Origin: Mobula hypostoma
Lineage: Eukaryota
Reading direction: 5' to 3'
Assembly: GCF_963921235.1 (NCBI RefSeq)
Contig: NC_086108.1
Span: 77,068,001-77,132,000 of the forward strand
DNA: 64,000 nucleotides
The translations under genes were made by a program, and so were the position numbers. The notes under the pieces were generated by a model. The model searched no databases. It had not been told where the DNA came from and saw only the letters and a program-made list of their open reading frames with translations. This document shows positions 1-64,000 of the stretch, in pieces; within the stretch, counting starts at the first letter, position 1, and the number at the start of each line of letters is the position of its first letter.

Positions 1-204
1 GTCTCTCTGTTGAGTAGTACAAGAGGCAGGGGGAGTGGGGGTGGAGAGAGAGAGTAAAATCTTGAAAGGGTAATGGAATGGGCAGATACGAGCCAAATCC
101 AGTTATATATAGATAAAATGAAGAAAAAACATTTGGCATAAGAAGTGGCAAAAGAAATTGTAAAGTACTGGATTCCAGTATTTAAAGATGATTCAGAAAC
201 ACCG

Positions 205-430
205 AGGAAATAGAAGCTGGAGTAGGCCATATGATTTCTCAAATCTACTCCACCATTCAATAAGGTAATGTCCATTTTCTTGCCGAATCCACATATCTGC
301 TGAACTTCCTGGGGATGTTCAACTATTTTATCAATCTCAGCTTTCAATATACTCAATTATCGATCTCTAAGGTGAGACAACAGCTTTTCACCAACCATTT
401 TACCAATCCCTGTCATCTACCCTTCTGTGA
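205..430 (-). mobile_element. Degenerate CR1-type LINE 3' tail
   Basis: gaaatagaagctggagtaggccat...tctactccaccattcaataag matches the CR1 3' tails at 14346, 33510 and 55412. Confidence 0.55.
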
Positions 431-643
431 GATTATCAGTCATTCATTTATACTCCAATGCAAATGAGCTTGTCTTTAATCATTAAACAATACTTTCATC
501 ATGGGAATGAAATTAACATGTATATAATTTCTTAGATAAAAAGAAATGCACTGTTTGTTTTTACTAAACCTCAAATCTTGAGGAAGTTTAATCTTAAATG
601 TGGCCTTAAGTATATAAAGGCCAAGCATTCAAAGGGCACACCC

Positions 644-742
644 CAATTAACAGCACTGATGATGACTCCTTGTATGGTGATGAAACGTTTGCAATTAACA
701 GCACTGATGATGACTCCTTGTATGGTGATGAAACGTTTGCAA
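644..742 (+). repeat. Perfect 48-bp tandem duplication; each unit holds a hammerhead-like core (probable PLE terminal region)
   Basis: caattaacagcactgatgatgactccttgtatggtgatgaaacgtttg at 644-691 and 692-739. Each unit reads gca-CTGATGA...GAAA-cg-TT-tgc. Confidence 0.85.
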
Positions 743-1173
743 GTAAATTGCCAAGATCTGAGAACCACTCAATCCAACCAGTTGTATATCTCTTTGCATC
801 TTCTGTAGGTGATTTTCCAACCTGGCTTTATAAGATCAATGCACATAAGTCGCAATTTCCCATGTTATCTATCATGAATGGAAGTTCTAAATAGCAAATA
901 TCCTTGAAATAATACTTGTAGCCGCCTTTGAGTAGCAGTCATCCTGCCTAAAATGACGCATTTATTCTGTCCTTTCAGATAGTCTTTCATGCTGGTTAAT
1001 ATCTAAACTCCATACTTTCCCAACCATGTAAGCTCCTTTAGTTTATATAAAGCACTTGTTTGGCACCCTGCACAGATTCATTTTGATGTACTAAACAGTG
1101 CCTTGAAAAAGTAACACACATCAAAGTTGCTGGTGGACGCAGCAGGCCAGGCAGCATCTCTAGGAAGAGGTAC

Positions 1174-1209
1174 AGTCGACGTTTCAGGCCGAGACCCTTC
1201 GTCAGGACT
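1174..1209 (-). ncRNA. Minimal type-I hammerhead ribozyme motif in the PLE terminal region
   Basis: Minus strand reads AGUC-CUGACGA-AGG GUCUCGG CCU-GAAA-CG-UC-GACU: stem I AGUC/GACU, intact core, stem II, palindromic stem III (ACGU), GUC cleavage triplet. Confidence 0.85.
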
Positions 1210-1507
1210 AACTGAAGGAAAAGTTAGTAAGAGATTTGAAAGTGGGAGGGGGAGGGGGAAGGGGAGATCCAAAATGATAGGAGAAGACAGGAGGGGGAGG
1301 GATGGAGCCAAGAGCTGGACAGGTGATTGACAAAGGGGATATGAGAGGATCATGGGACAGGAGGTCCAGGGAGAAAGACAAAGGGGGGGAACCCAGAGGA
1401 TGGGCAAGGGGTATAGTCAGAGGGACAGAAGGAGAAAAAGGAGAGTGAGAGAAAGAATGTGTGTATATAAATAAATAACGGATAGGGTATGAGGGGGAGG
1501 TGGGGCG

Positions 1508-2863
1508 TTAGCGGAAGTTAGAGAAGTCAGTGTTCATGCCATCAGGTTGGAAGCTACCCAGACGGAATATAAGGTGTTGTTCCTCCAACCTGAGTGTGGC
1601 TTCATCTTTACAGTAGAGGAGGCCGTGGATAGACATACCAGAATGGGAATGGGATGTGGAATTAAAATGTGTGGCCACTGGGAGATCCTGCTTTCTCTGG
1701 TGGACAGAGCATAGGTGTTCAGCAAAGCGGTCTTCCAGTCTGCGTCGGGTCTCGCCAATATATAGAAGGCCACATCGGGAGCACCAGACGCAGTATATCA
1801 CCCCAGCCGACTCAGGTGAAGTGTCGCCTCACCTGGAAGGACTGTCTGGGGACCTGAATGGTGGCAAGGGAGAAAGTGTAAGGGCATGCGTAGCACTTGT
1901 TCCGCTTACAAGGATAAGTGCCAGGAGGGAGATCAGTGGGGAGGGATGGGGGGGACGAATGGACAAGGGAGTTGCATAGGGAGCGATCCTTGCGGAAAGC
2001 AGAGTGGGGGGGGGAGGGAAAGATGTGCTTAGTGGTGGGATCCCGTTGGAGGTGGCAGAAGTTACGGAGAATATTATGTTGGACCCGGAGGCTGGTGGGG
2101 TGGTAGGTGAGGACCAGGGGAACCCTATTCCTAGTGGGGTGGCGGGAGGATGGAGTGAGAGCAGATGTGCGTGAAATGGGGGAGATGCGTTTGAGAGCAG
2201 AGTTGATGGTGGAGGAAGGGAAGCCCCTTTCTTTAAAAAAGGAGGACATCTCCCTCATCCTGGAATGAAAAGCCTCATCCTGAGAGCAGATGCGGCGAAG
2301 AAGGAGGAATTGCGAGAAGGGGATGGCATTTTTGCAAGAGGCAGGGTGGGAGGAGGAATAGTCCAGATAGCTGTGAGAGTCGGTAGGCTTATAGTAGACA
2401 TCAGTGAATAACCTGTCTCCAGAGATAGAGACGGAAAGATCTAGAAAGGGGAGGGAGGTGTCGGAAATGGACCAGATAAACTTGAGGGCAGGGTGAAAGT
2501 TGGAGGCAAAGTTAATAAAGTCAACGAGCTCAGCATGTGTGCAGGAAGCAGCGCCAATGCAGTCGTCGATGTAGCGAAGGAGAAGTGAGGGACAGATACC
2601 AGAATAGGTACGGAACATAGATTATTCCACAAAGCCAACAAAAAGGCAGGCATAGCTAGGACCCATACGGGTGCCCATAGCTACACCTTTAGTTTGGAGG
2701 AAGTGGGAGGAGCCAAAGGAGAAATTATTAAGAGTAAGGACTAATTCCGCTAGACGGAGCAGAGTGGTGGTAGAGGGGAACTGATTAGATCTGGAATCCA
2801 AAAAGAAGCGTAGAGCTTTGAGACCTTCCTGATGGGGGATGGAAGTATATCGGGACTGGACAT
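1508..2863 (-). pseudogene. PLE reverse transcriptase + GIY-YIG endonuclease, disrupted
   Basis: ORFs 2622-2957 (part), 1812-2618 and 1508-1801 join into one polyprotein. One in-frame TAA at 2622-2624 and one frameshift near 1812. Confidence 0.92.
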
Positions 2864-3212
2864 CCTTGAAAAGTACTTGGCTCCCACAACCATTTTCCCA
2901 TTGTCTAAATTTAAAATATATTAAAGTATGATTATTTTGAGCTAATCTACAAAACATTTGATTTGGTATGATGCATAAAGGGAAATTCCAAAGCTTGTCA
3001 ACAATCTTCTAAGAATTAAAAGCCAAAATTCTGAGGCTGAAAAAGTATTAATTCGCTTTGCTATACTAATTTTCCTCAGGTACAATATTGTATATTACCT
3101 TACCAACTCAACCAATTTGTTGAATTAGAAAACAGGAGGATGACCTGAGCAAGTACCCCCTTCGCTCTGTAAGGTCCAATAGTATGGTAGATTTTGAACA
3201 GATCAAACCAAA

Positions 3213-4330
3213 ATGAAGACAAAAGAACATTCAAGGCACGTCAGGGAAATGATAATAGAGAAGCACAATTCTGGGGAAGTGTACAAGACTATCTCAAAGG
3301 CACTGAGTGTACGTTGGAGCTCAGTGCAGTCCATCATGAAAAGGTGTGAAACCACAGCCACTCTAACCCATGCTAAGTTGAGCATCGAGCTAGCAACTTG
3401 GTCTCGTAAAACACTCAAACGCTAAAGAAACAGGAAGGTTGCCACCTGATGCGCCTGAAGGCATGGGGAAGAACTATGAACACAGCCACGCTGCCTAGGT
3501 CAGGCCACCTCTCTAAACATAGTTGCTGGAGAAGAGTGGAGTGGCATATGTAAGGGAGGCTACTGTGACAGCAACAGTCACTCTGAGTGAGCAGCAGATG
3601 CCAATGGCTGCAACTGGAGGTGAAGTTCAAGACCTCAGAATCTCTTAAGGCCTTGCGCAAATAGGGTATTTATGAAAGAATGGCAAGTAAGAAGACCGAG
3701 CTAAAAAAGAAAGCATATCCTTGCCTGTAAAGACTTTGCCAAGTGTCTCTTAGAAGAGATTGTAAAGATGTGGAAGAAGACCTTGTGGTTGGATGAGACT
3801 TTTTGGCCTCAACACTACGTGGTACGTGTGTTGTAAATCTAACACTGCGCAACCACTAGGTAATACCATCCGTATGGTGGAGGTTGCACCATGCTATAGG
3901 GAGGCTTTTCAGCATCAGGGACTGGAAATCTGGTTGATTTCCATCATCAGATGAATGCTGCTAAATAGAGAGAGATCCTGGATTAAATAAAGACCTGCTA
4001 GCCTCTGCCAGAAAGTTTAAACTGAGGAGGAAGTTAGTTTTTCAGCAGGACGATGACTCAAAGCACACTGGGAGAGCAACCATGGAGTGGCTTCAAATGA
4101 AGAAAATTGATGTCCTTGAATGGCCCAGTCAGAGTCCTGACTTTAACCTGATGGAACATCCCTGGCAAGACCTCAAAATTGCTGTCTACTGCCACTCCCC
4201 AACTAACCTGGCATAGCTTGAGCAGTTTTGCAAGGAGGAATTAGCAAATCTTGCTCCATCATGTTCTGCAAAACTAATAGATACATCCAAAAAAAAACTA
4301 TAATAGTAGCTGCAAGAGGTTGTTCAACTA
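3213..4330 (+). pseudogene. Tc1 transposase remnant
   Basis: N-terminus MKTKEHSRHVREMIIEKHNSGEVYKTISKAL. Catalytic segment FQQD-(34 aa)-E contains WPSQSPDFNLME near 4040-4160. Multiple frameshifts. Confidence 0.9.
3362..3474 (+). mobile_element. Short RTE-related SINE fragment inside the Tc1 transposase
   Basis: Flanked by imperfect duplication tgaaaccacagccac / tgaacacagccac. Internal gagctagcaac...gtaaaac resembles the element at 45775-46197. Confidence 0.6.
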
Positions 4331-4654
4331 ATTACTGAGCAAAGGGGGATGAGTAGTTTTGAACTGCTGACATTTCAGGTTTTGAATTTTTAGTTTTTCA
4401 TGCTTTACTATTTCCAGTTTTTTTGGCTCTACTGTATGTGGGGTGGAGGAGAGGAGCATGTAATTCACAAAGAAAAGTTCAGTGAAATGAATCAGAATCC
4501 CTGGTTGTAATACTCATTAATGTGAACCAAAAGTTGGAGGCTGAATACTTTTACAAGGCACTGTATGCTCAAGTTCTCTCTTGTCTGCCCCGTAATTAGA
4601 TCCTTACTGCAGAGAGAAAAATATCACAGGTATGTTTCTGGGTTGGGAGCCCAA

Positions 4655-4980
4655 GTTATAAGTTATATGAAAAGACTGGATAGGCTAGGGTTTTTCCCCC
4701 TCAAAGCATAATAGGCTGGTGGGTGATTTTTTTAAGACCTTATAAAATCATGAGGGGTGTAGATAAAGTGAATAGTCACAGTCCTTTTCCCAGAGTAGGG
4801 GATTCTAAAACCAGATGGCATAGATTTTAGTCTGAGAGAGGAAAGATTTAAAGGAGATGTGAGGTGCTTATTTTTTACACAGAGGGTCGTGGGTATATGA
4901 AATGAGGTGCCAGAGGAAATAGTGACGGGTGCAGTTACCACATTTAAATAAAACATTTGGACTGGTACATGGATAGGAAA
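4655..4980 (+). mobile_element. CR1 LINE 3' fragment
   Basis: Similar to the CR1 ORF2 C-terminus at 21350-21680 (tataaaatcatgaggggtgtagata...ttttacacagagggt). Confidence 0.8.
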
Positions 4981-7900
4981 CACCTTCTGATGATGTTAAT
5001 GGTCAAACTATTTGTAGAAATTATTTGTAGTACATGCAAATAATTTCTAGATTTTCTTGGAATATGAAAGATCATACATCTTTGCCTTAAATCCAGTAGT
5101 CTCTAAGAAAACACTAAATTGGAAGAAAACAATACTAATGCAAAGTACTATACAGCTCCACCCCCCCCCCCCCCCCATTTTGTGTGTTTAATGAGATTTG
5201 GTAGCAAGGTTTATCATAACAGATCTCTTTTTGTTCTGTCAACTCCAGTGATAGCAATGGCTGGGAGGAAACATGCATTTTGAACTAATTTAATTGAAAG
5301 CAGCGAAGGATGACAGTTTAGGCTGTGAACCGGCATGAAAACCAAAGCATATCCTGAAATAATTTGTTTCTTTTTCAAATTATCATGATATGAAAATGTA
5401 TACTGACAATTATTTACAGAAAAGAACTCCAAATGCCTCTTGCTTGAAGTGATAATGTGCAGAAGAATGATCAGAAGGAGAAATGAAAAATATCCGGTTT
5501 GTTCTTTCCTAAGTGTTGTAACCTGGAGAAAATTTGAAATTATGGCATTTTTCACCATTCTAGGAGTTAAAACAAATGTAAAAACTCAGTGGTGATGTCT
5601 AAGGATTCAATGGCCAATAAGCATATTTCAAATCAATGTCAAAGGAGGAGAAGTAAGAAATTATTAATAGTTGATATTCAATGTTTAATTCTAAGTACTT
5701 CTTTTATTGCAGGGTGCCAAAAAGCTGTGTCCACAGTGCAACACAATCACATCCCCTGGAGATCTCAGGCGTGTCTATTTGTGAAGAAGTAGGATATGGA
5801 AGAGAGGCCACAGTTATCCTGAGGTCTAGTTAGACACAATGCCTCGCAGCAGGAAGAGGACCATGGACATTTGTGGGGTAGCACCAAAAAAAGTGTACAA
5901 ATATTCCATTTTTGTTTTTCTCTTAAATGTTTGGAAGAAGAGAGGCAACCCATCCAGGAGGAAAACTTGGTAATCCTGTTAGTTGTACTTTATAAAAAAA
6001 AAGGATCCCCAATACCCATCCGAGTTTTATCAGATGATTGATGCTCTGTGCTTATACACAAGCTCCTCCCTAATTCTGGTTCTGGAAGCTACGTCTGCTA
6101 GAAGACATTCTGGGCTGTACATTGTGAATGGACCTGTACTGTGTTCTATTGTGGTGTTATAGTGACAAAAAAAGATGAAGCACATGTAATATAAATTATG
6201 TATGTTTACACCATTGATTGTGTATAAATGGAATAGACTTATGAACAGTGCATACTAATAAGTCCTTAATAATTTTGAGAGAAAAAAAGAAAAGCGATAC
6301 GCATTAAACTTTCAGTAATTTTTACCCGACTGCCTAAGATTGAAGTATCTGGAGCTGTTGGTTAAAAATGAATCTGGTTTAATGAATAATTTGTGGTGTA
6401 TATTTCTCATTCAGAGTAAAGGAACAGCTTTGGTAATGGCTGTAATAATACCCATAACTTAAATGCTAAATGATGTAGACAAGTTGGCTTGTCTTAGTTA
6501 TAACAAATGGGCTGCTTGTACTAGAAGCCTGACCCATTTTAAATATCAGGCGGCCGCAGCAACAGTCCACTGAGGGAAAAATAGGCTGAGCCCCATGTAG
6601 CGGCCACAGTCCACTCCCTGAACTGTAAGCTGTGTTTGTTCTTGTGGACCAGCGTTGTGCTGTGTGTCTCAGTTGTACCAGAATATGTAACCAGTTATAA
6701 TGTTTGTTCTTCATGTGAAAATTCCTGGAATATACTCAAGAATTTGAAGGTAGATTTTGAAAGGGATGCAGAGCTTTTGTGATTCGTGGTTGCCTGCAAC
6801 AATTTGGCATCACTGCCCCTCTCAAACATGGTAACTGAATTGGCTTCATCCACTGTTTCTGAAAATCTTTCCAGTGTTACCAATTGTTAAAGTTTGTACA
6901 GCCCATCATTATACGTCTCCCAGTTTTAGTGTTGTGTCTTGTTAATAAGGTGGTTAGACTTTGGTTCCTAATTCTCTTCTGTATCACATTTATGCTACAT
7001 TCTGGGACGATCACAAAAACGTGCAGCTTGTAATTTCATATAAAATGCTTGGCTCCTAAGGAACCAATCATAAAACAAGTGGAGCCATTAAAATCCACTC
7101 AATTCTTTACAGAAACACTTGTGGGCTATGACAACCCACAGGTCTAAAAAGAGACAAAAATATTACTGATTTATTGTAGAAAATGACCTTTGATGTAAAA
7201 GGAATCTCCTGGCCAGAGAGGGCTATATGATAAAATTTAAATGTAACAACCGTTTTGACGTTGGTTGGACATAGTTGCAATTCCTTACAATTTTAGTTCC
7301 TTTTTTTTCTCTTTAATGACCAGTTGCTGTTTTGATGTTTCCAGACATCCCATAAACGCTGGACTTTTTTTTTAAACAACTATTGCCACAGTTCATGTAA
7401 TATGGCTTTAATGAACAAAGCTTGAAATATCCATTAACACACTGGCATTTGCTAATAAAATATTCAGAGTCCTTGCAAAATAAATTGTGGTTGTCTGTGC
7501 CAGTACAGAAGCAAATTATTTAATTATAAGGTATTTTCTGGTTTGCACTCTGTGTGTTGTTTATTCTGAGGAATTAAAAATCATGGGGTCTATTTTAAAC
7601 AATTACAAACAGATATTAGACTATTGTTTGCCTAAAAATACTAACAAGTGTCAAATCTGGACATTCCATGGCATAGAATTGTAAATAACCATTTAAATTT
7701 GGGTGGTATTTTGAGCAATCAAACAAGATAAAATTCTCTTTGATTGTTAAATGCTGAGGGTATGAAGTTAAATAACAGCAGTAGTGTTGAGCTAGAAACT
7801 CCATATGAAACTGCTGTTAAAACTGATAGCAATGTACAACCTACCAGACAACCCACCTGATCCTCATTGATGGCGTTATCAAGGTTTGTGAATGCAAATA

Positions 7901-10900
7901 CTGAAGAAGAAAGAAGTGCAATCTTCACAATGGGTTTGTGATGCCATTTATTTTGTGAAACACATAGATTATGCCTAGTTTTATTCATTGTCATTGTTTC
8001 TCCTTACTATAGCCCAAAATAGTGAGCTTTATCGGGGGAAGCAGCAAATGGGTTATTCGAGTAGTTTAAAAATAATAGAAGTAGCATTCTTGGAATGGTA
8101 GTGATGACTTGGAAAGAAGAACAATTCATAACTACCCATGAATGAGCTAAATTAACAACAATAAATTGGCAGCATCGTCAAGTAATTTTCATTTAGGTTT
8201 TTTGACAAGTGTTTGGGCCTTTAGGCTCATAACATTTGCTGTTTGTTTTTGCTAAATGAAAATGCTGCCTCATAAGTTTCTTTCATTCCATTTCATAAGG
8301 TACTACAAATGAAGATATTCATGAGGCAAAATAAATAACAGTAAGAAATGCTGCTTTTCATGTCCTCCATTGAGTTCCTTTCATGCAAAACCTTGTCCTT
8401 TTATTATTTCCATAATCTGTTTTACACAGATTTTTGTGAATGATTCACTAATGAGAATTATGGCCAGATGTTTGAATACTCTTTCCAGTGATACTTGAGA
8501 ATCGGGTGTCTGCCCACAGATTTTTATTTTCTTTTACCTTTCTGCACTATTCCTTTGAAACTATTGATGAGGAGCTATGTGAAAGTAACATTGCAACTAG
8601 TCCTAAGATTTCTCCTCCATCCGTGCAATGAAGAATCTTGCACTATTTTTCAGTCCCTGTTCTAGCCAGAGCCAGTATGAAAGCAAGAACTTATCAAGTA
8701 AAGAAAGTCATCCTTATCATCCAGTTTTCTTTTAATCCCTGTTTTAGACAGATAAAGCAGAAGTGTTGCTTCGCCATTTTTCAAATTTGTTGAAGATGGA
8801 ATACAAGTTGACAGAATGAAAATGGTTATATAATTTTCTGTATGTAACTTTCTAGTTTCAGAATATGTGTTGTGAACATCCACAAGTTAATTTAATCATC
8901 TGGTGTTTGTTGCATATAAGTTGGTTATTGTACTCAATTCTTACAGACTATGCTGATTTTGTTTACCACCTTGATTGAACTTCTCAGTGTTAGTAAGGGG
9001 CTGAAAGTTGGATAAAGTTGAAAGGAGCTGATATACTAAGAAAAGATATATTAGTTGGAGCTTTTTTTCCTTCCTTGTTTGGTTTTCTTTATTGAAACTC
9101 TTCTCTGCAAGTGTTTCTTTCCATCTTTTATGATGGTGCATCTGTTTGTGGTGTCACTGCTAACAAAATCGCATTAAGCTTTCTGCTATTTAAGGTAGAA
9201 TTGTCCTTTACAATTTAAGACACTTACGTATAACATCCAATTCAGGCTGCAGATCTAATGGCACTGCTGAATTCCATTGCGTTTCAAAAATCTTTTCTAG
9301 CCAGGCGTGTTATGATGCTTGTCGAATCTGTCAAAATGCTTTCCTCATTGGTCTGCAATCAGCATTCAGAAGACTTGATTCCAATGATCATGAAGAAGGA
9401 TTTAACTGTATTAATTCCTCATTAGCACCATATTTCTGAAGAACTGCAAAATTTCCCAATCCATTCAGTACCAGACTGGTAAACAATCAGGCGAAGTGAG
9501 TCATTTTAAGAGGCAGATGTCCCTTGGAGAAGCATTGGCAAACCTGATGTGGAGTTACTTGTCAAGATACTGATATGCCTTAATCTGCACTTGCAGCTAT
9601 TTCCTCCCTTCTCTTTAACAATCCCCCATCCCAAAAAAGTGGGCAAAGTGAAATAAATTCAATCCCACTTTTGTGCCAACTACTCAAGAGCATGACTAAA
9701 TCAAAATGCCAGGTTATACGGATGCAGAATAAAACAGTCCCCACACTACCTCTCATCGTTTGCTCTTCCCTGGATGTACATGACATTTAATAAAGGTACA
9801 TTCATGTGGGGCTATGTTTCATAACAAGCATCTTCTGCAGTTCTTCTAACAGTGAAATGAACTGGTGACATTAGTGTGTGTAGACAATAATTATTTTCCA
9901 TAAAGTTGATTTAATAATTCTTATGTCCAGAATAATGGCAAAAGAACTTCAATCAGAGTATGGCATGGTATGTTGAGTTTGGATTGAGATGAGATGGTTC
10001 TACCACAAGAGTAATATTCTCTGCCGAGATGTGATCTCTACTCCTCTGTCCCATTTTGTTTTGGATCCACAGGCAACATCACATGACAAAAGTCAAGTAT
10101 CCATTAACTATAATTTGGTTTGCTAACACAATTTGGAAAATATGTATTTTTTCCTATCTTGTCGCATCGCCCTGAAGCAAATGGTTCATGGCGTGGGAAT
10201 TTGGTTACTATGGGGAGGTTTAGGGTGGAAGCTGGGATTGCTGAACTAATTATGTGCTCAGGTTGGGGTTTCATACATTTTCCTAATGACATACAAGGTC
10301 ATTCAGTCCTTTGAATCTATGCCAGCTTTTGGAGCAATTCCATCACTCCCACTCCCCCACTTTCCTGCAGCCCAGATTGCCTCTCCATATTAATGCATTG
10401 ATTTTCCAGTGCACCAACAATAATATCTTTACTTTGATTCCTGTTTAATATTGAAATTCTGCTTGAGTCCCAATTAAATGCTGGAACCTTAGCGAGAGGT
10501 GACTTCATGAAGCTCAGGATGTAACAGCATGTGCGAGGATTCTGAAGATCTAACAATAGAAATGAACTGTGGAATGAGCAAAATAAGGCCAAAGATGTAA
10601 CAAGTTAGAACTGCATTTTTATGAGTGCTTCCTTCCTTCCCGCCTCCCCCACTGAACATTTAAACAGCAGGACTGCATTGTGGGTAGAAAAGGATACTGT
10701 AAGGTTGAGTGATTTAACCACCTTCTGTCTGGTTTGCAAATGTAAAATTGATGCATTCTGTGCTTGACGTTGGCATAGACCAAAAGCCTTTTATTGTAGA
10801 ATTTGCGCTTTGTGTCTCCGTGTGAAGCCTGTACCTTAAAGTATTGGATTTCTGAGTCTTGCTGTTGAAATACTTGTAAAGAAAATAATAAATTTTTTGT

Positions 10901-12102
10901 AACTCACCATATATAAAGGAGTAATGAGAGATTCTTTGTATGGTTGAAGACCCATTGCAAAACATTTTTGTTTACTGTCAGCAGAAACAAGTGAACTTGG
11001 AGTTACAGTACTTCTCATTTATAGGTAATGTACACTTCTGTTTATTTATCATAGCGAAATGTCAGTTCACTTCACGACAGTACATAGACAAAATCGACTC
11101 TGAATTAGAAACAGTCATTTCAAGGAAGGCAACCAACAGTGTAGTAAAAACAAGTTTCAAAAAGTACTTTAATGGTGGATAGGGGCACACAAAAGGGTTT
11201 AGGGAGGAATCTCCAGAGCGTAGTCCTTTATACACCGTAGAGGAAAGCAGGGTATAAAATGGCAAAATTTGACATCAGAAATGAGTATTTTAACACTTGT
11301 GGGTTTGCATTAAGGAGAAAATGAAATTTGTCCTGTTAGAAGCTATAATTGAAATACGTAAATACAACAAACCAATCGTTATGAAATTGCTCTGAAATGG
11401 TCCACGACCTGTGTATTGGATGGTGCTGTCAGCTGCTAATTCACTCGTGATGTGAGCTTCAGTATTCAGCTCTTAACAGGCCACCTGTTTACTGAATGAA
11501 TAGGCTTGGCCGACTGCCCATTTAATTCTGCAAAAAAAATGGTAATCAGCCCAAACACAAATGCAGCCCTGGTACAGAATTTAGGGGGAAAACAATACAC
11601 CAGTTTCACTTCACTCTTCCAGACTGCCATTATAAGATAGAGCTGGATATTCAATGGAAAAAATGCATAATTATTATTCAATCTGCTAAGCGTGTTCAAA
11701 ATAGAACTCCTGTAACATATGTGATTCGAAGATTATGCTGTTAAATAGTGAGCACCTCTGATTAACAATGGATTTCAAGTAATGGCCCCTTTGTCATTCT
11801 GCAATTTTCTTTTCCAGATTGTATGATGACTCAGTTTTCTTCTGATCTTGGATACCGATATTGTGATGTTTTTGTTAGTGCTGATGTTTTGGGTAAAAAT
11901 TGATGAAAATACAGTGGATTAGGTAGAGGCCAGTCCAGTAGTTGTTACTGCTCATCGGAGTCATTAGTAATGTAGTCCTTTGCTCAGACAATGATATATT
12001 TCAATAAACCCCAATGCTTGGACAAAGAATTCTGTGTCTCCCTGAGCCAACAGGAGGTTCAAGTAAGACAATACTTCAAGTGTTTTTGTTAAAAAATAAG
12101 GT

Positions 12103-12402
12103 TTGTGTGACCCTACCAGGGATAGGGTTCCTCTTGTCCTCACCTACCACCCTACCAGCCTCCATGTCCAGCAGATAGTTCTCCGCAACTTCTGCCATCT
12201 CAAATGGGATCCCACCACCAAGCACATCTTTCCCTCACCCACTTTCTGTTCCCTACATGACTCCTTTTCCCTTTCATCCCTCACCACTGATCTCCCTCCT
12301 GGCATTTATCCTTCCAAGTGGAACAAGTGCTACACCTGTCCGGACGCCTCATCCCTCACTACCATTCAGGGCCCCAAACAGTCCTTCCAGGTGAGGTGAC
12401 AC
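12103..12402 (+). mobile_element. PLE internal fragment
   Basis: PTRDRVPLVLTYHPTSLHVQQIVLRNFCHLKWDPTTKHIFPS closely matches the PLE ORF 1812-2618. Confidence 0.9.
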
Positions 12403-12460
12403 CTGGAAAGACTGTAAGCAATTTTGGACCTGGGGAATGAAAGGGTTAAAGTATTTGGAG

Positions 12461-12685
12461 CAATATGTACAAACTGCTGGAGTAACTCAAAGGCCAGGGA
12501 GCATCTATGGTAAAGGGTAAACAGTCGACGTTTTGGGCTGAGACCCTTCACCAGTCCCGATGAAGGGTCTCAGCTTGAAATGGCTACTGTTTACTCTTTT
12601 ACATAGATGCTCCCTGATCTGCTGAGTTTCTCAGCATTTTGTGTGTATTGTTTTGACTACCAGCATCTGCAGTTCTTTTGTTTGT
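12461..12685. mobile_element. Fold-back (inverted pair) of PLE terminal units with two decayed HHR motifs
   Basis: 12461-12551 is the approximate reverse complement of ~12558-12650 (gagacccttca / tgaagggtctc; gggagcatctatg / catagatgctccc). Confidence 0.85.
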
Positions 12686-13140
12686 AACGTATGAGAGCGT
12701 TTGATGGCTCTGAAACTGTACTTTCAGGAGTTTAGAAGACTGAGGAGGAATCTCATCCCATAGAAACCTACTAAATATTGATAGGTCTAGATAGAGTGGA
12801 TGTGAAGAGGTGCTTCCTGTAGTGAGGGAATCTAGAACCAGACACACAGACTCAGAGTACAAAGGCTTCCCTTTAGAACAGAGATGAAGAGGAGGGAATT
12901 TCTTTAGCCAAAGGATGGTGAATCTATTGAATTCATTGCCACAGATGGCTGTGGAGGCCGAGTCATTGGATATATTTAAAACAGAGTTGATAGCTCTTGA
13001 ACAGTAAGGTCATCAAAAGTTACAGAGAAAAGGCAGGAGGATGGGGTTGAGAGGGATAATAAATCAGCCATGGTGAAATCGTGAATAAGATTCAATGAGC
13101 CAAATTGCCTAATTCTGTTTCAGTACCTTATGGTCTTATG
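12686..13140 (+). mobile_element. CR1 LINE 3' fragment with tail
   Basis: tatgagagcgtttgatggctctg... ending in ccttatggtcttatg. Same family as 14346-15963. Confidence 0.85.
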
Positions 13141-13789
13141 TTACGGTGAACTGAAGGATCATAAGGCATCCACTAATTCCACAGCAGTTGCCAGACTAGC
13201 TAACTCTCAGTGGCGATATTCACTCCATGAAGATGGCATTCCTCTTCTGCATTGCTGTTCCAGAGGAGTTCACAGCTACATTCTTGTTCTTTAAACTGAA
13301 GTGTCTCACTCAGTGCAGCAATATTGACGTCTGGGTTCTTAAGTAATGAATACAGAGCAGCATACCAGTCTGTTGGTATTGTCCGAGGGAGTCCTCACAT
13401 TCCAGGTCTCAAATTTCATAATGTGCAGAGGAAGTTGCCCATGCATGCTTTCTTTATATGTGGGGTAAACATTGCACATGAGCTAACACACAGTGTTCAC
13501 AGATCAAGGTTTTGACCCAATAGTAAGGAAGCCCATGATGGCAGGAGACCAGGCATGGTTATTACTCATACATAAAGGTGGGATCACATCCCAGGCACCT
13601 TCCCTATGTATGCACTCACTTCTTCATATTCGGCTTTGGGCACAGGAACTTTTAACCTCTTGCCTCCATTCCTGTTTCTCATCTGGTTACCAATTCCTGA
13701 CCCCAGAACATACCAGGTCCCTATGCTAGTCTTTATGTACAGCTGCACACTTGGTTTATGTTTCCCATCTCCCCATCTCTGATACTAGC

Positions 13790-14345
13790 TGCATCTAAAA
13801 CTTATGGTGTTCTGGACACCAATAATGCCTTCTATGTTTCTGAGACATGGACTACTTACAGAAGTACCTCAATGCATTGGTGGCGGGGGGGGGGGGGGGC
13901 GGGGAGTCACAAATTCTGTCTCCACAAATGCTCCAAGGAGGGATAAGCAAAACCATTCTTGACCCCCTCCCAGATCAACATCCACAGAATTGAGGCCCTA
14001 AGCACTCTCAGTCAGCTATGTTGGGCAGGTCACATTATTCAAATGCCTAACATCAACCTCCCAAAACAGACACTCTATTAAAAGGTGAGATTGCTAAGTG
14101 GATAGATAAAAAGGTTCAAGAATGTGTTAAATCTTACTTGAAAATGTGCAACATTTCCAATAACCCCAAAGGACCACTGGCCTATGTTCACTCAAGTGGA
14201 GAAGGGACAATCGGGCTTTGAGAAAGATTATTGAGGACTTCAAGACCATGTATTGGGAACAAACTGATGCTTTGCATTGGTGGCAGAAGGAATAAATAAC
14301 CTCACAAATTGTCCACCCTCGTCCCACTAGCTTCATCTGTGGAAA
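13790..14345 (+). mobile_element. RTE-clade LINE 3' fragment, decayed
   Basis: YVSETWTTYR and ctatgttgggcaggtcacattattcaaatgcctaacatcaacctcccaaaacag (LCWAGHIIQMPNINLPKQ), matching the RTE motif LRWAGHV.RM...RLPKQ. Confidence 0.65.
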
Positions 14346-15963
14346 ATAAGACCTTAAGATATTGGAGCAGAATTAAGCCATTTGGCCCATTGAGTCTGCT
14401 CTGCCATTTCATCATGGCTGATTCAATTTTCTTCTCAGCCCCAATTTCATGCCTTCTTCCTGTATCCCTTCATGCCCTGACCAATCAAGAATCTATCAAC
14501 TTCTGCCTAAAATATACATAAAGACTTGGCCCCCACAGTTGCCTGTAGCAAAGAATTCCACAGGTTCACCACTGACTGGCTAAAGAAATTCCTTCTCATC
14601 TTCATTCGAAATAGATGCCCCTCTATTCTGAGACTGCGCCTCTGGTATTAGACTCTCCCACTTCTCCACATCCACTCTATTGAGGCCTTTCACCATTTGA
14701 TAGGTTTCAATGAGGTCACCCCTCATTCATCTGAATTCCAGTGAATATAGGCCTAGAGCCATCAAACGCTCTTCATATGACAGGCTATTCAATCCTGGAA
14801 TAATTTTTGTGAACCTCTTTTGAACCCTCTCCAGTTTCAGCACATCCTTTCGAAGATAAGGGGCCAAAATCTGCTCAGAATACTTCAAGTGAGGCCTCAC
14901 CAGTGCTTTATAAAGTCTCAACTTTACATCCTTGCTTTTACATATATTCCAGCTCTTTTGAAATGAATGCTAACATTTCATTTGCCTTCCTCACCATAGA
15001 CTCAACCTGCAAATTAACCTTTAGAGTATCCTGCCACAAGGACTCCCAAGTCCCTTTGCACCTTATTTTTCTTTGCATTTTCGCTCCATTTGGAAAATAG
15101 TCAACCCTCTCATTTCTTTTACCAAAGTGTATGTCTATACACTTCCCAACACTGTATTCCATCTGCTGCTTCTTTGCCCATTCTTCTAATCTGTCTAAGT
15201 TCTTCCGTAGCCTCTCTACTTTTTCAAAAATACCTGCCCCTCCACCTATCTTCATATCATCTGCAAACTTTTCAACAAAGCCATCAATTCCATCATCAAA
15301 ATCATTGACATATAACATAAAAAGAATCAATCCCAACACAGACCCCTGTAGAACAGCACAAGTCATCAGCAGCCAACCAGAAAAGGCTCCCTTTATTCCC
15401 ACTCTTTGCCTCCTGCCAATCAACTACATAAGCCCTGATGAAGAGTCTGAACCCGAAATGTCGACTGCGGTCTTTTCCATAGATGCTGCCTGGCCTGATG
15501 AGTTCCTCCAGCATTTTGTGTGTGTGGTGCTTGGCCTATAGTTTCCTTTCTTCTGCCTTTCTCACTTCTTGAAGAGTGGAGTGACATTTGCAATTTTCCA
15601 ATCTTCCAGAACCGTTCCTGAATCTAGTGATTCATGAAAGATCATTACTAATGCCTCTGCATCTCTTCAGTCACCCTGCTTCAGAACTCTGGGGTGTACA
15701 CCATCTGGTCCAAGTAACTTCAGGCCTTTCCGTTTCCCAAGAACCTTTTCTCTAGTTATGGCAACTTCACACACTTAATGACCCCTGACACCTGGAACTT
15801 CTACCATTCTGCTAGTGTCTTCCACCATGAAGACTGATGCAATATACTTATTCAGTTTGTCTGCCATTTCATTGTTCCCCACTACTCCCTCTCCAGCATT
15901 GTTTTCCTGTGGTCCGATATCCAATCTCGCCTCTCTTTTACACTTTATGTAACCAAAGAAACT
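14346..15963 (-). mobile_element. CR1 LINE fragment (RT and C-terminus), internally deleted
   Basis: ORFs with QGSVLG, KFADD and LYKALVRPHLKY. 3' tail at 14346-14420. Confidence 0.92.
15431..15532 (+). mobile_element. PLE terminal unit beginning at an HHR motif, inside CR1
   Basis: agcc-ctgatga-agagtctgaaccc-gaaa-tg-tc-gact followed by the PLE tail catagatgctgcctggcctg...cagcattttgtgtgtgt. Confidence 0.8.
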
Positions 15964-16359
15964 TGTAGATACATAAAGTCTAAGCGAGAGGTAAAAGTGG
16001 ATGTCAAACCATTGGAAAATGATACTGGAGAGGTAGTAATGTGTGACAATGAAATGTGCTACCTTTGTTCGTGGGTGGCAAGGATAAGCCGATTACAGTT
16101 AAGACTCACTTACAGGGATCATATCACATAAGGTCTGCTGAGTCTAACATCAAAGGCAGGAAAGATATTGGAAAAAATTGTGAAAGACAGGGATATTTAA
16201 TTTACCTTTGTTAGAAGGAGTGTCCAAAAGGCAGTACTTACATGGACTTGAGTAAGGAATTTGATGTCCCACAGAGGAGACTGGTCCAAGAAGTTAAAGC
16301 TGATAGCATCCAAAAATGACAAATTAGTTCTAAGATTGGCTTATTAATAGGAGGCACAG

Positions 16360-16692
16360 TTACATCACTCCCCATCAAGAAGGACATCTCCAAGAAGCAG
16401 TGCCTCAAGAAGGAGGTATTTTTTATTGAGGACCATCACCATCTGGGACATGGCCTCTTCTTGTTACCAGTATCACCTGAAGGTCCATACTCAATAATTT
16501 AGGAATAGCTTCTTCCCCTCTGCCATCAGATTTCTAAATGGTCTATGAATGCATGAACACTACCTCATTATTCCTCTTTTACACTATTTTTGTAACTTAG
16601 AGTTGTTTTAATGTCTCACACTGTACTGTTGCTGCAAAAAAACACGTTTCATACCATACATCAGTGTAATTAAAACTGATTGAGATTCTGTT
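16360..16692 (+). mobile_element. Rex1/Babar LINE 3' fragment
   Basis: gaggaccatcaccatctgggacatggcctcttc...aggaatagcttcttcccctctgccatcaga (D.HH.GH.LF...RNSFFPSAIR). Confidence 0.7.
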
Positions 16693-16859
16693 CTGTTTTA
16701 GTGATTGAAAGCTGGGGCCAGTGGTGATAGATTCTTACCAGTTATTATATACATGCATTAATGATATGGATGCGAATGTGGGAGTATAATTAGTAACTTT
16801 AGAAGTGGCACAAAAATTCATGGTATGATTATCAACAGGGTAGACTTAGGCCAACTTAT

Positions 16860-17688
16860 GTACAGGAAGGAGATGGAGAGCTTATAAACATGGTGTCATG
16901 ACAACAACCTTTTCCTCAATTTCAGCAAAACACAGGAACTCGTCATTGACTTCAGAGAGTGGAGCAATGTCTTCATCAACAGCGTTGAGCTTCCGGTTCG
17001 TAGGTGTGAACATCATCAACAGCCTTTCCTGGTCCAACACTTTGATGTCAGGGCCAAGAAATCTCACCATTGCTCGACTTCCTCAAAAGGCTAAAGAAAT
17101 TCAGCATATCCTCCTTTTCTCTTAGCAATTGTTACTGATGCACCACAGAAAATATCCTGTTTGGGTGCTTAATGATTTGACATAGCAACTGCTCTGCATG
17201 TGACCACAAGAAACTGCAGAGAGTTGTGGACACAGCTCAGCACATCGCAAGAATCAGCATGTCCTCTACAGACTCTGTCTATACTTTCACTGCCTCAGTA
17301 AAGCAGCCAGCATAATCAAAGATCCCACTCACCCTGATATTCTTTCTTCTCCCCTCTCCCATAGGGCAGAAGATACAAAATTCAGAAAGCATGTACCACT
17401 AGGCTCAAGGACAGATGCTATCCTATGTTATCAGACTCTTCTTCGGACCACATGGATGACAAGGTGGACTCTTGGCCTCACAATTAACCTCATTATAATC
17501 TTGCACTTTGTCGTTTCCCTGCACTGCACTCTTTCAGTAAATCTTATACTTCAATCTGCATTGTAATTGTTTTACACTTTTCTAACTCAATGCGCTGTGT
17601 AATGATTTGTTCTGTAGAAACAGTATGCAACACAAGCTTCCCGCTGTATCTTGATACACCATGACAATAATAAACCAATACCAATACA
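16860..17688 (+). mobile_element. Rex1/Babar LINE 3' fragment
   Basis: tggtgtcatgacaacaacctt...aaaacacaggaactcgtcattgacttcag (WCHDNNL...KTQELVIDF). Tail aataaaccaataccaatac. Confidence 0.8.
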
Positions 17689-20226
17689 TAGGTAAGTTGG
17701 TAAAATGGGTAGTGCACTCGTCGGTGTTATTTAATCCAGGTAAGTTTGGGGTCATGCACGTTGGGAAGGCTAACAAACTTGGATTGAAGTGATGGGGTAA
17801 TAGGAATATTGAAGAACAAAAGGTCCTTGTTTAACAAGTCCTAGGATTCACAAAAATAAAACAGGGAGACAAAATGGAGAAGGAGATAAACAGGCTATTC
17901 GCCTTCATTAGATAGGGCATAGAATGGTACTTCATAAAACATTATTCAGGCCACAGCTAGAGAAATTCTGTCAGCACAGCTAAAGAAAGGATGTGATTTC
18001 TCCAGAGAGGGAGCTGAGAAAATAAACCAGGAACGATGTGATTAAACTGAAAAGGGTGAAAAGGAGATTTACAAGGATGTTGCCAGGACTCTGGGGACTG
18101 AGTTATAAGGAGAGATTGGACAGACTGGGCTTTTACTCCATGGAATATAGGAGACTGATGGGGAATCTTATCAAAGGATATAAAATCATGCCGGGCATAG
18201 GTAGGGCAAGCAACCTTTTTTTTCCCCAGAGGACATATATTTAAGGTTAGAGGTGAAAGGGTTTAATGAAGAGCCTGGGGAGCAACATCTTACACAGCAG
18301 GTAGCAGTTGTGTGGAATCACAGGAGGTGCTTGAGACAGGGTGCACGTGATACATTGAAGTATATGGACAGGCATGGATTACAAGAGTTTGCAGCGGTGA
18401 TTCCCAGTGGGGTGGTTCCGTGTCCTAAAGAGGAGTTAGGGGAGATAGTCAAGGTTCTTAGGGGACGACAAGCAGCACATTTACTTGAGGTACGAGACCT
18501 GACCGTTACTACAGCAGGTACTTGCAAAAAAACAAGGATGAGGCACTGGAACACAGAAAGAACTATAGCTCTACTCATCGTCACAATGCATCTGAAACTC
18601 GACAGTCTCATCCGAACCTTACCAACCAAATAGACATTATTGAGATACATAAATCGGCAACCAGGGCCCCCTTGACTCATGGCACGGAACAAGTTCATGC
18701 AATTTAACAAATGGTAAGTCAAGTACACCCTCTCAGCTGTCTCTACAGATCTACAGAAAACAGGTCACAGAACAATACAGTGCTGGCGGGAACCGAAAGG
18801 TGAAATAGCGCCAATCAGGGAAATTGCTGACCCCTAGGATTCCTCTTGAGGTGTTCAAAGTGACCTCGGCTTCATATGCACGGTTAAGAATCATCTTCGG
18901 GAATTATGAGACCTACGTGAGTGGTCAATTGCGCTAGCTGGAATAGTATAAAGATAGCTTGCTGAACACCAGCTCTATCCCGACTAACACTCAGGTTTCA
19001 GTCTGAATCCTTGTCAACGTAATTTTCACAGTTGTGATCGTCTTCATCTTTGCCTTGCTGTTCCTTTGCATGCCGCTACCATCGTTCCATCCGTGTCAAT
19101 ACGCTGCCATCGTCAACATCTGATCGGCATTCCCAGTTTGTGTTTTTTAAAAATTTTAATTTAGTTCCTTTAATAATGGATATATATGTAGGGTGTGATC
19201 TCTATGAGTCTGAAGGCGGTGAAGCCTTGAATTCTAATCCTGCTAAGAAACAAAACTACAGGAAGTGCCTCAATACAATGTTACTTACCTGGAGTATGGT
19301 TTTATTCCGTTCCCGTCAGATCAGCGACGCCTCATGTTTCTTGTTTATAATACTGTACTGTCTAATGAAGCCACGAAACCATCAAGGTTGCAGGAACAGA
19401 TTCCCTGAAAAGACCACTTATGGTATTGCTCAGTTCCAGATGAAAGAAGCATTTGAAAAGCGTTGCGCACTCGTCATTTGCCAAGAAAGCTAAAAATGAC
19501 CTTGATAGCGGTCTCATTGCTTCTTATAGCATTTCCAAAATCATAACAAAGTGTGGAAAATCTCATACAACTGGTGAAAGATTAATAATGCCTGCTGTAT
19601 CAGAAGTGCTCACCACTGTTCTCAAAATGGACACCAGTATTTTATAATCAATTCCTCCGAGTAGTAACTCTGGTAGCTCATCATATTGACGAAATGAGTG
19701 AAGACATTAAGTATGTCTATTCACAGAGCTACAAAAAACAGAATTTGGGATACAATTCGATGAGTCAACTGTGCCAGACAACAAGGCATTGCTAATGGCA
19801 TATGTACAGTTTATCAAAAATGGGAAAGTTTATGAAGAGATTCACTTTTGTAAAAAGTTAAAAACAAATATCAATGGAGAATCAATCTATGATGAACTCA
19901 AAATGTATATTGAGGATAAAATTATTCCAAATAGGAACATGATTTCTTGTGCAACAGATGCAGCACCAAGGTCACCATGCTGGTTTAGTGGCATTTATGA
20001 AAAAAGAAATTCCAAGTATGTTTGCAATCCATTGTGTGATTTATCATCAACATCTCACAGCCAAAAACCTTAGTGACTTTTTTCAAATGTGACTCTTGTA
20101 ATATCTGTTATCAACAAAATTAAAGCTCATCCATTAAATAGCAGAATATTTTCCCAGTTATGCCTAGATAATGATGAAGAGTTTGAACACTTGCTTCTTC
20201 ACACTGAAGTGTGATGGCTGTCAAAA

Positions 20227-20448
20227 GTCATAGTCATAGTCATAGTCATACTTTATTGATCCCGGGGGAAATTGGTTTTCATTACAGTTGCACCATAAAT
20301 AATTAAATAGTAATAAAACCATAAATAATTAAATAGTAATATGTAAATTATGCCAGGAAATAAGTCCAGGACCAGCCTATTGGCTCAGGATGTCTGACCC
20401 TCCAAGGGAGGAGTTGTAAAGTTTGATGGCCACAGGCAGGAATGACTT
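20227..20448 (-). mobile_element. Rex1/Babar 3' end with microsatellite tail, nested in the hAT transposase
   Basis: (gtcata)4 tail. Minus strand reads KSFLPVAIKLYNSS. Contains a 26-bp-period duplication accataaataattaaatagtaata. Confidence 0.75.
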
Positions 20449-21120
20449 AACACATTTCTTCAATCTTTGTGACACTGTGGTTGAATTTTTACTCAAAGTC
20501 CACAAGAGTTTGGGAAACATGATTAAATTTCTATGTGGAGATGTGGCACACCTAGTCAATCTGTATGAATAAAGAGAATATTCTAGATGTGAAACTATAA
20601 GGTGAAAATTTCAATTTAATCCAGGCAAAAAGTGTAGTGTCCAGTTTTATTGAAAAATTGGAAATGTGTAAGCAAAACATTTGGAGAAGAATGTTCTCAC
20701 AATTACCCTGCAGCTAAAGTATGGAACTCTCTTTCACAGATGGTGATTTGCAAGAGTACTGCTTACACCTACAGTCCCTGAAGAAGGATTTTCAGAATCG
20801 ATTAAGGACTTGAACGATCTAGAAATTCTGCACTTCTTTGCAAGGTGGAAGAACAGGAACAGAGCTTGCAAGAAGAAATGATCAAAATTCAGAATAATGA
20901 AGAAGCAAAAATGCTTTTCAAGATTGTTGGCTTTTGTGGTATGTGGCTGCGCTGTCATATGAGGTTTTCTGATCTTTGGAGAAGAGCCAAACTGCTCTTC
21001 ATTGCATTTCCATCCTCCTACCTTACTGAAAGGGCTTTAGTGCAGTGAACCACATACTCACAAAAAACAAAAACCACTTGGACATTGTTACACATGGGGA
21101 CTTATGTCTTTTGCTGTCAC

Positions 21121-21795
21121 TAAAAGTGGCGTCACAGGTAGATAGGGTCGTAAAGAGAGTTTTTGGTACATTGGCCTTTATTAATCAAAGTATTGAGTAT
21201 AAGAGCTGGAATGTTATGATGAGGTTGTATAAGGCATTGGTGAGGCCGAATCTGGAGTATTGTGTTCAGTTTTGGTCACCAAATTACAGGAGGGATATAA
21301 ATAAGGTTGAAAGGGTACAGAGAAGGTTTACAAGGTTGTTGCCGGGACTTGAGAAACTCAGTTACAGAGAAAGGTTGAATAGGTTAGGACTTTATTCCCT
21401 GGAGCGTAGAAGAATGAGGGGAGATTTGATAGAGGTATATAAAATTATGACCGGTATAGATAGAGTGAATGCAAGCAGGCTTTTTCCACTGAGGCAAGGG
21501 GAGAAAAAAACCAGAGGACATGGGTTAAGGGTGAGGGGGGAAAAGTTTAAAGGGAACATTAGTGGGGGCTTCTTCACACAGAGAGTGGTGGGAGAATGGA
21601 ATGAGCTGCCAGATGAGGTGGTAAACGTGGGTTCTTTTTTAACATTTAAGAATAAATTGGACAGATACATGGATGGGAGGTGTATGGAGGGATATGGTCT
21701 GTGTGCAGGTCAGTGGGACTAGGCAGAAAATGGTTCGGCACAGCCAAGAAGGGCCAAAAGGCCTGTTTCTGTGCTGTAGTTTCTATGGTTCTATG
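21121..21795 (+). mobile_element. Young CR1 3' fragment nested in hAT
   Basis: Open ORF2 C-terminus (LYKALVRPNLEYCVQFWSP...GFFTQRVVGEWNELP). Tail ttctatggttctatg. gtcac duplicated at 21116-21120 and 21796-21800. Confidence 0.93.
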
Positions 21796-22095
21796 GTCAC
21801 AACTTGAACTCTTGCTAAAACCCATCAAGCTCAAGGATCACATTGATATCAAAGCTGCTGTACAGTGCACAGGTACTGTTTTTTTCTATGCTTAAAGACA
21901 AATCAGAATTTAAAGCAGAATCATTTTTCTCATGTTAGCATATGGAAGACATACATTTACACTATGGGGGGGTGCCAGAAAGTATATTGTGTCTAAGAGG
22001 GGTGTTGGCAAGTGTAAGGATGCTTTAGGGGGGCATTGGCAAATATTAAAGTGCTTTATGGGGGTGTTGGGCTAAAAAAGGGGTTGGGAAACACT

Positions 22096-22150
22096 CGAAA
22101 CGTCGACTCATCGTTTCCACTGATAGCCCGACCTGCTGAGTTCATCCAGT
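22096..22150 (+). mobile_element. PLE terminal fragment carrying the 3' half of the HHR
   Basis: cgaaacgtcgact...gacctgctgagttcatccag, directly abutting the hAT right TIR. Confidence 0.6.
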
Positions 22151-22859
22151 GTACTGTAAGGGAAATACTGGTGTAGAGAAATGTGGACTGAGTCCTGAGA
22201 AGTAGGATTAACTTAAATATACTTCTGGGTTGACATGGACCACAATAGGTCAAAGGGTCTTTATCCATGTTCTACAATTCTATGATTCTTTGTGGCCTGG
22301 GATGGTGAAACTTGTGTCCAATGCAGAGGTGCTTCAAATCATAAGGCATAGGTTTAAGGTAAAGAGTGCGAAGGCTGTGGAAGGGAAGGGGAAGGAAATC
22401 TGAGGAAGCCTCCCGCCCCCACCACTATACCAGACAGTGATGCATCCAGTTAGAATGCTCTCCACAAAACACCTGTTTTGAGTGGATAAAATTTATAGAA
22501 TTTGGGCACCCTGTTTAAAGGGCTGGTGGAGGCAGAGACGCTGACAACATTTAAGAAGAATCTGAACAAGCACTTGAATTGCCAAGGCATTCAGTATAAA
22601 AGCTATGGGGCCACTGCTGCTACATGGGAAGGTTATAATTGTGTACTTGATGATCAAGAGCCTGTTTCTCTAAGACGCTGTGACTCTGTGGTTCCCACCA
22701 TGGCTGCATTAGCCACACATCCTGAGTGGAAGCACATCATTCTAGATCTCAAGAGGTTTCGTAAGACTATCCTTCCATCCTTCTTTCTGTGTTATACCAA
22801 TATAGGAAAGGCCACCATTTTAATTCTTGATCAATATGAAAACTGGTGATCTTTATTAT

Positions 22860-23612
22860 CAGTTGTGCACTGCTTATCTGAAATTCCAAAATCTGAAAAC
22901 CTCCGACATCTGAAATTTTTTTGAGTGCTGACATAATGTCACAAATGGAAAATTGCCCAAGGTACTGGGAAGGTTCCCAGGTGTTGTGCTGGTCTCTGCA
23001 CACCACAGACAGTCTATGTAATAAACAGAAGTTGATGAAAAGCAGAGAAACACTGCATAAAGTGAACAATGAAAATCTCCATTTTGTATTGAAAGCTGAT
23101 CATGAAACAAGTTAAGGTCTATCTCGATGTACTAAAAATCAAAGGAAATTGTGATAATTCAGCAGAAATTTAAGAAAAGGTATGGCATTAAATTTTTAAA
23201 GATTTATGGTGATAACACATCTGCTGTTTGCGAACAGAACAGAAATTCATTGATGAATAGGCCAAGATCGTCACCGATGAAAATCTAACATGCTGAATGG
23301 CTGCATCAGTACATATGTGTGATAAACAAGTGTTAGACTAAGACTGCTTACCGGTAGCACATAAATTCAGAGTCAGGAATGACAGCAATACCAAACAGCC
23401 ACTGGGCGGATGAGGTAGTGATAGCTATTAAAATTATTTATAGAACTACCTTCAGGTTATATGTATATATAACATAAATGGTTTTCATGTTTAGTCTTGT
23501 GTCCCACCCCAGTTATCTCACTATATAGGTGCAAACATTCCAAAATCTAAAGACATCCAAAATGCGAAACACTTCCAGCCCCAAGCATTTCAGACAATGG
23601 ATGCTCAGCCTA
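22860..23612 (+). mobile_element. Non-autonomous Tigger/pogo-type element (Tigger4/Zombi-like)
   Basis: Imperfect TIRs cagttgtgcactgcttatctgaaat ... atttcagacaatggatgctcagccta, with subterminal ttccaaaatc repeats at both ends. Confidence 0.75.
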
Positions 23613-24829
23613 TATTTGTATGCGGCTAGTTTTACGCTGATCACTTGGAAACTGATATTTTCTGCTGGGACTTCCATTGCAGGCAACAAAGCAAGTCCCT
23701 CAAGTCTAGAATAAAGATGGAGAAAGTTGCTCCTTTTCTCTAGGGATGGGAAAAAAATCTATTTGTATATTTTGACAGTAAAGGAAAGAAGGACAAGCCT
23801 TTCTTGCCACCTGTTGGCAATAGGAGACATAACAAACACATTGCACCAGTACTGAAATACTTGCTCTCAGAACTAAAAATATAATATTGGAAAATAAAAT
23901 TTAATGAGGAATGCTTTGGATAAGATGTATTATTATTGTGGCGCATATTAGAAATGGAAGTTTCCAAATATACCACTTGTGAATGCAGTCTAACAGGAGT
24001 ATGTTTTCAGAATGACAATATGCTAACATTATGGGTACTTGTTTCAATGATTAGGGATATTTCTTAAATAGTTGCGTACAGCACAAAAGTAGACAATTTA
24101 GTCTATTGTGTCTATGCCAGCCAAAGAGGAGTTATTGAAACTAACCCTCAACAGATATACCTCTGGGTTTTCTGGTTCTCTTCGCCTTTCGGGCAGTAAT
24201 TTCCAGCAGGGACTAAGAAAAATAAGCCTCATCTTCACCTCTGTAAACCTAAAATCAATTATCCTTGAATTAGACTTTTTGTTAAGGAAACAAGGTTCTG
24301 CTATTCTTATTATCTGGAGCTCAGACTTTTATCCAGAAATCATTGATAGTGTTGCTGTGCTGAACTTGGATTAAAACCCCTCGAGGTCTGTCAACAACTT
24401 CCATTTTCAATACAGACTACAAGGCCATTTATCTTTCCCAGCGGTGTGTCATTTAGTATTTTCAGTACAACAAAGATCATACACTTGAATTTGTGCTTCT
24501 ACTTCGACATTTTAAACTACTGTTACTTTCTCTTCAGGCATTGTGGTCCATCTAAAATAATTAAGTTAAACAGAGTGACAACAGGCCAGATGTGCTGAAT
24601 GCCAGTAATCTCACTACACTTGCTGTGCTACTTCAGGTGAAAAACAAGTTGTGTGATTTACCCCGATGGTTGTCACCCCCTTTTAAGAACCATCACATGG
24701 AAACTGTTCAACGAATATTAAAAACAGGAGTCCGATGTCAGTAATATGCAGCAATGGGAACCTCTTCATTGAAGCATTATTTCTTCAGCAGATTTTCCCC
24801 TCTTTCTCCCCTTTATTATTCCCTTCTCA

Positions 24830-25192
24830 CTAAAACATAGGAGGCTGAGTAGTGAGCCTATAGAAAGTAATAATGTCATTGTAGTCATAGTCAGGACAGA
24901 TTGTCAGAGTCTTTACCCCACTCTAGGGGAGTCTAGATCTCTAGGGAACAGGTTTAAGGTGAGAGGAGAGAAATTTAAAGAAGACTTGAGGAAGAAGTTT
25001 TTCCACACAGAGGATGGAGTGAGCTGCAGTAGGTGTGAATACTATTACAATATTTAAAAAGCATTTGGACAGGCACTTAACCAAAAATCACATAAAGGGA
25101 AATGACCATAACACTGGAAAATGGATGTGTAGATAGGCACCATGGATGAGCTGGGATGAAAGGACCTGTTTTTGTGCTTTATAATGCTATGA
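24830..25192 (+). mobile_element. CR1 3' fragment
   Basis: aggtttaaggtgagaggagagaaatttaaag...ccacacagagg, as in other CR1 copies. Confidence 0.75.
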
Positions 25193-27429
25193 AAATCACT
25201 CTTAGATCATCATCGTGAATACAACTCCCACATTCATAGCTCTTTAAATACAACAGATGCACCAAAATACTTTGCTAACCTAAGAGAGAATACGGTAATA
25301 GTATTGAGACTTGATAGGATTTACCATGCTTGTACAGAATTTCCATTAATGACTAAATCAGCTGCAGTCAAGACTGAAATTTTTGAATGAAATTGTTTTG
25401 GGAACTCGATCAGAGAAATAAAAATAAGTAAACATTGGCAAGAGATGTCCCAGAAACAAGTTCAGAAAGCAACCAAACAGGCTAATTGGAGTTAGTAAGA
25501 TTAATAATTGTTAAAAAGGCTACTAGCAATGGGATGCAGGGCTGGAGGATACGCAATGTGGAACTGAATTTTGTTAGGAAGGATAGATGAGAGTTTTCTG
25601 TAAGTGGTCATGAAGGCAGAAAGCAGAAGGACTCTGTAGACTAAGATTAATAAAGCCATAGACTTCTGAAGGAGATCATACTAGAAATAACTTCTTTGAT
25701 ATGGTCTTGATAGTGGGGTATTATTGGGAGATGTTAACTGAAGGTAGATTGATTGAGAAAAATCAAGTTTATCCAATAAGTAATCCAAAAGGGTTATGTG
25801 ACTGTGATACTGCTCTTTCCATTGAACCTGAGCATACATATACTTGTGCACATGACAACAAACTCAATTTTGACTTTTGACTTTGATATAGAAGTGTTAG
25901 TTAGGCCCTAAATTAGCAATTTCTTACCTCAGTACTTTCTCTTAATTTATAGTTGTACTGCTATAAAAATAGGGCAAAATCAAATATAAAGCATTGTCTT
26001 CTTACTTTTTATGTGTTTATCCATATTAAATTGGAACCATAACAATCAAGAAGTGTTTACCTATTTCCCGGATAAATACTTGCATAGATGCCTACATTTT
26101 GCAGTTGTTGAGCATGAAAAAGGCAGAACTACTAATTCTTAAAGTAAATGGTAAAAATAAATTGTAAGGATGATAACCACTGTTTTATAGGAGCAAGATG
26201 TTGCTTGTGAATATATTTATGGAAGAATTTCAGCAAAAGTTGTGATCATAGAACAAACTTCGTATTTACTTTCCAAGCACAAAAGGGAGGAATTTACTTA
26301 TTGAATATTTAACTAAGTGGATTTCACAATTATGCAGTTAATAAACTGAAGAATTTGATTGAAAGTACAAATGAATATTTAGATAAAATTGCCTTCTTTA
26401 TAGTTGTATGCTGGAGAAGCATAGTGGCTGGTATTGTTCACCAGGAGTAGCTGTTCAAGCAGTAGTAAAAGGGCTGAGGGACAAATAAAGGGTGGTATGA
26501 CTGTCGGTAAAACATGGGGAGTTGGGATTAGGAAACAAGCTGAAGAGAAAAAAATTAATGCGTGCAGCAGTATATAATTGGAGCTCCCAGAAAGAAAGTA
26601 AACATGATTATATAGGGATTTGAACAGAGAACAATGATACTGTGAATGACCTATTAGAATAAAAGTGTTTGGCAAAAATGGGTGTTATGATGCAGTGGGA
26701 TTTTATTCTGGAAAGGACGTGGAATATGATAACCTAGACAAAGCCATCATTTTCAGAGAATGGGATAAAAGTTTCGTTATGATTAAGTGATGGATTTTTC
26801 TTGTGGAAGTGACAGGAAATATTTTTGAGGAAAATAACATTCTTGGTTTCTGCTATTGATGTATATGAATGTACAGTAATTGAACAGTACTGAAAGTATT
26901 GACTAGGAATGCAAAGAATGAAAAGGCATTGCATAGTTTATTCTTGTAAGTATTTTTAATTATGAGTAGAGTTTATTTGGATTAAAAAACAATATTGGTC
27001 ACAGAAACACCAGTGAGAGGGGAGTTTAATCTCTGTGAAAGGAGGATGCTGAATGGTCTGAGGCCATTTTGATTTATGCCATTTGAGCCTGCAGCAACAA
27101 TGTTGGTTTTTCCTAAGTTATTCAACTTGCTATGTATGTGTGAGGCTTGTTATTTTAACATATTTAATGGGTTAATGAAATTGACAAAAATAATTAGTTT
27201 TGTAACCTGTCTGCTTTTATCTTCCTGTAAAATCAATGGTAACTTACATTGGACAAATATAGAACTAGTTTTTCACTTGACGTCTATCCTGATGAGTTAG
27301 GTTAGCACTGTTTTATTCTACTTTAAAGCCTTGTACAAGTTATAGCTTTGACAAGTTGAACAGTATACTGTGCCAAAGGTTTTTCTCTCTTTATCTCCGT
27401 CCATGCCATTTTATTGAGGTGCCAACTGT

Positions 27430-27498
27430 CCTGCTGAGTAAATGCAGGATTTCTTGTTTTTAGTTCAGATTTACAGCATCTGCAGTATTTTGCTTTTA
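27430..27498 (+). mobile_element. PLE tail fragment
   Basis: cctgctgagt...cagatttacagcatctgcagtattttgct resembles 12615-12685. Confidence 0.5.
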
Positions 27499-28229
27499 GG
27501 AAATGATTTGGAGTTCACCACGATGGTCAATGGTTTATTTCTTCAGAAACATTAATAGGTCGTTGTTAACCAAATGCATAACAGCATATGGGCCAACGGC
27601 AGATATATATAGGCATAGATCAGTTAAATCTGTGAATGATAGACCAATTTTGAAGGGCCACTTTTGATTCCTATGTTTTTATCTTCCTCTATGGTTCATT
27701 TTGAGACCAATTTAATGAAACCTATTGAGAAATGTATCAATATCTTTGCGTTATTTTGGAGGAAACAGTTTTATATTATTCTCTGATAATAGTCCTCTGG
27801 ACAAGGTCCCAATAGACTTGAACCTTCTCCAGAGATCTATTGTCAATGTAATAATGTAAAGCTTTGACGAAGTCTCCATTCTGAATGTTTATGGCATTGA
27901 TTATAAACACAGATAGATTGAATTTATTAAAAATTATGTTCTCTTGTTCCTTTTTTATTACAAATTTCCATCTGTCATTTTTTTTTCATTCCAATCTTGC
28001 TTCTGCCAGAAAAATGCAGCTTGTTATTAATTCACTAAAATCCTTAATTTCATTTTAGTGCAGACCCAGCCTGTCAGTCTCAGTCTGCTAAAAGCATTCA
28101 TGCTGGGGAATGTCTGTGTGGTAGCTCTAAATCACGGATAAATGCTGTCTCAATAGAATATTTCCCTTACACTCTGAAATACATTATATATCAGGGCTCT
28201 GTATTTATGATATGAGCTAAGTTACTCCT

Positions 28230-28610
28230 GTCAGTGGGGAGGGGGTTAGTCGGTAGAGTACAGGGCAGGAGATTTTTAACAGGGTAGCTTTTGGGATATT
28301 TTCCACCAGTGGGAGAGTCACGAGATGGATAGAAAATAAGGGACCCGTCATTTAAAGTTCGGGTGTATAGAAATTTCTTCTCTCAGCAGTAAGTGAATCT
28401 CTGGAATTCTCTGTCCCTGAGGGTGGTGATGACCAGATTATTAGATATATTTAGGGTGGAGGGAGATGAATATTTAAGATTTCATGAATTGAGGGTTATG
28501 GGCAACCAGCACAGATGAGGAATTGAAGCTTCATAGATCAGTCAGGATCATATTGAATGGCAGGCCAAGTTTGAGGGTCCTGGTGCACTATTCCTGCTCT
28601 TATTATCTTG
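28230..28610 (+). mobile_element. CR1 3' fragment
   Basis: aatttcttctctcag...gtgaatctctggaattctctg, with tail gatcatattgaatggc...ttcctgctcttatt. Confidence 0.75.
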
Positions 28611-29852
28611 TGTTTCATTGGAACCTTACAGAGGAATAACATCAAATCTGATCAGTGTATCATTACCCTTGGTATCTTTACAGTGGAGGGTGTTACTTTA
28701 CAATTGGTTATTAAGCTATCACATATGCAAGGTGATAAATTTATCTGTAATTCACAGTACAAAAATAATCTCTTGGTACCAAGAGTCATACATTACCAAT
28801 TCATTATGCCTTTCCAAGTCCCACTTCAGAGATTTAAATTTCCTTCAGGTCTTACTTCACAGATTCAATATGCTTAAAGGTTCCATGTCACAAAACCTTC
28901 AAAGCCTGCATCATAAAATCAATAGACTTTCAAGTATTTTGCCAAAGGGAACATTTATTACAAAGAAAATGAATTGAAAAGAATATACACTGCAGTGAGC
29001 GCAGACACAAGATTAGATACCTTCCTGGAAGTTAAAGCAATAAGCTATTACTTTGTTCTGACATTTGATTACTGTTTTGTAACTCATCAAATGACATTTT
29101 CTTCCACCAAAGGGTCTTAGATTTCCAGTTATCAACCTTTCTTTATGAATTTGCTGACTACATATCTGTTTATTCCTTTCTCTCACTACGTATTCTAAAG
29201 AATTCTTTCAATGCCATTGATCTCCCAGTAATCCTTATCAGATATTGACCTGGTTCCTTTTTAAAAGTGACAAATATCTGAGAATCAGTGATCTTCCCTG
29301 GTGAGTTTGTTTCAGAGGTTTAGTCACCTCATTTCAGATTCCTGAATTCTGCCCTCTCTATATATTTGCAAACAACCCGATTTTATTATGGGTGTGAGCC
29401 CAGGACACCTCTTCTGATGCCTGTACTGTTACAGTAGGTTAATTACTACCAGCCCAGAATATGCACCTTCACCCCTTCTGGCAAAATGGTTACTTTGGCA
29501 CCATATAGACTTTGTTAAATTCCCTGGCCAATTTTTTGAGCCAAACTACATGAAAAAAACACTTAGTCATTCAAGTTATGAGCAAACACCTCCCAGTGAC
29601 AGCTGTTCTATGATATTTGCCAAAGCCTAGCGACAGAGCTCCAATCTCTTATTGGCTAAGGTTTATCTGTTGCACGGGAATAACAAGAGGAAGGAGAGGA
29701 GATGAAAGTATCCCGCTTGAGCACCTCCATCTCCTCCATTCTCACCTCCTCACTTCCCTCATTCCCTTCCCAATCAAGGATGTTGACACTTTTGTTTGAA
29801 TCATGTAACATAACTTTGATTCTTAGCTTTTGTGAGCCATTTTGTGGGTGGG

Positions 29853-30175
29853 ACTGCTGCTTCACAGTTCCAGCAGTTTCTGCTTGGTCCCGATCTTTGG
29901 TTCTACATGTGTGGAGTATGCACTTCTCCCTTTGACGTATGGGTTCCTTCATGTGCTCCTATTTCCTCCCACATCTCAAAAACACGCAGTTTGGTAGGTT
30001 AATTGTCTGCTATAAATTACTTGAAGAGGAGCTGGTTGGTGGGTGACTTAGAGTAGATTTGAATGCCATGCATGAGAGGAGAGGCTATTGGGAAGATAAG
30101 TGACAGGCTGAGACAAATCTGGGAGCTACCATGGATTCAGTAGTCAAATGCCCGCTTTCTCTGTCATAAGGAAAT
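29853..30175 (+). mobile_element. V-SINE / HE1-like SINE
   Basis: V-domain-like tgtgtggagtatgcacttctccc...tttcctcccacatctcaaaaacacgc. Confidence 0.7.
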
Positions 30176-33100
30176 ATTAAACTGTTAATCGCCCTTCAAG
30201 TCTGCTCCACCACTCAGGGCTGATCTGATATTCTCTTCTGGACCATTCCCCATACCTTCAATTCTCTGATGTTTCAAACATTTATCTATATCCTCTTTAA
30301 AAGCCCCCAGTGATCTAGCCACCACTGTATCCACAACGAATATATACTCTTGTATTTAATAAGATCCATCTCAATGAAACATCTCCTCCTCTAATGTTTC
30401 TGTCACTGCCCCATGATTTGAAACCCATCTCCCCCACACTATTCTCTCTGAGTTAATTGACCCTCTGCAATTGCCGTGTAGTTCAGGAAATATACCAGAA
30501 TCTTTACACTGCTGTTTAACTTGGACTCTGGTTGCAGGTGCTCTTCAGCAGAATTATCTTCTTTGTCCTGCCTTGATACTGGTCCCCTCACACTCCAAAT
30601 TCCTCTCCAGCCCCAGAGAGATGTCCTTAACTCTGGCGGCAGACAGATTACATATCTGTTAGAATTATACTTGTTTATAGAGAGAAGGCTAACCCCGCAT
30701 CTCTATAAATACACTGCCTCCTATCACCACTGTGTTCCTTCTCACTCTCCAACCATGGCTGGCTCATGAGTGGTACCATACTACTGTAGATAGTTTGCCC
30801 ATGCTTTTGTCCATGTAGGCTATAAAATCTCTGCATTTGTTGAACAAGAGCAGGGGCTGAGGCTATTCCAGTGCGGTCTTCCGGCTAGCTAGCTGACTCA
30901 TGGTCATATGTTGTCATTCTTCTTGAATGATCAGTTCTGGTCGAATGACCGTGGTTCCTATTCTAAGAGATATGATAGTCTTTTGGAATGGGATGCCAGG
31001 TAACTTTAAGACTCCAGCTCATCAGCTCTGAGTGGGAAGTTCCTCAGATTCAGCTTCATGTTGGAAATGTGGTTGTTATGGATTTCAATGCTCTCTATCA
31101 GCCACCAGTTAATACTATTAACCCTGTCTCAATCAATTTATTTATTTATATTTATTTATTTAACTTATTTAATAATACAGGCATACAAGATCAATATTCT
31201 GATTTTATTATATGTACACGTATCTGTAACTGCAAAGGGATTTATTAGTATTAGTGGCTGATAGAGTGATATTGTGGGCAATCATTTATTTAACTATTAC
31301 AGGAATAATTGATCTGAAACAAAATTAAACATTAGCAGAATCTCTGTAGTATAACATCTATTAGAAAATACATTTCTTGGTCCACAAGCATGGTTAAAAT
31401 AGAGTGAAGTTCTCATTGCTTTAATGAGATTCCACTCATGTGCATATTATGGGGTGCTTGCACTTTGACACCACTCATTAAGATGTGAAAACCACTCTAA
31501 CCAGCTTCCATCCAACATGGTCAAAGTATAAGAGGTATGTGTAAATGTTTTACAGCTTTGGAGATCTTGCAGAATCCCAAGTGTGATATGAAAAATCCAT
31601 TTAAAATTGACTGGTGTGTGATTTCCACATTTGTATACCCTTTATTTAGTCTCTGTGGCTTTGAACAGGTCAAAGGGTTAAAGTCACATGAAGAGTGAGG
31701 GTGGTGTCTGCTTTGTAAATCAAACACTAATGAAGTAGAAGCTACATTATTCTGCAATCATCTCTGAGTTTTTTTTTGTGTGTGTGGAGCCAAACTGGAT
31801 CTATAAATTGCACATTAATGGGACGTGTTTTAGTTCATTATCAGTGTCAAGTTACACCTAAATCAAGGCTTTGAGTATTTTTGCACCTGAGATAGTGTTA
31901 GAAGCAGGTGCAGATCCATACAAATTGCCTTTAGAGGTCAGTGGCTTTACTGAAAGGGAAGTGGAGAGTGCCGGCGCCATTATTGCCAGTTTACAAACAT
32001 TTGTAGACCAATCAATAGGAGAACCTTTCTGCTTTGTGCGGTCTAATTCCCCTATTACATTTTCTGTCTGTTAGTATGGTAATTCACACCTAGTGTGGGA
32101 ATTTCTGTTTTGTTTTTAAAGAGCATGTCTGACTGCACCCCAACCTCCATAGTCTGGACCCTCCATTTGCAAGGAGCAGCATTAGGATTCTTTCCTCACG
32201 CTGTAACTGTAGTCAGATTGCAAGCACATGAAAGCTTTAGTAACCTATCCATGTCACCTACTTTGAAAGATGGAGTAAAATTACTTAATCATTAATAAAA
32301 TACATAATGTTGATAGATTTTTCGGAAGTTATTAGAGCTAAGAAATGCTTTGCAGGAATATTTGGTAATCTTATAAATTTTTTCATTGTATTTGTCTGTA
32401 ATGGTTATTTCTTCAAGTATTTATATATATAAATAACTTGCGCACAGTATATAAAGGTAAATATGTCCCAGTGGCAGAATATTCACTGAGTGAATTGACC
32501 CAAGCTTGGGGAATCACTGACATAATGGACTGCCATGCTTTTTTACATCAGGGGCCTTTGTTAAGTCCCAGCTCAACCTGATTTCTTAGCCTAATATTGG
32601 ACTAATTACTGGATTGAGTGTTATTCAGTTCACAATGAAAATCATAGAAAATATATAGGAACAATAGCATAATATGTACAATACATATTGTGAAGAGAAT
32701 ATTGTGTATGGAATAATAGCAGCAGAAAATACAAGAGGGAACTGTGGTGCATTAAAAGTACAGCACATGGCCTTGGTTACTGTGTGTTTCTTCCACTCAT
32801 GCCTAACGCAAACTTAAAAGTCAATAAGTAATCCTGTGAATAAACTTTGAGAAGAACATCATATTCATATGCTATCAAGTAACTGTACTCCATCTCATTC
32901 TTCAACATTGCAGCAATGTTCATTGTTTAAGATCCAATTTGATGAGAGTGAACATCTTTAGAATTCTCAAATCATACAGGGATTCACAAACACATAAAAC
33001 TTTTAGTGGAGGAGGAAGACCATTGTACCTGCAGTGGGATAATCCGTTGTTCCATGAGTGGGGTTCAAAGCACAGAACTAAATCCAAAATATTAGGTAAA

Positions 33101-33509
33101 ATGTCACCTACTTTTGGTCAAGTTGCCCCAGGTTGTTAATCTGTTCTTTTATTTTCTTTTCAGTCCTTGTTATTTTGTCTTTAAGTAGCTGCCATTAGTG
33201 GTTGACAGTAGTCAGTCTCTGTACATTAAAGAGTTAAGCAACATAAAATAAGTGGAACCAAGTTCAATTTTATATGAAGAAATATGTTCTGGAAATTATT
33301 TATTTGGAAGTGCTAGATTATAATTCTATGGAATTATACCTATACCTAAAATTCAAGTACATGTAGTTTAAATATTCAGTTTTTGTTCTTTGAAAATCCT
33401 CTTTAAAGGTATGTGCAACTACGGCCTCCACAGGTCATTAATAAACCAGTTAGTATAGCTGATGGATAACAAAGCATTCAACCACTCTTATCATCATGAA
33501 ACTTAAGGA

Positions 33510-33587
33510 GACCATAAAACCATAAGATATAGGAGCAGAAGTAGGCCATTTGGCCCATCGAGTCTGCTCCATCATTTCATCATGGCT
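33510..33587 (-). mobile_element. CR1 3' tail
   Basis: accataagatataggagcagaagtaggccatttggcccatcgagtctgctcc. Confidence 0.75.
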
Positions 33588-35874
33588 GCGATGTCGCAGG
33601 CATCAGCACACCCGAAATACAATGGGGTAGCCTCGTCCTGGGATAACCGCCTTAATAATCACAGTGTCTCCCCTGCCAGGTAAATATGAAGGATTTTTAA
33701 CTCAAGCAAATTTTTAGAAGTAAAAAGTTTGCTTAATTTATCTCAACAAAATCATGAGCAATTTACATTCATTGGATGCTCCATTCAACTTCAACGTTTT
33801 TGTGTATTCTTTGGTAAAGAGAGACCTATCAATTTTATTTACCATCTGTCATTCTGGATGAGCACAGTTGCATCCTAATGAATAGTTAACTAGTTCGCCA
33901 AGGAATGATATGTTTCAGTCTAGATTAAATTTGGATTTTAGCTGTGAATAAAATTGTTTATTAGAAACCTTTTTCATCATGGTCTATGTAATAATTAGTG
34001 AAAAAATCTTTAGTAAAAAAAATACAGAATGAGCTCATTAAAACTCTGCAAAATTATTGATCGGAGATCCATGATTATGAAGATAGAGCATGGCTCCATG
34101 CAGTTTGGACCAGAGGATAGGAAACCCATAAAAAATATCAAAAATTACAATATACAGTGCCATATAATTTCTCAGTAAGGGACATATCACTACATAAGGA
34201 AGAAAGCCCATAAATGGTCTCAAATGTGCATCCAGCTAGAGGAGGAGATGGCACAGTGCAAGCAGTGCTCAGCTGTGCATGAGATCTGGCAAAAATTTAC
34301 TAGAACATTTCCCAATTGAAAGGCAATATCCCATCACCCATTTCCAGGCTACAATGTTCGTATATTCAAATAAATCAAATCTGTTATACAATCCCGTTCT
34401 TTCAGCAAAAGGAGACATGTAAACCTTAATTGCTAAAGCATGGGTAGTAACAAAACTCTTAACAAATCCATTACCAAATATCTCCATGTTTACTTATAGT
34501 TTCTTTATTTGTTTATCACCATTCTTATTCTTGTGCCAGAACTTTTCATTGAATGTAGATATATTTTCTAACTAGTAAATCTGTGCCCCAAAATGGTTGC
34601 AAAGTTAAGATAATACATCCAGGAGCACTGGCTATGTGAGGTGGGACTTGCCTCAGTGATGCTCAGTTTGGGTCCTGCTCCCAATTTCCATCTCCCTTGA
34701 GCAGTATGACCATACGTAGGCAAGGCAAGAAGTTCCCTTTTGTACCGAAACTAGGAGTTTGGAATGAAACAATCACAGTCAGTAGAAATGGCTGTGTTTG
34801 CCTTTCTTTCACAGTTGAAATCCAGTTGTGCTAATGATCTCCTTCAGCAATGGAAATCCTAAACTTGAGGGATTTGAGTGAATCTAAGCATAAGGCTATG
34901 ACTCTTAACTCCTCACTGTGCAAAAATCTGCAGCATTACCCTTAGTAATTCATCCTGAATACCTTCTTGTGCCATTTATTGATTGTTTATCATTGAACTT
35001 CCTTTCGCTACTGAGGCTGGAGATGACTTTGGCACTCACTGCCTGTCTCATTCGCTTTGTTAGACTTGCAGATGCATAGCATTGAAGTGAGTTATACTTT
35101 CAGTTTTGAAAAAGGGTCTTGGACCCAAAGTATCTATTTCTCTTTCCATTCATGGTATCTAAACCTGCTAAAAATTTTCAGTGTTTTCTGTTTTTATTTA
35201 TGCTTTAGTATTTGTCCTTTAAAGTCATTAATTATTTCCTGGCTAGTCACTGAGCACGTATTAGTAAGCCACCCCAACTATCAGCGCAACCTCCCTTTGT
35301 TTATCTGTAGTGCCTTTCACGGTATTTTCATTTCAATTGATTGCTCTTTTCAACCTTACCTCTGCCAACACCTTCTCCTAATTTTTAGAGAACCCTTGGA
35401 CGTTGGTCTCAGTGGATGCACATTCCTTCACCTTCTCTTCTCATTGTCTTCTTCCTTTGTCACTTTGTCATACTAGGATTATTTGTGAACATCCAAGATC
35501 CATTAGTTTTTGATCCAGGTAGCAAAAGCAGACTTCCCTATCTCCCAACAGAAGGGAACCATTCAAAGTTCAAAGTAAATTTACAAACGTTTGTATTATC
35601 CAAGTATGTATATGTCACTATATACTACCCTGAGATTCATTTTCTTGTAGGCTTTAAGAGTAGAGAGATTCCCCAATATACATGCTAAATTAAGAGTTTA
35701 CCTTGACATATGGATGTTGACATACGAAATATCTAAGCAGGCAACATACTACTTTATCTTAAATCCTATTTTGATATAAAATCTATTTATATCTAAAATG
35801 TCAAGAAAAATCCTCAACAATTTTTGAATGTTGCACTGATAAAATGGAAGAGTATATTGTCCCACCACTCCAGA

Positions 35875-36265
35875 TATTAGATGGTGATGCAGCCAGTCAG
35901 AATGTTCTCCATGGTACATCCGTAGAAATTTTCAAGTGTTTTAGGTGATATAACAAATCTCCTCAAACTCCTGATGAAATATAGCCGCTGTTTTGCCTTC
36001 TTTATAGCTGCATCAATATGTTGGGACCAAGTTAGATCCCCAGAGATATTAACACCCAGGAACTTGAAGCTGCTCACTCTCTCCGCTTCTGATCCCTCTA
36101 TGAGGATTGGTTTGTGTTCCTTCGTCATACCCTTACTGAAGTCCACAATCAGCTCTTTGGTCTTACTGACGTTGAATGCAAGGCTGTTGCTCTGACACCA
36201 TTCAACTAGCTGGTATATCTCGCTCCAGTATGCTCTCTCGTCACCATCTGAGGTTCTGCCATCAA
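35875..36265 (-). mobile_element. Rex1/Babar fragment
   Basis: ERVSSFKFLGVNISGDLTWSQHIDAAIKKAKQRLYFIRSLRRF. Confidence 0.85.
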
Positions 36266-36394
36266 TGTCCGAACTACTTAGTCTCTTCTATGCTATCCAA
36301 TCCTAACACACAATTACTTAATTTATCCACTTTCTGGCCCTGAAATATTACATTGGTCTTGAGCAGTGTGCTAATAGGCTTAGAACAAAGTCAA

Positions 36395-36712
36395 GTGGCA
36401 CAATGTCACTGCAGTAGAGTTGTTGCCTCATAGCTCCAGTGACCCGTATTCAGTCCTGGCTTATGGTGCTGAGTTTATATATTCCCCCTGTGACTGAGTG
36501 GGTTTAATTCCAGAGGTTCTGGTCCAAGGATGTGCAGGTAGCAAAGTTAGTTGGCCACTGTAAGTTGTCTTTAGTGTTTATGTGTGCAGCAGAATCTGAG
36601 GAGTTGATGGAATTTTGGGAGAATGAATTAGGATTGGAGTAAATGGGTGTTTGTGTTTGGTGATTGGTGTGGTCTTAGCAGCTCAAGATCCTGATTCCAT
36701 GCTGAATGGTTC
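36395..36712 (+). mobile_element. V-SINE / HE1-like SINE, degenerate
   Basis: tRNA-like head (gcctcatagctccagtgacccgtattcagtcctg), decayed V domain, CR1-like tail. Confidence 0.6.
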
Positions 36713-38284
36713 TTTGGCGCATTATTAGTACAGAAATACAGAAGTTTTCTGTCACATCTAGTTTGCATTTGATTCAGTGTGCCTGCTTGAAAGAAAGTTT
36801 ACAGTCATTGACCATTATGGATAAATCAACACAGTCACTTTCCAAAATAAACATAATAGTTTTCAATAATCAATTTTAAATGTTCCAATGTGATGAAAAA
36901 AATCTTGAAATTTTGCTGGGAAAAAGAGAAGAAAATTAACTATTGAATGTATTGAAAAAATGCTAATGTGTAATTGTTAGCCTTATGGGGCTCATTTGTC
37001 AAAGCAAATGTAGTTGTTTAGTAATCCATATCCAATTAAGCAATAATGTACGAGTCGGTGTACATTAGGTCAGAGTGGGTCTTAGTTATTGAAATGAGTA
37101 TGAGCCACCAGGCAGACACTTAATTAAAAGGAACTTTAGTGAAAAAAAAACGAGTAATGAAAAGTGTTTTAAGAGTTGTGTCACTGACCTCAGTGTATGG
37201 AAACACAGAGAATTATGGGAATCCAACCATGTTTGCCACCTCCTGCATTACTTCAATCATTAAAGGATCTTTACTGTGTTCTCACAAATTTTACCTTAAG
37301 TTCCTCTTATCCTCATTTCTCTTTTGTTTTATAATGACTTTTCATCTTCATAAATGAGTTTCAAGTCTCATGCAAAAGCCATAAGGCTGGCTTAAAGGTG
37401 AGGGATATTGAAATGATCATTCTCCATCTGACAGCTTTCATAAGATGGTTTTCTTTCTAGATCTCTGGTCACAAGCTTTTGCATCAGCAGTGCTGCTGGA
37501 GGCAGTGCTAGACAGTCCTAATCATCAACTCATCAAGGAGAGAATTGCAGATCAGGAATGGCATGCTGAAAACCATAACCAGACCACTTCTCGCACTGTC
37601 ACTGATCCTATGCTGTCTCTTGCCTGTCACATCTGTTTCTTTCCTTGTTTTCTTGTCAATTTTATATCTCATTCCATGTTACTAGTTGCTTCTTTCAGAC
37701 GGGGCTCAAATTTCCTTTTTGTGACAGTGAAATTTCCTTGCTAATGGTGTTACTTTAAAAGCCAAGTCAATCTCAAAATACAAGCGGGAATTAGATAAAT
37801 ACTTCAAAAAGAAAAATATTGAAAAGTGCAGGGAAATGCAAGTGCCCAGGATTAGTGTAAGTAGTCCTGATCTGGAGATAGTGCTGGCACAGGCATAATT
37901 AGCTTCCCTCTGCTTTGAAATTTCAAAATAGGTCTATCTTCATTTGCTGAAAGCAATGCTTGGCAAACCTTCCTGGCTGACAGCTGCCTAGAAATCTGCA
38001 CTGTCTGCATAATCATACAAACTTCAGATAAATGATTGAAACCCTTTTGCCTTAGAGCAAGCAGACCCACTCATCTGCCATCTTCACACCGGCCCAACTG
38101 CTGCTCCTCCTGGCAAATCCTCTGCCACTGGTGTTATCTCTGTTGCTCTGCTTTCTCCTTCCCTTTTTATATCCAGGGTAACTCAGCAAGACTGATTGCT
38201 ATCATGAGCGTTCATACAAAGACTGAATAAATGAAAGAAAGTACAAAATGGCATTGTTCAATGTGCCAAATGTTCAAAGGCAAA

Positions 38285-39290
38285 AATTAGGAGCAGGGGT
38301 AAGCCACACAGTCCATCTGCTATGCTGCCATGTCATAAGATCTGGCTGTAACCTCATTCACATTCCTATCTACCTGAAACAGCTTTGATTCCCTTGTTTA
38401 TCAAGTGCGCATTTTCTTCCACCTTTGAACTTTGGGAAAAAAAATAATGTCAAAGACTCAGAACCCACGGAGGAAAAGAAATCATTCCCCTTCTCTGTTA
38501 TAAATCAGTGATCCATTATCTCTCTTTATCACCTGTTTGAACTGTGATCCCTATTTTTTGATCCTTCCACAAGGGAAAAATATCCCCTCCACGTCCATCC
38601 CTCAGGACCTTATTGTTCCACTTCTCCCTCCAAACTCCAGAAGATGCAAGCCTAAACTGTCCAACTTCATCTAAGACAATCGGCCCATTCTAGGAATTAG
38701 TCTTGTTAAGCAATTCTGAACCGCCGTTTACATATGGAGACCAGTACAGGACTCCACACTCCATATATGGTCTCACCAATGCCATAGGTAACTGACATTG
38801 TACATGCTGCCATAGTACAGCATTTCTACTTTGACAGTCAATTTCCCTTGCAAAAAAACAATGTTCTGTTAGTTTTCCTAATTACTACAAATATCTGCTT
38901 GTTAGCCTTTTGCAATTCATGCACTGAGACACACAGGTTTCTCTGCGTCCCAAGGATTTGCACTCTCTGGGTAATAAAAGCTTCCATTTTTTTCCTGTCA
39001 AATTGGACTCTCTCATTTTTCCATATCCTATTTCATTTGTCAGATGTTTGCCCGCTGGTTTAACCTATCTATACCCCTTTATAGCCCCCTTATGTCCTCT
39101 TCACAACTTATTTTCCTCCTCACGTTTGTGTTATCAGTACATTTAACAAGTATACTTTTACTTCCACCCAAGTCACTTACAGAATACAAATTGTATAAAT
39201 TTGAGGCTCCTGTACCAATCCCTGTGTCATAGTACTTAATACATATTGTCAACCAATAAAAGGCCTATTTATGTCTACTCACTGATAGCC
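38285..39290 (-). mobile_element. Old CR1 remnant
   Basis: Tail ttaggagcaggggtaagccac...; cacactccatatatggtctcaccaatgcc is the antisense of ALVRPYMEC. Confidence 0.6.
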
Positions 39291-40454
39291 AATCCGCTGC
39301 TTAGATCTTTCTTGAAGTGTGGAGGAGGAGGACTTTGTATTAAATATTGAGGGTAATCATATCAATCCAAATGCAAAAAAAACTATCCTAAGGCTATGTG
39401 ATATCAGGAGGAGAGGAGGGCATAGCCATGTTTGCCAAAGGTGACAGAACACAATAACACAAGTAACTTCCTTCAGGCACTGGACTCATACATATTAGGT
39501 TTCTGGAAGGAGAATTTATGAAAACAAACATTAAAAATAGTAACAGCTCCACCTGCTGTGATCTTGGGAAACAAATCATTTATAAATGTGTAAGTATTCT
39601 TATAGCTTGTTACATAATCCTACATGCAAGACCAAAACTCTAGATATTCTTTCGTAAGCAGGATTGGGCTGGAGAAATTACAAAGTGTGCAAAATGAACA
39701 TAACTAGCACTCTAGTGAGTTGGAAATTATGGGAGCTTTGGGGCTCCAAATACCTTGACAATTCAATGCTATTGGGTTTTGTTCTTCTTCCTCCTGCCAT
39801 AAATCAGCTTGTCTTGCTCTTGGGCATTTGATACTGTGTATTTCCTTTAATTTACAACACTCAGAATCTATTGACAATGAATCTATATGGGTCAGAGGTT
39901 AATTTCTTATCAATATAGCATCAGCAAGCCATTAGTCATAGAGCAAAGGCAGTGAGAACAGAAACCCAAGAATATTCCCCTTCCTACAGACACTGTGGGG
40001 ATTCAGAGCTCATTTTATTAGACTATCGCAGCTCTAAAGTAGATTTCACCTAAGTGTGTTCATACCAGATAAGGGCATAATTTGGTTAAGTGGATAAAAT
40101 TTTCAAAGAGAGCTCATTTCCCGTCTAAATTAATTAAATTCCTACTGTGCGATACATTTTGCCTGTAGTATATATGCACTTCAATAAACCTTTGCTCTTT
40201 TTATTGCTTTAAAAACGTAGCCTCTTCTTTCGCAGCATTGTCAAATGCAAAGCAGCACCAGAGCTAAGGAAATGACCACTGTAGTTAAGCTCTTATTACT
40301 GGAGTTACGTCGATACTTGCTGAACCCAGGTACCAAAGTGAAGGAAGACATTTGAGTGCAAGTGCCAAAGAAGAGATCACACCTAAGCGTTGACTCTATC
40401 AATCTTCTGCAGTATAACAATTTGAAAGCACATTTTATAAGACAAATTCAAGTG

Positions 40455-40775
40455 GACATCCAGAGGCCTTTCTCCCAGGGAGGAGATAGCTAATGTCAAG
40501 GGGCATAACATTAAGGTTATTAGAGGAAAGTACAGGGAGGGACGTCAGAGGTAAGTTCTTTACACAGTGAGCAGCAAGTGATTGGGACACCCTGCCAGGC
40601 ACTGTGATAGAGGCAGATACATCAGGGGCATTTAGAAAACTCTTTGATAGGCACATGGATAAAAGAAAAATGAAGGGTAATGTAGGAGGGAAGGATTAGA
40701 TTGACATTAGAGTAGCTTAAAAGGACAACACAATATTGTGGGCCAAAGGGCCTATGCCGTGCTGTAGTATTCTAC
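40455..40775 (+). mobile_element. CR1 3' fragment
   Basis: ggaaagtacagggagggacgtcagaggtaagttctttacacag, with tail attgtgggccaaagggcct. Confidence 0.8.
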
Positions 40776-41689
40776 GTAAAATTAACCAGTAAGAAAGGAG
40801 GAGGGAGTTTTTTTAATTGCACATATTCTGATAGAGCACAAGCAAAATAATTGTCCAGTGAGCATTGTTCCCTCTAGGAAACTGGAAAATGTTGGTTTGG
40901 GGTTAGAGTACAACTGGTCTTTTGTTCCAGACCAGTGGTTACTTTGCAGTACAGGTTTGAGAGACCTAAAATTTATGTCAATTCAAAATACACCAAGTTG
41001 TCCCATTGGCCTGGAAATCACATTTGAACCACATTTGAGTTGTTGCGAGATGAGCTAGACATACTGTGGCCTCCAGGCAAGTGGCTCACTAAATGTTGTT
41101 GGTCAGTTCAGTTCAAAATCCATTGCAGATAACATTAGTAATAAAAGTATTAATGAAACAGGAACTTGATTGAAAGAGTGAGGTGGCAGAAATAGGTTTC
41201 AATTCAGGTGACACAGGCTATAGCATCAGAGGATGAGGGAGCTGTTTTGCTGGGTTGGCTTTGCCTGAGTTATGTGAGACCAGTGCCCTGGTGAATTGAT
41301 TAGCTCTGGCTGCAAGTTAAAGCTTTAAACTGAGTACTTGACAGGGCTGGAGTGATAGGGGAAATGATTTTACTTGAGGGTAAAAGTGTACAACAACGAG
41401 CATCCCTGGGAATTTGTATTGATGACGAATCATGGTATCTTCCAGAACACAATATTTATTTGGCACCAGTGTTGCCTTCTTAACAGTCCAGCTTTGTATA
41501 GCTGAATGTAGCCGGTGGGACATTTCACCAGCATTAATCAAATTGTTCATTGACTATGTACTTAAAAATAGTGGGCAAATATTTCTTTTATGTTGTTGCA
41601 AATTTATAAATAATTGATGTTTTCTATGATCATTTAGAATAGTTTGTAGTGAACAATAGGATAGCAGCATGTTACAGGTCATCGCGATA

Positions 41690-42350
41690 CCTAGAGTTCC
41701 AGTGTTGAATATACAGTCAGAAATGCCTTCTTGACAGCTGGGGAGTTCAAATTCTGTTAATTAAACAATCTGGAATTATTCAGGTTTGTTTCAATAATGG
41801 TGACCATCAAATTATCAAACTCTCATAAAAATACATCTGTTTCACTAATGTTCTTCAGGAAAGGAAACATATCATCCTTATGGAGTCTGGCTTATGTGGA
41901 GTCCTGATCCAAAGCAATATGATCAATTGTTACCTACTCTCTTAAATGGCTTCTTTGAAATATAATAAAAATAATAAGGGCCAGGCCAACCTTCACTGGA
42001 CTCCAATATAGCAAAGGCATATCCAGGCCAGACAACCCTTTAAAGTCCTCCTCAGAAGCATTTGGGAAGCTTGCCTAAAATGGAAAGGCAGTCCAACATA
42101 TTTGTCAAACAAAATCCTGCAGTGGTCATATTAAAAAAACAATGAGCCTTCTAGCCAACATCTTGGACATCATCATCTTCCCTGCATATGTTCAGAGCAA
42201 ACACTAGGTCCGACTAAGCAAAGGTGGTGACATACTGACATATTTTAGGAGGTCCATGCACCCCTGGACTCCTCAACATTGACTTCAGACTCCATGAGGT
42301 AGAACTTTGGAAAGCATCACTTCTTGCTGATTATCACCAGTTATGTCAGA
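41690..42350 (+). mobile_element. Ancient LINE/SINE 5' remnant (CR1/L2 group)
   Basis: gtttcactaatgttcttcaggaaaggaaac... followed by a decayed endonuclease-start-like stretch (ttgtcaaacaaaatcctgcagtggtcata). Recognised from memory only. Confidence 0.4.
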
Positions 42351-42954
42351 TAATTGCCAGGCAGTGAGAACTTCCAGTGAGAGTCTGACCTAAACCTTCA
42401 GTAGCATTGCCATCAATGAAATTTAGTGAACATTTCAGTTCAGTCACCAGACAAACAAATTCAATCAGTCACATGTGTACCACAGCAATTTGGAGACAAT
42501 GTGCAATGACATTAATCAGGGTTGAATTGTTTGTCTTACATGTGTCATACAGGGTGGGGTCAATCAAAATTCTGTTTTGGCCTAAGGGCCTTGTAGGGGG
42601 GAGTTAAGTAGAGTTTAATTTCTATCCTGACTCAAATTGGTACTCGTATTAAAACACCGACTTTCCCATTCTCTTTATGCATGAATTATTATATTCAGTG
42701 CAGCTCCTGAGTCCATTTCATTTGGCAATGGGTGGTCCATTTTTAATGAAAGACTTTCTTTCCTATTTTAATTATTCCTGAGACAATTGTCTGCCAGATA
42801 TTCCCTTGTAGTAAATGTACCTGGAATTAAATATAGCAGGAAAATTTGAAATAAAATGTGCAATAAGACATCCTGAAACTTTAAATGCCTTTAGTGTTTA
42901 TGCTATCAATGGGTCCTTCTCAATCATGTGAAATGTCGTTTTGTGAAATCAAAT

Positions 42955-43520
42955 TCATTTGATTTTTGAGCAAGGCCTTTGACAAAGTCCCACATGGGAG
43001 GCTGACACAGAGGGTTCAGTCGTTTGACCTTCAGATTGAGATAATAAATTGGATTCAACATTGGCTCAGAGGGAGAATCCAGAGAGCGCTGGTAGGAGGT
43101 TGTCTCTCTGACTGGAGGCCGGTATCTAATGGTGTACCACAGGGACTGGTGCTGGGTCCAGTGTTGTTTGTCTACTAATGATTTGGATGATAAGGTGGTG
43201 AACTGGTTCAGCAAATCTGGGGATGACACCAAGATTCAGGGCTTAGTGGACCACAAGGAAGGTTATCGATACTTGCAGTAGGATCTGGACCAGCTGGAAA
43301 AATGTGCTGAAAATGGCATATGGAATTTAATGCAGACAAGTGTGTGGTGTTGCACTTTGGGAGGGAATACCAGGGTAGGATTCACACAGTGAATGGTGGG
43401 GCATCGAGGAGTGTAATTGAACAAAGGGATCATGGAATACAGGTCCACAGTTGCTTTAAAAGTGGCATCACAGTTCAATAGGGCTATAAAGAGAGATTTT
43501 GGCATATTGGCTGTTATATT
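42955..43520 (+). mobile_element. CR1 RT fragment
   Basis: SKAFDKVPHGRL...VSNGVPQGLVLGPVLF. Confidence 0.9.
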
Positions 43521-43764
43521 TTGTAACTCCATAACATTAAACTAATTGCAAAGGAAACAACAGAGCTGCTAATGTGATTTCAACATTGTTTTTCCCTTTA
43601 AGCACATATCACTAGATGGAGTGATGACATATGCTATTTACATACCTTTACAGATAACCTACAATGCATTATGCGAATAACAAAGAATGCTAAATCAAAC
43701 AATATATTTACAATATTACTCAGATATTACTGAAATATTAAATATACAACATCGATCTTCATAA

Positions 43765-44563
43765 TAATGTAAAATACACATAATGCTGGAGGAACTCGAT
43801 GGAAATGAATAAACAGTCGACGTTTTGGACCGAGACCCTTCATCAGGACTGGTAGAAAGGGATGAGAAGTCAGATAAGAGGGTGGGGGGAAGGGGAAGAA
43901 GAAGTACAAGGTAGTAGGTGATAAGTGAAATCAGGAGAGGGTAAGGGGTGAAGTAAAGAGCTAGGAAGTTGATTGGTGAAAGAGATACAGGGCTGGTGAA
44001 GGGGGAATCTGATAGGAGAGGACAGAAGGCCATGGAAGAAAGGGAAGGGGGAGGAGCTCCAGAGGGAGGTGATGGGCAGGTAGGGAGTTAAGGTTGGAGA
44101 GGGAAATGGGAATGGGGAATGGTGAAAGGGTGGAGGGGGGCTTCAATTACCGGAAGTTCAAGAAATCGATGTTCATGACATCAGGTTGGAGGCTACCCAG
44201 ACGGAATATAAGGTGTTGATCCTGCAACCTGAGTGTGGCCTCATTGCAGCAGTAGAGGAGGCCATGGACTGACATATTGGAATGGGAATGGGAAGTAGAA
44301 TTGAAGTGGGTGGTCAGTGGGAGATTCTGCTTTCTCCGGTGGACGAAACGTAAGTGCTCATCAAAGCAGTCTGCCAATTTGCTTTGGGTCTCACCAGTAT
44401 ACAGGAGGCCACACCAGGAGCACCAAATACAGTAGATGACCCCAACAGGCTTGTAGGTGAAGTGTCGCCTCCCATGGACAGACTGTTTGGGGCCCTGAAG
44501 CGTAGTGAGGGAGGAGGTGTAGGAACAGGTGTGCCATTTGCTCTGCTTGCAAGGGTAAGTGCC
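43765..44563 (-). mobile_element. PLE 3' fragment (GIY-YIG + terminal region with mutated HHR)
   Basis: ORF 44147-44377 (HFNSTSHSHSNMSVHGLLYC...LIFRLGSLQPD). HHR at 43814-43851 has GAAA changed to AAAA. Confidence 0.9.
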
Positions 44564-44578
44564 AACAGAAGTGGCGTA

Positions 44579-44835
44579 CAGTACTGTGCAAAAATCTTAG
44601 GCACATATACAGTCTATAACTGGGCCCCGAAGACTTTTGCACAGTACTGCTTTTGTCAATGTGGAACAGAGAGGGAGTTTGTAAATCTGGCGGGAGCAAA
44701 GGACGTTGGGAATGGCGAGACTGGAGCATCACGGGAGGGGTGAACTGGTGCAATACATAAAATTACTGGAGTAGAGTGCAAAAGTCTGAGACACCCTAGC
44801 TATGTATATGCTCCTAAGACTTTTGCACAGCATTG
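44579..44835. mobile_element. Tc1/mariner-type MITE with four TIR copies
   Basis: TA-cagtactgtgcaaaaatctt...aagacttttgcacagtactg (44579-44649), spacer, then gtgcaaaagtct...aagacttttgcacagcattg-TA (44769-44835). Confidence 0.75.
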
Positions 44836-44837
44836 TA

Positions 44838-44975
44838 TGTGGGTTCAATTGCAACATTTAAGAGAAGTTTGGATAAGTACATGGCTGGGACGGGTATGGA
44901 GGAATATGTCCAGGTGCAGGTTGATAGGAACCAGTCAGAATAACAGTTCAGCATGGACTAAATGACCCAAAGGGC
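44838..44975 (+). mobile_element. CR1 3' tail
   Basis: acatttaagagaagtttggataagtacatgg...ggtatggagg. Confidence 0.7.
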
Positions 44976-45354
44976 ATAAAAGGAAATGTCAATTGAAAAC
45001 TGTTAATGCGATTGATGAAAAGGATGGCCTGCACAAATGAAATCCTTTCAGCTACATACTTCTGCTAAAATTGTACAGGGAATCAGCCATTTGGTGAGGG
45101 GATTTAAGCTCATATATTAGGTAAGAACTTCATTTCCACTGCTAATTGACCAAGAGAAATGAAACCTCATGGTATCATCAGTTGGTAAAATACAGGATCT
45201 TAACATATGGACCAAAAAAGGGATTGATTATATTTTCAGATGTTCCATTGGGGTTTGCAGTAATGGCATCCCTTTAAGTTATTGACATGTCCTTCCCAAT
45301 GACGGAAGGTGTAGGTTCTAGGTGGCACTGTTATAGAAGGCTTGGCATGGAAAT

Positions 45355-45772
45355 CTAGAATCATTGAACACTACAGCACAGAAGCAGGCCATTCAGCCCA
45401 TCTACTCTATGCTGAACTATTATTCTGCCTAGTCCTATGGACCCACAACTGGACCATACCCTTCATATCTATGTACTTACCCAAAACTTCTATTATATGT
45501 TGTTATTGCACCCGTATCCACCACTTCCACTGGCAGCTCGTTGCACACTCTCACCCCCTCCTGAGTAAAGAAACTCCCCCTTATGTTTCCCTTAAAGTTC
45601 TCACCCTTCACCCTGAACTGATGACATCTAGTTCTAGACTCACCCAACCTCAGTGAAAAAAGTCTGCTTCCGCTTATCCCATCTATACCCCTTATAATTT
45701 TGTATACCTCTATCAAATCTCCCCTTATTCTGCTATACTCCAGGGATAGAGTCTATTCAACCTTTCCCTAAA
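45355..45772 (-). mobile_element. CR1 3' fragment
   Basis: IEVYKIIRGIDG...FKGNIRGSFFTQEGVRVCNELP. Confidence 0.88.
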
Positions 45773-45774
45773 GC

Positions 45775-46197
45775 AAACTTACTTACTGACTGCCTATTAT
45801 GCCACTGGTGTTTATGTCAGCAATGAAGGTCCTCCATCTCTGGCGATGTTCTGAGCTTCCTTCATCATGTCAGTAGTTTCTTCTTGGTTTTACTACTGTC
45901 AGACATGCAAGTCCCAGGTAAAGACTCAGGAATACCATCTCACGCAGGTGTAAAAGGATTCTTCATTGCCGTTTCTGTAACAATTTTGTTTTACCAGTCA
46001 GGGTTGTTAGCCCTGCTCTGAACTTCCAAACCTAGAGGACCAGTGGACCACTCTTAGTCTGGCCTCCACCCTTTGACCTGTTTGGCATAGGTGACCTTAC
46101 CAAGAGCCAAAGCATAAAGCCCTGACTCCAACCAGCATAGCTCTTCAGATCATTGAGGCATGCAAGCCTCCAAACCATGATGAGCTTGTGGTCCACT
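45775..46197 (-). mobile_element. Bipartite RTE-derived non-autonomous element (5'UTR fused to 3' end; Bov-A/Rex3-like)
   Basis: Minus strand starts ggaccac...gcctcaatgatctgaagagctatgc...gtggtccactgg...gggctaacaaccctgactggtaaaac and ends in a taag-type tail. No RT ORF. Confidence 0.7.
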
Positions 46198-47173
46198 TGG
46201 AGGTTCCCTAAAGCATATTTTAGCATAAATTAGCATATTTCATAAATGATCCACAGTGTGGCCAGGATGTACTGGTGGTGAAGCAATTGGTTGTTTAGCT
46301 GGTGGTGCAAAAACATTCAGGAGGATAATTTCTTCTCGGATACATTTCAAACTTTAATGTTTTTGGAACTGTAGTCAGGAAAGTATAGAATATTCTTGTG
46401 ACACTTCGTAGATCGTAATGAACTTAGGGACTTCAGAGAAGAGCCACAGTAAGGAAGTGGATGAAATTAACCAAATCAGTCAAAGTAGAGAAAAAGTTAT
46501 GGATGAAATTAATTATAATATTCTTCATCTGAATGGGTATGAAGTACTCTGTTATATATTGAGATTTCTATGTAAAAGATCAAGGTATGTAAGATTAAGT
46601 TTTCTGTAAAGTTTACATTACCCAAACAGCTAATGTGCTTTTGGGAGCAAGTGTATGAAGGCACCTTGTTGACATTAATGATGCTGGAAGTAAACTCTAT
46701 GTATTTGTTTATGATTTCCAGGGTTTAGGCTTAAATAAGCTTCTGAGTTCTGAACTACTGGATTGTCCAACTTGTAATGATGTTTTTAAAGATACTGCTC
46801 CTTCCAGTTCCTGCTGCCATTGTGTTTTGACTCATATTTTGCTATGTGATTAAAGGCTAGGATTTAGTACTCCCAGTGCAGAGCTTCATGTGTTGGAAAT
46901 TTGAGGGCAGAGGTAATGTGCACAATTCACCATCTGCAGAATTTTAAATCCACTTAAGTTAATGTATAAATTCTAAACATGCCAACTTTAACATGAAGCT
47001 TCTCACCAGCAGTACTAAACTGTAAAAGAGATGATAAAAGGGTAAATTCTCAGAAGCTCTGCACATTGCATTTTGCCTAGTTGGCAATGGCCCGATAACA
47101 AGGAATTTCACTCATATCTCACTTCTTGCACTTATCTTAGCTTCCAAAGGCCATTTAGGTCTCTGATATTAGG

Positions 47174-47416
47174 TACCACAAACACGAGAAAATTTCTAGA
47201 TGCTGGAAAACCAAAGCAACACACACAAAACGCTGGAGGAACTCAGCAGGCCAGGCAGCATCTACCGTACAGCATAAACAGTTGGTATTTTGGGCCGAGA
47301 CCCTTCATCAGGACTGGTAAAGTCCTGATTCCAGTCCTGATGAAGTTGACTGTTTACTCTTTTCCATAGATGCTACCTGGCCTGCTGAGTTCCTCCAGTA
47401 GTTTGTGTATGTTGCG
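47174..47416. mobile_element. Fold-back PLE terminal-unit insertion with TSD
   Basis: Inverted arms 47216-47317 and 47331-47415. TSD ctgatattagg at 47163-47173 and 47417-47427. Confidence 0.88.
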
Positions 47417-48714
47417 CTGATATTAGGCGCACTGCGGGCATACGAAACTTTATGTAGCTACAATATTCTCATGACTGCTTCACTGAGACCAGGTGAAGCT
47501 TGGATGAAATCATATTGATTGCTAAAATAACACCGGTGCATTACTGAGAAGTTTGAAGTTTGAAATTTAACTTCAAGCTTGTTGATTTGAAAACTGGTTG
47601 AAAAGCTTTTCGAAAACTCTAAGCTTCCTTCCTGCAGTCAGCTTTCATAGGATTTCTAATTTCTAATCCTAAGACTTCTAGGATTGATGCCTAACTTTTG
47701 TGTATTTCTAAATTGTACTTCTCAGGTCACTTGACTTCAATTCATACTTTCATTGCAAAATTTGTTTGCAGGCAGCATTGACTTGCAGCCATTGGGCAAC
47801 CTTGTCACAATCCTGTATGTTGTGGGAATGGGAATCCCACAAAGTACTCCAGCTGTGTTACACAACATGAAGAAATAAAAGCAATTCACAAGTATGCCCT
47901 GTTGTTGAATGCAAATACATTTTTTGGATACATCTGCTCTTGAGAAATACCATTGAAACTGAATGCATAGATCATATTAATCCTTCTGTGTGATGCAGAG
48001 GACGGATAATTCTGATTCTATCAGGTTTTGGAGATCTCTATGGAGGATGCTCCCTAATTGATTAAAGTGGGACAAAATGGTGCGGATATTGTCAGGATGT
48101 GCAGCCTTGGATTAAGATTACCATGCAAATTTCACTCTAGTTTTTTTTTCTGCTTGCTTTAAGTTGAAGACACACAAGCTATACCAGCTGCATAAGATAG
48201 GAGGTAATACTCCCACTGTGATGTCCTCTGTTCCTCATGACTGGAAAACTATCTTGTCATATGAAGGCCCAAAATCTTAGCAGCAGTAAATTGGAAGCGA
48301 CAGAATAGTTGGCTATTAGAGACATGGACCAATGGGTCCAGGATATCTCCAACTGCACGTTGATGCTCAGTAGAAGGTATAGGTGTAGGCTGACCATTGC
48401 AGCAGTAAATGAGGAATTCAGATTAATACCAACCAGAATTACCTTAGAGATGAGTGTTAGCCATAAGACACTCAGGATGGATTCACAATGACTATCTAGT
48501 GAGGGAAGAAGTGACTATCACAGATTCTGCTGTATCTGGGTTGGTTGTAGATAATAAATAAAATATTGCACATTGGTGACCTTGAGCTTCTTCTCACAGG
48601 AATACATAAAAAAGGATATTATGTGTACCACTGTTCGGATAAGGTATCATGTGCACACTGGGGGCTGGTTGAAGGAATAATCTCCTGTATACATGAGAAA
48701 TATTTTTACCTCTT

Positions 48715-48907
48715 ATTTAGAGATAGTAACAGGTCCTTCCTGCCCAATGAGCCTGCAGCACATGACCAATTAACCTACTAACTTGTACATCTTGCGAATG
48801 TGGGAGCAAACCCATGCGTTCAAGGGGGGAATATACAAACTCCTTCAGACAGCAGCAAGTTGAACCCAGGTCACTGGCACCGTATTAGCATTACACTAAC
48901 TGCTACA
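48715..48907 (-). mobile_element. V-SINE / HE1-like SINE
   Basis: gaatgtgggagcaaacccatgcg...atacaaactccttcagacagc...gttgaacccagg is antisense to the V domain and B box. Confidence 0.65.
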
Positions 48908-49104
48908 AAACAACTTTCTTGTTCATACCTTATCAGACTGTGCTCAGATTAATCACAAAAATCTGCTGTAACATGATCTTTGTCCTGCTATGGCCATGTT
49001 CCTGGCATTCTCAGTTGGGTGCTTTCTGATCTGCATTAGAGTAATCCGCAGGAGTTGGCTGGTTTGGTTTAGACCAATTGTTTCCAAATTAATTCTAAAT
49101 CATT

Positions 49105-49911
49105 AACACAAGAAATTCTGCAGATGCTGGAAATACAAAAACAACACTTACAAATTGCTGGAGGAACTCAGCAGGTTAGACAGCATCTATGGAAATGAAT
49201 GAACAGTTGACATTTCAGGCTGATACTGTTCCTCGGGACTGGAAAAGAAGGGAGACGATGCCAGAATAAAAAGGTGGGGAGAAGGGAATGAGGACAAGCT
49301 GGAAGGTGCTAGGTAAAGCCAGGTGGATTGGAAAGGTAAAGTGTTGGAGAAGAAGGAATCTGATAGGAGAGGAGAGGAGAGGAGAGGAGAGTGAACCATA
49401 GGAGAAGGGAAGGAGGATGGGACCCAAGGGTTAGTAATAGGCAGGCGAGAAGAAGTAAAATGTCAGACTGGGGAATAGAGGAAGGAGGAATATTTTTTAC
49501 CAGAGGGAGAGATCAATATTCATACCATCAGGCTGGAGGCTACCCAGGCGGTTGATCCTCCAACGCATCGTGGCACAAAAGGAGGCCATGGACTGACCTG
49601 TCAGAATGGGAATTGGAATAGAAATTAAAATGTTTGGAACTGGGAAGTTCCACTTTATTTGGATGGAGTGGGGGTGCTCAACAAAGCAGTCCCCCAATTT
49701 ATGATGGATCTCATCAGTGTAGAAGGAGGCGACATCGGGAGCACTGGATGCAATAGATGACCCCAGTAGGTAGCAGGTAAAGTGTTGCTTCACCTGGACG
49801 GACTGTTTGTGGCCCCGAATAGAGGTGAGGGAGGAGATGTATGGCCAGGTGTAGCTCTTTGGCTGCTTGCAGAGATAAGTGCCAGGGGGGAGATTAGTGG
49901 GGAGGGATGAA
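49105..49911 (-). mobile_element. PLE 3' fragment, older
   Basis: SSLPTNLPPGTYLCK...RLGSLQPDGMNID. Decayed HHR at 49204-49241. Confidence 0.85.
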
Positions 49912-50591
49912 TGAAATTTTAAGTCCATCAGTTTAAACAGAGCACAAGGGAAATTTATGAACGATGTGAATTCTGTCACACTGTTTATGACAGAATCCTG
50001 TTTCGTGAATGATCTTTCAGTGAAAACTTCCACTGAAGAATGTGAAAACATCACCCATTTCCATTTTTAGTGGGCATGAGAAACATTGATATGAGTTGTT
50101 CAAGGTAATACATTTGATATGCCGACTAACCTTCAGCAGGCCCAGCATGTCCACACAGTTGTTAACTGTGTATATGAAGTTACTACAGAGTCTGACAAAG
50201 TAACTACTTCTGAGCCCTTCTTCTTGGGGTGAAGAGAGATTCTGAGATTGATTCAGAAATTATTCAGGAATTGGTTCCAAAACATTAAACTAATAAGCTC
50301 TGTGAAAATAGCAGGGCTGCTGTGAGGACTTAATCAGGGATCTATATTGTGAATAACTATTGACAACCAGACCTCACTCTGTTGTGTAATGGTCACAAAA
50401 GACAGATGTCACTATTTTTGGATTCTTGTACAAGTGATGATAACTCACTTTATAAACCGATTTCTTTCATTAAACAGTAACAGTCTGGAATGAGAGAACT
50501 GTTCTGAAGATATCAGTGAGTGATCATTTCAGGTCACATTCCAACCTTTCACCGACAATTTCTATTAGGTCACATAGTACCTTTTTTGCTC

Positions 50592-51208
50592 AAACAACAG
50601 GAATTCTGCAGATGCTGGAAATTCAAGCAACACACATCAAAGTTGCTGGTGAACGCAGCAGGCCAGGCAGCATCTCTAGGAAGAGGTGCAGTCGATGTTT
50701 CAGGCCGAGACCCTTCGTCAGGACTAACTAAAGGAAGAGTGAATAAGGGATTTGAAAGTTGGAGGGGGAGGGGGAGATCCAAAATGATAGGAGAAGACAG
50801 GAGGGGGAGGGATGGAGCCAAGAGCTGGACAGGTGATTGGCAAAAGGGATACGAGAGGATCATGGGACAGGAGGTCCGGGAAGAAAGACGGGGGGGGGGG
50901 GAACCAGAGGATGGGCAAGGGGTATATTCAGAGGGACAGAGGGAGAAAAAGGAGAGTGAGCGAAAGAATGTGTGTATAAAAATAAGTAACAGATGGGGTA
51001 CGAGGGGGAGGTGGGGCATTAGCGGAAGTTAGAGAAGTCGATGTTCATGCCATCGGGTTGGAGGCCTACCCAGACAGAATATAAGGTGTTGTTCCTCCAA
51101 CCTGAGTGTGGCTTCATCTTTACAGTAGAGGAGGCCGTGGATAGACATGTCAGAATGGGAATGGGATGTGGAATTAAAATGTGTGGCCACTGGAAGGTCC
51201 TGCTTCTT
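50592..51208 (-). mobile_element. PLE 3' fragment, nearly identical to 1114-1695
   Basis: Colinear high identity with the first PLE. HHR at 50690-50725 differs at stem III (gaaa-ca-tc). Confidence 0.93.
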
Positions 51209-51289
51209 TTTTGCTGGAGATTTTTCTTTTTGTGGAGGACTCTTTGCAAACTACTGGAACTACATGTATAAGACTATAACAGGCATAAA

Positions 51290-51585
51290 GTGGAAAGTCA
51301 GGACTTTTTTCCAGGGCAGCAATGGCCAATTGCAGAGGAATTCTGTTTAAGGTAACTGGAGGAAAGTTTAAGGGAGATATCTAATATAGGTATTTTACAT
51401 CGGGTAGCAGGTGCCTGAAACATCCTGCCGGGAGTGGTGTTAGAGACTGATATAATAAGAATATTTAATAGACTCTTAAGCAGGTTGATGGATGTATGGT
51501 GGGTTATGTGCTGTGTAGGAAATTCATTGTGGAGTAGGTTTATGTGGGCCAAAGGGCTTGTGCTGTTTTATATTCTATACTAGAA
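51290..51585 (+). mobile_element. CR1 3' fragment
   Basis: tttaaggtaactggaggaaagtttaagggagat, with tail tgtgggccaaagggc. Confidence 0.75.
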
Positions 51586-54493
51586 CTGTGCAGAAAATTA
51601 TTATGCCATTTCTAGCTGGCAAGTTGGTTATTCTCTTGCCTATGGGATTATGGGATCAATAAATGCTTCAAAGACTTGATAGCAAAATCTTCGGGATAGT
51701 ACTGAAGAAGAACACTATTGGAAGTGTTGTTCATGGGTGAGATAGTAAAGGGTAGAACTCCTTCCCCATGCATAGTAAGTTAGAAATTGCAAATGAGAAT
51801 ACCTCAATATTAACAGAAAAAGATATGTCATACCTTTAGAATTGCTCAATAAACTAGCAACAGGCTAACCCATCCATACTGCGATAGCAATCCGTTTGTT
51901 TCATTTTAAAATGTTTATGATAGGATGGGGAATTAAACTGGCTTCTTAAAACATTTTATTCCACTTCTTTTGCAGTTAGAAACAAAGAAAAACACAATGA
52001 ATTAGACTGTTGTAATTGCTCTGGGCCTCTGCTATTAGCAACTTCTACTATCATCATTTAAAATTAACACGGAAGGATTTTAACAGCAATAAAGCATTTG
52101 TTCAATAGCAGTTAATTATTCATTTTTTAATAAAGGAAGACAATAATTTATTGGTTTACATCGTTGGAACCTAACACTGAGAATTTTAGATTAGTTTGAA
52201 GCAAATTTAGAGCTAACTACAGTACTTGTGATTAAACTTCTTGCAGTTATTTATTTAAATGTTTTCTTCAAGCATGGGATGGAAGTATCACTACTATTTA
52301 ATGTCAGTCCCTAAGTAACATTGAGAAGTTGTTTACGATCAATCTTCTCGAAGCACCCACTCCTTGAAATTCTTGTACTCTCACAGTGCATCTGAGTAAG
52401 GAGTTCCAGGATTTAATCCATTGAAGTGAAAGAAAGGTGACATGTTTCCAATTGTGATTGCACATTATGGTAGATTGCCAGTCAAGTGCTTTCTCCTTGA
52501 AGCTATTGAACTATTTCAGGTCTATCAGAACTATTCTGATCCAGGCAAACGGAGATTGTTCCTGATTCATGTATTGTAGATTGTCTTATTGAGTTAGTAG
52601 GAGAGTTGCTTGCCACTCAGAAGTCAATTTCTAACATGTTCTTGGAGCCATCATGTGTATATTGGAGTTCCTATAACATTTTCAGTTAATGATCAATCAA
52701 AGGCATTGGTCAGATGAGTTAGAGGCAGAATTTTGTAATGATTATGATTTTGAGCTTGTTTATAATGGTCATTCCATTGCGTTGACTTGGCTGAATTTAT
52801 CTGCCACATCACTCTCATGTTATTCAAGTCTTGCTGTGTACAACTGTGGCTGAAGAGTCACCAATCAATGGTAAATGCCTGTAACATGAAGAGTTAACGT
52901 ACTTTCCAGTCAAAGGTTGTTTCCGCCGTGCTGGTCACTGGTTGGCCTGTTCAAAAGATGTGGCAGCTCTCTCTCCTTGGCTGGCTTTCGTGCCATGGCA
53001 CTGGCTGTAGTTTCAGGCACTCGAAGGGTGTAAGAATAGTGTGCATGGGACTCTTTTCGCTAGGGGCTCTCTTCAGACTGGGTCATGACCAGGGCTGAAG
53101 AACCATTGGGAAAGTGTGCTGCAGATAGGAGGGCCTGTGTGTACACTTAGATAGGTGCCTGTCTGTTGAATATTTAATGTTATAGTAATGTAACTTTGGG
53201 AAGACTTAACAAAGTACCTGTTTGAGTTAGAAATGTTACTGAATACTTAGTGTCATAGTTTTGTGACTTAGGCTTAGATAAGTACTTGTTTGACTTAAAT
53301 GTTTTGTAAATAAATCTTATACTCACCAAGTTATACAACACTGGTCTGAAGAAGAGCTGCACTGATGTCCTGGTCCTACAATCAATGTGAATAAATTCAG
53401 AACTTAATGCTACTTTTTATGTGAAGCACATGTACTTAAAATCTCCCGTCCTTATGGACTAGCAGAAGCCCTAACCTTGAATATATTCAGTGAGCAAAGA
53501 TGTGGCAGAGGGAGTGATGGGATCTGTTGGGAGTGGTGGGCAAGTGGAAAGAACTGTTGACATGATTTATTGAGAGGAAGGGAGAAATGAGGAACTGAAT
53601 TGACCCTTGCTGCTCTTGAGAAGCCATTGCCATTCTTCCTCTGATAGATCCTGGTCCTGACAATCTCCACCATTCCCCTCCAGTCCTAGGTGATGTGGTG
53701 CTTCTGCCTCCTTGCTGATACTAATCACAAGGACAGTTTCCATCCATGTCCTGGCCAGAAGCTCTTGTAAGGTTTTTGGAACTTGTTTCCCCAATGTCCC
53801 GTGTTCCTTTTCTCATGCGTATTACAGTGGATTCTAGTTAACTGGGATACATTGGGACCAGTACATTTGGGCCTAGATAGCTGAAGTTTCATGAAAATAG
53901 TTAAAAAGGTATTAAAAAGACGAAGTGCCATTTAATTGAGTAGCAAATTATGTATTTAAATGAAATACAGAATAAATTAGAACACTATCAATACTACTAC
54001 AGTACTGTGTATCACTTACTAATAGTTATCGATGGAGAAATTTATCCAGTTGTAGAGTGACATGTTCTTTTGATCGATTGTAAATGAACAGAATCAGCAC
54101 AGACACCCAGTGTAGATAATGGACTGCCTTCATACAATGCCAGTGATGATTGCATCCTCCGAAGCTTCGTTCTCCCTGTAACATTCAAGGTGATTGTCGA
54201 TGCCTTCAAATTCTTTTTAGTTCTTAACTTGTTGAAGGAGTGAAATTATTTCATTTTCACTCTTGGCCATTTCTGGCATCTCCATGACTGAATGCTTGAA
54301 ACCGCAGTGAGCAAAACAGTTCTGAATTGTCTTACTGCTTTTTTCTTGCCAGCTATCCTTGACAAAAAATACTGCTTTTAGAACTCAGGCCCATACAGCT
54401 AATGCTATTTGAAAGCTGTTTGCTCTAAGTATAGTGTAGTGTCTAACACCCACACAGTGCATGTGTCTGATACTAGTCAGAAACTGTTCGGCA

Positions 54494-55265
54494 TAATATG
54501 GAGGTATCAATGGAAGTGTACCAGTTCACAGAAGTGGAGGGAGTTCAGGTGGAAAAACTTGATAAGATATTTTATTACATCCTCTCAGAAATCCCATTAT
54601 GATAGTAACCCCACTGTTTGCTGGAGAAATTGTGTAAATCAAAATGCAAATCCCTATCATATTTTCTGGGAATGCCCCGTTATCAAAGACTACTGTATTG
54701 GAGTGGGATACATAATGACCTACAAGACATCTTTAAATGTGAAATACTCTTAGAGAGTAAGACCATATATTTTGGGTATATACCTCAAGAATGGTCGAAA
54801 AGAGATAAATATTTAACGAATGTACTGCTGGTGGCTGGTAAAAAGACCCTTACCAGGACATGGTTATCATAGGAGAGCCCAACTTTAAGTGTATGGATGG
54901 AAATTACAATGGACATTTACAAAATGGAGAAGATAACGCAGCTGTTAATCATAAGTTGGAACAATTTTATTCATACTGGAAAAAATGGTTTAACTACATA
55001 ACACCTCATAGGCCTGATTTTACTCTCACAAGTCAATGAATATGTTGTAAAAAAAAAATCACTCCCTACTCTGTACATAGTTTTCTTCTTTTGATTGTTC
55101 TTTCTTTCGTCTCCTTTCTATAAGTGTATACCTCAGACATGTATTATGTGGAGGTTTGTGACAAATATGATTATATGATATATATGTACAGTGTCTGAAA
55201 TACATCTTGTGGAAATGTTTGTTTGATGATGAAATTCAATAAAAAATAAATTCCAAAAAAAATGC
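54494..55265 (+). mobile_element. L1/Tx1-clade LINE 3' fragment
   Basis: CCHC knuckle CWRNC...HIFWECPVIKDY; aataaa plus A-rich tail; TSD aactgttcggca at 54482-54493 and 55266-55277. Confidence 0.85.
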
Positions 55266-55411
55266 AACTGTTCGGCAATGGTCTTCTGCCTCAATTAAGT
55301 GGCATAGTGTCATAAATAAATGAAGGGAATCCAGCTATTTCTACAATTGGTTTCTGTTCCTTAAGAGTTGCCCCAAATAAGCGGTTCCCCCACTTAACCG
55401 ATGGCCAAATA

Positions 55412-56294
55412 AGACCATAAGATATAGAAGCAGAATCTGCCCCACCGAGTCTGCTCCACCATTCATCATGGCTGATCCAATTTTCCTCTCAATCTCCTGC
55501 CTTCTCCTCATATGCTTTCTCCTCATATCTCTTCATCAATAAAGAATCAGTCAAGACCCTTCAAGAATCTATCAATCTCTGCCTTAAATATACATAACTG
55601 CTTGGCCTCACAGCTGCCTGTGGGAAAGAATTCCACAGATTCAACACCTCTGGCTAAAGAAATTCCTCCTCACCTCCATTCTAAATGGAAGCCCCTCTAT
55701 TCTGAGGCTGTGTCGTCTGGTCTTATGCACTCCCATCATAGGAAACAGCCTCTCCGTATTCACTCTATCAAGGCCTTTCATCATTCAAATAGGTTTCAAT
55801 GAGGTCACTCATTCTTGTGAATTCTAGTGAATAAATGCCCAGAGCCATCAAATGCTCTTCATATGACAAGCCATTCAATCCTGGTATCCTTTTCATGAAC
55901 CTCCTTTGAATCCTCTCCCGTTTCAGCTCATCTTTTCTAAGATAAGGGGCTCAAACCTGCTCCAAGTGAGGCCTCACCGGTGCTTTATAAAGTTTCAACA
56001 TTATATCCTTGCTTTTGTATTCTAGTTCTCTTGAAATGAATGCTAACATTGCAATTGCCTTCCTCACCACAGTCTCAACCTGCAAATTAACCATTAGGGA
56101 ATCCCGCACAAGGACAGCCAAGTCTCTTTGCACCTCAGTTTTTTGTATTTTCTGTCTATTTAAAAAGCAATCAACCCTTTCATTTCTTCTACTAAAGTGC
56201 ATGAGCATACACTTCTCAACAGTGTATTCCATCTGCCATTTCTTTGCCCATTCCTCTAATCTTTCTAAGTCTTTCTGTAGCCTCTCTACTTCCT
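55412..56294 (-). mobile_element. CR1 3' fragment
   Basis: VRKAIAMLAFISRELEYKSKDIMLKLYKAPVRPHLE. Same family as 14346-15963. Confidence 0.9.
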
Positions 56295-56719
56295 CAAATT
56301 TAAGTGGAATTCACTGTATTTCTCATGGAGCCAGAAGAATTTGTTTTAAATGATATAATGTATCATTATGTTGCTTCCTGCATGGGCCCTAGATATTTTA
56401 CTCCGAAAGAGCAGCCTTCTTTTTGAGAAAGACAATTGATGAACCTTCAATTCCTCCAGAAGACTGAAAGTAGGGTAAATACTGAAAGGCTTTTATTCGC
56501 AGTAAAATGTGACCTCCATGCTGAGTGTCTGCCCCTGGACTGAGGAGGAGGAGCAGGGCGAAATCGCCTTTATTCAGGGTTCTGTGGGGGGAGCCACAGG
56601 GGCAGTCAGCAGAGAGGCGTGTCCAGACAGGCAACCCAGTTACAACACATATATATGGTTTACCACAGCAATAAAGTGGAATCTACCGATGAATTTCAGG
56701 CTAACCCCATTACTCATCC

Positions 56720-56970
56720 ATCTGCAGTCCCAGTGACCTGAGTTTAACCTTGACCTCTGGTGCTGGGCAGATTGCAGGTTTCCTCCAGGTGCTCCAAAGA
56801 TGTGAGGGTTAGTAGCTGAATTACCCACCATAATTAGTCTTCAGGTGGGTGCTAAAATCTGGGAGCGGTATTGTTGGGAATGTGGGTAGAATAAAATAGG
56901 AATAGTGTAAATGGGTGTTTGACATGTCAGTGGGAAAAGAGCCTGATTCCATGCTCTATGATGCCATAAT
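56720..56970 (+). mobile_element. V-SINE / HE1-like SINE, internally deleted
   Basis: cagtgacctgagtttaaccttgacctctggtgctg...ggtttcctccaggtgctccaaagatgtg. Confidence 0.6.
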
Positions 56971-58043
56971 ACTGGGAAGACCAAAGTACTAAAGTATACA
57001 CTATGCTGTTTTTTTATTTAAATGTTTCACAATGCAACATATTTGCACTTATCTCTCTCCAGTACAGTGGTTCCCAGAGTGGGCAATATCGTTCCTCCCC
57101 CCTCCCCCAGGGTGGTGGGAGTTTCTAAGGGGACGATAAAGATAAGGAGGGCAGCGGGGACTATTTGGTAACAAGGAGGGAAGCTGAGGGATTACAGGCT
57201 CAATTTAAGAAATTAATTACTTATTATAAGCAATTGATCCTCAGTGCCTCATAATCGATCACACAATCACCTCATCGCTTGCTAACCCACCATTCCCTTA
57301 GACTTTGCTTGAAGTGCGTTATCATTGTGGAAAAGTGATATGACACTCTTGTGTTTGGCACATCATAAGAAAGCTGGACTGAAGGAACTGTGTTATTTCT
57401 GGACCTGCCCTATGCATGATTGCTGCTTACTACTGTAGTACAGTGTTAACTAGTACAATTCCAATACTCTAATCATGCCGTGATACCATTCCTGTGAACG
57501 GGATAAAGATCAGAAACTGCCCTTTCAAATGGTCTTAACCGCATTTCTCTAGCCCATGGCCCAGCTGAGATATCACTGCCTCACTTTATGCACCAGACAG
57601 TCAGGTTTTGCCTGAGCTATAATAACATCATAACTTTCCCTTTTATTGATCGTAGCGCTTGAGTTTGGACTTAAACAATAAGCGATTGACCGTGGTCACC
57701 AATCCATCACAAGAATGGAGGAAGCAGACCAAATGAAAAAGAAGTGTAGACAGTATAGTGTGGAGTATCTGAAATATGGATTTATATCAGCATCAAACAA
57801 CCAACAGCGACCGGTATGTCTGTTGTGTGAAAAAGTTTTCTTTTCGCATGAGGCAATGAAGCTGTCCAGACTCCTTAAACATTTGAAGGGAATACACTCT
57901 GATAGAGCAAACAAAAACTTGGCTTATTTTCAGTCACTTTGTTAAAACTTTCAGAAACGAAACGTTTCAAAACATGTTTGCCAGCACTTCACAACAAAAC
58001 AGTAATGCTTTGCATGCTTTGTACAACTTTTCATGGCTCATTG

Positions 58044-60281
58044 GGGGACAGTGACCACCACTCCCTGGCCTTTAACATTATCATGGAAAAGGATAGAATC
58101 AGAGAGGACAGGAAAATTTCTAATTGGGGAAAGGCAAATTATGAGGCTATAAGGCTAGAAATTGCGGGTGTGAATTGGGATGATGTTTTTGCAGGGATAT
58201 GTCTATGGACATGTGGTCGATGTTTAGGGATCTCTTGCAGGATGTTAGGGATAAATTTGTCCTGGTGAAGAAGATACAGAATGGGAGGGTGAAGGAACCA
58301 TGGGTGACAACTGAGGTGGAGAATCTAGTCAGGTGGAAGAAGGCAGCATACATTAGGTTTAGGAAGCAAGGATCAGATGGGTCTATTGAGAAATATAGGG
58401 AAGCAAGAAAGGAGTTGAAGAAGGGCTGAGAAGAGCAAGAAGGGGGCATGAGAAGGCCTTGGTGAATAGGGTAAAGGAAAACCCCAAGGCATTCTTCAAT
58501 TATGTGAAGAGCAAAAGGATGACAGGAGTGAAGATAGGTCCGATTAGAGATAAAGATGGGAAGATGTTCCTGGAGGCTGTGGAAGTGAACGAGGTCCTCA
58601 ATGAACACTTCTCTTCGGTATTCACCAATGAGAGGGAACTTGATGTCAGTGAGGACAATATGAGTGAGGGTGATGTTCTGGAGCATGTTGATATTAAGGG
58701 AGAGGAGGTGTTGGAGTTGTTAAAATACATTAGGATGGATAAGTCCCCGGGGCCTGATGGAATATTCCCCAGGCTGCTCCACAAGGCGAGGGAAGAGATT
58801 GCTGAGCCTCTGGCTAGGATCTTTATGTCCTCGTTGTCCACGGGAATGGTACCGGAGGATTGGAGGGAGGCGAATGTTCGTCCCTTGTTCAAAAAAGGTA
58901 GTAGAGATAGTCCAGGTAATTATAGACCAGTGAGCCTTACATCTGTGGTGAGAAAGCTGTTGGAAAAGATTCTTAGAGATAGGATCTATAGGCATTTAGA
59001 GAATCATGGTCTGATCAGGGACAGTCAGCATGGCTTTGTGAAGGACAGATCATGCCTAAAATGCCTGATAGAGTTCTTCGAGGAGGTGGCCAGGCATATA
59101 GATGAGGGTAGTGCAGTGAGTGTGACCTACATGGATTTTAGTAAGGTATTTGACAAGGTTCCACACGGTATGCTTATTCAGAAAGTTAGAAGGCATGGGA
59201 TCCAGGGAAGTTTGGCCAGGTGGATTCAGAATTGGCTTGCCTACAGAAGGCAGAGGGTGGTGGTGGAGGGAGTACATTCAGATTGGAGGATTGTGACTAG
59301 TGGTGTCCCACAAGGATCTGTTCTGGGACCTCTACTTTTCGTGATTTTTATTAACGACCTGGATGTGGGGGTAGAAGGGTGGGTTGGCAAGTTTGCAGAC
59401 GACACAAAGGTTGGTGGTGTTGTAGATAGTGTAGAGGATTGTTGAAGATTGCAGAGAGACATTGATAGGATGCAGAAGTGGGCTGAGAAGTGGCAGATGG
59501 AGTTCAACCCGGAGAAGTGTGAGGTGGTACACTTTGGAAGGACAAACTCCAAGGTAGAGTACAAAGTAAATGGCAGAATACTTGGAAGTGTGGAGGAGCA
59601 GAGGGATCTGGGGGTACATGTCCATAGATGCCTGAAAGTTGCCTCACAGGTGGATAGGGTAGTTAAGAAAGTTTATGGAGTGTTAGCTTTCATAAGTCGA
59701 GGGATAGAGTTTAAGAGTCGCGAGGTAATGATGCAGCTCTATAAAACTCTGGTTAGGCCACACTTGGAGTACTGTGTCCAGTTCTAGTCACCTCACTATA
59801 GGAAGGATATGGAAGCATCGGAAAGAGTACCGAGGAGATTTACCAGGATGCTGCCTGGTTTAGAGAGTATGCATTATGATCAGAGATTAAGGGAGCTAGA
59901 GCTTTACTCTCTGGAGAGAAGGAGGATGAGGGGAGACATGATAGAGGTATACAAGATATTAAGAGAAATAGATAGAGTGGATAGCCAGCATCTCTTCCCC
60001 AGTGCACCACTGCTCAATACAAGAGGACATGGCTTTAAGGTAAGGGGTGGGAAGTTCAAGGGGGATATTAGAGGAAGGTTTTTTACTCAGAGAGTGGTTG
60101 GTGCGTGGAATGCACTGCCTGAGTCAGTGGTGGAGACAGATATACTAGTGAAATTTAAGAGACTACTAGACAGGTATATGGAGGAATCTAATGTGGGGGC
60201 TTATATGGGAGACAGGGTTTAAGGGTCGGTACAACATTGTGGGCCGAAGGGGCTGTACTGTGCTGTACTGTTCTATGTTCT
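58044..60281 (+). mobile_element. CR1 LINE, 2.2 kb, 5'-truncated, young
   Basis: [44 protein letters not shown]; only a few stops or frameshifts. attg duplicated at 58040-58043 and 60282-60285. Confidence 0.95.
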
Positions 60282-61257
60282 ATTGCTAAAGCTGGAAAAC
60301 TCCATAGAACTGTTTCTGCCAGCAATAAGGGAGTTTCTGAGTGCAGTTTTGCGTAAGTTGCCAGACCAAGTATTTTAAGCAATTCCACTCCATGACAACT
60401 CTTTTCAAAGATGAATGGATGAAATGCCAGAGAATGTGGAAGACACATTGTGCGTCATACTTAGGATAACAGAATTTGCTCTGCAGTTGAATAGATCAAC
60501 TTTGCTCTGCAATTAAACTTTGTTTCTTGGTTATGTTTGCTTCAAAGAAGATGAAAGCATGGTTCAAGGGTTGTTACTTGCAAGGGGACTAGAAACAGAT
60601 AAGCAGAGAGAGTCAACATTTTTTCAAAGAGAAGGACATTCTGCTCACCACATTCTTGCTTGTGCAATAGATGGGGCACCGTCAAGAACAGGATGCTACT
60701 GCGGGGTTGTTACTTTCTTGAAAAAAGCTGCACCTAACATATTTACCATTCACTATGATTCACCTTGTCACATAAAACCTAAGTGATCAGCTGATTAAAT
60801 CATTAAGTACTGTTATCACAGCAGTAAATGAAATCAAGCCCCATGCTCTCAATTCTGTATTGTTTCGAGAGCTTTGTATTGAGAATGGTGAACAGTTTGA
60901 ACGCTTGCTGTTTGACACAAAAGTCTCCAAAGTAAATTGTCTGAGATGCTTTTATGTACTCTCTGAAATGAATAAAATCCTTTGATTTCTTGAATGCTTT
61001 ATTTAGTAATCAACTCAAGAATATTAGTCATGACCTTGCTTGTTTGTCAGAGTTATTTGCAAAGTTTAATGAAGTTAATCTTCAATTGCAAGGAAATGAT
61101 GTGAATCTTATCAAAGTCAAATCAGTCGTCTCCATATTGTCCAAGTTAACCTTTTTAAGTGCACCATTGGTCATTACGACTTTTTCTAATTCTGAGCCTC
61201 TCAGAGTTGGAAGAGAAAGAAAGAATACCAGATAAGGATCTTCAAATGTACTGTGAA

Positions 61258-62385
61258 TTCAGTCTAAATACACCACTGTTCAACTGGGTGCTAAACTTCC
61301 TACTCAGCAGATCTCAGTTAGTCAGGATGCACAACCTCTCCTCTCTTCCCATCATCCACAACATGGATGCCCTCCAGGGCTGTGTGCTGAGCCCACTGCT
61401 GTATACTCCGCTCACACATGACTACATGGCCAAGAACCCAAGAAATCACATTGTCAATTTTGCCGATGTCTCAACACTGGCGGAGCTCATCTTCAGCAAT
61501 AATAAGACAGCTTACAGAGGGAAGGTGGAAGAACCTGAGGCCTGGTAGCCCTCTTCCTCAATGTCAATGAGACAAAGGAGATGGTTATTGATTTCAGGAG
61601 AACTTGTACCACTCAAACCCCTCAGTACCGCAGTGGAAACTGCAAGCAGTTTCAAACTCCTGGGAGTGTGCATCTCAAAAACCTCTCATGTCCCAGAACA
61701 CTTTCTACATAATCAGGAAAACTCACCAACACCTCAACTTTCTGAGGAGGCTGAAGAGAGCTGGACTATGCTCACTTATACTCATATCTTTCTACAGAAG
61801 CGCAGTAGAGAGCATCCTAACTAGCTGCGTCACTGCACGGTATGAAAACTGCAATGTGGAGGATAGGAAAGCCATACAACAGGTATTTGAAACTGTTCAA
61901 TACATCACCGGCACGAGGCTAAGCACCATTATGGACATCCATACAAAAAGATGCCAGAAAAGGGACAGTAGCATGAAGGATCCTACCCAACCTTCTTCTG
62001 ATCTATTTGTCTCTCTCCCATCAGGGACGAGGCTACATGCCAGGACCACCAGGCTCAAAAACAGTTGCTTTCCCCAAGCAGTAAGGCTGATTAATACCTC
62101 CACCCACCAACCCACCCCCCCCCGTCCACACCCCCTACCACTACTACTTTATCACTTCCTGTTATTCACCTTGTGTACAGATACTCGTTTGCCTAATGTC
62201 ACTTTATGGACATACATTCAATCTATGTAAATATGCTACTTTATATATTTATATTTATTGTGTTTTATTATTATTATTGTGCTCTTTATCTTATTGAGTC
62301 TTTTTCAGTGCTATTTCAGAACAAGTATTTAATTCTCCTTTACATTTGCGTATTGGAAATAATATTAAACAATCTTGAATCTTGA
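61258..62385 (+). mobile_element. Rex1/Babar LINE fragment
   Basis: LFNWVLNFL...QGCVLSPLLY...HD...NFAD; RTTRLKNSCFPQAVRLIN; tail aatcttgaatcttga. Confidence 0.88.
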
Positions 62386-63229
62386 GTAATCTTTGCAAGT
62401 ATTTGTCACTGCTTTGAATTTGCAGTTCCTATTTTCCTTCATTTGTATTGTAAATCAAAGTTCTTTATAGTTTTTATGTAATGGCCAGAAAGTGGGGGGC
62501 ACTGGAGATGTGATCTAGGAGCCAAGGGGACCATAACCTAAAAATGTTTGGGAACCACTGCTCTAGTGTATTCTGTTTTGTACTCCTCTCTCTTCCTTGC
62601 AATAGTTACACAGCCTAGAAACTGGACCGTGCATCCGTGAAGATTTCAGTAACATATCTACACCCTGTGCCTGTGTGTCTGTACATTGCGTTGACCTAAC
62701 ATACTATATATGATGCCACACTGTGATGTAGACATGATTGAGACATTAATAACAGGGTTGTGGCTGGTCAAGAGAGGACAGATAGTACTACGAAGATTAA
62801 TAGCCAACGTATGCACTAGCTGCAGTGCTTTGCGGGTCAGAGCCTTAGAGTGAAAGTCATCAATGACAAAATCTGCACAGGCCAGAAGGCCAGATTCAAG
62901 ATTCATTAGTCCTCACTGGCTGGACAGTCATCATGTGCCACCAACAGTCTCACCAACATTTATCAATTGAATTGAAAGCACCTATTGACAGTGATGTGCA
63001 TGAACCCACAGCAGAAGAACCTTGGGCACGATCAAAGGCTATGTTCAACCTGTCACCCAGAAACAGTGGCAGGCTCATTGCAGATGGCAATGTTAACTCT
63101 TTCTCCGATTGTGATCTCTTATTTTGATTCCCTGTTTCCACAGACATTCAATGTGGCAGAAGTCTTAAAATAAATCAAAGAAAGGACTTTTTATATCATG
63201 CGAATCACATAGAGCTGCATAACTTTTGA

Positions 63230-64000
63230 ATTTCAGAATCATAATTTGGTGTAACATCACTGGCATATGTCATGAAATTTATTGTTATGTGACAGCAGTG
63301 CATTGCAATACATAATTCAAAAAACTATAAACTACAAAAATAAGTGTACTGTATATATATAATTAAATAAGTCTTCAGGCTTCTGACCTCCTCCTGGATG
63401 GTAGCAATGAGGAGAGGACGTGTGCTGGGTAATGGGTGTCCTTAATAATGGATGTTGCCTTTTTGAGATATTGCCTCTTGAAGAGGTTCTCAGTGCTGGG
63501 GAGATCAGTGCCCAGGATAGAGCTGGTAGAGCTTACAACTTTCTACGGCTTTTTCTGATCCCGTGTAGTGAACCCTTCATACCGGACAGTGATACGACCA
63601 GTTAAAATGCTCTCCATGGTATATCTGTAGAAGTTTCCAAGAATCTTTGGTGACATACCAAGTCTCCTGAAACTCCTAATGAAATATAGCTACCGCCGTG
63701 CTTTCTTTGTCATTGCATCAAAATGTTGGGTGCAAGATAGATCTTCAGAGATGTTGACACCAGGAACTTGAAACTGCTCACCATTTTCACTGCTGACCTC
63801 TCGATGAGGGCTGGAGTGTGTTCCCTCAGCTTCTCCTTCCTGAAGTCCACAGTCAATTCCCTGGTCTTACTGATGTTGAGTGAAAGGCTGATCTTGCAAC
63901 ACCACTCAACCAGCAGATCTATCTTGCTCCTGTACGCCTCCTCATCACCATCATAAATTCTACCAACAATCGTTGTGGTATCAGCAAATGTATAGATGGT
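63230..64000 (-). mobile_element. Rex1/Babar LINE fragment running off the window end
   Basis: Antisense of FADTTTIVG, YRSKIDLLVEWC and KTRELTVDFRK. Similar to 35875-36265. Confidence 0.85.

Follow-up and report, generated by a model that had tools for sequence, protein, structure and literature searches.

A probably young 48-bp tandem duplication enclosing a damaged minimal hammerhead motif in a putative Penelope-like repeat fragment

Introduction

Hammerhead tandems derived from Penelope elements have already been described. Li, Clavereau & Pollet (2026, 10.64898/2026.07.22.740005) report dimers and multimers of 51-972 bp from vertebrates, including one chondrichthyan, treat dimers as a recognised retrozyme class, and propose local amplification of the end of a Penelope-like element (PLE) as their origin. 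A literature search for hammerheads in Penelope tandem minisatellites returned that work alone, and a search for Penelope, elasmobranch and hammerhead ribozyme together returned no paper. Here we analyse a tandem at positions 644-742 of a 64,000-nt stretch of DNA, the whole of which we call the window and to which all coordinates refer. An initial annotation of the tandem had proposed a head-to-tail hammerhead dimer.

The minimal type I hammerheads that metazoan PLEs carry in their pseudo-LTRs (PLE min-HHR; Cervera & De la Pena 2014, PMC4209133), as characterised there, share with the window locus the core, an extra nucleotide after A9, a short stem I, a palindromic 15.2-16.2 segment without loop 3, and an occurrence mostly as dispersed single copies from truncated elements. 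The locus fits this type except that G10.1-C11.1 is lost and stem II is broken, so that a stable helix II is missing. Its partner motif lies 48 nt away, whereas in PLE min-HHR the partner is described as ~3 kb away or inverted.

In Poseidon of Anolis carolinensis (PAc; Frangieh et al. 2024, PMC11167929), the ORF is reported to begin at stem II, where the window locus has an ATG, and the ribozyme cuts ~26 nt past the ORF start; the predicted cut here is 25 nt past the codon. PAc reverse transcription starts in an AC-rich stem-loop (PMC11167929), a region that the AC-rich tail of our fragment appears to resemble. The comparison with PAc is one of layout: unlike PAc, the locus has no ORF body, and the fragment ends 71 nt past the ATG rather than 111-118 nt.

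Non-LTR retrozymes, which derive from Penelope pseudo-LTRs (Li et al. 2026; Cervera & de la Pena 2020, PMC7229834), have head-to-tail units with type I cores, and are recognised by two or more adjacent units in tandem, each with a complete type I motif, an arrangement that is present at the window locus. Its 48-bp unit is just under the 51-972 bp of Li et al. (2026) and far under the 150-450 bp given in PMC7229834. While retrozymes are described as carrying canonical type I motifs with loop-loop contacts (PMC7229834), the window has a minimal, damaged core at a single locus, which has the tandem arrangement but falls outside the energy filter and the canonical build. Finally, tandems derived from transposons, as treated in PMC3389668, resemble this one in that a segment of an old element is doubled between short direct near-repeats at a single locus, the last unit being incomplete; the duplicated part here differs in holding a whole ribozyme motif.

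Results

Positions 644-694 and 692-742 are identical and form an exact 51-nt direct repeat with a period of 48 (Table 1), for which the chance expectation in 64 kb of the same composition is 3e-21. TRF agreed (period 48, 2.1 copies, 98%, span 644-746), bearing out the perfect 48-bp tandem duplication that had been claimed. It is one of 2 exact tandem duplications with a period of 15-200 in the window; the other, at 20292-20341 (period 26), adjoins an (AGTCAT)4 run at 20226-20250. The 48 bp amount to 16 codons and the short frame from the stem II ATG stays open (662-784), which probably has no meaning in a truncated relic.

Table 1. Features of the tandem and its host fragment, with the loci of an outside family that has the same layout
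Feature	Position	Strand	Basis
Repeat unit 1 (48 bp)	644..691	+	TRF and exact match
Repeat unit 2 and 3 bp beyond it, same sequence as 644-694	692..742	+	exact match
Microhomology CAATTAA versus CAAGTAA at 740-746, 6/7 alike; likely slippage/repair register	644..650	+	sequence
Minimal type I hammerhead relic 1, core intact, stem II damaged, predicted cut 689/690	653..692	+	
Second minimal type I hammerhead relic, same sequence as relic 1, cut predicted at 737/738	701..740	+	
Palindrome AAACGTTT, central ACGU as dimer helix III	683..690, also 731..738	.	sequence
Truncated high-copy repeat fragment built like the 3' end of a Penelope-like pseudo-LTR	607..780	+	contig depth, three DNA runs
TATA-like box TATATAAA, 33 nt upstream of unit 1, candidate promoter remnant	611..618	+	sequence
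ATG at stem II start, frame open to fragment end	662..664, also 710-712	+	
AC-rich tail; fragment ends inside it, ~18 nt before the shared family sequence fades	754..780	+	
Outside family loci	L001 5008-5101; L004 35-234 (inverted pairs); L002 4272-5038; L003 67-685 (after GIY-YIG-like frame)		

The first unit holds GCA (653-655), CUGAUGA (656-662), an extra U663 and GAAA (682-685) followed by CG, with stem II strands at 664-669 and 676-681, U16.1 at 688, U17 at 689 and UGC at 690-692. The second copy of the motif lies at +48, and the spans annotated for the motifs, 653-692 and 701-740, held position by position. Under the core definition that we used (PMC7151607), CUGANGA, GAAA and U16.1-H17 are all present in the units, as are the extra nucleotide between 9 and 10.1 (U663) and a palindromic 15.2-16.2 (ACGU, 685-688). 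The G10.1-C11.1 pair is absent, its place being taken by G664·U681. The stem II pairs are G·U, A×A, C-G, U×U, C-G and C-G, that is, three Watson-Crick pairs and one G·U out of six; this confirms the two mismatches that had been annotated and adds the G·U in place of G-C at 10.1-11.1. The A×A at 665/680 and the G·U at 664/681 are lesions common to both units. Helix II thus falls short of being stable or long, its isolated hairpin having -1.2 kcal/mol against -3.4 to -4.7 kcal/mol in controls. Helix I is short, as in minimal type I hammerheads (PLE min-HHR): stem I has the 3 bp originally noted, and the stem I of the outer core can be extended to 750.

The annotated 8-nt palindrome is real (AAACGTTT at 683-690 and 731-738), and the idea of a palindromic stem III survives for its central ACGU, which can pair. 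We ruled out the whole 8-mer as stem III by hammerhead numbering, because its outer AA/UU would pair the core nucleotides A13, A14, U17 and U1.1 and so cannot join helix III.

The initial annotation had set the stems apart from those of a '1174' family (1109-2870), and rightly so: blastn matches them over 9 nt at best (E=1.5), and the alignment is confined to core positions. Rfam, searched over the whole window at E<=5, gave no hammerhead match; this blank is uninformative because the intact-looking 1181-1205 motif was missed as well. From its letters and from the depth data below, we read the 644-742 motif as a minimal, dimer-type hammerhead of a second, high-copy family.

The window contains several further features. 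A '1174' relic on the minus strand (1109-~3000) carries the intact-looking hammerhead at 1181-1205 and RT-like frames at 1812-2621 and 2622-3008, which we take to be like the Penelope RT; Pfam gave no match for them. Seven more '1174' relics in the window cover the hammerhead region of that family. Fold-back (self-inverted) stretches of ~200 bp lie at 12461-12650, 47216-47415 and 15865-16056, the first two built from '1174' family ends. On the minus strand, 33514-33687 joins roughly the first 100 nt of U1 snRNA (Rfam 50.5 bits, E 1.2e-9) directly to a 75-nt stretch that matches a LINE-like repeat end at 14346-14420 and 55409-55474, and may be a U1-LINE chimera made by template switching. At 18205-18764, open frames overlap on both strands and are unlike retroelement protein; the frame at 18205-18630 had no PDB match.

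To place the tandem in its repeat, 4 public runs (of 24 listed) were aligned to 450-1050 at >=80% likeness: X1 (organism A), X5 (organism B) and X9 (organism C), all DNA, and X10, which is RNA by guess only. The aligned contigs numbered 1,870 (X1), 1,925 (X5), 1,789 (X9) and 71 (X10). The depth of the flanks is that of single-copy DNA (11 in X1, 6 in X5, 5-8 in X9); summed depth jumps at ~607 to thousands to tens of thousands and drops back after ~780, and because depth in these runs is not copy number we give contig counts instead. Family sequence continues past 607 and past 780 as loose ends in X1, X5 and X9 (the consensus behind 780 has an agreement of 0.48-0.52 in each), and the locus is therefore a truncated 126-bp fragment plus the extra unit. 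A CCAAT-like segment that the family has upstream of 607 is missing from the fragment, and the tail stem-loop has decayed at this locus; the family form of the tail is partly readable in the run contigs. These contigs depict a family of dispersed, high-copy, 5'-truncated end fragments bearing the hammerhead. A blastn search within the window found no further copy beyond one 24-nt match at E=0.38. One contig in each of X1, X5 and X10 joins 780 to 702, seemingly two hammerhead-bearing ends in tandem at another family locus, and the joint is common to organisms A and B.

By its layout, 607-780 looks like the 5'-truncated end of a Penelope-like retroelement. We take the TATA label of the 611-618 box from established knowledge, and its promoter role is putative. 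A bacterial promoter scan, of a type not apt for a vertebrate, found no match. No RT or endonuclease frame linked to the family was found, and Pfam had no match for 3 window frames and only weak ones (E 0.05-0.12) for 3 of 5 frames in a second search. The host repeat might instead be a non-autonomous short element bearing a hammerhead, SINE-like or a retrozyme monomer, in which case the account of the duplication would be the same. The depth peaks over short parts of the fragment and the missing coding partner would suit such an element, and retrozyme monomers are reported to be common (Li et al. 2026). However, an ATG in stem II, an open frame and a cut 25 nt on make up the layout of Poseidon as given in PMC11167929, and the family runs on upstream of 607, so that we think this identity very unlikely.

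A motif scan of metagenome contigs returned 4 loci (L001-L004), with 0 in viral contigs and 0 in genome contigs. They show no blastn similarity to the window and belong to another family. Although the scan pattern left stem II free, stem II is perfect in 5 of their 6 copies. In 2 of the 4 loci (L002 and L003), the motif lies ~205 nt after a GIY-YIG-like frame. For this frame Atlas gives a score of 0.96 to eukaryotic clusters, the top ones having GIY-YIG in 14-24% of their members; Pfam matches it weakly (E 0.05), and a stretch of 30 residues matches a window frame (E 1e-5). By analogy, these loci support the layout as that of a Penelope pseudo-LTR ribozyme, with the link of the window family to such an ORF drawn from likeness. 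Further hammerhead-like motifs occur at L001 2822-2847 and L002 1761-1791.

Variant letters of the family were reported for 610-665 and 719-744 and none for 666-718 or 745-778; we treated the latter as unreported because their counterparts in the other unit are highly variable. T accounts for 94, 93 and 97% of depth at 665 (X1, X5 and X9), which makes the A665 of this locus a rare letter, one that breaks the second stem II pair. At 729 (11.1), C makes up 33-39% of depth and, at 730, G>A 15-18%, a signature of CpG decay. Because of this pattern the ancestral 10.1-11.1 pair was presumably G-C, with alignments that favour window-like copies. No variant reaches 5% at 726, and the partner place 667 is T in both of the two readable paralog strings from which the family letter at that position was taken. 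The family stem II is thus probably GUCUCC/GGUGAC with a U·U, 5 of 6 positions pairing. The consensus that had been expected, GUCACC/GGUGAC, was right in that stem II is mostly pairable and probably wrong at 667.

The triplet GUU could be seen as another sign of decay. GUC and GUA are described as the fastest triplets, with GUU listed as active (PMC3138052). We rejected GUU as a decay sign, since U17 is the majority state of the family (other letters at 737 in 4-10% of depth) and GUU also occurs in the six copies at L001-L004, although the pattern itself selected 4 of these. GUU and the 3-bp stem I are, on these letters, traits of the family rather than decay. In the DNA runs, about half of the depth departs from the central CG of the palindrome (C>T at 734 in 19-28%, G>A at 735 in 28-33%), and relics that decay neutrally would be expected to show this. 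Both copies of the unit share A665 and the G·U at 10.1-11.1, and by these letters the unit was damaged before it was doubled.

We also considered whether the duplication is genomic and how old it is. Logan contigs are built from distinct 31-mers (PMC12424806). In a simulated k=31 graph, the left flank ended at 673 with the duplication and showed no break without it. The X1 contig covers 450-673 with 0 differences and stops at 673; that of X9 reaches 680, and that of X5 reaches 694 plus one unaligned letter. An end at 695 (665+30) is expected for a single unit with a private base at 665, the case of organism B. Because X1 stops at 673 and X5 and X9 pass it, the duplication would be young. The insertion appears to be older than the split of organisms A, B and C, and the 665 lesion older than the A-B split, with the duplication arising later, in A. 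The X10 contig (219 nt over 450-652, depth 2.5) ends before the junction and is not evidence.

The identity of the units bears on age as well. Among the pieces listed, 18 are paralogous and diverge from the locus by 9-19%, yet both units are identical; were the units as old as the family spread, the probability of 48/48 identity at that distance would be 0.001-0.01. The ortholog divergences of 1.3% and 2.8% give probabilities of identity of 0.55 and 0.26 and are too small to date the duplication, and it is possible that organism C carries a diverged duplication.

An assembly that doubled a single-unit genome would also yield perfectly identical units, and no listed contig crosses the junction: 691/692 is absent among the 32 pieces listed (5,928 further pieces are unlisted), and even the best runs lack 5 of 62 words. 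Short in-repeat unitigs would, however, fall outside the longest pieces listed, and the X1 contig ends exactly at the 673 that a duplication predicts, while those of B and C pass it. A665 makes it unlikely that words shared with paralogs caused the stop at 673. X1 is possibly the source sample, but its graph was built from reads, not from the assembly. We therefore give an artefact only a slim chance, and regard the duplication as probably genomic and young.

Alternatively, the reverse transcriptase of the element itself could have produced the tandem while inserting, through a partial-tandem insertion or a template jump. Partial-tandem insertions are typical of Penelope-like elements (PMC8557442), and the 780 to 702 joint in X1, X5 and X10 shows that the family forms tandem ends elsewhere. 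However, the insertion is common to A, B and C and the perfect tandem is not; the rare A665 is in both units; and the unit stops at 691, before the 3' end of the family, with boundaries that lie on microhomology. These points leave an origin at insertion highly improbable.

Could the two cores work together? A nested double hammerhead is feasible, with helix III at 685-688/733-736, inner stem I at 690-692/701-703, outer stem I at 653-655/738-740 and an inner loop of 8 nt. Over 640-760 this full dimer fold has -2.1 kcal/mol against an MFE of -14.8 kcal/mol. The gap between the full dimer fold and the MFE is 14.1 for the window and 11.7-13.9 for intact L002 and L003 units doubled in silico; we rejected the Boltzmann weight of the full dimer fold as a test because these intact controls score as badly. 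Nearest-neighbour energies leave out the tertiary contacts of the core. The probability of the outer core is 8.7e-7 for the unaltered sequence; C681 alone raises it to 2.9e-5, and three U665 controls reach 1.9e-4 to 4.2e-4. This places the active secondary structure 200-500-fold below family-like controls. Stem II pairs have probabilities of at most 0.11 compared with 0.61-0.83 in controls; one family-like control with four changes, on a shorter stretch, also lost stem II (P 0.02). The pairs of helix III reach 0.55; its outer, core-blocking pairs, with which it mostly forms, were nearly as likely in another calculation (0.23-0.27), and stem I stays at or below 0.05. Four folds over the unit were less stable than their shuffles (z +1.4 to +2.3), and the '1174' motif was no better than shuffles (z -0.17).

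A working cis-dimer, or newborn 48-nt retrozyme, would be transcribed from the TATA-like box or from the host and cut at 689 and 737; the 48-nt unit set free in this way could form a circle and be a template for a Penelope enzyme. Both cores are intact, the nested geometry (with outer stem I extended to 750) allows it and a TATA-like box lies upstream; moreover, dimeric and trimeric minimal hammerheads are reported to cleave weakly in vitro, the activity of intact motifs being low (PMC4209133), and the Penelope ribozyme of Anolis to be assisted by protein, which can rescue it (PMC11167929). However, stem II keeps only three Watson-Crick pairs without G10.1-C11.1, the active fold has a probability of ~1e-6, and helix III forms mostly together with its core-blocking outer pairs. 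The unit MFE of -3.8 kcal/mol (650-695, boundaries set here) misses the -5 kcal/mol cut-off for 'active' motifs of Li et al. (2026), who report no cleavage for 8 of 9 frog dimers tested. Nor do the listed pieces contain a tandem family: the same 48-bp tandem at another locus is absent from the 32 pieces listed (X1, X5, X9 and X10), and a diverged copy of 644-742 from those pieces, whose in-element length is at most ~93 nt, perfect tandems being broken up by the k=31 graph. On the modelled folds the unaltered two-unit RNA is likely inactive, and a functioning dimer strikes us as very doubtful.

Discussion

We consider it most likely that 644-742 is a passive duplication, by slippage or repair, of a dead Penelope-type relic and not a working cis-dimer. 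In the sequence of events that we propose, a 126-bp, 5'-truncated Penelope-like end would have inserted before the split of A, B and C, bringing a TATA-like box, a minimal hammerhead overlapping the ORF start and an AC-rich tail; that this end is a repeat is established. It would then have decayed by U10.2>A (665), a CpG-type C11.1>U (681) and several flanking changes, losing stem II. Slippage or break repair between CAATTAA and CAAGTAA would later have doubled 48 bp in lineage A after B split off, and the copied stretch happens to include the whole 40-nt motif, leaving two cores head to tail. The decay was read against the family letters, whereas we infer the doubling. A transcript would be expected to misfold, into a duplex of the 8-bp palindrome or other helices with stem II absent, and to cleave little or not at all. 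The result would be a neutral, two-unit, transposon-derived tandem that may grow by unequal exchange, not via ribozyme activity. The initial annotation had suggested an incipient hammerhead minisatellite with both partners in cis; the two-unit tandem form stands, and would be how a minisatellite starts, but a working cis-dimer is not supported, as the stem II lesions pre-date the doubling and the active fold is predicted to be almost unpopulated.

Two models quoted in PMC3389668, those of Taylor & Breden and of Haber & Louis, invoke duplication across direct repeats of 5-10 bp and slipped-strand mispairing that leaves the last unit incomplete. According to the same source, transposons gave rise to 23% of human minisatellites and slippage models cover only 6% of those, so the exact mechanism here is uncertain; break repair is described as an alternative source of small tandem duplications (PMC8355091). 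That a young duplication encloses a whole motif somewhere in a large genome is not surprising, because the window alone has 8 relics of the '1174' family over its hammerhead region in addition to the 607-780 locus.

There is a faint chance that the locus is a retrozyme at birth, in which one slip produced a protein-helped cis double hammerhead behind its own TATA-like box, releasing a 48-nt unit. If so, the unit would be smaller than the 51-bp minimum of the vertebrate survey (Li et al. 2026), with the unduplicated allele persisting in a sister species. If the unaltered two-unit RNA cleaves, a single slip would free a dimer-dependent ribozyme from its need for a partner and create a very small retrozyme unit.

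The passive duplication that we favour, an ordinary microduplication in a decayed relic of a known ribozyme class, has a more modest value, as a dated example of the passage from a Penelope end to a hammerhead tandem, with the order of insertion, decay and duplication taken from sister species. By this example, some 'retrozyme dimers' recognised by a tandem plus a motif may have arisen through passive copying of motifs already dead, and this would agree with the report by Li et al. (2026) that 8 of 9 dimers were inactive.

What the first reader, a model, noticed from the sequence alone, without database searches (positions are those of the whole stretch)
1174..1209. Intact minimal hammerhead ribozyme in a young Penelope copy
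Seen: the minus (element-sense) strand reads AGUC CUGACGA AGGGUCUCGGCCU GAAA CG UC GACU, with all core nucleotides, a 4-bp stem I and a self-complementary stem III (ACGU). Predicted cleavage is after the C at 1178. Known: PLEs carry minimal type-I HHRs with palindromic stem III that work best as dimers (Cervera & de la Pena 2014). Inference: this is the processing signal of a recently active PLE family. It is the only fully canonical copy in the window and is invisible to ORF annotation.
Basis: partly seen in the sequence, partly recalled or inferred. Interest (0 to 1): 0.75.

Follow-up and report, generated by a model that had tools for sequence, protein, structure and literature searches.

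The report
Ordinary Penelope hammerhead in broken retrotransposon
This is a real, intact copy of the tiny predicted self-cutting RNA motif that Penelope-type jumping genes are already known to carry, one of about 47,000 such copies in this genome, and here it sits in a broken element facing away from its host gene, so this copy is likely inert.

Summary
Observation confirmed. Minus strand 1210-1173 holds a minimal type-I hammerhead: complete core, 5-bp stem I, 4-bp stem II, loopless palindromic ACGU stem III, and a predicted cut after C1178. It is not strictly canonical (extra A after A9, G10.1·U11.1), but both traits have published precedent. It lies at the 3' end of a 5'-truncated Neptune-type Penelope-like element (1114-2863) with a stop, a frameshift and a target-site duplication. 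The element is antisense in the last intron of an RNF220-like gene. A 34-nt pattern of the motif has 46,857 exact matches in the genome. The family is young (copies 0.4% apart, an open 1,036-aa ORF), but this copy is 4.1% from the nearest of 34. The core is more conserved than the upstream flank, and stem I covaries between families. The 'processing signal' reading is not shown: 0 of 100 sampled copies start at the cut site and 29 start at the motif's 5' edge, so copied RNAs were mostly uncut. This scan noted the same pile-up before on other DNA. Known class; low interest.

The parts
1173..1210 (-). Minimal type-I hammerhead motif: stem I 1210-1206/1177-1173; CUGACGA 1205-1199; extra A 1198; stem II 1197-1194/1189-1186, loop CUCG; GAAA 1185-1182; C1181 G1180 U1179; C17 = 1178, predicted cut between 1178 and 1177
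   Evidence: fits the published min-HHR consensus
1114..2863 (-). 5'-truncated Neptune-type Penelope-like element without the optional ~35-nt 3' tail
   Evidence: homology to other copies ends near 1110-1114 and 2865; tail in 40 of 100 sampled copies
1511..2863 (-). Broken 3' part of the ORF (RT end, CX4CxxC linker, GIY-YIG-type endonuclease), with one in-frame stop (2622-2624) and a frameshift near 1812
   Evidence: 88-90% identical to the L053 ORF; L053 hits RVT_1 (E 3.9e-5) and GIY-YIG (E 0.02), both below Pfam cut-offs; Atlas neighbours have RT + GIY-YIG
1114..1510 (-). 3' untranslated region, copied as the pseudo-LTR in partial tandems; there the cut site lies about 138 nt upstream of the ORF's first ATG
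   Evidence: L057, L059, L063, L068; distance counted
1139..1160 (-). Block downstream of the hammerhead that is also shared between families; function unknown
   Evidence: it was used as the anchor, so its conservation there is partly circular
1101..1113 (+). Left copy of the target-site duplication
   Evidence: differs from the right copy by one A in an A-run
2864..2875 (+). Right copy of the target-site duplication
5713..5784 (+). Last coding exon of the host gene (RNF220-like); the element lies antisense in the intron before it
   Evidence: translation; preceding RING exon about 11.5 kb left of the window; PF15926 exons on + strand at C50:76.86-77.00 Mb. Assigning the last two exons to RNF220 is from recall; Pfam gave no hit on the 23-aa piece
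50689..50726 (-). Second copy of the same family; G16.2 is A, so the ACGU palindrome is lost

Best explanation
The motif is a minimal type-I hammerhead carried at the 3' end of a truncated, frameshifted Neptune-type Penelope-like retrotransposon, and this copy is likely a passive fossil because it lies antisense to its host intron with no intact partner nearby. In parent elements arranged as partial tandems the same motif sits about 138 nt upstream of the ORF start (shown). There it likely cuts slowly, and only when its ACGU pairs with a second copy or the element's protein holds the fold (inferred from PMC4209133 and PMC11167929). The RNA copied into new insertions is mostly uncut (inferred from where copies begin). 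The cut therefore likely trims or retires a fraction of transcripts rather than defining the template's end; that last step is a guess of about even odds.
For: Fit to the published consensus, including the extra nucleotide after A9 and members with G·U at 10.1-11.1. Element anatomy: RT + linker zinc finger + GIY-YIG, tail, inverted pairs, target-site duplication. Signs of selection on parent lineages: core mismatches 3 of 480 vs 96 of 2,256 in the upstream flank in 48 copies (Fisher p 1e-5); 34 of 36 motif positions are the same between two families whose flanks differ; an older family has U-A for the inner C-G pair of stem I (of 100 listed matches, 58 U-A, 17 U·G, 16 C-G, 9 C·A; p 4e-4); an unrelated family keeps the core with different stems. 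Uncut templates: starts at 1171-1179 0 of 100, at 1199-1218 29 of 100. Low activity in cis: two identical intact copies lie sense within introns of the same host gene, and folds sequester the core.
Against: No cleavage was measured. In the first 30 flank-anchored copies the core was no better conserved than flanks (8 of 289 vs 28 of 759). In the 48-copy set, core vs non-core hammerhead positions was not significant (p 0.2). The upstream flank is pyrimidine-rich and indel-prone, so its higher rate may be mutational. The stem-I counts reflect few independent events, and some changes fall on CpG. One copy (L185) starts within 3 nt of the cut and could be a cut-site start. Antisense transcription over this copy was not excluded.
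Confidence: 0.75

Rival explanations
1. One reading: the hammerhead is the obligatory processing signal. Dimeric cleavage releases unit-length (possibly circular) RNA that is the template for insertion.
For: Conserved core and stem covariation; tandem copies supply a partner; proposed in PMC4209133.
Against: 0 of 100 copies start at the cut site, and copies end about 63 nt or about 100 nt past it, so templates spanned it uncut. PAc catalytic mutants still insert in vitro. A ligated circle would also span the site, so the circular form of this model is not excluded.
Confidence: 0.15
2. The cut, or the fold, serves translation: cutting about 138 nt before the ATG gives an uncapped RNA that would start cap-independent translation of the ORF.
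For: Position in the 5' leader of tandem copies; type-I hammerhead cleavage drives cap-independent translation in fungal viruses (PMC13725137, abstract and passages).
Against: In Anolis Poseidon the cut lies 26 nt inside the ORF, so the geometry is not general. The viral ribozymes have a long helix III and act as monomers. Nothing tested here.
Confidence: 0.12
3. The motif is kept as a binding or folding site for the element's protein, and catalysis is vestigial in this lineage.
For: The downstream block is about as conserved as the motif; G·U replaced G-C at 10.1-11.1 in most copies of the young family (C in 14 of 48); copy starts cluster at its 5' edge.
Against: The invariant positions are the catalytic ones, in three related families and one unrelated family; PAc cleavage is core-dependent and partly rescued by the C3G/G8C double mutant.
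Confidence: 0.1
4. Chance match.
For: No Rfam hit; folding z-score -1.2.
Against: 1 hit in 300 simulated windows; 46,857 vs 0 control matches; fixed place in the element.
Confidence: 0.01

Closest known systems
Minimal hammerheads (min-HHR) in pLTRs of metazoan Penelope-like elements (Cervera and De la Pena 2014, PMC4209133)
   Same: CUGANGA + one extra nucleotide, GAAA, loopless palindromic stem III, short stem I, U-rich upstream flank, location in the pLTR, mass dispersal as single copies. The Acropora Neptune, Ixodes and Strongylocentrotus rows share CUGACGAA ... CGUC; the cichlid and Xenopus(1) rows share G·U at 10.1-11.1.
   Different: Stem II is short (4 bp, two G·U). Copy number is far higher (about 47,000 for one pattern vs about 4,000-9,000 in coelacanth and Xenopus, by other methods). 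No shark, skate, Callorhinchus or Leucoraja hit in supplementary file 2 (file 1 not searched).
Poseidon element of Anolis carolinensis, PAc (Frangieh et al. 2024, PMC11167929)
   Same: Hammerhead in the pLTR, two 3' ends that define an optional tail, no sign of ends at the cut site.
   Different: In PAc the ORF starts inside the hammerhead and the cut is 26 nt into the ORF; here the cut lies about 138 nt before the first ATG. This family has the Neptune/Nematis linker finger that Poseidon lacks.
Neptune-clade EN+ Penelope-like elements (Craig et al. 2021, PMC8557442; structure also in PMC3846280)
   Same: C-terminal GIY-YIG with two cysteines between the motif halves, CX2-5CxxC linker, 5' truncation, partial tandems, head-to-head inverted copies, 30-40 bp tail, target-site duplication.
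   Different: Clade placement by RT tree not done; Neptune itself is reported as paraphyletic.

Membership tests
min-HHR of metazoan PLEs | Core boxes CUGANGA and GAAA, with UH at the cut site | tested here: met
min-HHR of metazoan PLEs | One unpaired nucleotide between A9 and 10.1 | tested here: met
   A1198; fold; consensus CUGANGAH
min-HHR of metazoan PLEs | Helix II opened by G10.1 paired with 11.1 (C in the >80% consensus, U in some published members) | tested here: met
   G·U here; C in 14 of 48 family copies and in 5,457 exact genome matches; G·U precedent
min-HHR of metazoan PLEs | Helix III absent or palindromic (dimer-type) | tested here: met
   ACGU, no loop
min-HHR of metazoan PLEs | Type-I topology with a short helix I | tested here: met
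   5 bp; covariation between families
min-HHR of metazoan PLEs | Located in the pLTR of a PLE | tested here: met
   copies at both ends of partial tandems L057, L059, L063, L068
min-HHR of metazoan PLEs | Self-cleavage as a dimer or with protein | not testable with these tools
   no assay; only contig runs listed
Canonical type-I hammerhead (Rfam models) | Closed helix III and loop I/II contacts; match to an Rfam model | tested here: not met
   no hammerhead family at E<=5; not filed here
EN+ Penelope-like element, Neptune clade | [quoted passage not shown] | tested here: met
   (Pfam hits are below cut-offs; motifs visible in the translation)
EN+ Penelope-like element, Neptune clade | CX2-5CxxC linker between RT and EN (Neptune, Nematis; absent in Penelope/Poseidon) | tested here: met
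   CX4CxxC in the window copy and in L053; definition
EN+ Penelope-like element, Neptune clade | pLTRs, inverted copies, optional 30-40 bp tail | tested here: met
EN+ Penelope-like element, Neptune clade | RT phylogeny with named Neptune references | not tested
   no named reference set fetched
Non-LTR retrozyme | Tandem array of non-coding units, each with a hammerhead | tested here: not met
   single motif at the end of an ORF-bearing element; definition

The most novel reading that the evidence does not exclude
The genome records where the element's RNA begins. About a third of all copies start within a few bases of the hammerhead's 5' edge and almost none at its cut site. The element's RNA would then start just before the ribozyme and be reverse-transcribed uncut from an internal site about 100-140 nt in, making the hammerhead a 5'-leader switch (uncut RNA is the template; cut RNA goes to translation or decay) rather than a template-processing signal.
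Probability: 0.35. Interest if true: 0.5.

Novelty: new member of a known kind. Interest (0 to 1): 0.17.

Why it matters
The motif class and its place in Penelope-like elements have been in print since 2014, and this copy is one of tens of thousands, so the finding itself is ordinary. What remains open is why these elements keep a nearly inactive ribozyme. A family with about 90,000 well-preserved ends and near-intact tandems is good material for that question: breakpoints, intron orientation bias and a reconstituted assay can all be read against one sequence.

Tried and rejected
Rfam scan: no hammerhead family. Thermodynamic folding does not support the hammerhead form: as a 38-mer the core pairs GACG with CGUC, and in longer context stem I has probability 0.13 or less. 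That is expected for a dimer- or protein-dependent motif and is no evidence either way on function. RNA evidence: no RNA holder listed on record; all runs were contigs, which cannot show ends. Core-versus-flank test within one young family was inconclusive in the first 30 copies. A fully specified pattern for the oldest family found 0 matches; a looser one found 702. The same-strand copy 9 kb left of the window has a broken palindrome and was rejected as a dimer partner. The Lunse et al. dimer paper could not be read; it was seen only as a title in a reference list. Retrozyme reading rejected. Literature searches for shark or elasmobranch PLE hammerheads gave 1, 2 and 1 papers, none devoted to this by title or abstract start; a search on truncation or transcription start near the hammerhead gave none.

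Full report
Observation. The minus strand at 1210-1173 reads UAGUC CUGACGA A GGGU CUCG GCCU GAAA CGUC GACUG. In hammerhead numbering all core positions are present, C17 is window 1178, and the predicted cut falls between 1178 and 1177. Stem I is 5 bp with an outer U·G. Stem II is G·U, G-C, G-C, U·G with a CUCG loop. Stem III is ACGU with no loop, which can only pair with another copy. My descriptor gave 1 hit in the window and 1 hit in 300 simulated 64-kb sequences. A 34-nt pattern with four free positions has 46,857 exact matches in the 3.48-Gb genome and 0 for the reversed control. Of 10 related ends in the window only this one passes. Rfam finds no hammerhead at E<=5.

The carrier. Homology to other copies runs from about 1114 to 2865 on the minus strand, between two copies of a 12-13-bp target-site duplication. 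It is the 3' 1.75 kb of an element whose ORF is about 1,036 aa in L053. The window copy has one in-frame stop and one frameshift. [quoted passage not shown] Atlas neighbours are RT/GIY-YIG clusters. By the definitions in PMC8557442 (passages) this is Neptune-type; no tree was built. Partial tandems (L057, L059, L063, L068) carry the motif at both ends, with the upstream cut site about 138 nt before the first ATG. 40 of 100 sampled copies carry the optional ~35-nt tail; this copy does not. The host is a vertebrate; that it is a cartilaginous fish is my recollection of such repeats and was not tested.

Age. Among 34 copies chosen by RT similarity the closest pair differs by 0.4% and the median pair by 2.1%. 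The window copy is 4.1% from the nearest, and 30 of 1,751 letters occur in none of them. The family is recent; this copy is not one of the newest. Of 78 flank-anchored copies spanning the motif, 43 are intact.

Context. PF15926 (RNF220) exons lie on the + strand 68-211 kb left of the window, a RING-type exon 11.5 kb left, and a final exon at 5713-5784 (its assignment is recalled). The element is thus antisense in the last intron, and the host pre-mRNA carries the reverse complement. No intact same-strand partner lies in the window or in the 40 kb to its left. Two identical intact motifs lie on the + strand 3.9 and 24.6 kb left of the window, sense to the host gene. Their persistence suggests little cutting in cis (inference).

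I took the first 100 of 91,008 exact matches to a 32-nt flank pattern, all on one contig. In the first 30 the core was no better kept than flanks (8 of 289 vs 28 of 759). In the 48 of 100 that reach at least 70 nt upstream of the motif, non-CpG mismatches were 3 of 480 (core), 14 of 912 (other motif sites) and 96 of 2,256 (upstream flank, polymorphic columns removed); core vs flank p 1e-5, core vs other motif sites p 0.2. The flank is low-complexity, so part of this may be mutational. Dead copies decay neutrally, so the comparison between families matters more. The majority motifs of the young family (148 ends) and an older group (119 ends) differ at 2 of 36 positions, N7 and 11.1, while the flanks on both sides differ. 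A still older group has U-A in place of the inner C-G pair of stem I. In the first 100 of 702 matches to a pattern that leaves this pair free, I counted by eye 58 U-A, 17 U·G, 16 C-G and 9 C·A (p 4e-4, but few independent events). An unrelated family, present at 653-740, keeps the core with different stems (23 motif rows from 25 loci). A block downstream of the motif is similarly conserved, so the hammerhead is not the only constrained part.

Where copies begin. Of the 100 copies, 0 start at 1171-1179, 7 at 1180-1198, 29 at 1199-1218, 10 at 1219-1238, 31 between 1239 and 1720, and 23 extend beyond 600 nt. The rate per base is 0.0025 over 1171-1198 and 0.0134 over 1199-1226 (p 2e-7). Caveats: 23 of the 37 starts at 1199-1230 are inverted junctions, where two arms of one insertion both count and breakpoints blur; 14 have unique flanks, 7 of them with a duplication of 10 nt or more; one copy starts within 3 nt of the cut. 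If cut RNA were the usual template, starts should pile up at 1177. They do not. Earlier AI notes of this scan reported the same pile-up on other DNA; I tested it here after reading them.

Mechanism. Shown: the motif, its place, its conservation, the breakpoints. From the literature: single min-HHRs showed no cleavage and dimers low cleavage (PMC4209133, parts 1-2 of 4 and supplementary file 2 parts 1-2 of 3). The Anolis PAc hammerhead cuts only with the element's protein, is not needed for insertion in vitro, and leaves no RNA-seq ends (PMC11167929, parts 1-2 of 4). Inferred: in tandem parents this motif is a slow, dimer- or protein-gated cutter in the 5' leader; templates are mostly uncut; this solo antisense copy is inert. 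A translation role has a viral precedent (PMC13725137, abstract and passages) but is untested. Folding predicts inactive alternatives. Sequencing runs were contigs only and say nothing on ends.

Novelty. The class is known, including in fish Neptune elements. A 2026 preprint found hammerhead retrozymes in one chondrichthyan (part 1 of 5 and passages; its supplements could not be seen and may list this family). Searches found no paper devoted to this family or to the breakpoint pile-up; the Lunse et al. paper and repeat databases were not available. Also seen as passages: PMC6765202 and PMC3846280. Verdict: real, correctly identified, a new member of a known kind; interest 0.17.

Noticed in passing
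window 607-780 (+); motifs at 653-692 and 701-740: A short element of a second, sequence-unrelated family with a 48-nt tandem duplication, giving two adjacent minimal-hammerhead cores (3-bp stem I, damaged stem II), sense to the host intron. The family is dispersed, with inverted pairs; no link to an ORF was found in 25 loci.
   Followed up: partly
L230 and L232, 3.9 kb and 24.6 kb left of the window start (+): Two intact motifs identical to the finding, in sense orientation within RNF220-like introns.
   Followed up: partly
window 12468-12647 and 47219-47412: Head-to-head inverted pairs of short, older Penelope ends joined at the hammerhead's 5' edge.
   Followed up: partly
window 15397-15525, 22094-22152, 43774-43890, 49144-49283: Further decayed Penelope ends with damaged hammerheads; endonuclease remnants at 12112-12405, 44150-44563 and 49506-49907.
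   Followed up: partly
window 33582-33687 (-): U1 snRNA-like sequence lacking the 3' part (50.5 bits, under the gathering score), probably a pseudogene.
   Followed up: no
window 58399-59445 (+), 21030-21722 (+), 14938-15423 (-): LINE-type ORF fragments; the first hits RVT_1 at E 6e-27.
   Followed up: no
window 61592-62230 (+): ORF fragment with a Pfam ALKBH8_N hit (E 1.6e-10), probably another repeat.
   Followed up: no
window about 3190-4560: Looks by eye like a decayed Tc1/mariner transposon; recalled resemblance, not tested.
   Followed up: no
window 1220-1196 (-): In the young family the upstream flank can form a hairpin that takes up the CUGACGA box; a possible off-state or a coincidence.
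   Followed up: partly

Follow-up and report, generated by a model that had tools for sequence, protein, structure and literature searches.

The window analysed here, a stretch of 64,000 nucleotides (64 kb) from the genome of Mobula hypostoma, carries at 47163-47427 two terminal units of a Penelope-like element (PLE) which stand head-to-head, each with a hammerhead motif, within one short target-site duplication (TSD). This raises the question of whether such a structure is the product of a single insertion event and, if so, whether it was put together as part of the insertion of a PLE or represents a hairpin family that replicates in its own right. The available evidence indicates that the insert is very probably one old insertion of an endonuclease-bearing PLE in a known head-to-head form, which consists of two terminal units only, was built as such at insertion and is now inert.

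Architecture of the insert

The insert proper spans 243 bp (47174-47416) and lies between two exact 11-bp copies of ctgatattagg on the plus strand (left copy 47163-47173 and right copy 47417-47427, identical at 11/11 positions). When random pairs of positions 243 bp apart were drawn, a shared word of at least 11 letters was obtained in 5 of 20,000, and the chance of an 11-bp TSD surviving intact at the level of decay seen in the arms is about 0.14. The exact duplication encloses both arms and neither of them alone, which bears out the claim of a preliminary description of this DNA that the ~240-bp segment is a single insertion event. Its content, likewise as first described, is a pair of inverted PLE terminal units, which are recognized by the family alignment and are identical to each other at 71/85 positions in register, i.e. 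they differ at 14/85 sites (16% divergence); the profile was built from the window's own PLE units, and the match of the arms to this profile is hence by construction. The left arm (47216-47322, minus strand) reads outward to the left, beginning at a 5' end some 11 nt ahead of the ribozyme core, and the right arm (47329-47416, plus strand) reads outward to the right and has no tail. The tail is confined to the left arm (47174-47215, minus strand); 39 nt of it (47177-47215) match the PLE family and align with the long 3' ends of the units at 12551-12684, 49105 and 50591, while the other 3 nt adjoin the TSD. The arms are thus unequal, the left one exceeding the right by these ~39 family bases.

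The outer inverted arms occupy 47207-47282 and 47349-47424, and the DNA fold of the insert strand is far better than expected (z = -12.2, with 0/200 shuffles as good). The inner arms (47303-47317 and 47331-47345) form a perfect 15-bp repeat with 13 nt between them, placing the symmetry centre just upstream of the hammerhead core, where the preliminary description had located it. The 13-nt spacer is not random, as 47318-47329 is a 10/12 near-tandem copy of 47330-47341. The left arm can be followed as native upstream sequence to 47322, after which come 7 nt that complete a 9-bp hairpin and then the right arm. This junction scar (47307-47329, plus strand) has a 5-nt loop and a predicted DNA fold of -8.1 kcal/mol. 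Two further observations concern the left flank, namely a 29-nt inverted repeat (46863-46891 and 46991-47019, 79%, 99 nt apart) and a possible exon at about 46300-46590, terminated by a splice-donor-like word near 46585; given such an exon, the insert would lie in an intron.

Of the hammerhead motifs, the right one had already been recognized as broken, and the lack of stem II and GAAA in this arm is explained by a 17-nt deletion after 47345 that removed helix II together with GAAA. The breakage of the motif in the left arm had been overlooked: alignment and the minimal-core test define there a decayed minimal type-I hammerhead (47279-47317, minus strand), which keeps CUGAUGA (47311-47305) and helix II, while GAAA has become AAAA (47291-47288) and the GUC cleavage triplet ACC (47286-47284). 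Its RNA fold is no better than those of shuffles (z 0.51). Judged by their sequence, therefore, both hammerhead motifs of the insert are dead, and not the right one alone. The two broken cores start 26 bp apart, and the turn of the insert lies at the 5' edge of the hammerhead; the cleavage site is crossed by both arms and is not where the turn occurs. Rfam gave 0 matches at gathering thresholds in the 64-kb window, and the assignment as ribozymes rests on the minimal-core scan and on the available text of PMC4209133 (Cervera and De la Pena 2014). In common with the metazoan PLE hammerheads of that report, which are of the minimal type I, the motifs have a minimal core, a palindromic helix III and a bulged base before helix II. 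The same text describes opposite-strand pairs of hammerheads ~100-700 bp apart in Schistosoma, from which the insert differs in the 26-bp spacing and in the breakage of both cores.

The PLE family and the age of the insertion

The window holds ten units of this family in 8 insertions, 2 of which are head-to-head pairs (these counts leave out a very decayed, tail-bearing candidate at 27410-27490, E 0.003). The longest member (1111-2880, minus strand) combines a decayed RT part, a GIY-YIG endonuclease, a pyrimidine-rich stretch and a complete minimal hammerhead core, and this predicted layout is that of an endonuclease-bearing PLE. RT-like motifs are visible in its translation, and Pfam identified the GIY-YIG domain with an E value of 1.7e-5 (25.5 bits against a cut-off of 22.6); the other 2/3 protein pieces were without a Pfam match, a PDB search with the RT-linker piece gave 0 matches, and PF26215 clusters are indicated by Atlas features at 0.95-0.96. 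No part of the insert itself is coding, and its link to RT and GIY-YIG runs through this member, which is 76% identical to the left arm of the insert over 105 nt. Further PLE features found are the hammerhead in the terminal unit, the inverted 5'-truncated copy, the one-sided tail (39 nt, PLE tails measuring 30-40 bp) and a short TSD of variable length, i.e. 11 bp at the insert, 8 bp (7/8) at the second palindrome at 12447 and 10 bp at unit 50591; for units 15431, 22096, 43771 and 49105 no TSD of at least 8 bp was found. Among the ten units, a predicted complete minimal core with helix I occurs only in unit 1205 (within 1111-2880).

Several other members of the family and neighboring features deserve mention. 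An unpaired copy at 50581-51215 (minus strand) is 92% identical to the 1111 copy and has the 10-bp TSD, and the unpaired unit at 15431-15531 starts at the ribozyme 5' edge. A PLE endonuclease fragment without a 3' end (12110-12402, plus strand) immediately precedes the LINE piece in which the second palindrome is found. A 261-bp element with 35-bp terminal inverted repeats (44577-44837, 86%) abuts the 5' end of the PLE copy 43771-44564, the length of which is for this reason a minimum. In the long units 1205, 43846, 49236 and 50721 a run of pyrimidines closes with AG right at helix I (4/4); this resembles a splice acceptor, yet this AG also belongs to helix I; in Penelope of Drosophila virilis the end of an intron maps to the same AG/helix I point, according to the available part of PMC4209133. 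A 48-bp tandem unit at 651-742 passes a loose hammerhead scan twice with 3 helix-I pairs only, probably by chance.

The ends of the units fall into distinct groups. The outer (3') ends of 9 aligned units form two classes about 35-40 nt apart, a short end in 5/9 (1108, 12455, 15431, 43771 and 47416) and a long end in 4/9 (12684, 47177, 49105 and 50591). Each of the two palindromes has one short and one long outer end, and 3 units without an inverted partner finish at the short position as well, indicating that this end can arise without fold-back. The inner (5') ends are bimodal, with 4/8 insertions starting close to the ribozyme core (-11 to about +18) and the other four much further upstream (-484, -673, at least -718 and about -1675). 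If truncation is taken to be exponential with a mean of 200-1500 nt, this clustering has P = 0.018 to 1e-5, values to be read with the small n and the post hoc choice of the interval in mind. The stop of cDNAs at the ribozyme 5' edge may reflect a transcription start, a pause or a splice acceptor.

The second head-to-head palindrome (12447-12692) lies inside a LINE, carries its tail on the right arm only and is flanked by an 8-bp TSD (12447-12454 and 12685-12692) read by eye at 7/8 (one mismatch). LINE paralogues near 14777 and 55863 cross the 12447 site with one copy of the duplicated stretch (compared by eye at 68-71% identity). This palindrome is without a spacer, its arms overlapping on 3 nt (12552-12554) in a small dyad at the ribozyme start. 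Read base by base, the centres thus differ in 2/2 palindromes of the window, and the idea that copies might share identical junctions did not hold for these two, which turn at different points. Both arms of the 12447 palindrome share a variant (column 80) seen in 0/6 other units holding that column, which points to one source for these arms. Two inverted structures nearby are LINE-like and do not belong to the PLE family, the inverted repeat at 15865-16056 (87-nt arms, 18 nt apart), which was rejected as a candidate, and the long arms at 12694-14772, which lie 1.2-2 kb apart.

For the age of the insertion, contigs from four of the 23 runs listed were compared, the best-matching run and three relatives (3 of 10 other organisms listed); none of the matching runs was recorded as RNA; the best-matching run, in which both outer junctions are covered with 0 differences, is possibly the source sample and for this reason is not independent support. 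The left junction is kept in 3/3 relatives, in each of which a contig that covers the left flank extends for 51-57 nt into the left arm, with 59/730, 21/704 and 33/725 differences (flank divergence of 3-8%), and the right junction is also covered in relative X11, though absent in X19 among the pieces listed. Being common to three relatives, the insertion is older than the splits from them, which fits the 16% divergence of the arms. The preliminary description had pointed to the orthologous site in related species as a place to look for an empty allele: the site was indeed found in relatives, in filled form, and no empty site occurs among the listed pieces of the three. An X20 piece starting at 47422 with 68 unplaced letters was considered as an empty allele and rejected, as the depth over 47061-47162 is fully explained by another record and the letters are hence not left flank. 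The family as a whole is very abundant, with 82,419-110,246 contigs per run matching a 1.5-kb stretch with the insert in the four runs. Pattern scans found 0 family copies in viral contigs and 0 in metagenome contigs, and 5 pattern matches in bacterial genomes, having no likeness beyond 18-23 nt, were rejected as chance.

Possible routes to the head-to-head structure

The available text of the work on Pen2a and its derivatives in Adineta vaga describes an inverted pLTR, a palindrome at the junction, a 31-bp tail on one inverted unit and an 8-10-bp TSD, and self-priming at such palindromes was proposed there in 2013 (PMC3846280, Arkhipova et al. 2013); in the available part of PMC8557442 the tail on one inverted repeat is optional, and the origin of PLE tandem and inverted structures is called undefined. 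The insert resembles the Pen2a insertions in its head-to-head terminal units, junction palindrome, one-sided tail and TSD; unlike them it is without a body and consists of two 87-149-nt units only, has a TSD of 11 bp and resides in a vertebrate host at very high copy number. In the case of Poseidon PAc from Anolis carolinensis, the accessible text reports a protein that cleaves and extends both strands with no strand difference, two internal RNA start sites with a spacing equal to the tail, the use of uncleaved RNA and a predicted dimer (PMC11167929, Frangieh et al. 2024). The insert resembles this system in two features: the hammerhead is followed closely by two classes of 3' end whose distance equals one tail, and the template was apparently not cleaved at the ribozyme.

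Against this background we tentatively favor, at slightly less than an even chance, dual priming at both target nicks followed by end-joining over a fold-back of the cDNA. In such a process the element protein would nick both target strands 11 bp apart, and each 3' end would prime reverse transcription inside the element RNA, the far start site giving the tailed arm and the near start site the untailed one. Both cDNAs would come to a stop shortly after copying the hammerhead motif, close to or at the RNA 5' end or a pause, and their ends would be joined through 1-3-nt matches, leaving a short templated repeat as a scar; gap filling would then make the TSD. The anatomy, family, age, two 3' classes and 5' clustering come from the present analysis, nicking and extension of the strands and the two start sites come from in-vitro work on the lizard PLE only, and the joining step is one that we infer throughout. 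Dual priming is consistent with the published PLE pattern of an inverted pLTR, a 9-10-bp TSD and a 31-bp one-sided tail (available text of PMC3846280 and PMC8557442), with the finding that the Anolis protein cuts both strands and extends them using one and the same pair of start sites (PMC11167929, in part), with the use of the short end by 3 unpaired units, with the 5' ends of 4/8 insertions at the ribozyme edge, with the difference between the junctions of the two palindromes and with the presence of the insert in three relatives. Moreover, both palindromes cross the cleavage site, as expected of an uncleaved RNA template.

Other observations count against dual priming. The tailed arm reaches further upstream in 2/2 palindromes (-11 vs -8 and -6 vs 0), as fold-back requires, an outcome that dual priming would give 1 time in 4; the 9-bp junction hairpin resembles a snap-back; the edges of the TSD are not at ATT, the preferred cut of the Anolis protein, a point in which the insert is also unlike Poseidon PAc; and two palindromes only have been read base by base. 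No sign of two different templates was seen in either palindrome. In the left arm a cluster of five substitutions in 9 nt (47265-47273, minus strand) is private to the locus as far as seen: it is missing from the other 8 aligned units, and the loose-end contig consensus in all four runs has the family form. An origin of the arms from different subfamilies found no support, this cluster not being a family variant, and column 62, the one remaining arm difference, which is polymorphic in the family, is too little to call.

Fold-back of the cDNA, which the preliminary description offered as its first option and which is related to the self-priming idea of PMC3846280, is a close rival of somewhat lower probability. 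Here one nick and the far start site would suffice, the 3' end of the cDNA snapping back at the ribozyme 5' edge and copying the first arm; at the insert this would have to happen twice, a 7-nt false start being followed by the full copy, with a cut or stop at the tail boundary and joining to the other target end. The 9-bp hairpin with its 5-nt loop and a 2-nt priming match at 47307-47329 agrees with such a course, and native upstream sequence, snap-back copy and right-arm start together can account for 13/13 spacer bases. The loop lies on the tailed arm in 2/2 palindromes, the private variant is common to both 12447 arms, and the one-sided tail has been ascribed to endonuclease resolution (PMC8557442, available text). 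On the other hand, fold-back requires that the cDNA be stopped or cut site-specifically right at the short end, an end that the 3 unpaired units also use, and the cDNA end before snap-back is predicted to be unfolded (0.0 kcal/mol). The scar equally fits a 12-nt slippage copy, and the in-vitro data, as far as the text of PMC11167929 was available, indicate that both ends are start sites. The turn itself may be set by the ribozyme fold, by short local matches or by the RNA 5' end.

It is distinctly improbable that the insert arose by later collapse, in which an originally longer insertion, composed of inverted unit, direct unit, body and direct unit, was stripped of its body through recombination of the direct units with each other or through a central deletion, the TSD being retained. 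The canonical full PLE structure does have that layout (PMC3846280, in its available part), and the 17-nt deletion in the right arm implies that deletions occur in the hairpin. Against this, the unpaired units 15431 and 22096 also start at the ribozyme edge, implying that short products are made as such. Moreover, direct units of 100-140 bp make poor recombination substrates.

Less probable again is the proposal of the preliminary description that the insert belongs to a MITE-like hairpin family which replicates and is mobilised in trans by PLE proteins. A symmetric unit would offer a start site on either strand, and a joined form of 47248 to 47355 is present in all four runs at 5-16x single-copy depth among the joints listed, along with other head-to-head joins that are likewise present in all four. 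However, the centres differ in 2/2 palindromes, the TSD lengths are 8, 10 and 11, the outer ends are asymmetric, and the depth across the centre at 47327 is 288/259/226/194 in the four runs, as against 423,721/265,551/377,220/247,766 over 47265-47315 and 6-13 in unique flanks, all among the contigs counted and with depth not equal to copy number. The centre thus reaches 0.06-0.10% of ribozyme depth in the four species, a proportion to be read with the tendency of contigs to break in hairpins, and the proposed family with this junction was not borne out. At the 47248-47355 join far more of the centre has been deleted, the letters inside it vary from run to run, and 20-28 nt make up the short side; this could be a small hairpin family with another centre, which is a lead only. 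Supposed opposite-strand joints from 47287/8 to 47345-53 were rejected, being ordinary single units split over the two arms.

Two independent adjacent insertions or an assembly artefact are hardly credible: the family is very abundant and no listed piece of the locus spans the centre (47228-47378), but the exact 11-bp duplication brackets the two arms together, the layout recurs at 12447, the arms differ at 14/85 sites, unlike a read fold-back artefact, and the outer junctions are found in contigs of the best-matching run as well as in relative X11.

Relation to other elements and biological meaning

Comparison with other short or inverted elements points in the same direction. As a short, non-coding, hammerhead-bearing and PLE-related sequence the insert recalls the non-LTR retrozymes (available text of PMC7229834 and bioRxiv 10.64898/2026.07.22.740005), which, in contrast, form head-to-tail tandems with complete ribozymes; it is single, its units are head-to-head and neither core is complete, and an assignment to the retrozymes was rejected on these grounds. 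A MITE was likewise rejected: 42 nt at the left end lie beyond the inverted repeat, so that the TIRs are not flush, there is no single structure or fixed TSD length (in the window, centres and TSD lengths differ in 2/2 palindromes), and the termini of the insert trace to a GIY-YIG retroelement. In the twin-priming inversions of L1, the inverted part copies a different upstream segment of the RNA, and the insertion has a poly(A) tail. Should both target nicks have primed cDNA whose ends were joined by short matches within one TSD, the insert would be like these inversions in mechanism; it is unlike them in that both arms copy the same segment and poly(A) is absent, and an L1-type inversion was accordingly rejected. 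Short palindromes of a similar kind are abundant in the skate and turtle genomes, and a search of the literature, mostly without subscription journals and Repbase, found no description of such stumps in cartilaginous fishes. In its form the insert is an ordinary PLE product of a kind already described and not a new kind of mobile element.

A further and unlikely idea assigns the hammerhead the role of a clasp in place of that of scissors. Two RNAs might pair via their palindromic helix III, a protein dimer might prime one of them at each nick, and the cDNAs might run off at a transcription start a little upstream of the ribozyme, in which case the stumps would be a fossil record of a PLE integration intermediate and some of their centres might have been re-amplified as hairpin families.

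As a single locus the insert matters little, being an old inert repeat and one data point. Two-armed stumps as a class, however, display within 250 bp the two start sites, the two stop points and the join, and they are present in bulk in the Mobula hypostoma genome. If the idea of the clasp were true, these stumps would record, in very large numbers, the still undefined integration intermediate of PLEs, and centres such as the 47248-47355 join might have re-amplified as hairpin families.
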